DNA from: Acholeplasma laidlawii PG-8A
GTDB lineage: Bacteria > Bacillota_I > Bacilli_A > Acholeplasmatales > Acholeplasmataceae
Length of the DNA: 32,000 nt
Reading direction: 5' to 3'
Assembly: GCF_000018785.1 (NCBI RefSeq)
Contig: NC_010163.1
Coordinates: 630,001-662,000, forward strand
The translations under genes were made by a program, and so were the position numbers. The notes beneath the pieces were generated by a model. It made no database searches and had not been told where the DNA came from. It saw only the letters and a program-made list of their open reading frames with translations. Positions within the stretch are counted from its first letter, which is position 1. Each line of letters opens with the position of its first letter. Shown here in pieces: positions 1 to 32,000 of the stretch.

Positions 1-335
1 GCACACAAGATACCATCTGGGAATATAACAAACCAAAACGAAATGAAGAACATCCAACAATGAAACCTTTAGAACTCGTCGGTAAAGCTATCGCTAATTC
101 ATCCAGAGTAAATGAGATAGTCTTAGATTTATTTGGTGGTTCTGGATCAACCATGATCGCATCTGATCAGCTTCAAAGAAGAGCAAGAATCATGGAACTG
201 GATGAACGATTTGTGGATGTGATTGTAAAACGCTATTTAAAGTACAAAGTATCACTTGATGATTGTTATCTCATTCGAAATGGAAAAGAGATACCGCTTA
301 GTCATATCAACGACTTTCAGATATTGTCACTATAG
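1..335 (+). CDS. DNA methyltransferase (N6-adenine/N4-cytosine, beta-class), C-terminal part; 5' end is off-window
   Basis: The frame is open from base 3: TQDTIWEYNKPKRNEEHPTMKPLELV, then DLFGGSGST (FxGxG SAM-binding motif I). This order is typical of ParB-less phage N6A/N4C methylases. Confidence 0.85.
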   Translation, partial: TQDTIWEYNKPKRNEEHPTMKPLELVGKAIANSSRVNEIVLDLFGGSGSTMIASDQLQRRARIMELDERFVDVIVKRYLKYKVSLDDCYLIRNGKEIPLSHINDFQILSL

Positions 336-426
336 TGAGCAAATCTTGTCGAATTGACTTGCTATTTAATGCCTTTAGAGTGATATATAGTAGTAACCAA
401 AAAAGGTTAGGAAAGAGGCAATAGCG

Positions 427-753
427 ATGAAAGTCAAATTTGAAACGAGAGCATTCAAAGAACAGATTATTCCACAGGATGATTTTGTAGTTGAGAAAGT
501 TGTCGAGATATCACAAAGACAGTTTAATAAGTTCTTAGATGATATGCTTGGCGATTATGATTTCATAAAAGCTCACAAGGATTTAATGTACACAGACAGC
601 AAAAACGTGTGGCACGCAATTTTAGTAACAACTAAAGCATTAGACTATGGAATCCTAGTACAAGCAGATGGTTCAAGTTATGCTAGATACTCCGCATTTA
701 TTAGAAAAAGTGAGATAGGAGGATTAGGTGATGGAAAAACAACAACTGCTTAA
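427..753 (+). CDS. Hypothetical early protein, paralog A of 1541..1846
   Basis: GGAAAGAGG RBS upstream. About half of ~92 aligned residues are identical to ORF 1541..1846, including IPQD-F-VEK, DYDFIK-H, LMY-D, GILV and YARY-AFI. Confidence 0.6.
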   Translation: MKVKFETRAFKEQIIPQDDFVVEKVVEISQRQFNKFLDDMLGDYDFIKAHKDLMYTDSKNVWHAILVTTKALDYGILVQADGSSYARYSAFIRKSEIGGLGDGKTTTA

Positions 754-1165
754 AGATTTGATTCAAGCGTTCAATAGTGGAAGCTTTGAATCAAGTGATG
801 TTAAAGTTCAAATCAAAGCTGGATGGTATGATTGGTTTTGTAAAGACTCAAGCTTAAAGAATAAAACCAAACGCATGGGCAATATCATCAAGCAAATTAA
901 ACCAGGCGGCAAGGTTGATCTAGATAACAGTTATGTCTGGTTCAAAAACAATTGTCCACTTCAAGGTAGTCTTTATGATGATTTTAGAATTGCAGATTTA
1001 GAATCCGATGTCACATTGATTGTTGTTCAACTAAACTCACCATGGCATGACAAGACTTACACAGTCTATGAACGATTAACACACTATGAAAAAGTTGTGT
1101 TTTCAACGGACTCAGTTAAAGAACTTGTTAAGTGGTTAAACGAAGGGTGGGAAACGCATGTATAA
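728..1165 (+). CDS. Hypothetical early protein
   Basis: Long ORF with a GGAGGA RBS, GTG/ATG start at 728/731, overlap-coupled to its neighbours. No motif recognised. Confidence 0.55.
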   Translation: MMEKQQLLKDLIQAFNSGSFESSDVKVQIKAGWYDWFCKDSSLKNKTKRMGNIIKQIKPGGKVDLDNSYVWFKNNCPLQGSLYDDFRIADLESDVTLIVVQLNSPWHDKTYTVYERLTHYEKVVFSTDSVKELVKWLNEGWETHV

Positions 1166-1544
1166 CTATTACAATAGACATCCTAAAGGTATCAAAACTG
1201 GTGACTGTGTGGTTAGAGCAATCTCAACAGCATTTGATAAAGACTACATGGAAACAAGAAGAGAACTCAATCAGAAAAAACGTGAATGGAGTTTCACCAG
1301 TTACAAGGATACAGAGTTTATCTATAAGTATTTAGAGAATCGTCCAAGATACATTTTTAAAGCGGTTAAGGGTGAACCAAGGATTAAGGGTACAGACTTT
1401 GCACAGCTACATCCAACAGGAACATTTATATTAAAGATGGCCGGACACTTGAGTGTCTGTAAAGATGGTGTCATTCTAGACATTTGGGATTGCACCTATA
1501 GAAGTGTTTATACAGCATGGAGAATTGACGAGGAAACAACATGA
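1158..1544 (+). CDS. Hypothetical protein with a possible papain-like Cys/His arrangement
   Basis: TGDCVVRAIS near the N-terminus and AGHLSVCKDGVILDIWD near the C-terminus give a Cys...His...Asp order. Start and stop overlap the neighbouring genes. The fold assignment is inference only. Confidence 0.5.
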   Translation: MYNYYNRHPKGIKTGDCVVRAISTAFDKDYMETRRELNQKKREWSFTSYKDTEFIYKYLENRPRYIFKAVKGEPRIKGTDFAQLHPTGTFILKMAGHLSVCKDGVILDIWDCTYRSVYTAWRIDEETT

Positions 1545-1846
1545 AAGTAAATTTTATAAGAAAACCAACACCAGAGGAACTTATCCCTCAAGACGAATTT
1601 ATCGTCGAAAAGACCATAATTCTAGAAGGTGACGTATTTGAAGGATTCATCAGAGAACCATTAAACGATTATGATTTCATCAAAGAACATTTAGAATTGA
1701 TGTATTGTGATAAGGAAGGCATATTTCACTGCTTGTTAGTCACGTCCGATAAACATGACTTTGGTATCCTGGTTGAAAGTGAAGGATATCATTACGCTAG
1801 GTATGCAGCATTCATACCACTTATTAAAACCAAAACAGAAAATTAA
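1541..1846 (+). CDS. Hypothetical early protein, paralog B of 427..753
   Basis: ATGA overlap with the upstream gene. Colinear similarity to ORF 427..753. Confidence 0.6.
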   Translation: MKVNFIRKPTPEELIPQDEFIVEKTIILEGDVFEGFIREPLNDYDFIKEHLELMYCDKEGIFHCLLVTSDKHDFGILVESEGYHYARYAAFIPLIKTKTEN

Positions 1847-1870
1847 GGAAGCGAGTAAGCTTCCTTTTTA
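1845..1870 (+). terminator. Putative intrinsic terminator after the early gene block
   Basis: AAGGAAGC-gagtaa-GCTTCCTT hairpin followed by a short T run (TTTTTA). Confidence 0.5.
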
Positions 1871-1893
1871 ACTATTTAAAGCGAGGAAAACAA

Positions 1894-3042
1894 ATGAAAA
1901 TTATAACAAGTGAATCTGTCTTTAAAGGACACCCAGATAAAATATGTGACCAAATCAGTGATGCAATCTTAGATGCACATTTAGAGCAAGACAGAAATGC
2001 AAGAGTAGCAGTAGAAACAGCTATCAAAGATGATGTTGTTTTTATCTTTGGTGAGGTCACATCCAAAGCTTCAGTGAATTATAAAGAAGTCGCACTAACC
2101 ACATTAAAAGAAATCGGATATGATGATCCATTCGATGTGATTGAAAAGATATCCAAACAGTCCGATGATATTGCACTTGGTGTAAATCATACGAACGATC
2201 ATGAACAAGGTGCAGGTGATCAAGGCTTAATGTTTGGCTACGCTTGCAAAGAAACGCCAGAATTTATGCCTTTACCGATTGTGGTGGCACATGACATTGC
2301 AAGAAGCATTGACGAGCTTAGAAAGGCAAAGTATGGCCACGTGTTTGGTCCAGATGGTAAGTGTCAAGTTTCTGTAGTCTACGAGAATGATGAACCGATT
2401 GCTTATGAAACAATCGTAGTGTCTGCGCAAACAAAGCATGGCATTCAATTAGATTATGCTAAAGAGATAATTTTAAATGAAGTATTGAAACTACTGATAG
2501 GTGAAGACCTTTCACACATTCAAGTCTTAATCAATCCAACAGGTGCTTTTGTCGTTGGTGGACCATATGGAGATTCTGGATTAACTGGTAGAAAGATTAT
2601 TGTTGATACCTATGGTGGTTATGCTAAACATGGCGGTGGCGCATTCTCTGGCAAGGATGTGAGCAAGGTAGACCGCAGTGCGGCTTACTATGCCAGATTC
2701 GTAGCAAAAGCCCTTGTAGCGGCAAATTTAGCGAACAGGTGCGAAGTTAGTGTGTCCTATTCCATCGGTGTAGCAAACCCTGTAAGTGTATCCGTTGATA
2801 CCTTTGGAACAGGTGTTACTTCTGATGATGTTTTATTAAAGTTAATTAAAGAGAACTTCAACTTTACACCGTCAAGTATTATCAAAGAACTAAACCTGGA
2901 CAAAGTGAAGTTTAAACCGTTAGCATCTTATGGACATATAGGTCGTGTTGATCTTGATGTTGCATGGGAAAAAGTAGATGCAAAAGCTAAACAATTAAGT
3001 GAATCTTATGAGCAAACCAAAAGAACTGCACAGGTTCTATAA
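1894..3042 (+). CDS. metK: S-adenosylmethionine synthetase (methionine adenosyltransferase)
   Basis: SESVFKGHPDKICDQISDAILDA at the N-terminus, GAGDQGLMFGYA, DGKCQVSV, GGPYGDSGLTGRKIIVDTYGG and GGGAFSGKD. These are full-length MetK hallmarks (382 aa). GAGGAAA RBS. Confidence 0.95.
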   Translation: MKIITSESVFKGHPDKICDQISDAILDAHLEQDRNARVAVETAIKDDVVFIFGEVTSKASVNYKEVALTTLKEIGYDDPFDVIEKISKQSDDIALGVNHTNDHEQGAGDQGLMFGYACKETPEFMPLPIVVAHDIARSIDELRKAKYGHVFGPDGKCQVSVVYENDEPIAYETIVVSAQTKHGIQLDYAKEIILNEVLKLLIGEDLSHIQVLINPTGAFVVGGPYGDSGLTGRKIIVDTYGGYAKHGGGAFSGKDVSKVDRSAAYYARFVAKALVAANLANRCEVSVSYSIGVANPVSVSVDTFGTGVTSDDVLLKLIKENFNFTPSSIIKELNLDKVKFKPLASYGHIGRVDLDVAWEKVDAKAKQLSESYEQTKRTAQVL

Positions 3043-3292
3043 GTCGAAGGCTTGGCTCGTTGCTCGTAATATCAAAACAAACGCCACACAGGGCAAGTGT
3101 GAGCGGTGTGGCGCGATTGGTGAAGAGGTTCACCATAAGATTAGGCTGACTGTAGATAATGTCAATGATACCAATATTAGTTTGAATCAAGATAACTTAG
3201 AGTTGTTATGTAGGGACTGTCACAATAAAGAGCATGGACGATTCAAGAAACAAGAAGTACTGTTTGATGTGTTTGGAAATTTTACTGGTTGA
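2999..3292 (+). CDS. HNH endonuclease (phage packaging-associated type)
   Basis: CERCG...VHHK...NLELLCRDCHNKEH gives two CxxC pairs plus H-N-H. The likely true start is the ATG at 3008 (MSKPKEL). The gene overlaps the metK 3' end. Confidence 0.85.
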   Translation: MNLMSKPKELHRFYKSKAWLVARNIKTNATQGKCERCGAIGEEVHHKIRLTVDNVNDTNISLNQDNLELLCRDCHNKEHGRFKKQEVLFDVFGNFTG

Positions 3293-3313
3293 ATGGTAAA
3301 CAATCTTATAATG

Positions 3314-3322
3314 TGGTAAAAT
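3314..3322 (+). promoter_or_regulatory. Possible extended -10 promoter element upstream of the defence island
   Basis: TGGTAAAAT (TGn-TAAAAT), 36 nt upstream of the TTG start at 3358. The -35 (TGGTAA, 17 nt spacing) is weak. Confidence 0.25.
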
Positions 3323-3357
3323 TATAAAAAAGTCGTTTCAAAAAAGGGGTTGTTTCT

Positions 3358-4389
3358 TTGTCATTAGATACTACATATTCAATCTTACCGAAAGATTTAT
3401 CGGGTTCTAGAACTAAAAATAGATTTAGACAAGAGATGTTATGGGGAATTAGTAAAATATATGATCTTTATTTGGAGAACCCAGATGATTTTTTTGTTAT
3501 ATTTGACTATGTTTGTGATATTGAAGTTGGATTCAATGATACATTGCATTTTTATCAAGTAAAAACAAAAGATACTAGCAGTCCTTTTAGTATTTCGGAT
3601 CTAATTAGAAAGAAGAGTGGTCATTCTTATTTATCCTTGCTTTTTTCATTGAAGGTAAACAATCAAATCAAGAGTATTAATGTAGTTTCTAATACAAAAC
3701 TATCAATTAAAAATACCATACTTCAAAATTCTGAGATAATACCTTTTGAAAGTTTAGAAGATGATGAAAAGAAAAAAATTGAAGATCATCTTAAAGCAAA
3801 ATCTATTCTAGTCACAGATCTAAAGGACTCATTCTTCATAAGGTCAGATTTTTGCATTAATAATCCCGATACATTATTAATAGGTAAGACTGTTGAGTTT
3901 TTAGAAAATGCAAAAGGTATTAAATTAAGTGAACCAAAACTGATATATAATTACATAAAGGGATTGGTAGACAGAAAAGCAAGTTATGAGTTGAACACTA
4001 TTGATTTAAATGATACGATCGATAAAAAAGGAATAAAAAGAAGTGAAATTGATAACATATTGAATAATTTACTAGGCGCTGACAGATATAGAGAAAAGAC
4101 TTTATCTAAAATAGAGGCACTAAATGGTGATTATAATTATGGAGAAGTATTGCTTTTAAAAACCGCATTGTCTAGAGTTTTTAAATATGGGATTACATCA
4201 AAAACAATAGAAGCACTAATTGTAGATATTAGTAATTGTATCAATGATAATGAAAGTACTATTCAGGATTTGAAATTATCTGAGATAGTCGAATATGTCT
4301 ATAATTGTATTGAATGGGATATTATCAAGGATAAGTCAGAAAGAAAGTGCATAATACTATTGACATTAACAAAAATGGAAAGCGTGTAG
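3358..4389 (+). CDS. DUF4297/Cap4-type dsDNA nuclease domain protein, LmuA-like (Lamassu effector candidate)
   Basis: N-terminal GSRTKNRFRQEMLWG followed by FVIFDYVCDIEVGFNDTLHFYQVKTKD (D...D-x-E...QxK, PD-(D/E)xK-like). This matches my memory of the DUF4297 consensus. AAAGGGG RBS, TTG start. Confidence 0.65.
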   Translation: MSLDTTYSILPKDLSGSRTKNRFRQEMLWGISKIYDLYLENPDDFFVIFDYVCDIEVGFNDTLHFYQVKTKDTSSPFSISDLIRKKSGHSYLSLLFSLKVNNQIKSINVVSNTKLSIKNTILQNSEIIPFESLEDDEKKKIEDHLKAKSILVTDLKDSFFIRSDFCINNPDTLLIGKTVEFLENAKGIKLSEPKLIYNYIKGLVDRKASYELNTIDLNDTIDKKGIKRSEIDNILNNLLGADRYREKTLSKIEALNGDYNYGEVLLLKTALSRVFKYGITSKTIEALIVDISNCINDNESTIQDLKLSEIVEYVYNCIEWDIIKDKSERKCIILLTLTKMESV

Positions 4390-4398
4390 GTGAAATAG

Positions 4399-6084
4399 AT
4401 GAAAAACATGATTGTAAATAGCATTGCTATAATTAGTCCTAATAGTAAAACAGCAAAATATGCTGAATTTACTGCAGGAATTAATGTTGTCACATCTAAC
4501 AAAAATATAAACGGTAATTATGTGGGTAAATCTAGTCTACTAAGAAGTATTTATCATACATTAGGAGCAGATGGTAAGTTTACAACAAGCTTATGGGAAA
4601 GAGAAGGCAAGTACACATACATACTAGATTTTTCAATCAATAATAGCAGATTTAGAATGTTAAGATTTGATAATCTATTCAAATTGTATGATGAAAACAA
4701 TAGTTTATTATTTAAGGTTATAAATAGAACAGACCTAGCAATCGAACTTAACAAACTGTTTAACCAAGAAATTTATCTTAAAAATAAGAATAACGAATAT
4801 TCTATTGCACATCCTGCATTTAATTATCTATTAAATTATATTGATCAAAAAGAAATCCGTGTGTCGGAATTTAGCACATTTAATGGTTTGAATGCATTTT
4901 CTGCCTTTTATTCTGATTTATTATACTCACATTTGGGTGTTAACAACAAGCAATTTAATGAGTTGAAAATTGAATCAGATGAATTAAATAGAAAAATCGG
5001 TGAAATAAATAAGAAGAACCTAATGTTCAATGAAATGCTAGCACAAATAGATAAGAATAAAGATTTGAATTCAAATTACTCTGAGATTGAAGTTTTAAAA
5101 AAAGAACTGCAAAAACACCAAGATGAATATACTAAACTCATTGGTGAAGCAAACAAGTTAAAAGAAAAATTACTTAAGACAAATGATTCTAAGATAGAGA
5201 TTGAGTTTGCTATTAATGAATTACGAAAAATGATCAGTTCTGATGAGAAGGTATTAGATAAATCAATTAAGGAACACACATGTCCTATCTGCAATTCAGA
5301 GCTAAGAGATGATAGTCATGCATATATTCATAAAGCAGTTGATGTTGATGGTGCAAAATTTCAATTACTTGATGCTGAAAGAGAATTAGGTAAACTTAGT
5401 AGAGAAATCATTTTAACTAACAGTAAGTATGAAGACAATCTTGCGGAACTGAAAAGAATTGAAGCAAGAGTTTTTGAGGGTAATAAGGGTTTGGAAGATA
5501 CAATAAAATCTTATGGAATGAAAAAGATTAAGGCAAATATATTTGAAGAAATATCAAACAATGAAGTATCCAAAAATACATTTATTGAAGACAGAAAAAA
5601 GATTACAAAGCTACTCAGATCGCTTGATGAGAGAAAAAAGGAAGTTAACAAAAAATATTTGACTAATTTCTATGATATTTATCAAAAATATTCGCTTGGT
5701 GGGTTTGATTTATCTTCAATAGATAGTGTTGAAACAAAGATCAAAGTTGATGGAACGAGAGTTAATATTACTCAGGTTGCTTGGTTATGTTCATTGTTGA
5801 AGACCAAATACGAATTTAATCCGGATAGTTTAATTTACCCTTTAGTATTTGACAATCCTAATAATGCTGATTTTGATGAGGATAATGAAAGAAAAATATT
5901 TAATTTGATATTTGATAACTTACCGGAAAATGGGCAAATAATTACATCGTTAGTTGGATTTGATCAAAACCTGTATAATTCATATGAAATTAAGAAAAAA
6001 ATAATGTTGGTTAATCCTGAAAATTCACTATTAAATAATGATGATTTTGAATCGTGTTTAGATAGATATAGTTCAATTTTATAG
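4399..6084 (+). CDS. SMC/Rad50-like coiled-coil ATPase, LmuB-like (DUF3732-like)
   Basis: N-terminal P-loop-like GNYVGKSSLL. A long K/E-rich coiled-coil is interrupted by CPICNSEL, a CxxC that resembles a zinc hook. C-terminal IYPLVFDNPNN is Walker-B-like (hhhhD). AGGTGA RBS, 9 nt after the preceding gene. Confidence 0.6.
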   Translation: MKNMIVNSIAIISPNSKTAKYAEFTAGINVVTSNKNINGNYVGKSSLLRSIYHTLGADGKFTTSLWEREGKYTYILDFSINNSRFRMLRFDNLFKLYDENNSLLFKVINRTDLAIELNKLFNQEIYLKNKNNEYSIAHPAFNYLLNYIDQKEIRVSEFSTFNGLNAFSAFYSDLLYSHLGVNNKQFNELKIESDELNRKIGEINKKNLMFNEMLAQIDKNKDLNSNYSEIEVLKKELQKHQDEYTKLIGEANKLKEKLLKTNDSKIEIEFAINELRKMISSDEKVLDKSIKEHTCPICNSELRDDSHAYIHKAVDVDGAKFQLLDAERELGKLSREIILTNSKYEDNLAELKRIEARVFEGNKGLEDTIKSYGMKKIKANIFEEISNNEVSKNTFIEDRKKITKLLRSLDERKKEVNKKYLTNFYDIYQKYSLGGFDLSSIDSVETKIKVDGTRVNITQVAWLCSLLKTKYEFNPDSLIYPLVFDNPNNADFDEDNERKIFNLIFDNLPENGQIITSLVGFDQNLYNSYEIKKKIMLVNPENSLLNNDDFESCLDRYSSIL

Positions 6085-6085
6085 T

Positions 6086-6135
6086 CCCCCCCATTACCTT
6101 GCATTATGAAGTGTAAGGGTACCGCATGGGTGGGC
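6086..6135. repeat. GC-rich imperfect hairpin in the spacer between the Lamassu-like pair and the SIR2 gene
   Basis: CCCCCCCAT...ATGGGTGGG outer stem (one mismatch) with an inner ACCTT/AAGGGT stem. It is locally far more GC-rich than its surroundings and has no downstream T tract. Confidence 0.4.
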
Positions 6136-6200
6136 AATTAAAAAACATCAGCCCAAAATTTTGAAAATCGGAAATTAAATTTGAAAAAAGAGGTTATACA

Positions 6201-6956
6201 ATGGACGAATTGAGAAAAATATTTAATAGTAACAGATTACCAGCCTTTTTTGTAGGTGCTGGTATGTCAAAAAGGTATCTCAAAAATATGCCTTCATGGG
6301 ATGAATTATTAATATCTGTTTCAGATTATATTGGAATAAGTAAAACACAATATTATGGAATGAAACAACTTATAAATGAAGACAATATGCAAATGCCTAA
6401 GTTAGCCTCATTATTAGAAAATAAGATAAGAGATAAAGTCATAGACGGTACTTTTAACATTGATGAAGCTTTGTCAGATAAACTAAAAACTGAGATACCA
6501 AATAATGTTTCATTTCTAAAACTATTGATTGCTGAAAGACTTACCAAACTAGAAATCAAAGAAGATGAAAAAACTCAAAAAGAAATAAAGTCATTGAAGA
6601 AATCAATTAAAAAAATCAATAATATATTTACTACGAACTTCGATATGTTCTTTGAAAAATACGTATTGGATGACGATGATATGACTGTTTTTGATTCACA
6701 AGAGTCTTTGTACTTTACTAATTCATTTGGAATATCTGAAATGTATAAAATTCATGGTTCTATCCGCAATCCTAAATCAATGGTTATTAACGAAAAAGAC
6801 TATATAAATTATCTCGAAGATATGAATCTTTTTGTATCAAAACTTTATAATTCGCTTATCGAAAGGCCAATCATTTTTCTAGGATATGGATTAAATGACT
6901 CTAACATTTTAAAAATTTTAGAAGGATTTATTAAACACTTTAATTTAGATGATTGA
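6201..6956 (+). CDS. SIR2_2-family (sirtuin-like NADase) domain protein, N-terminal portion
   Basis: FFVGAGMS (GAGxS), TTNFD (the TTNYD motif), KIHGSI, NEKDY and IIFLGYGLNDSNI. This is the ordered motif set of defence-type SIR2_2 domains, and the catalytic-type Asn and His are present. Confidence 0.75.
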   Translation: MDELRKIFNSNRLPAFFVGAGMSKRYLKNMPSWDELLISVSDYIGISKTQYYGMKQLINEDNMQMPKLASLLENKIRDKVIDGTFNIDEALSDKLKTEIPNNVSFLKLLIAERLTKLEIKEDEKTQKEIKSLKKSIKKINNIFTTNFDMFFEKYVLDDDDMTVFDSQESLYFTNSFGISEMYKIHGSIRNPKSMVINEKDYINYLEDMNLFVSKLYNSLIERPIIFLGYGLNDSNILKILEGFIKHFNLDD

Positions 6957-7765
6957 AAAAGGTAGCAAACAACCTAATTTTTATGAATATTTTGGCTGGG
7001 GAAGAAAATCTACTTTTTGGCGAAGCTACATTTCAAGTTGGCAACAAGCAGATTACAATGAAAAAAATCAAAACAGATAATTATTCAAAAATATTCGATT
7101 ATATAAGTTCTGTTAAAGAAGCGATAAGTGCTAGAGAGATCAAAAGATATAAAGACATTGTGTACGATATCATAGCAAATCATGAAAAAAACGGTGAAAA
7201 AGTATTTGTTGTGAACGCACTGGATATTAACAAGATTGATTCTAACAAAATGGTTCTAGGTATACACCCCAAATATGACGAGACTTTGCCTACTAGAGGA
7301 TTAGTTGGTTTGGATACCGTAACCTTTATAGAACATGCTTTATATAATAATAGTACTATTAAATTTGAAGATATAGCAGGAGTTTGGGCAGAGAAAAGAT
7401 TGAGTAAAACTCATTATTTTCCAACCTATTATATAAAAAATAATGTAACAAATGGATTTAATTTTGGCGCTAAATATATTGCTAATTATGATGCGATGGA
7501 AAAAAGATATATTGAATTAAAGAAAAAAGCTGGGAATCTGAGCCAAGAGAAGATAACTCAATATGAACAAGACTACAATGATTCAGTACTTAAACCTACA
7601 AAAGATAAAAAAGATGTTCTTTTTCATAATTCTCTTTTGCTTCTGATTATAAAAAAAGTTTCTAAAGATGATTTCAGAGATTTTCTAAAAGAAATGTATA
7701 AAAAGAATAAAGAGTACATTAATAATTCTGGTTTTAAGCAATGTATCTGTTACTTGGATAGATGA
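6953..7765 (+). CDS. Either the C-terminal continuation of the SIR2 protein in the -1 frame or a separate coupled gene; no recognised domain
   Basis: The frame opens immediately after an in-frame TGA. The only start at the junction is TTG at 6953 (TTGA overlap); the next ATG is at 6983. There is no SD-like sequence upstream. NNLIFMNIL looks like the missing last Rossmann strand. Confidence 0.5.
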   Translation: MKKVANNLIFMNILAGEENLLFGEATFQVGNKQITMKKIKTDNYSKIFDYISSVKEAISAREIKRYKDIVYDIIANHEKNGEKVFVVNALDINKIDSNKMVLGIHPKYDETLPTRGLVGLDTVTFIEHALYNNSTIKFEDIAGVWAEKRLSKTHYFPTYYIKNNVTNGFNFGAKYIANYDAMEKRYIELKKKAGNLSQEKITQYEQDYNDSVLKPTKDKKDVLFHNSLLLLIIKKVSKDDFRDFLKEMYKKNKEYINNSGFKQCICYLDR

Positions 7766-7790
7766 TAAAAAAATTCGAGGATATTAAGAA

Positions 7791-8618
7791 ATGGATGTAT
7801 TATTACCTAAAAAAGTTTATAAGTATCGCAAATTTGTAGAAAATGACATTAATGCTCTAGAAAACCTTGAATTATGGGGTGCTACTGCATCAGCAATGGC
7901 AGACGAACATGATTGTGGTGTAGTGGCAAATCTAGATTTAATAACTGAATTTTTGAAAGGTAAAATGAAATCTGAATTCATTAATACAGTCTGCGAAAAT
8001 TTACTTAAACGCTTCAATGATTATTTCAGATCATCAAGATACATAATTTCCCTTTGCGATGATCACAGTGTAGATACTATGTGGAATCAATATTCTGACA
8101 ATCATAGTGGATTTGTCATCGAATATGACACGAATGATATTATCTTTTTAACTAATAAAATACTTGATAAAATATATAATGAATTGGAATTTTCAAATAA
8201 TATAAAGAATCATGAAGCTGTTAAAGAGTTATTGCGAAAGTATGATACTGGTTTTTATAAAGTTAAATACACGAATGAACCCTTTGATATTACCAAAGAA
8301 TTATTATCTGAGTTGGAAATCATGCATAAAGAAAGAGTATCTAATGAATATACAGTGGTAGATTATAATGATAAACATTTTTTTCATCAAGAAAAACTCA
8401 TAAAAAATATAGTAACGACAAAAAAACTAGAACTATCATATGAAAACGAATGGCGAGTTGTGGTGCCATCACTTTTTAAAAATATGACGGTTAAAGCAAT
8501 GCCTTTATTGAGAGTTAAACCATCAAAAATTATTGTAGGTTCATTTGTTTCACCTCAAAATAGGGAAAGAATAAATGATATAGCAAAAAAACTATGCATT
8601 AAAATAGATTTTAGATAA
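7791..8618 (+). CDS. DUF2971-like protein
   Basis: N-terminal VYKYRKF...NALENLELWGATASAMADEHD and a later YENEWRVV resemble the DUF2971 consensus (YHY...l.fs.p..fNDp.E ... E.EWR). Assigned from memory of the family, not from a search. Confidence 0.5.
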   Translation: MDVLLPKKVYKYRKFVENDINALENLELWGATASAMADEHDCGVVANLDLITEFLKGKMKSEFINTVCENLLKRFNDYFRSSRYIISLCDDHSVDTMWNQYSDNHSGFVIEYDTNDIIFLTNKILDKIYNELEFSNNIKNHEAVKELLRKYDTGFYKVKYTNEPFDITKELLSELEIMHKERVSNEYTVVDYNDKHFFHQEKLIKNIVTTKKLELSYENEWRVVVPSLFKNMTVKAMPLLRVKPSKIIVGSFVSPQNRERINDIAKKLCIKIDFR

Positions 8619-8645
8619 TTTGAAGAAATACATAGCAGGATAATT

Positions 8646-8978
8646 ATGGAAAAAACAAAAATAAACATTGAATATTTGCGACTTAAGTCGCTTTTTTCAT
8701 CTGTCGATGAAACCAAAACAGAACTAGTTGATAGTTTGATACAACAAGCAGCTTTTATGAAGGTTGAACTTGGAATACTTCAAAATCAAATCAGAATACA
8801 TGGAGCTGTTCAAGTTTCAAGTAAAGGTGCACAGCGTCAAACTGAAGCTGCAAAGTATTACACTAAGTTAGTTAATTCATATGGAACTGTAATAAAAACA
8901 CTCAACTCAATAATGGGTAAAAATATAATCGATGAAGATGATGAATTTGACAAGTTTATAGGTAGAATGTCTGAATGA
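8646..8978 (+). CDS. terS: Terminase small subunit (P27 family-like)
   Basis: 110 aa, lies immediately upstream of terL with an ATGA overlap. Size and helical character are typical of P27-type small terminases that pair with an HNH. Confidence 0.7.
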   Translation: MEKTKINIEYLRLKSLFSSVDETKTELVDSLIQQAAFMKVELGILQNQIRIHGAVQVSSKGAQRQTEAAKYYTKLVNSYGTVIKTLNSIMGKNIIDEDDEFDKFIGRMSE

Positions 8979-10612
8979 ATTACTTAATTAAATATTATGA
9001 CGAGATTCAAAAAGGAAATATCATTGTTGGTAAAGAATTACTAACAGTTCTAGAAACGCTAATTCAAGATATGGATAATCATAGATATACGTTTGATGAA
9101 AAGCCAGGAAATATTCGAATTGAGTTTATCGAAACATTTTGTAAGCATACGAAAAGTCCATTTAATGGTGAACCATTCATTTTAGAACTATGGGAAAAAG
9201 CAATTCTACAAGCTGCTTATGGATTCAAAATTGCTGATACCAATCTCAGGAGGTTTAATGAAGTAATTCTACTTATTGCTAGAAAGAATGGTAAGACTAC
9301 ATTCATTGCAGGTATTGATTTAGCAGAGTTTTTCTTATCTAAGGGTGGTGTTGATATTGTATGTGCTTCAAACACATCGGAGCAGGCTAATATATTGTTT
9401 GATGAAATCAACAACATGAGAGAAGGTTCAAAAGCATTATCAAATGAAAAAAGAAGTAAAAAGAATATTTTTCATATTTATTCACCAAAGTCAAAAAACA
9501 AGATAAAGAAACTATCCGCACAATCACGAAACAAAGATGGTTACAACATTGAAGTTGGTTGTATCGATGAAGTACATGAAATGACTGATTCTAAGGTTTA
9601 TGATGCGATCAAGCAAAGTCAATCGACCAAAGAAGAACCACTTATTTTTATCATTACAACTGAAGGTAATACAGTGGGTGGTTTCTTAGATAGCAAACTT
9701 GATTATGTTAGAAAGATGATCAAAGGGGAGATTAACGATGAACGTGTGCTTCCTTGGTTATACACTCAAGATTCAATTAATGAAATCTATGAAGATAAGA
9801 GCACATGGCAGAAAAGTAATCCAAGTTTAGGTACTGTAAAAACATATTCATATCTTGAAGACTTAATGAATAAATCCAGACATGACTTAGCAACACGAGT
9901 TACGATGCTTTGTAAAGACTTCAACATTAAGCAATTAGAACAAGGATCATGGTTAACTTATAATGATCTAAATAACGAATCAACCTATGATATCAATGAG
10001 TTAAGAAACAGTTATGCTATAGGCGGTGTTGACTTGTCATCAACAACAGACCTTACGGTTGCACTCTTACTTCTAATTAAAAATGGAAAGAAGTATGTTA
10101 TCCCACAGTTCTTTATGCCAAGTGAAGTTATAAAGCGCAGAAAGGAAGAGGATAACGTTCCCTATGACATTTGGGTTCAACGAGGTTTAATCACTGTTAC
10201 AGAAGGTAATCAAAATGACTTCACACTTGTTACACAGTGGTTTCTAATGATGATTAGGACATATGAGATTAGACCTCTATGGGTAGGTTATGATCCGTGG
10301 AATAGTCAGTACTGGACTAAAGAAATGGAAGACTTAGGGTTTGAAATGGAAAAGGTCAGACAAGGAATATACTCTTTATCAGAACCTATGAAACAACTTG
10401 AAGCGGATCTTAAAAATGGTAATGTAATCTATAATAATAATCCAATCATGAAATGGAACTTGTCTAATACTCAAGCAAAGATTGATATCAATGGAAATAT
10501 TCAGCCATCAAAACTTGGAAGCAAGTATAAAAGAATTGATGGAGCTGTAGCACTTATTATTGCTTATGCAGTGCTTAATAGATATAAGTTAGAATATGAA
10601 AATATGTTATAA
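8975..10612 (+). CDS. terL: Terminase large subunit
   Basis: 545 aa. Walker A-like ARKNGKTT, Walker B-like GCIDEVHE, and a C-terminal nuclease region (GGVDLSSTTDLT ... GYDPWN ... IDGAVALIIA). Position is upstream of the portal gene. Confidence 0.93.
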   Translation: MNYLIKYYDEIQKGNIIVGKELLTVLETLIQDMDNHRYTFDEKPGNIRIEFIETFCKHTKSPFNGEPFILELWEKAILQAAYGFKIADTNLRRFNEVILLIARKNGKTTFIAGIDLAEFFLSKGGVDIVCASNTSEQANILFDEINNMREGSKALSNEKRSKKNIFHIYSPKSKNKIKKLSAQSRNKDGYNIEVGCIDEVHEMTDSKVYDAIKQSQSTKEEPLIFIITTEGNTVGGFLDSKLDYVRKMIKGEINDERVLPWLYTQDSINEIYEDKSTWQKSNPSLGTVKTYSYLEDLMNKSRHDLATRVTMLCKDFNIKQLEQGSWLTYNDLNNESTYDINELRNSYAIGGVDLSSTTDLTVALLLLIKNGKKYVIPQFFMPSEVIKRRKEEDNVPYDIWVQRGLITVTEGNQNDFTLVTQWFLMMIRTYEIRPLWVGYDPWNSQYWTKEMEDLGFEMEKVRQGIYSLSEPMKQLEADLKNGNVIYNNNPIMKWNLSNTQAKIDINGNIQPSKLGSKYKRIDGAVALIIAYAVLNRYKLEYENML

Positions 10613-10629
10613 TTTTATAGGGTGATTTA

Positions 10630-11154
10630 ATGAGCAAAGTATTTGATGATGTAGTCAAGTTGAAAGTCTATGAAAAAAACATTAATCAATATGATTCTAT
10701 TATCGATAACTTTTTATCGAGGTATTTTATTTGTGAAACATATGCAAAAGAGTTACAGAAGAATGAACTTTATAGTAATAACAAAGCGGAGTTAATGAAA
10801 CAATTCAAAAAGGAAATAGGACAATTATTGACATCAGAATCTTTAGAAAAAAGATTAGATACATTAGATATGTCAAAGTTCAAAATCTTTAATGAAAGAA
10901 AAAATGACATCAATGTAGGAACATTGAAAAGAATTATTCCAAACGAGAAGTTTAATGAAGATGATTTAAACTTGATATTTTACTCTACAGCAATTAAGAA
11001 TGCAAATAATGATAATATTAAGACTGCTAGAGTATTAAGAAATGAAATTGTACATAGCCTTAGTGAATCAGCGATGAATGAAGTGAAATCTAGGAACACT
11101 GAATTGCTTAAAATCATGACCAGTTTCATTGAATTATTCAGGAGTAATAGTTAA
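10630..11154 (+). CDS. Small HEPN-like protein (Rx4H motif), a moron between terL and portal
   Basis: VLRNEIVHSL at aa 135-144 (R137-x4-H142; nt 11038-11055) in a predicted all-helical 174-aa protein. AGGGTGA RBS. No phage structural role is expected at this position. Confidence 0.45.
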   Translation: MSKVFDDVVKLKVYEKNINQYDSIIDNFLSRYFICETYAKELQKNELYSNNKAELMKQFKKEIGQLLTSESLEKRLDTLDMSKFKIFNERKNDINVGTLKRIIPNEKFNEDDLNLIFYSTAIKNANNDNIKTARVLRNEIVHSLSESAMNEVKSRNTELLKIMTSFIELFRSNS

Positions 11155-11169
11155 AAAGAGGTGATATAG

Positions 11170-12384
11170 TTGGGTATTTTTAATAGAAAGAAAAAACAAG
11201 GCTCAGCAGAGTCATTTAAGTTTGTAAATGAAATCAATCTACCACTTACTAATTTTGGTACTAACATCTCAAAATCTGATGTTGTGAAGATTGCGATTGA
11301 TAGGATAGCAAGTCAGTGTGCAAAATTAAAACCACGATACATAAAGAAATCAAACGATAAGACAGTTACAGAGAAATCTGGCAAACTGTCTTTTATTTTA
11401 AAGCACCAACCAAATGAGGTCATGACACCTTATCAGTTTATCTATATGGTGATTACGACATTGTTAATGAACGACAATGCATTTATCTATCCAATGTTTG
11501 ATAGTTCAACTGGTGAAATCAAAGCTCTTTATCCACTAAAACCATCCATCGTTGAACCAATTATTGATTCTTGTGGTAGTTATTACTTGAAGTTTAGTTT
11601 TGATAGTCAAGAATCCTTTACGATTCCATACGAGAACATTATTCACATCAAAAGATTCTATCACACGAATCAGATCTTCGGTGGTTCAAGTTCAAAAGGT
11701 GACCAAGAAGCACTCTTGAAAACAATCCAAATTAATGAGAATGTACTTCAAGGTATTGATAACGCACTTAAGAACTCCATGCAGATTAAAGGACTACTCA
11801 AAATGAGTGCTATGCTAAGTGAAACAGATAAAAAGAAACAACTTGATTCATTTAATGAAATACTTAAAGAGTCCATTAGGAATAAGGGTAGTTCTATTAT
11901 TCCGGTAGATTTGAAAGGTGATTATGTGCCTTTAACAACAGACCCAAAGTTAATCGATAAGGATACCTTAGAGTTCCTACAATCAAAAATCCTAGATTAC
12001 TTTGGTGTATCAGTTCCAATCTTTCATTCCAAATATACAGAAGATGAATTCAACTCATTTTATGAACAAACCATCGAGCCTTTAGCCATTCAAATGTCTG
12101 AGGCTTTTTCTTTAGGCTTGCTTACTCAAAATGAAATCATGCGAGGTGAGGAGATTATCTTTTATAGTGAAAGACTTCAATACGCATCATGGAACACAAA
12201 GGTTACAGCGATTGAAAAACTGATGGGGTTAGGCATCATGTCACTTAATGAATCAAGAGGGTTGTTAGGACTTGAACCAGTAGAAAATGGTGATAGAAGA
12301 TTACAGTCACTCAATTATGTCGATGCTACTAAAGCAAACGAATATCAAGTAGGGAAGGATGATTTTAATGAAGGTAACAATTAA
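11170..12384 (+). CDS. Portal protein (HK97 family)
   Basis: 404 aa, between terL and the prohead protease. AGAGGTGA RBS with a TTG start. Sequence character is typical of HK97-type portals. Confidence 0.88.
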   Translation: MGIFNRKKKQGSAESFKFVNEINLPLTNFGTNISKSDVVKIAIDRIASQCAKLKPRYIKKSNDKTVTEKSGKLSFILKHQPNEVMTPYQFIYMVITTLLMNDNAFIYPMFDSSTGEIKALYPLKPSIVEPIIDSCGSYYLKFSFDSQESFTIPYENIIHIKRFYHTNQIFGGSSSKGDQEALLKTIQINENVLQGIDNALKNSMQIKGLLKMSAMLSETDKKKQLDSFNEILKESIRNKGSSIIPVDLKGDYVPLTTDPKLIDKDTLEFLQSKILDYFGVSVPIFHSKYTEDEFNSFYEQTIEPLAIQMSEAFSLGLLTQNEIMRGEEIIFYSERLQYASWNTKVTAIEKLMGLGIMSLNESRGLLGLEPVENGDRRLQSLNYVDATKANEYQVGKDDFNEGNN

Positions 12385-12562
12385 TGGTAAGGTTTCAAAA
12401 GATGTATTAAATACAGTCTTAGAAGAACAGAAAGAAAAGATTAATACGATAGAAATATTTTGTAAGACACACAAGATTAATGAGTTTTCATACAAGGACA
12501 ATGAACTTGAATACGAGTATGGAAAGCAACAAGCTAAACCTAAGGAGGTTGAAAAGCGATGA
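12359..12562 (+). CDS. Small hypothetical protein between portal and protease
   Basis: Overlap-coupled on both sides (ATGA with the protease). The likely start is the ATG at 12368. Confidence 0.4.
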   Translation: MILMKVTINGKVSKDVLNTVLEEQKEKINTIEIFCKTHKINEFSYKDNELEYEYGKQQAKPKEVEKR

Positions 12563-13155
12563 AGAAAGAAACCAGAATAGCGGAAGTCAAGTTAGAAGAA
12601 ACTGATGACAAGATGATCTTAGAAGGTTATGCGATCGTTTATGATGAACCGACTTTGATTGGTGACGAATCATATGGATTCATTGAAAGCATTAGCAGAA
12701 GTGCAATCACTGATGCTGCAATTAAAGATGTACCAATGAAGTATAACCACATGGATTCATTCTTAATCATTGCACGAACTAAAAATGGCTCACTTACTTT
12801 AACAAGTGATGATGTTGGATTAAAGGTAAGAGCGGAATTACTCGACACACAAAGTAATCAAGATATTTTTAAGATGGTCAAATCTGGCTTATTGGATAAG
12901 ATGAGCTTTGCATTTGTAGTTAGTGAACAGGAATGGGATCGTAGTGGTAACATTCCAAAAAGAAATATTAGAAAGATTGAACGTTTGTATGATGTTTCAA
13001 TCGTTGACACACCTGCTTATGATAAGACTTCGATTTATGCTCGTTCTTTAGAAGCTATGGACTTAGAGCTAAAGACTATGGATTTAGCAGAGAAAAATAA
13101 GAAGACTGAACTTATAAGAAAAAAACTAAATTTGAAAATAAAAATAGGAGAATAG
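12559..13155 (+). CDS. Prohead serine protease (HK97 family)
   Basis: EGYAIVYDEPT..., KYNHMD, DKMSFAF and VSIVDTPAY are typical of Caudovirus prohead protease S78. Position is upstream of the capsid gene. Confidence 0.88.
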   Translation: MKKETRIAEVKLEETDDKMILEGYAIVYDEPTLIGDESYGFIESISRSAITDAAIKDVPMKYNHMDSFLIIARTKNGSLTLTSDDVGLKVRAELLDTQSNQDIFKMVKSGLLDKMSFAFVVSEQEWDRSGNIPKRNIRKIERLYDVSIVDTPAYDKTSIYARSLEAMDLELKTMDLAEKNKKTELIRKKLNLKIKIGE

Positions 13156-13159
13156 AAGC

Positions 13160-14287
13160 ATGAATTTAGAAAAACGAAGTAATGAAATTAAAGCACGCAT
13201 CACTGAAATCAAAGGTTTGATTGGTGCTGAAGTAACACTTGAAGTGTTAGAACAACTAGAAGCTGAAGTTGATGAACTGAATAAAGAAAAAGACACGATT
13301 GAAAGAAAACTTGCGATTCAAAACAAGACAAAAATCAATCCAGTCGTTATTGAAAGATCTAATCAAGTGGATAAAGATCAATTAGAAACTCGTGGTAAGA
13401 ATTTAAGAGAAAGCAGAGTCATTCAAGTTTCAAGTGAAGAGATTCTATTACCAGAACACATTGCTGATGGCATTGCACCACATCCATTCGCACAAGTATC
13501 TGCGTTAGTGGATAAGGTAAAGGTTGTCAATCTAAACGGTGGGGAAACCTACAAGAAATCATTTGTCAAAGGTAGTGGCATCGCTGGTTTAACTGGAGAA
13601 GGTGAACCTTATTCAGAAACAGAACCAGAGTATGGTTATCTAACCATTACTAAAGTTAAAGTGACAGCTTACACAGAAATCACAGAAGAGTTAGAAAAAC
13701 TACCTAACTTACCATATCAAGCTGAAGTATTAAAGAACATTAATCTTTCACTTAAAAAGAAGATTAGTGAACAAATCCTAAGAGGACCAGGTACTTCTAA
13801 TACATTCACAGGTATTTTTAGTGATAAAGCAATCGCTCTATCTGACACAACTGATTTAGAAATCACATCGATTACCGATTCTACATTAGATGACATCATC
13901 TTTGCTTATGGTGGTGATGAAGAAGTCGAAGGTGCCGCATACCTAATCCTTAACAAGAATGACCTAAGAGCATTCGCAGGATTACGTACTGCAGAAGGTA
14001 GAAAAGTACACACGATTGACTATATTAACAACACGATTGATGGTATTCCATACATCATCAATTCTCATTGTAAAGCTATTTCGGATACAAATACTTCAGC
14101 TGGAGAATATGGTCTTGCATATGGATCCTTACTCAACTATGAAGTACCTGTTTTCTCACCAGTTGAGATCAGTAAGTCTAATGATTACAAATTCAAAGAT
14201 GGCATCATTTGCTACAAGGCTTCCGTATTCACAGGCGGTAACGTTGTAGGGTATAAAGGTTTCTTAAGAGTTAAAAAGAAAGCCTAA
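13160..14287 (+). CDS. Major capsid protein (HK97 fold), with an N-terminal delta/scaffold-like coiled coil
   Basis: 375 aa. The N-terminal ~100 aa are coiled-coil, followed by the capsid body. Position follows the protease. Confidence 0.88.
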   Translation: MNLEKRSNEIKARITEIKGLIGAEVTLEVLEQLEAEVDELNKEKDTIERKLAIQNKTKINPVVIERSNQVDKDQLETRGKNLRESRVIQVSSEEILLPEHIADGIAPHPFAQVSALVDKVKVVNLNGGETYKKSFVKGSGIAGLTGEGEPYSETEPEYGYLTITKVKVTAYTEITEELEKLPNLPYQAEVLKNINLSLKKKISEQILRGPGTSNTFTGIFSDKAIALSDTTDLEITSITDSTLDDIIFAYGGDEEVEGAAYLILNKNDLRAFAGLRTAEGRKVHTIDYINNTIDGIPYIINSHCKAISDTNTSAGEYGLAYGSLLNYEVPVFSPVEISKSNDYKFKDGIICYKASVFTGGNVVGYKGFLRVKKKA

Positions 14288-14312
14288 GCATCAATAGAAT
14301 AGAGGTTAGAAT

Positions 14313-14603
14313 ATGGGACTACTTGAAACAGTAAAAAAATCATTGCTGATTCCAATCAGCGAGACCTATGCTGATGATGAATTAAATAATCACATCAGTG
14401 CATGTAAAAACTTACTCGTATCTACCGGGATTACGTCAGTTGTTGTAGAGAACCATCCATTAGCCCATTCGCTAGTGGTTATTTACTGCAAGACCTTCTT
14501 TGGGTTTAAAGCAGATGGTTCAGTTAAAGATCTACCGAAGAGTTTTGACATGCTGTTAAATCAATTAGCATTATCAAGTGGTGAGTATCATGTTTCCGAG
14601 TAG
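14313..14603 (+). CDS. Head-tail connector (gp6-like)
   Basis: 96 aa, first gene after the capsid gene. N-terminal LLETVKKSL..I....DDEL pattern is typical of gp6-like connectors. Confidence 0.65.
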   Translation: MGLLETVKKSLLIPISETYADDELNNHISACKNLLVSTGITSVVVENHPLAHSLVVIYCKTFFGFKADGSVKDLPKSFDMLLNQLALSSGEYHVSE

Positions 14604-14928
14604 TCCAAATATTCGACTGACTTTACTGAAGATCAAATTAAGTAAAGATGAGATCGGCAATCAAGGTTATGGTTTCATATCCAAAAAAGAAGTCATTGGT
14701 ATATCTAAGTCAGTAACTTCTAAAGAATACTATGAAAGCAAGAAAAATGAATATAAAGTAGACATGGCACTAAAGATTCAAAGCTTCTTATATGATGGAA
14801 GTAAGTACGCGATCATTGATGATTTGATTTATCAGATTGAGCGAACCTATCTACAAGGACAATTTTTAGAACTCTACTTGATGGAAACAAAAATAAAGGT
14901 AAGTGATATTTATGGCTACGTTGAATGA
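14578..14928 (+). CDS. Head closure / head-tail adaptor protein
   Basis: Size and position match the HK97-like connector series. The likely start is the ATG at 14590. Confidence 0.55.
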   Translation: MVSIMFPSSPNIRLTLLKIKLSKDEIGNQGYGFISKKEVIGISKSVTSKEYYESKKNEYKVDMALKIQSFLYDGSKYAIIDDLIYQIERTYLQGQFLELYLMETKIKVSDIYGYVE

Positions 14929-15289
14929 CTTTGTCGATGAAATTAATCATGAAATATCAGAATATGCTGAGTCAGTTAAAAAAGAACTTGAACAGAAACT
15001 TGATGAAACTGCAACTTTGATATTAGAGTATGTTATTGCAAACACACCTAGAAGTGGTAGAAAAGGTGCGATGGCTGATGAATTCATAAAGACTGATATC
15101 GGCGAAGGTCACACTAAAACAATCGTTATCCATGCCAAAGAAAAAGGTAGACTCGTTCATTTGATTGAATTTGGATTCCAACATAAGAGTGGAAAGTATG
15201 TCGCAGCAAGACCATTCATGAGACCAGCATTTGATTATTTTACACCTAAAATGATTGAGGATATTAGGAGGATTATAAGTGGGAACTAA
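14903..15289 (+). CDS. HK97 gp10-family tail-head joining protein
   Basis: HLIEFGFQHKSGKYVAARPFMRPAFD matches the gp10 family signature (vEfG...a.PFl.pA). Confidence 0.8.
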   Translation: MIFMATLNDFVDEINHEISEYAESVKKELEQKLDETATLILEYVIANTPRSGRKGAMADEFIKTDIGEGHTKTIVIHAKEKGRLVHLIEFGFQHKSGKYVAARPFMRPAFDYFTPKMIEDIRRIISGN

Positions 15290-15632
15290 AGAAAGATTAA
15301 CATACGTTTATGGACTCCTAAATCAAGTGTTACCAGGTCATGTGCATTATGCGCTTTATGTAACTGATAACGCTGAACCACCTTTTATCGTTTACCAAGA
15401 ACTAAGTAAGAATCCAAAGATCTATGCAGATGATTCATACTTGGTAAAACAAGTCACGATTCAAATAACGCTTGTGACCAAAACAAAAGATACAACGATT
15501 GAATCTAGTTTAGAAGAAGTATTACAAAATGCGGGTATTGATTTTAGAATGATTAGCGAATATTCAGTGATTGATACCGGCATTTATCGAGTTTATGAAA
15601 TAAAGATGGAGGAAATTAAAAATGAGCAATAA
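15279..15632 (+). CDS. Tail completion protein (gp11/DUF3168-like position)
   Basis: 117 aa, between gp10-like and the major tail protein. Call is based on synteny. Confidence 0.5.
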   Translation: MGTKERLTYVYGLLNQVLPGHVHYALYVTDNAEPPFIVYQELSKNPKIYADDSYLVKQVTIQITLVTKTKDTTIESSLEEVLQNAGIDFRMISEYSVIDTGIYRVYEIKMEEIKNEQ

Positions 15633-16191
15633 AGTAACATTTGGACTTAAGAACGTTCATTATGCAATTGTAACAGCAACGGAAGATGATACATGGGAAT
15701 TTGGTACACCTAAAAAGTTACACGGAGCACAAGAGCTCAGTGCAGAAGTCATCGCAGGTAAAACGGATGTTTATGCAGATGATAAAATTGTTGCAACGCT
15801 AGCATCAAGTAGTGGATCTAATATCACCTTAAAGTTAACTGAACTTGATGATGATTTCAAAGTAGATATCTTAGGGTTTGCAAGAGATTCTAACGGTAAC
15901 TTAGTAGAGATAGTCAACCATAGAACTAAAACATTCGCACTGGGATATGAGATTCAAGGCGATGTGAAATCAAGACGTATTTGGTATTTCTTGTGTACAG
16001 CTAGTCCTGTAAGTGATGCAACAAAAACAAAAGCTGAATCAATTGAACCGAATGCGGTAAGCATTACGATTACAGCAAGACCGATTGAAGTTGGGAATGT
16101 TTCAGTGATTAGAACGATTGCAAAATTTGGTGACACAAATTATCAACAGTTCTTTGCACAAGTTCCAACACTACCTGTTATAGGTGTTTAG
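15622..16191 (+). CDS. Major tail protein
   Basis: 189 aa, immediately upstream of the chaperone pair and the TMP. N-terminal FGLKNVHYA is typical of phi13-type major tail proteins. Confidence 0.78.
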   Translation: MSNKVTFGLKNVHYAIVTATEDDTWEFGTPKKLHGAQELSAEVIAGKTDVYADDKIVATLASSSGSNITLKLTELDDDFKVDILGFARDSNGNLVEIVNHRTKTFALGYEIQGDVKSRRIWYFLCTASPVSDATKTKAESIEPNAVSITITARPIEVGNVSVIRTIAKFGDTNYQQFFAQVPTLPVIGV

Positions 16192-16528
16192 TATGGAAAA
16201 AACAATTAATCTAAGAGGTGAGGATCTTAAACTAAGGTCTTCACTTTTTACTATTATCTCTTATCGTAGTGTATTTGGTACTGAGTTATTTAGCGACATT
16301 AAAAAGCTAGAGAACCTTAATAAGAATGAATCAGATGCAGCATTAGTCATTGATATTCTTTTTAGAATTATCTATATTTTGCATAAGCCTTACACAAAAA
16401 AGAGCTACGATGAGTTCTTGATGGATTTTGATTTTAGTGTTTTATCCGATGTGAAGGAGCTTGAGAACATTTCAAATACAATCACCATAATGCTTGGTGG
16501 TAATGAAGGTAAAGAAGACCCAAAGTAG
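16184..16528 (+). CDS. Tail assembly chaperone (gpG-like)
   Basis: Position is between the major tail protein and the TMP. The likely start is the ATG at 16193 (AGGTG RBS). The gene ends right after a slippery heptamer. Confidence 0.75.
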   Translation: MFSMEKTINLRGEDLKLRSSLFTIISYRSVFGTELFSDIKKLENLNKNESDAALVIDILFRIIYILHKPYTKKSYDEFLMDFDFSVLSDVKELENISNTITIMLGGNEGKEDPK

Positions 16529-16722
16529 AAATACAAGATGAGCAAAATACAACTGCTAATATCATTTACAATCTTGCTCATCTTGGCATCTCAATTAAGG
16601 ATACAGAGTACTTCGATATTGATGTATATGCAATGCTAATTGAACTAGAAGTTAAAACACTCTCCAATGAACCACAAACAAAAAGAGCAACACAAAGAGA
16701 CATAGATTTATTCTTATTATAA
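16184..16722 (+). CDS. Tail assembly chaperone frameshift product (gpGT-like); -1 shift at 16519-16525
   Basis: The -1 frame extension VEIQDEQNTTANIIYNLAHLGISIKDTEYFDIDVYAMLIELEVKTLSNEPQTKRATQRDIDLFLL has no stop. It fills the otherwise ORF-less gap 16529-16728. Confidence 0.65.
16519..16525 (+). promoter_or_regulatory. Programmed -1 ribosomal frameshift slippery heptamer CCCAAAG (X_XXY_YYZ)
   Basis: The zero frame reads gaC CCA AAG TAG. The -1 frame stays open for a further ~65 codons to the TAA at 16720-16722, just before the TMP start. Confidence 0.7.
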
Positions 16723-16728
16723 AGGTAG

Positions 16729-18876
16729 GTGAGTATGATGGCAGAGACTATTAAAGGTATTAACATTAAATTGAGTCTTGATGGTAAGGATCTTGATAAT
16801 GAATTAAAAGAGATAAATAAAGAGCTCAAAGAACAACAAAAAGACCTACGTGCCATTAATACAAACCTGAAGTATGACAGCTCAAATGTTGAACTTTGGC
16901 GCAAGAAACAAAGCCAGTTGAATGAAATGCTCGAGACAACTAAAAAACGCCTAGATACGCAAAATAAAGCATTAGAAAAGGCTAAGCAGGGTCTCAAACT
17001 TGGTACCACATCAGACGCTGAATTTAGAAAAGTTCAACGTAATGTTTCATATAGTGAATCTGAAGTAAAAAGACTTAACAATGAATTAGACAAAACAAAA
17101 TCTAAAATAAAAGATTTAGGTAATGCAAAGTTTGACAATATCGCAAAGGTTGGTAGCACATTAACTAAAAGTTTGACAGTTCCAATTCTAGGAGCAGTTA
17201 CTGCTTTAGGTGCACTTGCTAAAAAAGGTGCTGATACTGCAGATGCATTAAATGACACTGCACAAAAAATCGGAATGTCGATAGAAGCATTACAAGAGTG
17301 GAATCATGTAGCAACTATTGCTGGAACAGAAACAGGGAGCTTAGAGCGTGCCTTTGTTAAGGTTAACTCAATACTTGCGGATATTGCATTAGGTGATGTG
17401 AAAGGTTTTGCTGGGGTGTTTCATGCACTTGGTATTTCAATGGAAGACCTAGAAGGCAAAGATACGAGTGAAGCTTTTGAGATTATGAGAGATGCTTTAT
17501 CAAAAGTTGAGGATCAATCACTCAAGACAGCACTTGCTAATCATTTATTTGGTGATAAGTTAGGTTCTGAGTTACTTCCAATGCTAAATATGGAATCAAA
17601 AGCTATTAATGAATTAAGACAACAAGCAAGAGAACTTGGCATCATTACAAGTGAACAAGCTGAAACAACAGGTGCTTTTAATGACTCGCTTGATAGACTA
17701 AAAGTATCAACAACAGCACTATCAGTAGAACTTGCAGTGGCACTTGTACCTGCCATGCAAAATGTAGTTGAAGCAATCACAAATAAAATCCTACCTGCAG
17801 TGAGTGATATGATTTCATGGTGGACTAACCTAAGTACTGGAACACAACAGCTGATAGGTTTCTTGGTTGGACTTGTGGCTGCAGTAGGACCTGTCTTAAG
17901 TATCATTGGCAAAGTAGTCCCAATCATTAAAACTGTTTCAATAGCCTTAAAAGGTGTAGGTGCAGCTGGAACGATTGCAGGTATTGGTATTAATGCTGCA
18001 ACACTAGGTATTGGTGCTTTGATTGCTATTGTGGTCATAGCATTGATGCGTAGTGAGAAGTTCAAAGAGTTGTTAGAAAAGTTAATGGAGACTTTTATGA
18101 GACTCCTAGAACCTATTATGAAGATTGTTGAAGTTTTAATGGATGCATTAATGCCTATCGTTGATATAGTCATCAATATTTTCATGAAGCTAATTGATAT
18201 ATTAGTGCCTTTAATCGACTTGATTTTAGCACCCATGATTAAGCAACTTGAATTTCTAGGTGATATTTTTGAAATGATCTCACCTCTGATCGAAATTGTA
18301 GGTAATGTTTTACAAGCCATCTTAGTACCAGCATTTAAAGCGTTAGAATTCATATTAAATCCAATACTCAAGATATTAGAAACAATCATTAACTTCTTTA
18401 AACAAATCTTTGATTTTGCAGGTAATGTTGGTGATGTGGTTGGTGGTGCATTAGGTGGTATTGGCGATACGATTGGTAATGTTGTCGGTGGTATTGGTAA
18501 TTTTATAGGTGATGTTGCTGGTAAAGTAGGTAATTTTGTAGGTGGTGTTGCAGATAAAGTAACAGGTATCGCTTCAAATGTTGTAGATACTGTATCAAGT
18601 TTTGCCGGTGGTGCAGTTAAAGGTGTAACCAGTGTTGCAAACAATATCGTTGATGGCGTTTCAAACTTTGCAAATAACACCAAAGAAAAAGTAGGTAGCA
18701 TTTTTGGTAAGGTTGGTGGCTGGTTTAGTGATACATTTAATTTGAAAAAGACTTCTAACACAAATAACCAAACGTCTAATAAGAGTACAACTAATAATGC
18801 AATCACAATCAACACAACATCGTCTACCTTCGATATTGATTCAATAAATAGAGCGTTAGGTGGTAAGTTTATATGA
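16729..18876 (+). CDS. Tape measure protein
   Basis: 715 aa. N-terminal coiled coil, central hydrophobic segments and a Gly-rich repetitive C-terminus. Position follows the chaperone pair. The start may be the ATG at 16735 or 16738. Confidence 0.9.
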   Translation: MSMMAETIKGINIKLSLDGKDLDNELKEINKELKEQQKDLRAINTNLKYDSSNVELWRKKQSQLNEMLETTKKRLDTQNKALEKAKQGLKLGTTSDAEFRKVQRNVSYSESEVKRLNNELDKTKSKIKDLGNAKFDNIAKVGSTLTKSLTVPILGAVTALGALAKKGADTADALNDTAQKIGMSIEALQEWNHVATIAGTETGSLERAFVKVNSILADIALGDVKGFAGVFHALGISMEDLEGKDTSEAFEIMRDALSKVEDQSLKTALANHLFGDKLGSELLPMLNMESKAINELRQQARELGIITSEQAETTGAFNDSLDRLKVSTTALSVELAVALVPAMQNVVEAITNKILPAVSDMISWWTNLSTGTQQLIGFLVGLVAAVGPVLSIIGKVVPIIKTVSIALKGVGAAGTIAGIGINAATLGIGALIAIVVIALMRSEKFKELLEKLMETFMRLLEPIMKIVEVLMDALMPIVDIVINIFMKLIDILVPLIDLILAPMIKQLEFLGDIFEMISPLIEIVGNVLQAILVPAFKALEFILNPILKILETIINFFKQIFDFAGNVGDVVGGALGGIGDTIGNVVGGIGNFIGDVAGKVGNFVGGVADKVTGIASNVVDTVSSFAGGAVKGVTSVANNIVDGVSNFANNTKEKVGSIFGKVGGWFSDTFNLKKTSNTNNQTSNKSTTNNAITINTTSSTFDIDSINRALGGKFI
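18421..18725 (+). repeat. Degenerate tandem Gly/Val-rich repeats inside the tape measure gene
   Basis: Reiterated GGTAATGTTG/GGTGGT units encode GNVGDVVGGALGGIGDTIGNVVGGIGNFIGDVAGKVGNFVGGVADKV... Confidence 0.5.
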
Positions 18877-19697
18877 CAAGAAGATTTTACTTAGAAAATG
18901 AACATGGCCAACAATTCCATTTTAAGTATCATAGTGGTGTCTTATTATCTAACGTCCAAGGATTAGGTTTTCAATTCGACATGAGCTATTTAAAGTATGG
19001 GCATATCCACAAAACTGTAAAAAGTGAAAAACCTTTGTCAGAAATGAGTGGGGTGCTTAACTTCATGGATGGGTATTATGGTTATCAAAGATTTATTGAT
19101 TACTTAAATCAAGGCAGAGATAATCTCAGATTATACTATGTATCAAATGATATGAAGTATGTTCATGTCGATGTCGTTTCACTAAGTAAAGCAGAAATTA
19201 AATCTGGCTTATTAAGTTGTGAAATTACGATGAACAAAAAGAGTTATTGGGTTAAAGAGAGACAAATCATCATTGATATAACAGAAGTCTTAGATGGTAA
19301 GGTTTACCCTTATCCATACGCTTATACATATCAAATCACACAGGAAGGACGAACCACAATTGATATTAATGGTTCATTTAATGCAAATGTAATCATTGAA
19401 ATGATAGGTTCAGTAGATCATCCTGAAATTAATGTGATCCAAAATGGTGTATTGGTATCAAGCCTACGACTAAACTTAGTTGAAGAAAATGTGATAATCC
19501 AAATATCATCAGTAGCTGATAATAAGTATTTGAAAATGATTAAGGATGACATTGAAACAGATATCTACGCATACCAGGACTTTGAAAAAGATAATTTTAT
19601 CGAGTTAAAATCAGGTAGAAACACCTTAGAATTTAAGTCTGGTGTAATGTCAGATACTTTATGTAAAGTTCATATTTTCGAATACCATCTAGGGTGA
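18873..19697 (+). CDS. Distal tail protein (Dit)
   Basis: ATGA-coupled to the TMP. 274 aa. N-terminal FYLENEHGQQF...LSNVQGLGF is typical of siphovirus Dit/tail family proteins. Confidence 0.75.
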   Translation: MTRRFYLENEHGQQFHFKYHSGVLLSNVQGLGFQFDMSYLKYGHIHKTVKSEKPLSEMSGVLNFMDGYYGYQRFIDYLNQGRDNLRLYYVSNDMKYVHVDVVSLSKAEIKSGLLSCEITMNKKSYWVKERQIIIDITEVLDGKVYPYPYAYTYQITQEGRTTIDINGSFNANVIIEMIGSVDHPEINVIQNGVLVSSLRLNLVEENVIIQISSVADNKYLKMIKDDIETDIYAYQDFEKDNFIELKSGRNTLEFKSGVMSDTLCKVHIFEYHLG

Positions 19698-20821
19698 TTG
19701 TTATGGACTTGATTATATTAGATCACTTGAATTTTACTTATAAAGATCATGCCTATATTGGTGATGATTTTGAAATTATACATGACATCGTTATTACTCA
19801 AAAATCACATTTCAAGATTAACAAGAGCAAGTTGAATGTTACAGTTGGTGATTATGTTTATGTGAAAGAAGATAATGGATACTTTGGAATTGTAGAAAAC
19901 ATCGAAGATGAGAAAACGCATCTTGTTGTTGCTAGTGTTGACTTTAAAGAGTTATTTAAAGTTGAAGTATTAGTCGAAAGTTTCAACGGAAATATAGCAG
20001 CATACATAGAAGAAATCATAAGAAAAACATATCTTCAAAACAGTGATACCAAGCAAAACTTAAACTACCTAAGCATTAGTGTGGAAACATCGAAGCTGGG
20101 TAGTTTTGTTTTTGATGCTGATAAAGTCATGAGTATTTATGAATTATTGGAATTAGCAAACCGGATGTATGGTGTGTATATCAAACATGAAGTGATATTT
20201 AATGCGGGTAGTTTTAGTGGTATTTTAATCAGAATTGTTAATGTAACAAGAGGATTGAAGATTAAAGCTGATAACCTCATCTTAGAGGATTTAATTATTA
20301 ACGATTCTAGTAAAGAAAGCACAAATAAAGCAATATATTATCCAAAGACAAGTAACTTATTCTTTAAGGATGTTGTTATTTATTATCTATTAACGGATGG
20401 CACCATAACAAAAGACAATACAAGTCCTTTAAGGTATCCGAAAGTCATATCAAAAGTTGAAACTTACTCAGATAATGATTTTCTAGATTTAGATACAAAA
20501 GTGCGCTCAGTTCTTAGCGTTGATAAAACAGATCACCAAATTAGTTTTATGATCCAAAAAAAGAATCACTCATTAGATGTCTTAAGAACGTTAGATATTG
20601 GTGATTTTGTGGAGTTTATCTATAAAGGCAAACGTTATGATTCATTAGTTACTGGAATCAAATATTCAAATACATTCGAAGTAGCAACTATCACACTCGG
20701 TGAGTATCGTTTGAAACTCACTGAGAAAATTCAAATATTAAGCAAGAACGTCAATAGTAAGGTCGGAAATATCACAGTCAATAATAGTGGTTATTCTGAT
20801 TTAGATGGAGGAGAGTTTTAA
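19694..20821 (+). CDS. Tail-associated protein (Siphovirus Gp37-like / Tal position)
   Basis: Coupled to Dit. 375 aa. The N-terminal LIILD...F pattern resembles the ReqiPepy6 Gp37-like family. Call rests on synteny plus weak motif memory. Confidence 0.55.
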   Translation: MIVMDLIILDHLNFTYKDHAYIGDDFEIIHDIVITQKSHFKINKSKLNVTVGDYVYVKEDNGYFGIVENIEDEKTHLVVASVDFKELFKVEVLVESFNGNIAAYIEEIIRKTYLQNSDTKQNLNYLSISVETSKLGSFVFDADKVMSIYELLELANRMYGVYIKHEVIFNAGSFSGILIRIVNVTRGLKIKADNLILEDLIINDSSKESTNKAIYYPKTSNLFFKDVVIYYLLTDGTITKDNTSPLRYPKVISKVETYSDNDFLDLDTKVRSVLSVDKTDHQISFMIQKKNHSLDVLRTLDIGDFVEFIYKGKRYDSLVTGIKYSNTFEVATITLGEYRLKLTEKIQILSKNVNSKVGNITVNNSGYSDLDGGEF

Positions 20822-21600
20822 TGGGAATACAAAAAATAACGTTTGATGGGTCAAGCGTCACATCAAAACATGATGCAGATTTAAATGACTTTATATTTTC
20901 AGTTGGTACTGGCGTGCTTTTAGGCAGTAGAGGTAGCGTATTTTATACGCTTGCCAATAACACCATTACATTTGAGGATGGATATGTCATGGTTCAAGGT
21001 AGGTTAATCTATATTGAAAATAATACGCAAGTCACTGTTACACCAAACGCTAATCGCTTAGGGTATGTGGTTCTAAATGTGGATTTAACTAATAACGAAG
21101 TTTCAATTTACACGAAAGAGCAAGCATCAACTTATCCAAATCTCGTCCAGAATGATTTAAGTAGCGGTCAAGGTCAATATGAATTTGCACTATGTGCATA
21201 CACTAAGACAACAACATCGGTCGCTTTAAACAATACATTTAATAGACAAACTTTATTGAATGCTGATAGTCTTGTCTATAATCTTGAGCAGAAAATCAGG
21301 AATCAAACGACACCAAATGTTCACACTCCAACATATATTTCTCAAGGTGTTTATAGGATAAGTAATTATTATTCAAATGATTTATTGCGTGCATTCATCA
21401 TGATTGTATTAAGTAATGGAACAATTGTGAACATACCAGGACCTTTGATTTTTGAAGTGTTAGGATCCAGTACTTCAGTTGGTTATACATATAATGGCGT
21501 GACTTACACGATGTTTATTTCATATCAGAATGGCAATACAACATTTACATGTGGCTCAACAGCTCACGTAATTAATCGAGTCATCATATATCGTTTCTGA
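20821..21600 (+). CDS. Putative baseplate/tail fibre-associated structural protein
   Basis: ATG overlaps the previous stop (TAATG). Beta-rich 259 aa in the tail tip module. Confidence 0.5.
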   Translation: MGIQKITFDGSSVTSKHDADLNDFIFSVGTGVLLGSRGSVFYTLANNTITFEDGYVMVQGRLIYIENNTQVTVTPNANRLGYVVLNVDLTNNEVSIYTKEQASTYPNLVQNDLSSGQGQYEFALCAYTKTTTSVALNNTFNRQTLLNADSLVYNLEQKIRNQTTPNVHTPTYISQGVYRISNYYSNDLLRAFIMIVLSNGTIVNIPGPLIFEVLGSSTSVGYTYNGVTYTMFISYQNGNTTFTCGSTAHVINRVIIYRF

Positions 21601-21613
21601 GGAGGAACTTAAA

Positions 21614-22300
21614 ATGGCAGTTATACAAATTAAAAGAAGAACATCCACCGGTACAGGACCAATTGTAGGTACTGCAGGTACGATTAAAGCCGGTGAACCA
21701 TTAATTGACTTAAATGGCACGAATTTATATATCTCAAAAGCAGATAAAACGGGATCAAGTGCCAATCCATTAACAACCAATGACTATATCGAGTTTGCAA
21801 GTAAAGCTAATGCGGAAGCAACAATGGATGCAAAGATTACAGCACTTGGACTTGGAACAGCATCTAAAAAGAATACAGGTACAACAAATGGAACAGTACC
21901 GTTAATTGGTGCAGATGGAAAACTTCCAACATCGATTATTCCGGCTGTGAGTCCTGTGACAAGTGTTAACTCTAAGACAGGTGCAGTTGTCATTACTTTA
22001 GCTGAGCTTGGTGGTGTTGCGGCAAGTACTTATAGTGCCCATGAATCAAGTAACTTACACTTAACAGATGATCAACGTACAAAGATTGCTAATGTGAGAA
22101 ATGTTAGTTTGATGCAAGGTGTAGGAGCTAAATTCGATACGACAAAGGCATCATTCGATGCTTCAGTTCTTGATAATGGATTAGTACTACATAGTATTCA
22201 AGACACAAACTATAATCCAGTAAAAACATTCTATTATATCGGTATTGATAAAACAAAAGTACTAACGCCAACATCTATTATTGATGGTGGAACGTACTAA
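21614..22300 (+). CDS. Tail fibre protein (Mtd_N/HylP-like N-terminal motif)
   Basis: MAVIQIKRRTSTG...AGEPLIDLNGTNLYISKAD matches the widespread phage fibre N-terminal motif (IqlKRGt...GE...d....LyiG). Confidence 0.62.
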   Translation: MAVIQIKRRTSTGTGPIVGTAGTIKAGEPLIDLNGTNLYISKADKTGSSANPLTTNDYIEFASKANAEATMDAKITALGLGTASKKNTGTTNGTVPLIGADGKLPTSIIPAVSPVTSVNSKTGAVVITLAELGGVAASTYSAHESSNLHLTDDQRTKIANVRNVSLMQGVGAKFDTTKASFDASVLDNGLVLHSIQDTNYNPVKTFYYIGIDKTKVLTPTSIIDGGTY

Positions 22301-22845
22301 TGGCAATCATCAGAGTTAAAAGAGGCACATCGGTTCCAACCACAAGCCATTTGACTCAAGTTGGTGAGATGGGCTTTGATACTTTAAATAATGAGCTATA
22401 TATTAGAGGAAATAGTAGTGTCATTAAGGTTGGTGGTGGTTTTACACTTTTATATGAAGGAACGGGATTTATACCATCAACCATTACATCCAATAATATA
22501 ACACTGAATAGAACTATAAATTTGTATGATAAAATACTAACTTTTGAAGTTAGAGTTGTCACAAGTTCTGATACTTATGAAACGCATATTGTTTATGGTC
22601 GAATGGGGACCAATTCAACGACAACAGCAAGTGCAACTTATGACAGACTATACTCATGGACAACATTCGATGGCCAGTACTTTAAAACACACTCTTTCAA
22701 GGCTTATGTTTCAAGTATTGCATCAAATACAATGACAGTTGGGTATGTTAAGCATTTGATTGGTAACTTTAGTGGTACATCGATTGCATGGACAACAAAT
22801 ACGACAACTACCATCTATTTAGAGCGCATTTGGCTGGTTAATTAA
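22300..22845 (+). CDS. Second tail fibre-like protein sharing the same N-terminal motif
   Basis: MAIIRVKRGTSVPTT...VGEMGFDTLNNELYIRGNSSVIKVGG. TAATG coupling to the previous gene. Confidence 0.58.
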   Translation: MAIIRVKRGTSVPTTSHLTQVGEMGFDTLNNELYIRGNSSVIKVGGGFTLLYEGTGFIPSTITSNNITLNRTINLYDKILTFEVRVVTSSDTYETHIVYGRMGTNSTTTASATYDRLYSWTTFDGQYFKTHSFKAYVSSIASNTMTVGYVKHLIGNFSGTSIAWTTNTTTTIYLERIWLVN

Positions 22846-22846
22846 T

Positions 22847-23269
22847 ATGGCTTATACCTTAACTATTCACAGTATTAGTCCAACAACAGCTGCAAATACT
22901 GGAAACATTGGATTAAGTATCAATTTTACTTTATCAGGCAGTGGCGTTTCACTTCCTGGTTTTTCTTTAAGTTTGTATGACGCACTTTCTGGTGGATCCT
23001 ATATTAAGTCACTTTATTATGATGATATTAACGACTTACAAAGTGGCATGGCTTATAGCGTTTCATTTTCAGGAGTTAGTCCGGGAACTTACTATGTTGA
23101 AATATTTTATAAGGCACCAGGAACGACAAGAAGAGCAATTACAATCACAGGTTCATCCAGTGCAACTGAACTCATTACACTAAATGGAAGTAAAGTAACA
23201 GCAAGCTCACTAAATGGGAGTCAAATAACAAATGAAACAGTTAATGGAGTCAAAGTGTTTGGCTCTTAA
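22847..23269 (+). CDS. Beta-rich hypothetical protein (tail fibre accessory?)
   Basis: 140 aa, S/T/G-rich. Starts 1 nt after the previous stop. Confidence 0.45.
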   Translation: MAYTLTIHSISPTTAANTGNIGLSINFTLSGSGVSLPGFSLSLYDALSGGSYIKSLYYDDINDLQSGMAYSVSFSGVSPGTYYVEIFYKAPGTTRRAITITGSSSATELITLNGSKVTASSLNGSQITNETVNGVKVFGS

Positions 23270-23287
23270 TATAAGGAGGAATTAAAA

Positions 23288-23590
23288 ATGGCAATAATTA
23301 AAAACTTACAATCAAGGGTTGGTGTTGATGTTAGTTATCACCGTATCATTGGCATCAATATCAACTACCGTAATCGAAAGATTTTACTTTGTGTAGCATC
23401 TTACATTTCAAAGGATAAAAGGTTTGATAATTGTGAACCCTTAGAAGTAGTAGATATTGAAGTGCCCGAAGTTGATTTTGATTTATTCATCAACGAGGAT
23501 CCAAGAGGTATTGCTTACCTATGGTTAAAAGAAAATGTTGAGGGTTTTGAACAATCGATAGATGATTTAGATGTTGAGGGGGATGTATGA
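23288..23590 (+). CDS. Hypothetical phage protein
   Basis: AAGGAGGA RBS. 100 aa with an acidic C-terminus. Overlap-coupled to the next gene. Confidence 0.5.
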   Translation: MAIIKNLQSRVGVDVSYHRIIGININYRNRKILLCVASYISKDKRFDNCEPLEVVDIEVPEVDFDLFINEDPRGIAYLWLKENVEGFEQSIDDLDVEGDV

Positions 23591-24240
23591 TGCCTAGAAA
23601 GTTTAGTGATAGCAAGTTAACTGAAATCGTAGTTAATATGTTTGCTATGAATGAAGTCATGTTTATTTATTATTGCGGTTCAGATAACTACAAGACAAAA
23701 CAAAAGAAGTCCGATACTGACTTGACCGTTGTATTAAATAACTTCAATGGAATTATTCATGCTTCAATTGAAGGTGTTGATATATTCGCTTATGGTTATG
23801 AGAACTTTTTACAAAGACAGTCTATGAATGATACGTTGCCGCTATATAATCTAATTCATGCTGATGATGTGATCAATATGACTGAGAATCTAATCTATGT
23901 TAATCCAAGTTATCAAACAGAATACAACAGTATCATAGCTTTAAAGTTTGAAGATGTTTTACCTCAATACTTGGATGCAGTCATTGAGTATTTTAATCAA
24001 CTGGTCAATGTTGAAAAAGTCATAGTTAAAAGAAGTTATCACATTATAAGAATTAGAGGTATTTTAGAGAAATACTTAGAAACTGGAAAATATGATGTGA
24101 ACCTAAATGAGGTATGGTTAAACAAAGTATTTGAACATAAGAAAAACTGGGATAAGGACTTAAACACACCTGACCACTTAAACCAGTTAAAAACATATCT
24201 TGATGAAATAATTACAATTAGAGAAGGTTTGAGAAAGTGA
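23587..24240 (+). CDS. Pol-beta-superfamily nucleotidyltransferase-like protein
   Basis: IYYCGS-x10-DTDLTVVL (hG[GS]...DxD, aa 27-50), with a further acidic residue on the next predicted strand (GVDIF, D65), then a helical C-terminal half. Located between the fibre genes and the holin. Confidence 0.45.
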   Translation: MMPRKFSDSKLTEIVVNMFAMNEVMFIYYCGSDNYKTKQKKSDTDLTVVLNNFNGIIHASIEGVDIFAYGYENFLQRQSMNDTLPLYNLIHADDVINMTENLIYVNPSYQTEYNSIIALKFEDVLPQYLDAVIEYFNQLVNVEKVIVKRSYHIIRIRGILEKYLETGKYDVNLNEVWLNKVFEHKKNWDKDLNTPDHLNQLKTYLDEIITIREGLRK

Positions 24241-24665
24241 AAGTTAAATACTTGATATTAACAATTGTAGGATCTTTAGGTTCCTTAGCCTCATACCTAT
24301 TTGGAGGATTTGATAAATTGTTAATTGCACTCATAATCTTCATGATTATTGATTTTCTATCTGGTTTAATCTTAGCAATCGTATTTAAAAAGAGTAGCAA
24401 AACAAAGAGCGGCAGAGTGAGTAGTGAAGCAGGTATTAAAGGACTGGCCAAGAAAATATTCATTCTCTTTTTAGTTGCTTTAGCTGAACAACTAGACATT
24501 GTTTTAGGTACTAATCTTGTAAGGGATGGAGCCGTTATTGCTTTCATATCTATGGAAGGTGTAAGTATCTTAGAAAATTCAACCCTTGCAGGATTACCAG
24601 TTCCAAGAATGATTAAAAACGCACTTGAAGTGCTAAGTAAAGGTGAGGATAAGAAAGATGAATAA
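24237..24665 (+). CDS. Holin (phage_holin_4_1 / TcdE-like family)
   Basis: 142 aa with three predicted TM segments. LIALIIFMIIDFLSGLILAI and the following basic loop are typical of this holin family. Confidence 0.78.
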   Translation: MKVKYLILTIVGSLGSLASYLFGGFDKLLIALIIFMIIDFLSGLILAIVFKKSSKTKSGRVSSEAGIKGLAKKIFILFLVALAEQLDIVLGTNLVRDGAVIAFISMEGVSILENSTLAGLPVPRMIKNALEVLSKGEDKKDE

Positions 24666-24981
24666 TACAGAATTAATTACCACAATTATCAGTGTGATAC
24701 TTTCACTCGTATCTATCGGATTAGGTTACTGGTCAAAAAGAAACTCTAAAGCAAAAGTATACTATGAAACTTTTATCAAAGTTGAAGAACAAATCAAGAA
24801 GCTCTGTATTGATGCAGAAAAGAATTACACTAAAGGCGATCAAAAGAAGAAATACGTGATCTCAAGTATAAATCAGTTTCTGACTGATCAGAAGATCGCA
24901 ATTGATCTCGATACTATAGAAGGCATTATTGAATCAATTATCGATGTTTCTAACCAAATTAATAAGTCAAATAAATTGTAA
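24643..24981 (+). CDS. Second holin-like protein (LL-H holin family-like)
   Basis: The likely start is the ATG at 24658 (MNNTEL). One N-terminal TM (LITTIISVILSLVSIGLGYW) is followed by a helical region with GDQKKKYV...IEGIIESII. Confidence 0.55.
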   Translation: MRIRKMNNTELITTIISVILSLVSIGLGYWSKRNSKAKVYYETFIKVEEQIKKLCIDAEKNYTKGDQKKKYVISSINQFLTDQKIAIDLDTIEGIIESIIDVSNQINKSNKL

Positions 24982-25009
24982 TTTGACAGCCTAATTAAGC
25001 CGTTAAATA

Positions 25010-25038
25010 TTGACTAAAACACATAATTTTGATAAAAT
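25010..25038 (+). promoter_or_regulatory. Sigma-A-type promoter TTGACT-17 nt-TAAAAT
   Basis: The -35 TTGACT is at 25010-25015. An exact 17-nt spacer precedes the -10 TAAAAT at 25033-25038. The predicted transcript start is ~25045, at the foot of a hairpin. Confidence 0.5.
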
Positions 25039-25044
25039 AAACAT

Positions 25045-25098
25045 GTAGCATAACATGTCGGTAACCACTCCGATTGTTATGCTACTCTTTTTGTTTTA
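25045..25098 (+). terminator. 11-bp hairpin plus T-rich tail. Either an intrinsic terminator of the late operon or a 5' structure of a short transcript.
   Basis: GTAGCATAACA - 19 nt loop - TGTTATGCTAC, followed by TCTTTTTGTTTT. Confidence 0.45.
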
Positions 25099-25126
25099 TC
25101 TCTATTTAAACTGCATACTACATTAG

Positions 25127-25175
25127 ACCTCATACTAGGAAAAATTATCCTTTTATGAGGTTTTTTCATTTTTTA
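25127..25175 (+). terminator. Intrinsic terminator
   Basis: ACCTCATA-CT-AGGA aaaatta TCCT-TT-TATGAGGT, followed by TTTTTCATTTTTT. Confidence 0.7.
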
Positions 25176-25223
25176 TTGGCAAAATCAAAAAAGATGCCAT
25201 TAACCATTGAGGAGGTGTTTTAG

Positions 25224-25436
25224 ATGAATAGAGAACAACTAAAACTCAATGTAGAAGAATTACAGAAAAAAGGCTATGTCTATAAAAGGATAGCAAAAGA
25301 ATTATCAATCACAGTTAGTTCAGCAAGATATATCTGTTCAAAGCATAATGAATCAAAATTAGATCAAGAGGTTTGTAAACATTGTGGTTCAAAAATCAAA
25401 TCAATTAAAGCCAAAAAGAAAATGATAAAATTTTAA
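25224..25436 (+). CDS. Small HTH/CxxC protein, possibly a chimeric remnant fused to the truncated recombinase
   Basis: GAGGAGG RBS. GYVYKRIAKELSITVSSARY is HTH-like and CKHCGSK is a half zinc ribbon. The ORF ends in a K-rich tail exactly where the recombinase homology begins in another frame. Confidence 0.4.
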   Translation: MNREQLKLNVEELQKKGYVYKRIAKELSITVSSARYICSKHNESKLDQEVCKHCGSKIKSIKAKKKMIKF

Positions 25437-26430
25437 TAGTTGAAGACGAAGCAGAAATAGTTAGACGCATTTATAGAATGTTTTTAGTTGAAGGAAAAAC
25501 TGCAACCGGCATAGCCACTTACTTAAAAAAACTTCATGTTAAAACACCTTCTGGCAAAAACACTAATTGGACCAAAAACACAATAACATCAATTCTAAGT
25601 AATGAAAAGTATAAAGGTGATGCACTACTTCAAAAGACTTTATAGATGATTTCTTAGAAAAATCAGTAGTTAAAAATACGGGCCAAATTCTTCAATATTA
25701 TGTTGAGAATAGTCATCCAGCAATCATTGATAAAAACACTTGGGAACTTGTACAGTTGGAACTAAAAAGAAGGAGTGTACTTGGACCTAAATATTCTGGT
25801 AGTAACTTATTCTCTTCAAAACTTGTATGCGAAGACTGCGGTGGTTTTTATGGAAAGAAAAAATGGCACTCAGGAAGTATGCACGAGAAGATTGTTTATC
25901 AATGCAACAACAAGTTTGATAAAGGAAAAGACAAATGCCAAACTCCACACTTGAGTGAGGAAACAGTAAAGACTAAGTTCATTGAAGCGTATAATTTAAC
26001 GATGGGAGATAAAAGAAGAATTATTGACGATTCAAAAGAAGTTATTGGCTTACTAACCGACACTATCAAAATTGATGATGAGATTGTAAAAATTAATGAA
26101 GAGATTACAATTGTTTCAGAGCTTGTTAGTAAACTGGTTAAGGAAAACTCAAAGACAGATATTCAATTCGGGGAGTACAACAAAAGATACGAAGAGTTAT
26201 CAGAACGTTATGAAAAATTAAGACTTAGACATGAAGAACTATTAAAACAAAAGAATAGCAAACAAGCAAAAGCCATAAAGCTTAGAGCATTCATTTCAAG
26301 CCTTGAAAACTCTGATCACCAGATAAAATATTGGAATGAAATGATATGGATGTTAATAGTTGAAAGCGCAACAGTTCATAGAGATTCAAGTGTTACATTT
26401 AAGTTTCACAATGGGTTGGAGATTAAATAG
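25409..26430 (+). pseudogene. Large serine recombinase remnant. The N-terminal resolvase catalytic domain is absent and there is an internal frameshift near 25640.
   Basis: Frame A (25439-25645): VEDEAEIVRRIYRMFLVEGKTATGIATYLKKLHVKTPSGKNTNWTKNTITSILSNEKYKGDALLQKTL then stop. Homology continues in the adjacent frame from 25639: FIDDFLEKSVVKNTGQILQYYVENSHPAIIDKNTWELVQLELKRR, then a zinc ribbon (CEDCGG...YQCNNK) and a coiled coil. No Ser-catalytic domain precedes it. Confidence 0.8.
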
Positions 26431-26467
26431 GTAGCAATAGAAAATAAATATTTATAATGATTTAAGT

Positions 26468-26538
26468 GCCTGAATATGTTAAACTATAACTATAAAAATC
26501 CGGTTTTTATCAATAGTTATTTTTGAAACATTTCAGGC
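26468..26538. repeat. Long imperfect nested inverted repeat downstream of the recombinase remnant
   Basis: Outer arms are GCCTGAATATGTT and AAACATTTCAGGC. The inner pair is ATAACTAT / ATAGTTAT around AAAAATCCGGTTTTT. Confidence 0.5.
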
Positions 26539-26566
26539 TATTTAATTTTAAATAAGGAGGGTTAAA

Positions 26567-27382
26567 TTGAAAAAAATATATACTATAATTTTAATCGTTA
26601 TCAGTGGATTTTTTTTAAGTAGTTGTCAATCTAACCTTGATTTTGACTTTATAATTCCTGACAAAGAAGACTATTCCATAAATGAGATCATCTTCGATGA
26701 TTTTACTCAATCAACAATTATCGACTTTGATAATATAACTGAGGAATCGTTGCTTTCTGCACAGCAAGCAAATATTTATATATCCAACATTTCATATAAT
26801 GATAAATGGTTTTTTTCAAAGAAGGACAATTACACTGGAAGTGGAGTTATTTTTTTTGAAACAGAGTCATTCTATTATGCACTAACTAACGCGCACGTTG
26901 TTGATAAACATCAAGACTTTGAGAATCATATTATTGAAGTATATGACTATTTTAATAATAAATATAACGCCTTTGTTTATGAAGGAAGCTTTAACTATGA
27001 CTTGGATTTAGCGGTTTTGGTTTTTTATAAAAACGAAGTAGAACTGACTGTTTTGAATATTGTGTATGGTGAGATTGGGGTTGGTGACAATATCATAGCA
27101 ATCGGAAACCCACTCGGTGAAAAGAATGTTATTTCTGTTGGTAAAGTTATAAGATATAACAAAACAAGAGTTGAGGATAGATACGGAAATATTAAAACTA
27201 ATGAATTTAACTCGATAATTCATAGTAGTAAGACAAATGCTGGATCAAGCGGAGGGATGATTTTGAATTTCGATTTAAAAATAGTTGGAATAAACTATGG
27301 AGGGAATCGCAGCGAAGAAAACCCTGAGGGGTTTGCGGTTTCATCCAAATTAGTAATTGATTTTTTATTAAGAATAATCTAG
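26567..27382 (+). CDS. Trypsin-like (S1) serine protease lipoprotein
   Basis: Signal peptide with lipobox FFLSSC. Catalytic triad contexts are LTNAHVV (His), DLAVLVF (Asp) and NAGSSGGMIL (Ser). AAGGAGGG RBS with a TTG start. Confidence 0.8.
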   Translation: MKKIYTIILIVISGFFLSSCQSNLDFDFIIPDKEDYSINEIIFDDFTQSTIIDFDNITEESLLSAQQANIYISNISYNDKWFFSKKDNYTGSGVIFFETESFYYALTNAHVVDKHQDFENHIIEVYDYFNNKYNAFVYEGSFNYDLDLAVLVFYKNEVELTVLNIVYGEIGVGDNIIAIGNPLGEKNVISVGKVIRYNKTRVEDRYGNIKTNEFNSIIHSSKTNAGSSGGMILNFDLKIVGINYGGNRSEENPEGFAVSSKLVIDFLLRII

Positions 27383-27431
27383 TAAAATAAGCTAAAAATA
27401 TAGACATCATTAGCGTAGTTACTATGTAATG

Positions 27432-27440
27432 TGCTAGAAT
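27432..27440 (+). promoter_or_regulatory. Possible extended -10 element upstream of mcrB
   Basis: TGCTAGAAT (TGn-TAGAAT), 65 nt upstream of the ATG at 27505. No good -35. Confidence 0.3.
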
Positions 27441-27504
27441 ATATCTAAATGAGAACGGTAAGTAAACAAGATTTAAAAATGAATTAAATGAGAGGGCTTT
27501 TATA

Positions 27505-29949
27505 ATGATTAATGATATTAATAGGTTTATACAATTAGCAGACACTAATAATTTAAAAACAAAAGAAATAGAGACTCAAATTACAAATAATAATAGAGAT
27601 ATTATTGGCAATTTTCATGTAACTGTATCTTTTGGAGTTACAAATGTCGCTAACATACCGTGGTTTTCTATTAGCAGATTTACTGACTATAAAGAAGATG
27701 CTCCGGTTTTTTTGTATTACAAAAAGCAAAACAAATTAGTTCTATCATTTGGTGTTAAAGAGGAAAAAAATAATAAGGATAGTTTGAAATATAATTTTAA
27801 ATGGAATGATTTAATAAGAGAAAATTATCAAACTGTTCAAGAATATTTTGGTGAAAGAGTAGATAGATATGGTGACAGTTATGTGTATAAAACCTTTGAT
27901 GTTGCAAATTCAGTAGTAGCTAATGGAGAATCTATTAGCACTGATTTAACAGAAATGTTAATGACATATAAAAAACAATTACCTTGTGGTTCACTAATTA
28001 ATTATATAAAGGCTAATTATACAAGTTATCTTAATAAATTTTTAGGAGTAATGGATAAAGAAAGAGTGGATTTTCTTAATGCATTCCCGTTAAACAATTT
28101 GTTGAATATAACCTTAGATGATTATAGTAAAAACGGGAATAAAGATTCATTCACAAATTATATTGAAAATAAAACTTCTAACATATGTTCGGGAAATTTA
28201 GGTATAAATCCAAACAAATTATTTTATCCTAAGAATAATGGGTATGAAGTTTTAAGTACAGTAAGTAGTGCATATGAAACGTTCGGATCTGTTAATTTAA
28301 AGTTTGATGAATTCAAGAGAGAATTACACTATTTTATAACGAACTTTAATATTAATAATTATCAAACACTAAATGTATTGAAATTTAGAGCAAATATTAT
28401 AAAGTTCAATGTACTTAGACTATATAGAAATGATGTAGCTTTATATGGTTTGCCATCACAAAGAGAATTGTCTAAGATATTAGTGAAGATAGGGCTGAAC
28501 ATAAATAGCGATGATAGTATTGCAAAAAGCATCATTCTTACTAACTATTTAATTAGTCAAGACCCACAAATTGTAAATTTGAATACGGATATTGTAAATA
28601 GATTAATTTGGGATTACAAAGTTGATTGTATAGATTCTAATGTTAATCAAGAAGATTCAAGCGAAGACTCTAATGAGGAGGAGAAAATTTCAATGAATAA
28701 GAACTTTGATAAGAACTTAATATTATATGGTCCTCCAGGGACAGGTAAAACATATAACACTAAGATATATGCTGTTGCTATTTGCGATGATCTTGATTTA
28801 GATGAAGTAAAAAATCGAAACTATGACGATGTTTTGAAAAGATATGATGAGTTAGTGTTAGAAAACAGAGTTAAATTTACAACGTTCCATCAATCCTATG
28901 GTTATGAAGACTTTATTGAAGGTTTATATCCTGAAATTAAAAATGGCTCTGACCAAATTACTTATCGAGTTAAAGCAGGAGTTTTTAAAGCTTTTTGTGC
29001 GAATGAATCCTTTGATAGTCTTTGGGATTCCTTTGTCTTAGATGTTAAGAATGGAAAAGTTAAATGGGGAGATATTCTCCCTAACGCTGACGAACACAAA
29101 AAAGATACAGTTTTAAGCGTAAATGGCAACGGAAATATTGATCTTCCTTATGCAAACGGGGTTCCATTTACAAGAGAAAATGCAAAAAAAATCTATTTAG
29201 GTCAAGAAGTTGATAACACGCAAAAAGATTATTTTGAAAAAGTATTTAATTATTTCAAGAAAAATTATATGAATAAACAAAATAAGGGCAATAAAAAAGT
29301 GTTTATTATTGACGAAATTAACCGAGGCAATATTTCTAAAATATTTGGAGAATTAATCACCTTAATTGAAGATACAAAACGTAAAGGTGAAAAAGAAGAA
29401 ATGAGTATTACATTACCATACTCTAAAAAACCATTTACAGTTCCAAATAATGTTCACATTCTAGGTACAATGAACACTGCTGACAGATCGATTGCTTTAA
29501 TGGATACAGCATTAAGAAGAAGATTTGCATTTGAAGAGATGATGCCAGAACCAGAACTTATTAAAGCAGAAGTTGATGGATTGAAAATATCTGAGATGTT
29601 GACAGCAATTAACAAAAGAATTGAAGTTTTATATGATAGAGAACATACTATTGGACATGCATTTTTTATGGACAAAAAGTTGGAACTAGGTGATCTAGCT
29701 CACATATTTAAAAATAAAATAATTCCTTTATTACAAGAGTACTTCTATGAGGACTATGAAAAAATCCAATGGGTGCTTGGTGATAATGAAAAAACTGATG
29801 AATCATTTAAATTTATCAAACAAATAAAAAATGAAGCAAATATTTTCAAAGGTAAAAATGGTGCTGATATGAATGCTCTTCCAGAGTATAGATATGAGAT
29901 AAATAAAAAGGCATTTGACAAAATAGAAAGTTACAAACAAATAAAATAA
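27505..29949 (+). CDS. mcrB: McrB-family AAA+ GTPase with a DUF3578-like N-terminal DNA-binding domain
   Basis: The N-terminal FHVTVSFGVTNVANIPWFSI matches the DUF3578 pattern (S.G.gn.a.vPW). Also present: Walker A LILYGPPGTGKTY, Walker B VFIIDEINRGN, the McrB signature GTMNTADRS and MDTALRRRFAF. Confidence 0.9.
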   Translation: MINDINRFIQLADTNNLKTKEIETQITNNNRDIIGNFHVTVSFGVTNVANIPWFSISRFTDYKEDAPVFLYYKKQNKLVLSFGVKEEKNNKDSLKYNFKWNDLIRENYQTVQEYFGERVDRYGDSYVYKTFDVANSVVANGESISTDLTEMLMTYKKQLPCGSLINYIKANYTSYLNKFLGVMDKERVDFLNAFPLNNLLNITLDDYSKNGNKDSFTNYIENKTSNICSGNLGINPNKLFYPKNNGYEVLSTVSSAYETFGSVNLKFDEFKRELHYFITNFNINNYQTLNVLKFRANIIKFNVLRLYRNDVALYGLPSQRELSKILVKIGLNINSDDSIAKSIILTNYLISQDPQIVNLNTDIVNRLIWDYKVDCIDSNVNQEDSSEDSNEEEKISMNKNFDKNLILYGPPGTGKTYNTKIYAVAICDDLDLDEVKNRNYDDVLKRYDELVLENRVKFTTFHQSYGYEDFIEGLYPEIKNGSDQITYRVKAGVFKAFCANESFDSLWDSFVLDVKNGKVKWGDILPNADEHKKDTVLSVNGNGNIDLPYANGVPFTRENAKKIYLGQEVDNTQKDYFEKVFNYFKKNYMNKQNKGNKKVFIIDEINRGNISKIFGELITLIEDTKRKGEKEEMSITLPYSKKPFTVPNNVHILGTMNTADRSIALMDTALRRRFAFEEMMPEPELIKAEVDGLKISEMLTAINKRIEVLYDREHTIGHAFFMDKKLELGDLAHIFKNKIIPLLQEYFYEDYEKIQWVLGDNEKTDESFKFIKQIKNEANIFKGKNGADMNALPEYRYEINKKAFDKIESYKQIK

Positions 29950-29956
29950 TAGATAG

Positions 29957-31261
29957 GTGGTGAACTCAGTGAAAAAGCCTCTGATTGTTAGAGAATATGA
30001 TGAAATTATTAACTTAGATAATAAAAAAGATGGAATGATAGTTAAAACTTTGCCATCTGATACTTTTGATAATTTAAAGCTTTTCATAGAAGAGTTTAAC
30101 ACCGAAATGCATGAAGCTGATGCTCTTGATTTTATGCGAGTTGGATATAAGCGAAACTATGGTGATGTTATTACCATAAGAAATTATGTCGGTTTGATTC
30201 AAATGAATGATGGAACTCAAATAGAAGTATTACCCAAGCTTTCTTTTGAAGGTGAATATGAGACTATTGCTAAGCAAGTCTTTATTAAGATGCTCAGAAG
30301 TCTTAAAGAGTTTTCAGGTAAGGTTTTTAATTCTGCAAGCTTAAATGTTGATCGTATGAATCTTTATGAGATTTTTATTAGCATGTACATTCAAGAAGTG
30401 AGACATTTGGTTAAGACAGGTATCAAGTCTTTTTATGAAACTAAGGAAGATAATCTGAAGGTTTATAAAGGAAAATTAAAAGTAAAAGAGCAACAACGAT
30501 ATAACAATGTCCATAAAGAGAGATTTTTTGTTGCTTATGACGAATATACGACTAATAGACCAGAGAATAGACTAATTAAAAGTACACTGTTAAAGCTGCA
30601 AAAATTGTCGAATTATATAGAAAATGTCAAAGAAATACAAAACCTGTTAAATAGTTTTGAACTAATAGAACCATCTACCAACTTTGATAGTGATTTTTCT
30701 AAGGTTACAATTAATAGAGGTAATAAAGAATACGAAACAATTATGATATGGTCAAAGGTGTTTTTATATAACAGAAGTTTTACTACTTTTTCTGGAAGTA
30801 CTACAGCAAGAGCTTTATTATTCCCAATGGAGAAGATATTTGAATCGTATGTTGCTTCAGAGTTAAAAAAACACTTGCGTGATAAAGACTGGAGTATATC
30901 AACACAAGACAAAGGCTTTTATTTATTCGATGAACCATCCAAGTTTTCACTTAGACCTGATATAGTTATAACTAAAGAAAATGACGAAACAATCATACTG
31001 GATACGAAGTGGAAAATACTAATAGATGATGAACGTAAGAACTATGGTGTTTCACAAGCAGATATGTATCAAATGTATGCATACGCTAAGAAGTATGAAT
31101 CAAAAAAAGTATTCGTTATTTATCCTTTGAACCCAGAAATGAGTAAATACGCTATAGATGGAATCGAATTTAGAAGTGAAGGGATTTCTGTTCAGTTACT
31201 ATTCATTGATTTGTTAAATGTTGATGATAGTCTTAAATACATTACGGACAAAATGATATGA
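29957..31261 (+). CDS. mcrC: McrC nuclease subunit (PD-(D/E)xK)
   Basis: Starts 8-20 nt after mcrB. LRPDIVI...IILDTKWK (D...D-x-K) and ADMYQMYAYAKKY are classic McrC C-terminal motifs. The real start is probably the GTG at 29969 (AGGTGG RBS, 8 nt spacing). Confidence 0.85.
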   Translation: MVNSVKKPLIVREYDEIINLDNKKDGMIVKTLPSDTFDNLKLFIEEFNTEMHEADALDFMRVGYKRNYGDVITIRNYVGLIQMNDGTQIEVLPKLSFEGEYETIAKQVFIKMLRSLKEFSGKVFNSASLNVDRMNLYEIFISMYIQEVRHLVKTGIKSFYETKEDNLKVYKGKLKVKEQQRYNNVHKERFFVAYDEYTTNRPENRLIKSTLLKLQKLSNYIENVKEIQNLLNSFELIEPSTNFDSDFSKVTINRGNKEYETIMIWSKVFLYNRSFTTFSGSTTARALLFPMEKIFESYVASELKKHLRDKDWSISTQDKGFYLFDEPSKFSLRPDIVITKENDETIILDTKWKILIDDERKNYGVSQADMYQMYAYAKKYESKKVFVIYPLNPEMSKYAIDGIEFRSEGISVQLLFIDLLNVDDSLKYITDKMI

Positions 31262-31347
31262 TTTTCTGGAATTCAAAAAAAATTATATTTAATTATTGCT
31301 ATATGTTATTCTCTTCACATAATCAAAGAAAAGGATGTGAAGATTAA

Positions 31348-31857
31348 ATGAATAATGAAAAAATAATTGATATAGGTACTCAAATAGTTTCAAAGATTCT
31401 GGACTTCCCAATACCCGAATTATATATAATAGAACAATCAAAATTGCCAAACAAAGAAATTACAGGTATTTATTCATTTGGTGAAAACGAGATTATATTT
31501 AATGAGGAGTGGGTTAATAGAAGTCAATGGATAGAGGTTATTATTACTGTGTTCCATGAAATGCGTCATGCCTACCAGGGTTATTGCATTAGAACGAAAA
31601 CTAGAGAATCAGCTGAAACTATAAAAGCATGGGAATCTGAAATTAACTGTTATATTATGCCTTCAGGAAAGAATAATGGAATAGATGATCAAAGCTACTT
31701 AACACAAGAAATAGAAATTGATGCGATCGCATTTGCTCATTGGATCGTCAAGAAAGAATTTGATCTAAAAACAGTAATACCGGATTTAATTAAAAAGAAA
31801 GTCAATGAAAAGATTAAGACATTTGAAATTATAGGAATAACTCAAATAAATCTGTAA
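31348..31857 (+). CDS. HExxH zincin-like metallopeptidase domain protein
   Basis: VFHEMRHAYQ (HExxH) at mid-protein and a downstream EIEIDA acidic segment that could supply a third ligand. AAGGATG RBS region. The family is not identified. Confidence 0.55.
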   Translation: MNNEKIIDIGTQIVSKILDFPIPELYIIEQSKLPNKEITGIYSFGENEIIFNEEWVNRSQWIEVIITVFHEMRHAYQGYCIRTKTRESAETIKAWESEINCYIMPSGKNNGIDDQSYLTQEIEIDAIAFAHWIVKKEFDLKTVIPDLIKKKVNEKIKTFEIIGITQINL

Positions 31858-31950
31858 ATAAAGTGGCACTTGCCAGAGGGAGTTACAAATGAGTAGCATC
31901 AATTCATTTTTTGATATTAAATTAGTTTTAAGAAAAGTTGGGATGGATAT

Positions 31951-32000
31951 ATGATTAATTGGCAAACGATATCAGAAAGAATAATGGATTTCATAGATTT
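31951..32000 (+). CDS. 5' end of an unidentified ORF running off the window
   Basis: ATG at 31951 (MINWQTISERIMDFID...), open to the edge. Too short to interpret. Confidence 0.2.
   Translation, partial: MINWQTISERIMDFID

Follow-up and report, generated by a model that had tools for sequence, protein, structure and literature searches.

Cargo slots with predicted defence genes around a probable cos site in an HK97-like prophage of Acholeplasma laidlawii and its relatives

We found that the interval between the HNH endonuclease gene and the small terminase gene (terS) of a prophage of Acholeplasma laidlawii PG-8A is best explained as accessory cargo, lodged in two independent recombination hotspots that flank a probable cos site. 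We put the probability of this reading at about 80%, and the prophage would belong to an HK97-like lineage whose hosts are Acholeplasmataceae and related Mollicutes. The DNA studied, hereafter the window, is a 32-kb stretch of the forward strand (GCF_000018785.1, NC_010163.1, positions 630,001 to 662,000), and its relevant features are collected in Table 1. The left slot holds a two-gene type I Lamassu system, and the right slot two single-gene defence candidates, one of the SIR2 NADase type and one with the DUF2971 ADP-ribosyltransferase fold.

Table 1. Features of the packaging region, in window coordinates
Feature	Position	Strand	Evidence or remark
MetK (SAM synthetase)	1894..3042	+	Pfam S-AdoMet_synt N/M/C domains, E 9e-32 to 5e-62
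HNH endonuclease	2999..3292	+	PF01844 E 7e-07; PHROG 119/144 HNH; phrog_4581
Extended -10-like box TGGTAAAAT	3314..3322	+	36 nt upstream of lmuA, after HNH
LmuA, Lamassu effector, N-terminal Cap4-type nuclease	3358..4389	+	PF14130; PADLOC LmuA PDLC00239
LmuB, SMC/Rad50-like ATPase sensor	4399..6084	+	PADLOC LmuB PDLC00254
Conserved non-coding element	6086..6169	+	C7 run, variable spacer of ~24 nt and fixed length, GGGTACCGCATGGGTGGGC, AATTAAAAAAC, then TTTTGAAAATC
SIR2-domain defence candidate, PDC-S25-like	6201..7765	+	PADLOC PDC-S25; PF13289 SIR2_2
DUF2971 protein, PDC-S31-like, single-gene defence candidate	7791..8618	+	PF11185 E 1.2e-11 (above cut-off)
Probable small terminase terS	8646..8978	+	phrog_1066; 4-nt overlap with terL; right hotspot border
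Hairpin GCGAC-UUAA-GUCGC, then U6	8678..8697	+	terS 5' end, 33 nt in; terminator scan (hairpin 8678-8691)
Large terminase TerL, HK97 type	8975..10612	+	PF03354, PF20441
TGTTATAAT	10605-10613		just upstream of orf174
orf174, cargo	10630..11154	+	between terL and portal, GC 0.269

Two hotspots around a conserved non-coding element

The prophage carries an HK97-type module (TerL PF03354/PF20441, portal PF04860, S78 protease PF04586, capsid PF05065, HNH PF01844), the structural part of which is intact and uninterrupted. By its position, the HNH endonuclease would be a terminase-associated, gp74-like enzyme; its gene overlaps that of the phage MetK, a conserved backbone partner that immediately precedes HNH in almost all relatives and by which the locus was anchored on its left side. 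The neighbouring phage backbone also carries a ParB-methyltransferase. The end of HNH at 3292 and the start of the terS-like ORF (110 aa) at 8646 agree with the initial annotation, as does the AT-richness of the interval between them (3293-8645), since its GC content of 0.279, against 0.346 for the core phage genes, is the lowest among all 533 segments of 5353 bp in the 32 kb (left flank, 0.372; right phage flank, 0.336), and its GC3 is 0.218 against 0.265. Nucleotide homology with relatives ends at the HNH stop codon and breaks beyond it, which sets the left hotspot border.

Among 117 loci sharing TerL, portal, HNH and MetK, the gap between HNH and terS ranges from 17 to 4849 bp and takes 110 different sequence forms, with 140 protein clusters in all, strongly supporting the proposal of a cargo hotspot at this place. 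The cargo of the window is absent from all 117 relatives; the outcome that would have refuted the proposal, recurrence of the same genes in all close relatives, was not observed. Near-empty gaps of 17-170 bp also exist (167 bp in loci L102/L103 and 97 bp in the isolated C. difficile phage JD033); therefore, adjacency of HNH and terS is the ground state, as had been supposed. The slot ORFs number 238, 231 of them co-oriented (97%). Matches to defence families in PADLOC or Pfam include Stk2, LmuA/B, bSEFIR, PD-T4-6, mad6, Aga_REase, PDC-S11/S31/S32/S49/S51/M68B, TIR_2, KAP_NTPase, PIN_12 and DUF4238; for some other slot proteins a defence role is not evident (DUF4314/DUF3846, DUF1643, amidoligase, PadR), and most cluster representatives gave no match in either collection. 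The lineage is abundant, with more than 500 matches each for TerL and MetK in IMG/VR.

The split of the interval into two cassettes at 6084/6201, already proposed from the window, is real and coincides with a conserved 84-bp element that is found in 106 of 160 TerL-anchored relatives, as one plus-strand copy there and in the window, always within the HNH-terS gap. An alignment of 71 sequences shows GGTACCG without any variation and a spacer free of indels. The HNH-terS slot is thus two hotspots flanking this element, with sub-slots of 8-2951 bp on the left and 8-3065 bp on the right, both near-empty in the two 167-bp loci, where the element lies mid-gap. The two sides assort independently of each other, with 83 combinations of 75 left and 56 right types in 94 loci, and the same cassette is reused on diverged backbones, whose TerL proteins are 79% to 98% identical. 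Lamassu itself occupies the right slot in three relatives (L006/L123/L126) and the left one in A. laidlawii. The gene identities and the extreme variability of both slots are direct observations.

In the HNH-dependent cos phages studied, cos lies in the intergenic region between HNH and terS. From its position, single copy and conservation, we infer that the 84-bp element is the best candidate for cos, that is, for the site of terminase recognition and cleavage. An unlikely alternative is that it controls the late operon, e.g., by binding a late activator or an antiterminator, or is a replication/partition-type site, with cos elsewhere, e.g., at the 3' end of HNH or the 5' end of terS, in which case the two-slot architecture would stand without being cos-flanking. 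This would suit the TTAAAAAAC and TTTTTGAAAAT blocks, which resemble protein-binding A/T tracts, and the hairpin plus T-run that directly follows the element where the right slot is empty (21 of 106 loci), suggesting a transcriptional boundary; moreover, the genome ends are deduced, and a search of isolated phages whose ends are known gave no match to the element. However, the element sits at the canonical place of cos, is essentially the only non-coding sequence available in the 167-bp gap, and has neither a sigma-70-like hexamer pair nor detectable RNA structure (nor an Rfam match), while its GC-rich blocks, set at constant distances in a genome that is AT-rich, would suit a site of nicking and recognition. 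Four contigs begin inside the element, which is explicable as assembly breaks at a shared repeat.

Predicted defence genes of the window

The initial annotation counted five co-oriented genes in the interval. Five plus-strand ORFs do cover 3358-8618, but they represent four genes and three systems, because the ORFs 6201-6956 and 6953-7765 are halves of one gene. All of them match defence families and not packaging families, in agreement with the expectation that the cargo has no packaging role.

LmuA matches PF14130 (Cap4/DUF4297) over residues 15-208 (E 6.9e-24) and PDLC00239 over residues 1-341 (model positions 1-344 of 349, E 2.8e-69), while LmuB matches PDLC00254 over residues 1-560 of 561 (E 7.5e-171) and has a Walker A motif (GNYVGKSS), a central CPIC and a deviant Walker B (LVFDNP) that can be read off the translation. 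The lmuB gene starts 9 nt past the lmuA stop, and no ORF for lmuC was found between or beside the two genes, the conserved non-coding element coming next. Judged by sequence, the pair is a type I Lamassu, a two-gene system like that of Bacillus cellulasensis NIO-1130 (10.1101/2025.06.23.660979; PMC12663957), which likewise has no lmuC, an LmuA with an N-terminal Cap4 (DUF4297) nuclease and an SMC/Rad50-like LmuB with a deviant Walker B. Unlike the NIO-1130 system, the A. laidlawii pair is borne by a prophage in a Mollicute and has an activity and a trigger that are predicted, and it is so diverged that phmmer detected no match of LmuA or LmuB to solved structures. In Lamassu, LmuA is kept as a monomer by an LmuB dimer; when foreign DNA ends are sensed, LmuA tetramerises and degrades DNA (10.1101/2025.06.23.660979; PMC12663957). 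By analogy, sensing of foreign DNA ends in A. laidlawii would free LmuA from the LmuB dimer to form the tetramer that degrades DNA.

In the right slot, the SIR2 gene is frameshifted at 6952/6953 by a deletion of 1 nt, giving ORFs of 251 and 270 aa, of which the first covers positions 13-244 of the PDC-S25 model (E 4e-60) and the second positions 251-510 (E 5e-30). A single polypeptide of ~520 aa spanning the model is therefore missing from the window; it is present as an intact 521-aa ORF in the sibling A. laidlawii assemblies L236/L237, which are 99.94-99.98% identical to the window over 16 kb. The three indels that separate window and siblings (-T at 6952, -T at 6984, +T at 6990) all fall in T-runs and within a stretch of 40 nt, as is typical of sequence error. 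The protein shares the SIR2_2 domain with SIR2 NADase defence proteins (ThsA of Thoeris, DSR1/DSR2), and its nearest structures are ThsA chains; in the alignment with 6lhx (E 1.4e-07), TTNFD and YKIHGS correspond to TTNYD and YKMHGD of ThsA, so that the catalytic Asn and His context of the ThsA type is present. It differs in having no SLOG/STALD domain and no ThsB partner, and its C-terminal domain could act as the sensor.

The DUF2971 protein is a stand-alone domain protein with a predicted ADP-ribosyltransferase fold (family context in PMC11381338 and PMC12522546). It matches PDC-S31 (E 1e-24) in three separate stretches; both PDC-S31 and PDC-S25 are unvalidated PADLOC candidates. The catalytic motifs of ADP-ribosyltransferases are a conserved Tyr and ExE (PMC12522546), and a candidate ExE, E-N-E within YENEWR, is seen in the translation. 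Aristaios, a single-gene abortive infection protein of lactococcal plasmids (PMC11381338), is also a stand-alone DUF2971 protein of ~300 aa; the similarity is at the family level only, and a tblastn search of plasmids gave no lactococcal match.

Border signals and expression of the cargo

The terS ORF gave no direct family match in Pfam, NCBIfam or PDB. Its identity is probable from its position, from homology, with hhalign probabilities of 99% and 97.6%, to the ORFs that directly precede TerL in the isolated phages CBP1 and JD033, and from a weak, sub-threshold Terminase_4 match (E 0.03) of the CBP1 ORF. At the other border, 76 of the 106 distinct relatives have a TGNTAWAAT box between -12 and +40 nt relative to the end of HNH, where ~0.008 are expected per such stretch. 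This extended -10 box is a candidate resident promoter for the left slot, at whose entrance it lies, and the earlier suggestion that the cargo has its own promoter gains support from it.

The cargo had also been thought to lack a terminator before terS and to be read through with the late operon. The plus strand indeed has none over 3293-8449, but hairpins exist close to the start of terS: a weak terminator-like one within the DUF2971 gene (8450-8469) and that at the 5' end of terS (MFE -8.3 kcal/mol, z -3.5). In 80 relatives, 89.3% of the alignment cells of the terS hairpin are paired, five of its seven pairs show double changes, and covariation reaches 0.270 against 0.189 in shuffles (0/500 as high) and at most 0.189 in slid controls, a signal confounded by coding for RLKSLF. 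This hairpin is a candidate intrinsic terminator or attenuator that would insulate the late operon, and its conservation argues against unregulated read-through, undermining the simple form of that claim.

With the cargo in two hotspots around a probable cos, cassettes would be swapped by homologous recombination between related phages, with the end of HNH, the central element and the start of terS as anchors. In the lysogen, the cargo would be expressed from the extended -10 box or from cassette promoters, and the terS hairpin and U-run would stop this transcription short of the terminase genes as long as lytic growth has not set in. The systems may protect the lysogen by abortive infection, in which SIR2 would deplete NAD+ and the DUF2971 protein would ADP-ribosylate a target. 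A more speculative extension, which we consider possible though doubtful, is that the HNH-cos-terS junction is an integrase-free "expression dock" in which the promoter drives any cassette, the anchors allow independent exchange, and the insulation, provided by the conserved hairpin with its U-run within the initial 50 nt of terS, is lifted by antitermination or a late-activation signal. If true, it would represent a portable cargo-expression architecture beside the packaging site, and the ~140 unknown slot families would form a ranked set of new candidates for defence in wall-less bacteria.

The prophage, and perhaps its cargo too, may be decaying, since the SIR2 gene is disrupted and the serine recombinase downstream of the holins is present in fragments only, without the resolvase domain. 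It could accordingly be proposed that the island is a relic in a domesticated prophage, with cargo that works partly or not at all and a diversity due to neutral turnover, as could also fit the majority of slot ORFs without assigned function in the relatives. We consider this improbable: LmuA, LmuB and the DUF2971 protein are full-length against their PADLOC models, SIR2 is intact in two siblings with indels that look like sequence error, the structural module is uninterrupted, and the co-orientation of 97% of the cargo together with the conserved promoter box argues for selection on its expression. It is very improbable that the cargo serves the lytic cycle instead of lysogen protection (through host DNA degradation, anti-defence or a packaging accessory role), as its co-orientation with the late genes, the terminator-free plus strand up to 8449, the counter-defence appearance of the neighbouring MetK and ParB-methyltransferase and the frequent methyltransferases of the terL-portal slot might suggest, given that each of the four genes belongs by its matches to a family that was defined through anti-phage defence or through association with defence islands, and that the gene content is dispensable and unique to the A. 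laidlawii prophage, the 117 relatives having the same packaging genes without it.

Comparison with known hotspots and a further slot

Phages and defences of Mollicutes have been barely studied. Cos-adjacent defence hotspots are already known from P2/P4 (2022, PMC9122126), and what is new here are the two hotspots flanking the element, the extended -10 box, the terS hairpin and the TerL-portal hotspot. Both cases involve a temperate element with a short interval beside the packaging signal (in our case, the probable one), bordered by conserved core genes and filled with diverse, often exchanged anti-phage systems; here, 117 loci share the HNH and terS flanks, the content is highly variable and includes known anti-phage systems in the window and in relatives, and a conserved single-copy element occupies the canonical position of cos. 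However, this lineage is an HK97-like siphovirus with an HNH-dependent terminase in wall-less Mollicutes, a different phylum from the hosts of P2/P4 (a P2 myovirus and its satellite), the borders are HNH and terS instead of gpA and gpQ, cargo lies on both sides of the candidate cos and assorts independently, cos is deduced from sequence, and the defence roles are predicted from families. Cooperation of HNH and terminase at cos has been documented in the gp74 module of HK97 (PMC9410871), with which the window shares an HNH gene at the genome end beside terS/terL and the HK97-type TerL, portal, S78 protease and capsid; here, in contrast, 5.3 kb of cargo parts HNH from terS, HNH overlaps MetK, and terS comes from the uncharacterised family phrog_1066.

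The rule of swappable immune genes beside the packaging site, drawn from P2/P4 in enterobacteria, would thus extend to an unrelated HK97-like lineage of Mollicutes. Since two or three well-delimited slots hold well over 100 uncharacterised protein families, location alone provides a practical discovery list, and the element, the promoter box and the terS hairpin offer handles on cargo expression in the lysogen without that of the terminase, and on cassette exchange.

The stretch between TerL and portal is a further hotspot, in which the window carries orf174, which gave no family match. Of 153 relatives, 75 have a gap of less than 100 bp here; in the others it extends up to 4590 bp, with 48 protein clusters that include methyltransferases, UzuA and PDC-S31.

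Gene content of the HNH-terS interval

The prophage is of the HK97 type, with TerL (PF03354/PF20441) followed by portal, S78 protease and capsid in the usual order. Two sibling assemblies assigned to A. laidlawii (PMC5668537, PMC7844077) carry the same locus: the chromosome LS483439.1 (1,497,557 bp), which is 99.975% identical to the window over 16 kb, and LZGE01000011.1. A megablast search of 12.4 kb of the window found no match among GenBank phages, and the nearest isolated phages share a TerL identity of only ~40%.

Between the HNH endonuclease gene and the ORF in the terS position we found five co-oriented ORFs. The GC content of this interval (0.279) is the lowest among 533 same-size windows across the 32 kb, compared with 0.346 for the core phage genes, and it is lower at all three codon positions; the AT-rich island noticed in the initial annotation is therefore real. 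The co-orientation also stood, but the count of five non-structural genes fell to four genes in three systems, the two SIR2 ORFs forming one gene.

Features of the locus, in window coordinates
Feature	Position	Description
ParB_N-fused N6/N4 DNA methyltransferase	60-335	upstream of MetK
SAM synthetase (MetK), full	1894-3042	3' end overlaps HNH; conserved in almost the whole lineage
HNH endonuclease	end 3292	PF01844
Extended -10-like box TGGTAAAAT	3314-3322	36 nt before lmuA
LmuA	3358-4389	Cap4 nuclease domain, PF14130 (E 7e-24); PADLOC E 3e-69
LmuB	4399-6084	PADLOC E 8e-171 over full length
Conserved element	6086-6169	C7 run; fixed-length spacer of free sequence; invariant GGTACCG within GGGTACCGCATGGGTGGGC; then TTAAAAAAC, TTTTTGAAAAT
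SIR2 gene, first ORF	6201-6956	PDC-S25 model positions 13-244
SIR2 gene, second ORF	6953-7765	PDC-S25 model positions 251-510
DUF2971 protein	7791-8618	PF11185; PDC-S31
terS-position ORF	start 8646	110 aa; 4-nt overlap with terL
Hairpin with U6	8678-8697	33 nt inside terS; terminator scan
Box TGTTATAAT	10605-10613	similar to the box before lmuA; ahead of orf174
orf174	10630-11154	GC 0.269; singleton without family match

The first two genes (3358-6084) are, judged by their domains and motifs, a type I Lamassu pair. LmuB has the Walker A, central CPIC and deviant Walker B motifs described for Lamassu, and lmuC is absent beside the pair, systems without lmuC being type I by definition (10.1101/2025.06.23.660979). 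Sequence searches of the PDB gave nothing useful for LmuA, LmuB or terS.

We read 6201-7765 as a single SIR2 gene, frameshifted or mis-sequenced in the window, since one PADLOC model spans both ORFs, both sibling assemblies have a single 521-aa ORF at this locus, and the window differs from them there by three single-T indels within 40 nt. Use of genetic code 4 (TGA = Trp) does not account for the split, as past the TGA at 6954 a TAG follows three codons on and the siblings show a 1-nt indel. The SIR2 domain aligns to ThsA with the context of the catalytic Asn and His kept; the frameshifted 251-aa ORF had no record in a protein look-up. The last gene of the island belongs to the DUF2971 family, which includes the lactococcal single-gene system Aristaios and has a predicted ADP-ribosyltransferase fold (PMC11381338, PMC12522546). 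A tblastn search of plasmids with this protein gave one weak Vibrio match only, hence no direct link to Aristaios.

A two-part cargo hotspot

Using TerL and MetK as queries, we retrieved 235 related loci from genomes and IMG/VR, nearly all of them from Acholeplasmataceae, Izemoplasmatales, and other Mollicute or Bacillota MAGs. Both flanks are present in 117 loci, where HNH and terS stand 17 to 4849 bp apart, always less than the 5353 bp of the window. These gaps comprise 110 distinct sequences, whose 238 ORFs (231 in the orientation of the late genes) fall into 140 protein clusters. The gaps of 17-170 bp found in some relatives, together with that of 97 bp in the isolated C. difficile phage JD033, show that adjacency of HNH and terS is the ground state. 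Cluster representatives match Stk2, Lamassu, bSEFIR, PD-T4-6, mad6, several PDC candidates and a REase associated with Argonaute, and Pfam adds TIR, SEFIR, KAP NTPase, PIN and DUF4238 domains; many clusters have no match and a few are not obviously defensive. The cargo of the window occurs in none of the 117 loci; what they share with it is limited to DUF2971 homologues or LmuB homologues that are distant (24% identity). By their family matches, none of the island genes has a packaging function. Neither of the two findings that would have refuted it having been made, the cargo hotspot proposed between HNH and terS stands.

A GC-rich sequence within the 116 bp that separate lmuB from the SIR2 gene is conserved in relatives. 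An nhmmer profile of this element found exactly one copy in the window, on the + strand, and likewise one + strand copy in each of 106 out of 160 TerL-anchored loci, always within the HNH-terS gap; isolated phages gave no convincing match. The 71 aligned copies contain no indels. An RNA explanation was rejected, as RNAalifold predicted 0 pairs in the consensus and Rfam gave no match.

The element divides the slot into a left part of 8-2951 bp, counted from the HNH stop, and a right part of 8-3065 bp that extends to terS; in two loci (L102 and L103) both are essentially empty (15 and 68 bp). Among 94 loci there are 75 left and 56 right cargo types in 83 combinations, and the same cassette is found with different partners, on backbones that share between 79% and 98% TerL identity with the window. 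Lamassu itself occupies the left part in the window and the right part in three relatives (L006, L123 and L126). This arrangement bears out, and accounts for, the two cassettes that had been proposed for the island.

We infer that the element is the cos region, since no other non-coding sequence is conserved at the position that cos occupies in HNH-dependent cos phages, HNH being known to stimulate terminase cleavage at that site (PMC9410871). Contig edges were discarded as evidence for cos: four contigs begin inside the element and none ends there, and the four starts would be expected just as well if assembly broke at a repeat that co-assembled phages have in common.

The locus is of the same kind as the P2/P4 cos-adjacent hotspot of Rousset et al. 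(PMC9122126), but differs in virus lineage and host phylum; cargo lies to the left and to the right of the candidate cos, and there are further variable slots. No earlier account of a hotspot at the HNH/terS junction was found in the searchable literature. The locus is of value mainly as a clearly bounded reservoir of candidate defence genes in phages of Mollicutes, and for an architecture (element, candidate promoter box and terS hairpin) that is testable.

Candidate transcription signals around the island

Homology with close relatives stops at the HNH stop codon, and an extended -10 box (TGnTAWAAT) comes next. A two-hexamer promoter scan gave 38 sites where chance would give 42.5, and the count of TGNTAWAAT over the whole window is also at chance. 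Only positional conservation across relatives is informative: the box lies within ~40 nt of the HNH stop in 76 of 106 distinct relatives, against ~0.008 expected per such stretch.

At the other end, upstream of terS, the terminator scan found no terminator-like site on the + strand from 3293 to 8449, and a weak hairpin at 8450-8469 inside the DUF2971 gene. The hairpin inside terS is kept in 80 relatives by double changes (GCGAC/GTCGC, GCGAT/ATCGC, GAGAC/GTCTC, GTACCTT/AAGGTAC), often with a UUCG loop. Pairing holds in 89% of the cells of this set, and none of 500 shuffles or of the slid controls reaches its covariation; the same stretch also encodes RLKSLF, which is a confound. The hairpin may act as an attenuator or insulator where the late operon begins; if it is real, transcription of the cargo in the lysogen would be kept from entering the terminase genes. 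The proposed joint transcription of the cargo with the late operon is consequently unproven, and for a lysogen it may be wrong. A second strong hairpin with a T-run (AAGTCAC-N-GTGGC-T7, -14.2 kcal/mol, z -4.3) follows the element, ahead of terS, in loci with an empty right part, 21 of 106 in all (L102:6003-6050; also L097, L109, L003 and L091), and is absent from the window.

Further variable sites and the prophage surroundings

A second variable hotspot lies between terL and portal. The gap there is <100 bp in 75 of 153 loci and reaches 4590 bp in the rest, and the slot (10613-11169 in the window) holds 48 protein clusters, among them type II or orphan methyltransferases, UzuA and PDC-S31. 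In more distant relatives from rumen and gut, with 75-77% TerL identity, the terS-like gene and terL are parted by an insert of 1.3-1.7 kb (L047:8348-9823 and ~20 other loci), which in L047 encodes a 491-aa BspA-type leucine-rich-repeat protein.

Upstream of the island, MetK and the ParB_N-methyltransferase may together make up a self-supplied module for methylation or counter-restriction. Two paralogous small genes (427-753 and 1541-1846), both phrog_21303 and Pfam DUF6329, lie in the conserved stretch ahead of MetK as well. Two holin genes (Phage_holin_4_1 and Holin_LLH, 24237-24981) close the late operon; no gene of an endolysin family appeared among the scanned ORFs, which would fit a wall-less host. 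Downstream of the holins, a large serine recombinase (25224-26430) persists only as fragments, namely an HTH-like 70-aa ORF, a 55-aa Recombinase-domain ORF and a 224-aa ORF with a Zn ribbon; none of them has the resolvase domain, and the prophage may therefore lack the ability to excise.

Past these remnants, 26567-31857 (GC ~0.29) codes for a trypsin-like peptidase, an McrB-like AAA_5 protein (814 aa), McrC (PF10117, E 1e-90) and an SprT-like protein, and resembles a further defence cluster, situated either at the end of the prophage or in the host DNA next to it. On the opposite side, the sibling chromosome LS483439.1 carries a type I restriction HsdR (1047 aa; L236:1-2881, upstream of the window) ~3 kb upstream of the ParB-methyltransferase, making the prophage neighbourhood defence-rich there too.

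What the first reader, a model, noticed from the sequence alone, without database searches (positions are those of the whole stretch)
6201..8618. SIR2_2 NADase-like gene, an unknown continuation and a DUF2971-like gene: a candidate undescribed anti-phage module carried by a prophage
ORF 6201-6956 carries the full ordered SIR2_2 motif set: GAGMS, TTNFD, KIHGS and FLGYGLND. The Asn and His that are catalytic in ThsA-type NADases are both present. It is followed by 270 codons with no recognisable domain (4-nt overlap), then after a 25-nt gap by a 275-aa protein whose N-terminus and EWR motif resemble DUF2971. The block is co-oriented and has its own RBSs. A distinctive GC-rich spacer separates it from the upstream Lamassu-like pair. 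I see no partner that would place it in a described SIR2 system. There is no TIR (Thoeris), no HerA helicase (SIR2-HerA/Nezha), no pAgo (SPARSA) and no STAND NTPase (AVAST). It is also far shorter than DSR1/DSR2. By guilt by association, given a defence island inside prophage cargo space, it could be a sensor (DUF2971 and/or the C-terminal region) coupled to an NAD-depleting effector.
Basis: partly seen in the sequence, partly recalled or inferred. Interest (0 to 1): 0.8.

Follow-up and report, generated by a model that had tools for sequence, protein, structure and literature searches.

The report
Two separate prophage defence-candidate genes
The block is two unrelated single-gene anti-phage candidates already catalogued by PADLOC, sitting side by side in a cargo slot of an Acholeplasma laidlawii prophage: a 521-aa SIR2 NADase-like gene, frameshifted in this copy, and a DUF2971 ADP-ribosyltransferase-like gene.

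Summary
ORFs 6201-6956, 6953-7765 and 7791-8618 exist, and the SIR2_2 and DUF2971 assignments pass Pfam thresholds.

The first two ORFs are one gene. Near-identical A. laidlawii genomes carry an intact 521-aa ORF. This window differs by three single-T indels within about 45 bp, and the first cuts inside the SIR2 fold.

Neither gene is undescribed.
- The 521-aa protein matches PADLOC PDC-S25 end to end. PDC-S25 is an untested single-gene "phage defence candidate". It also matches phrog_2695.
- The DUF2971 protein matches PADLOC PDC-S31. It shares its Pfam domain with Aristaios, a validated lactococcal abortive-infection system with an ADP-ribosyltransferase fold.

They are not a module.
- Only 4 of 99 non-redundant SIR2 loci have a DUF2971 gene nearby, in varying order.
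- None of 39 DUF2971 viral loci has this SIR2.
- The two closest SIR2 homologues sit in the same HNH-to-terS slot without DUF2971.

Typical SIR2 neighbours are prophage repressors, ImmA peptidases, integrases and type I R-M subunits.

The likely mechanism is inferred, not shown: a stand-alone sensor-effector NADase. Its fast-evolving C-terminal half has no detectable fold relative.

Interest is modest. It is a new member of known candidate families.

The parts
6201..7765 (+). One SIR2-family gene (PADLOC PDC-S25, phrog_2695). It is 521 aa when intact and is read as two ORFs in this window.
   Evidence: PADLOC PDC-S25 matches both halves in order. Intact 521-aa P0001 is 99% identical. The family is uniformly about 520 aa.
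6201..6956 (+). N-terminal fragment of 251 aa. It holds most of the SIR2_2 NADase-like domain, including N146 and H185.
   Evidence: Pfam SIR2_2 E=3.7e-20, covering profile positions 2-109 of 141, so it is truncated.
6953..6954 (+). Frameshift site. The window has TT where intact copies have TTT, which creates the TGA stop at 6954-6956.
   Evidence: Alignment with L001, L002 and L003.
6984..6993 (+). Two further single-T indels that compensate each other: TT to T at 6984, and TTT to TTTT at 6990-6993. They change IEY to MNI.
   Evidence: These are the only indels in 15.7 kb that is otherwise 99.975% identical.
6953..7765 (+). C-terminal fragment of 270 aa. It contains the last part of the SIR2 fold, then a family-specific alpha/beta plus helical region with no known fold relative. 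This region is the presumed sensor or regulatory domain.
   Evidence: PADLOC PDC-S25 positions 251-510. The profile aligns to ThsA up to about residue 317. There is no Pfam hit and no Foldseek hit. Mean pairwise identity is 23% here against 38% for the N-terminal half.
7791..8618 (+). DUF2971 gene of 275 aa (PADLOC PDC-S31, phrog_1762). It has an ADP-ribosyltransferase-like fold family and is an independent single-gene defence candidate.
   Evidence: Pfam DUF2971 E=1.2e-11. PDC-S31 E=1e-24. phrog_1762 E=6.6e-45. The conserved MW..Y..H.G..YD and E-x-EWR motifs are.
6085..6200 (+). Intergenic spacer between lmuB and the SIR2 gene. Its 5' half is relatively GC-rich, and a GAGG ribosome-binding site precedes the ATG.
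   Evidence: No significant structure or RNA family was found. It is not conserved in L007.
3358..6084 (+). Lamassu type I pair: LmuA with a Cap4 nuclease domain (3358-4389) and LmuB (4399-6084). It is the neighbouring, separate defence system in the same slot.
   Evidence: PADLOC LmuA 2.8e-69 and LmuB 7.5e-171. Pfam Cap4_nuclease. The pair is absent from L007 and L214.
2999..3292 (+). Phage HNH endonuclease, the left border of the cargo slot.
   Evidence: PHROG HNH hits. Conserved in L007 and L214.
8646..10612 (+). Small-terminase-position gene (8646-8978, phrog_1066) and the large terminase (8975-10612). Together they form the right border of the cargo slot.
   Evidence: The 8646 ORF is 87% identical to the gene directly after SIR2 in L214.

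Best explanation
Positions 6201-8618 hold two functionally independent single-gene anti-phage candidates. They were inserted separately into a variable cargo slot, between the HNH endonuclease and the terminase genes, of an Acholeplasma laidlawii prophage. The same slot also holds a Lamassu pair.

Gene 1 (6201-7765) is one 521-aa protein of the PDC-S25 family.
- It has an N-terminal SIR2_2 domain with the ThsA/DSR-type Asn and His.
- It has a fast-evolving C-terminal region specific to the family.
- In this sequence three single-T indels break the gene, and the first truncates the SIR2 fold. This copy is therefore either inactive or mis-sequenced.

The inferred mechanism of the intact protein is an autonomous sensor-effector. 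The C-terminal region would detect a phage cue, the SIR2 domain would then hydrolyse NAD+, and superinfecting phage would be aborted to the benefit of the lysogen.

Gene 2 (7791-8618) is a DUF2971 (PDC-S31) protein. It is inferred to act on its own as an ADP-ribosyltransferase-type abortive-infection toxin, like Aristaios.

Shown here: gene identity, family membership, the split, genomic contexts and the lack of linkage. Inferred: NADase activity, the sensing role, the ADP-ribosyltransferase activity and the defence phenotype.
For: One gene:
- PADLOC PDC-S25 covers ORF1 (positions 13-244) and ORF2 (positions 251-510) in order.
- Intact 521-aa P0001 lies on 17 contigs, including complete A. laidlawii genomes.
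- The window is 99.975% identical to L001 over 15.7 kb. Its only three indels are in T-runs within about 45 bp.

Family:
- 819 representatives at 50% identity reach E<1e-30. Nearly all of the best 150 are about 500-570 aa and match end to end.
- 153 of the fetched loci encode full-length members.

Stand-alone gene:
- Immediate neighbours are heterogeneous.
- Upstream: Peptidase_M78/ImmA in 9 loci, HTH or S24 repressors, and HsdS in 5.
- Downstream: tyrosine integrases in 14, serine recombinases in 4, and HsdR in 4-6.
- In phage BK5-T the gene (ORF30) sits between endolysin and integrase, with annotated putative promoter signals and terminators of its own.

Independence from DUF2971:
- 4 of 99 SIR2 clusters have DUF2971 nearby, at positions +1, -1, -2 and -2.
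- 0 of 39 DUF2971 viral loci have this SIR2.
- L007 and L214 have SIR2 in the same slot without DUF2971 or Lamassu.

Catalytic residues: N146 and H185 align with the Asn and His of the ThsA TTNYD and YKMHG motifs and are at least 85% conserved across 99 members.

Sensor-like C-terminus:
- Pairwise identity is 23%, against 38% for the N-terminal half.
- No relatives were found outside the family.
- No fold match was found.

DUF2971:
- Pfam, PADLOC and PHROG all match.
- The ExE motif (E218, E220) and conserved Tyr are present.
- Aristaios is a validated DUF2971 Abi system (PMC11381338, PMC13064643).
- DUF2971 has been analysed as a DarT-like ADP-ribosyltransferase (PMC12522546).
Against: - No member of PDC-S25 has been tested. 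The PDC set is explicitly 'untested', and my literature searches found no validation.
- NADase activity and the sensing role of the C-terminus rest on analogy with ThsA, DSR2 and Avs5.
- The C-terminal model is only moderately confident (pLDDT 70), so 'no fold match' is weak evidence.
- DUF2971 appears near SIR2 in 4 of 99 clusters. That is probably more than random DNA would give, though it is consistent with defence-island clustering.
- The window's DUF2971 has MADEHDC where relatives have FNDPFDC.
- BLAST detects no similarity between it and any lactococcal plasmid protein. Kinship with Aristaios is therefore at the Pfam-domain level only.
Confidence: 0.72

Rival explanations
1. One reading: SIR2 and DUF2971 form one two-gene system. 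DUF2971, the C-terminal region, or both would sense infection and switch on the SIR2 NADase.
For: - The genes are co-oriented with a 25-nt gap and probably share a transcript.
- DUF2971 recurs within three genes of SIR2 in L053, L087 and L010.
- Both protein families use NAD+.
Against: - Only 4 of 99 clusters show the pairing, with changing order and spacing.
- 0 of 39 loci show it in the reverse test.
- The closest homologues in the same slot lack DUF2971.
- PADLOC lists both as single-gene candidates.
- A DUF2971 protein works alone in Lactococcus.
- An ADP-ribosyltransferase would need the NAD+ that SIR2 destroys.
Confidence: 0.06
2. The split is a real mutation. In this strain the SIR2 gene is a dead pseudogene, for example after counter-selection of a toxic NADase, and only Lamassu and DUF2971 are active.
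For: - The first indel removes the last third of the SIR2 fold. The profile aligns to ThsA up to about residue 317, and the Pfam match on ORF1 stops at profile position 109 of 141 at the ORF end.
- ORF2 has no ribosome-binding site.
- A homologue in Streptococcus phage IPP23 is also annotated as two ORFs.
Against: - Three homopolymer indels lie within 45 bp, while the other 15.7 kb has a single substitution. This pattern looks more like a local sequencing or assembly error than three independent mutations.
- Every other copy on record is intact.
- The split ORF1 product is on no record in the collection.
Confidence: 0.3
3. The SIR2 protein is not a defence gene. It would serve the phage instead, for example as a protein deacylase or NAD-dependent regulator of lysogeny or host takeover.
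For: It is carried by many temperate phages next to lysogeny modules. PHROGs lists it as 'unknown function'.
Against: - It also occurs outside prophages, embedded in type I R-M operons and beside PglZ, type IV REase and other PDC genes.
- It belongs to the SIR2_2, ThsA/DSR-like branch rather than to canonical sirtuin deacylases.
Confidence: 0.08

Closest known systems
PADLOC PDC-S25 (single-gene phage defence candidate; Payne et al. 2024 preprint, guilt-by-embedding)
   Same: The fused protein matches the profile end to end. It has the same length of about 520 aa. It has the same habit of sitting inside type I R-M operons and other defence loci.
   Different: This copy is frameshifted and lies in a mollicute prophage packaging-module slot. 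The family has no tested function.
ThsA (Thoeris type I effector, SIR2-SLOG)
   Same: It is the closest solved SIR2 domain (6LHX, 8BTO). The query Asn and His align with those of its TTNYD and YKMHG motifs. Both have a SIR2 domain at the N-terminus and a regulatory domain at the C-terminus.
   Different: There is no SLOG domain and no ThsB/TIR partner. The C-terminal region is unrelated.
DSR1 / DSR2 (defence-associated sirtuins)
   Same: Both are single polypeptides with an N-terminal SIR2 NADase domain and a C-terminal sensor. DSR2 is the top Foldseek hit for the SIR2 domain.
   Different: This protein is half the length, 521 aa against about 1000-1200 aa. It has no alpha-solenoid C-terminal domain, and the PADLOC Dsr1/Dsr2 matches cover only the SIR2 part.
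Aristaios (Lactococcus plasmid DUF2971 abortive-infection protein) / PADLOC PDC-S31
   Same: The 275-aa protein has the DUF2971 domain, the ExE-type motif and a stand-alone architecture.
   Different: BLAST detects no similarity to lactococcal plasmid proteins. The N-terminal FNDPFD motif is divergent. It has not been tested.
Lamassu type I (LmuA Cap4-nuclease + LmuB)
   Same: The upstream pair at 3358-6084 is a clear member.
   Different: It is a separate system and is absent from the related prophages that keep the SIR2 gene.

Membership tests
Pfam SIR2_2 / ThsA-DSR-type SIR2 NADases | Domain score above the curated threshold | tested here: met
   72.9 bits against 24.5 for ORF1 and 71.8 bits for intact P0001.
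Pfam SIR2_2 / ThsA-DSR-type SIR2 NADases | Catalytic Asn and His conserved | tested here: met
   N146 and H185 align with the Asn and His of the ThsA TTNYD and YKMHG motifs. They are at least 85% conserved in 99 members. Their identity as catalytic N112 and H152 rests on my own knowledge of ThsA.
Pfam SIR2_2 / ThsA-DSR-type SIR2 NADases | NAD+ hydrolysis on activation | not testable with these tools
   This needs an enzyme assay.
PADLOC PDC-S25 | Full-length match to the family profile | tested here: met
   ORF1 matches positions 13-244 (4.2e-60) and ORF2 matches positions 251-510 (4.7e-30) of 517.
PADLOC PDC-S25 | Single-gene system with no conserved partner, found embedded in or next to defence systems | tested here: met
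   Neighbours are heterogeneous in 99 clusters. HsdS, HsdR, PglZ and other PDC genes are adjacent in some.
PADLOC PDC-S25 | Demonstrated anti-phage activity | not testable with these tools
   The family is listed among 145 untested candidates.
Thoeris (ThsA + ThsB) | SLOG domain in the effector and a TIR-domain ThsB neighbour | tested here: not met
   The PADLOC ThsA match covers the SIR2 part only. The C-terminus has no Pfam domain. The neighbours are LmuB and DUF2971.
DSR1 / DSR2 | A protein of about 1000-1200 aa with a long C-terminal sensor domain | tested here: not met
   The protein is 521 aa. The Dsr1 and Dsr2 profiles match only positions 16-217 and 120-216.
SIR2-HerA (Nezha) / SPARSA / Avs5 | HerA, short pAgo or STAND NTPase partner or domain | tested here: not met
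   No such domain was found in the protein or in its neighbours.
DUF2971 / PADLOC PDC-S31 / Aristaios-type ADP-ribosyltransferase | DUF2971 domain above threshold and a PDC-S31 match | tested here: met
   46.2 bits against 22. PDC-S31 E=1e-24.
DUF2971 / PADLOC PDC-S31 / Aristaios-type ADP-ribosyltransferase | ADP-ribosyltransferase motifs: a conserved Tyr (motif II) and ExE (motif III), as described in PMC12522546 | tested here: met
   Y101, Y112 and E218-N-E220-W-R are conserved in the alignment.
DUF2971 / PADLOC PDC-S31 / Aristaios-type ADP-ribosyltransferase | Direct sequence or structure similarity to the Aristaios protein itself | tested here: inconclusive
   tblastn against PLSDB plasmids found only a Vibrio DUF2971.
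Hypothetical two-gene SIR2-DUF2971 system | Conserved co-occurrence and gene order across genomes | tested here: not met
   4 of 99 clusters, in variable order. 0 of 39 in the reverse test. Absent in L007 and L214.
Lamassu type I | LmuA (DUF4297/Cap4 nuclease) followed by LmuB (SMC-like ATPase) | tested here: met
   LmuA 2.8e-69, LmuB 7.5e-171 and Pfam Cap4_nuclease 6.9e-24.

The most novel reading that the evidence does not exclude
PDC-S25 proteins may be a large, still untested class of autonomous SIR2 NADase immune sensors carried mainly by temperate phages. Their C-terminal half would be a new phage-sensing fold with no solved or predicted relative.

A smaller possibility is that, in the few loci where DUF2971 sits beside it, the two NAD+-using enzymes are functionally coupled. 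For example, an ADP-ribosyltransferase product or the NAD+ level could gate the other enzyme.
Probability: 0.45. Interest if true: 0.5.

Novelty: new member of a known kind. Interest (0 to 1): 0.3.

Why it matters
If the intact gene protects, it would turn a widespread catalogue entry into a characterised system. PDC-S25 has more than 800 clusters at 50% identity and occurs in phages BK5-T, phBC6A51 and streptococcal prophages. It would be a short, single-chain SIR2 NADase with an unknown sensor domain.

The locus is also a compact example of a prophage cargo slot, between HNH and terS, that stacks three unrelated defences in a mollicute.

For the scan itself, the lesson is that adjacency in a hotspot does not make a module.

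Tried and rejected
- Megablast of 3300-8700 against the phage collection gave no match.
- A word-based homologue search for the DUF2971 protein returned only itself.
- tblastn of the DUF2971 protein against plasmids returned one weak Vibrio hit.
- The C-terminal domain gave nothing. Pfam was empty. The homologue search returned only fragments of the same family. Foldseek gave a best E of 0.066 against PDB and 0.07 against BFVD.
- An Rfam scan of the whole window found nothing.
- The spacer fold was not significant.
- The promoter scan was no better than shuffles. Four terminator-like sites were found against 0.8 expected, but none lies at the boundaries of these genes.
- A look-up of the split ORF1 product found nothing on record.
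- Membership of Thoeris, DSR1/2, SIR2-HerA, SPARSA and Avs5 was considered and rejected (see the membership table).
- A programmed frameshift was rejected, because all other copies are in frame and two further compensating indels lie nearby.
Full report
**Observation**

- 6201-6956, 251 aa, ATG start.
- 6953-7765, 270 aa, TTG start, overlapping the upstream stop by 4 nt.
- 7791-8618, 275 aa, after a 25-nt gap.

ORF1 reaches Pfam SIR2_2 at 72.9 bits (cut-off 24.5). ORF3 reaches DUF2971 at 46.2 bits (cut-off 22). ORF2 has nothing above threshold. The four motifs can be read in the translation, and their key residues are invariant in a family alignment. The upstream pair is a clear Lamassu, with LmuA at 2.8e-69 and LmuB at 7.5e-171. 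The first 60 nt of the spacer are 46.7% GC, the 98th percentile for this window. The spacer does not fold better than shuffles (z=-1.0) and matches no Rfam family.

**The two SIR2 ORFs are one gene**

PADLOC's PDC-S25 profile (517 positions) matches ORF1 over positions 13-244 and ORF2 over positions 251-510. A search with the fused sequence found P0001, a 521-aa 'SIR2 family protein' of Acholeplasma laidlawii, at 99% identity. It is encoded intact on 17 contigs, including complete genomes.

The window is 99.975% identical to one of these (L001, LS483439.1) over 15.7 kb, with one substitution and three gaps (the substitution is at 8049). All three gaps are single-T changes in T-runs within about 45 bp:
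- TTT to TT at 6953-6954, which creates the stop.
- TT to T at 6984.
- TTT to TTTT at 6990-6993. The last two cancel each other and turn IEY into MNI.

The family profile aligns with the ThsA SIR2 domain up to about residue 317. The Pfam match on ORF1 stops at profile position 109 of 141. The break therefore lies inside the SIR2 fold. ORF2 has no ribosome-binding site.

Three clustered homopolymer indels in an otherwise almost identical 15.7 kb look more like a local sequencing or assembly error than three mutations. I cannot decide this without reads. Either way the biological unit is a single 521-aa protein.

**What the family is**

- A profile search of 1.8 billion representatives gave 11,004 hits at E<=0.001 and 819 at E<=1e-30. 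Nearly all of the best 150 are about 500-570 aa and match end to end.
- PHROGs has it as phrog_2695, full length, function unknown.
Of the loci fetched, 153 encode full-length members, falling into 99 clusters at 80% identity.
- The closest solved relatives, by sequence and by fold, are the SIR2 domains of ThsA, DSR2 and KomC.
- N146 and H185 align with the Asn and His of the ThsA TTNYD and YKMHG motifs. The 8BTO chain carries Ala at that Asn position. That these are catalytic N112 and H152 is from my own knowledge of ThsA.
- The AF2 model of P0001 has pLDDT 79.
- The C-terminal half has no Pfam domain. No relatives outside the family were found. No Foldseek match was found in PDB or BFVD, though the model has pLDDT of only 70.
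- Across the 99 representatives the N-terminal half averages 38% pairwise identity and the C-terminal half 23%. The catalytic residues are at least 85% conserved. This is the pattern expected of a conserved effector joined to a diversifying sensor.

**Is there a partner gene?**

No.

- I clustered the three genes on either side of the SIR2 gene in the 99 representatives. The recurrent families were XRE/S24 repressors (26 loci), tyrosine integrases (24), serine recombinases (12), ImmA-like peptidases (9) and HsdM (6). DUF2971 appeared in only 4, counting the window's own locus.
- Pfam and PADLOC scans of the immediate neighbours agree. Upstream: Peptidase_M78 in 9, HTH families, and HsdS in 5. 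Downstream: Phage_integrase in 14, resolvase-type recombinases in 4, HsdR in 4-6, plus single PglZ, type IV REase and other PDC genes.
- In phage BK5-T the gene (ORF30) lies between endolysin and integrase, with annotated putative promoter signals and terminators of its own. In phBC6A51 and IPP23 it also sits at lysogeny or lysis module borders.
- In Clostridium it is embedded between hsdS and hsdR. That is the type of context from which Payne et al. derived the PDC candidates, which they describe as untested.

**SIR2 and DUF2971 are not linked**

- The four co-occurrences have DUF2971 at +1 (this locus), -1 (L053), -2 (L087) and -2 as fragments (L010).
- In the reverse test, none of 39 viral loci encoding DUF2971 relatives has a gene matching the SIR2 profile within 6 kb.
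- The two closest SIR2 homologues lie in the same slot of related prophages. In L214 (P0002, 65% identity) the order is HNH, DUF4160, a 92-aa ORF, then SIR2. Next comes the homologue of the window's 8646 ORF, at 87% identity. In L007 (P0003, 63% identity) the order is HNH, a 97-aa ORF, SIR2, two small ORFs, then terS-like and TerL.
- A DNA comparison of L007 with the window aligns the phage backbone and the SIR2 gene at 65-72%. It skips MetK, Lamassu and DUF2971.
- DUF2971 and Lamassu are therefore separate insertions into a slot where SIR2 is the older resident.

**The DUF2971 gene**

It matches PADLOC PDC-S31 (1e-24) and phrog_1762. It keeps the MW..Y..H.G..YD block and the E-x-E-W-R motif, with E218 and E220.

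The literature treats DUF2971 as a DarT-like ADP-ribosyltransferase family with a conserved Tyr and an ExE motif (PMC12522546). A 316-aa DUF2971 protein, Aristaios, gives abortive infection on its own in Lactococcus and affects phage transcription (PMC11381338 and PMC13064643).

The window's protein is divergent. It has MADEHDC in place of FNDPFDC, and no BLAST-level relative in plasmids other than one Vibrio hit. I therefore call it a DUF2971/PDC-S31 member, not an Aristaios orthologue.

**Mechanism**

This is inferred, not shown. The intact SIR2 protein most likely works as a one-chain sensor-effector. The variable C-terminal region would detect a phage component, the SIR2 domain would become active (probably through oligomerisation, as in ThsA, DSR2 and Avs5), and NAD+ would be depleted so that infection aborts. 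Expressed from a prophage, this would protect the lysogen against superinfection. DUF2971 would act separately as an ADP-ribosylating toxin.

An obligatory partnership is also awkward chemically. The ADP-ribosyltransferase would need the NAD+ that SIR2 removes.

**Novelty and score**

Both genes belong to families already catalogued as single-gene defence candidates, and one family has a validated member. The architecture is not new and the 'module' is not supported.

What remains open is real but generic. PDC-S25 is untested and its C-terminal domain has no known fold. I rate the finding as a new member of a known kind, with interest 0.3.

Noticed in passing
window 2999-8978, compared with L007 5284-8372 and L214 346-3889: The interval between the phage HNH endonuclease and the terS-position gene is a variable cargo slot in related Acholeplasma-type prophages. 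This window holds Lamassu, SIR2 and DUF2971. L214 holds DUF4160, a 92-aa ORF and SIR2. L007 holds a 97-aa ORF, SIR2 and two small ORFs.
   Followed up: partly
window 1894-3042: A full-length S-adenosylmethionine synthetase (MetK, 382 aa, three Pfam domains) is encoded inside the prophage just upstream of HNH. It is absent from the related prophage L007. It may be a counter-defence or methylation-support gene.
   Followed up: no
window 10630-11154, compared with L007 10078-12035: A second variable slot lies between TerL and the portal gene. Here it holds a 174-aa ORF with no family hit in Pfam or PHROGs and only a weak, sub-threshold PADLOC MTase_II hit (E=0.0012). In L007 it holds an RNase III-domain protein and a 248-aa ORF.
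   Followed up: no
window 25756-31857: After the holin (24237-24665) comes a recombinase remnant with only the Zn_ribbon_recom domain (25756-26430). It is followed by a trypsin-like peptidase, an 814-aa AAA_5 (McrB-like) protein, McrC (E=1.2e-90) and a SprT-like protein. This looks like a type IV restriction locus at the prophage edge, in a lower-GC stretch.
   Followed up: partly
L172 (Streptococcus phage IPP23) 2998-4589: The SIR2-family homologue between the cI-like repressor and the integrase is also annotated as two consecutive ORFs of 357 and 163 aa. This may be a second case of a disrupted copy of the family.
   Followed up: no
window 7890-7915: The DUF2971 protein has MADEHDC where its relatives have the conserved FNDPFDC motif. 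The motif II and III residues are kept.
   Followed up: partly
window 8049: This is the only substitution between the window and L001 in 15.7 kb, and it lies inside the DUF2971 gene.
   Followed up: no
window 427-753 and 1541-1846: Two paralogous DUF6329-type ORFs of 108 and 101 aa have similar N- and C-terminal sequence. They flank two small ORFs upstream of MetK.
   Followed up: no
L053 1035-3616; L087 3422-7509; L010 184-3335: Three unrelated loci have a DUF2971 gene one or two genes upstream of a PDC-S25 SIR2 gene. This is more than random DNA would probably give. A proper enrichment statistic was not computed.
   Followed up: partly
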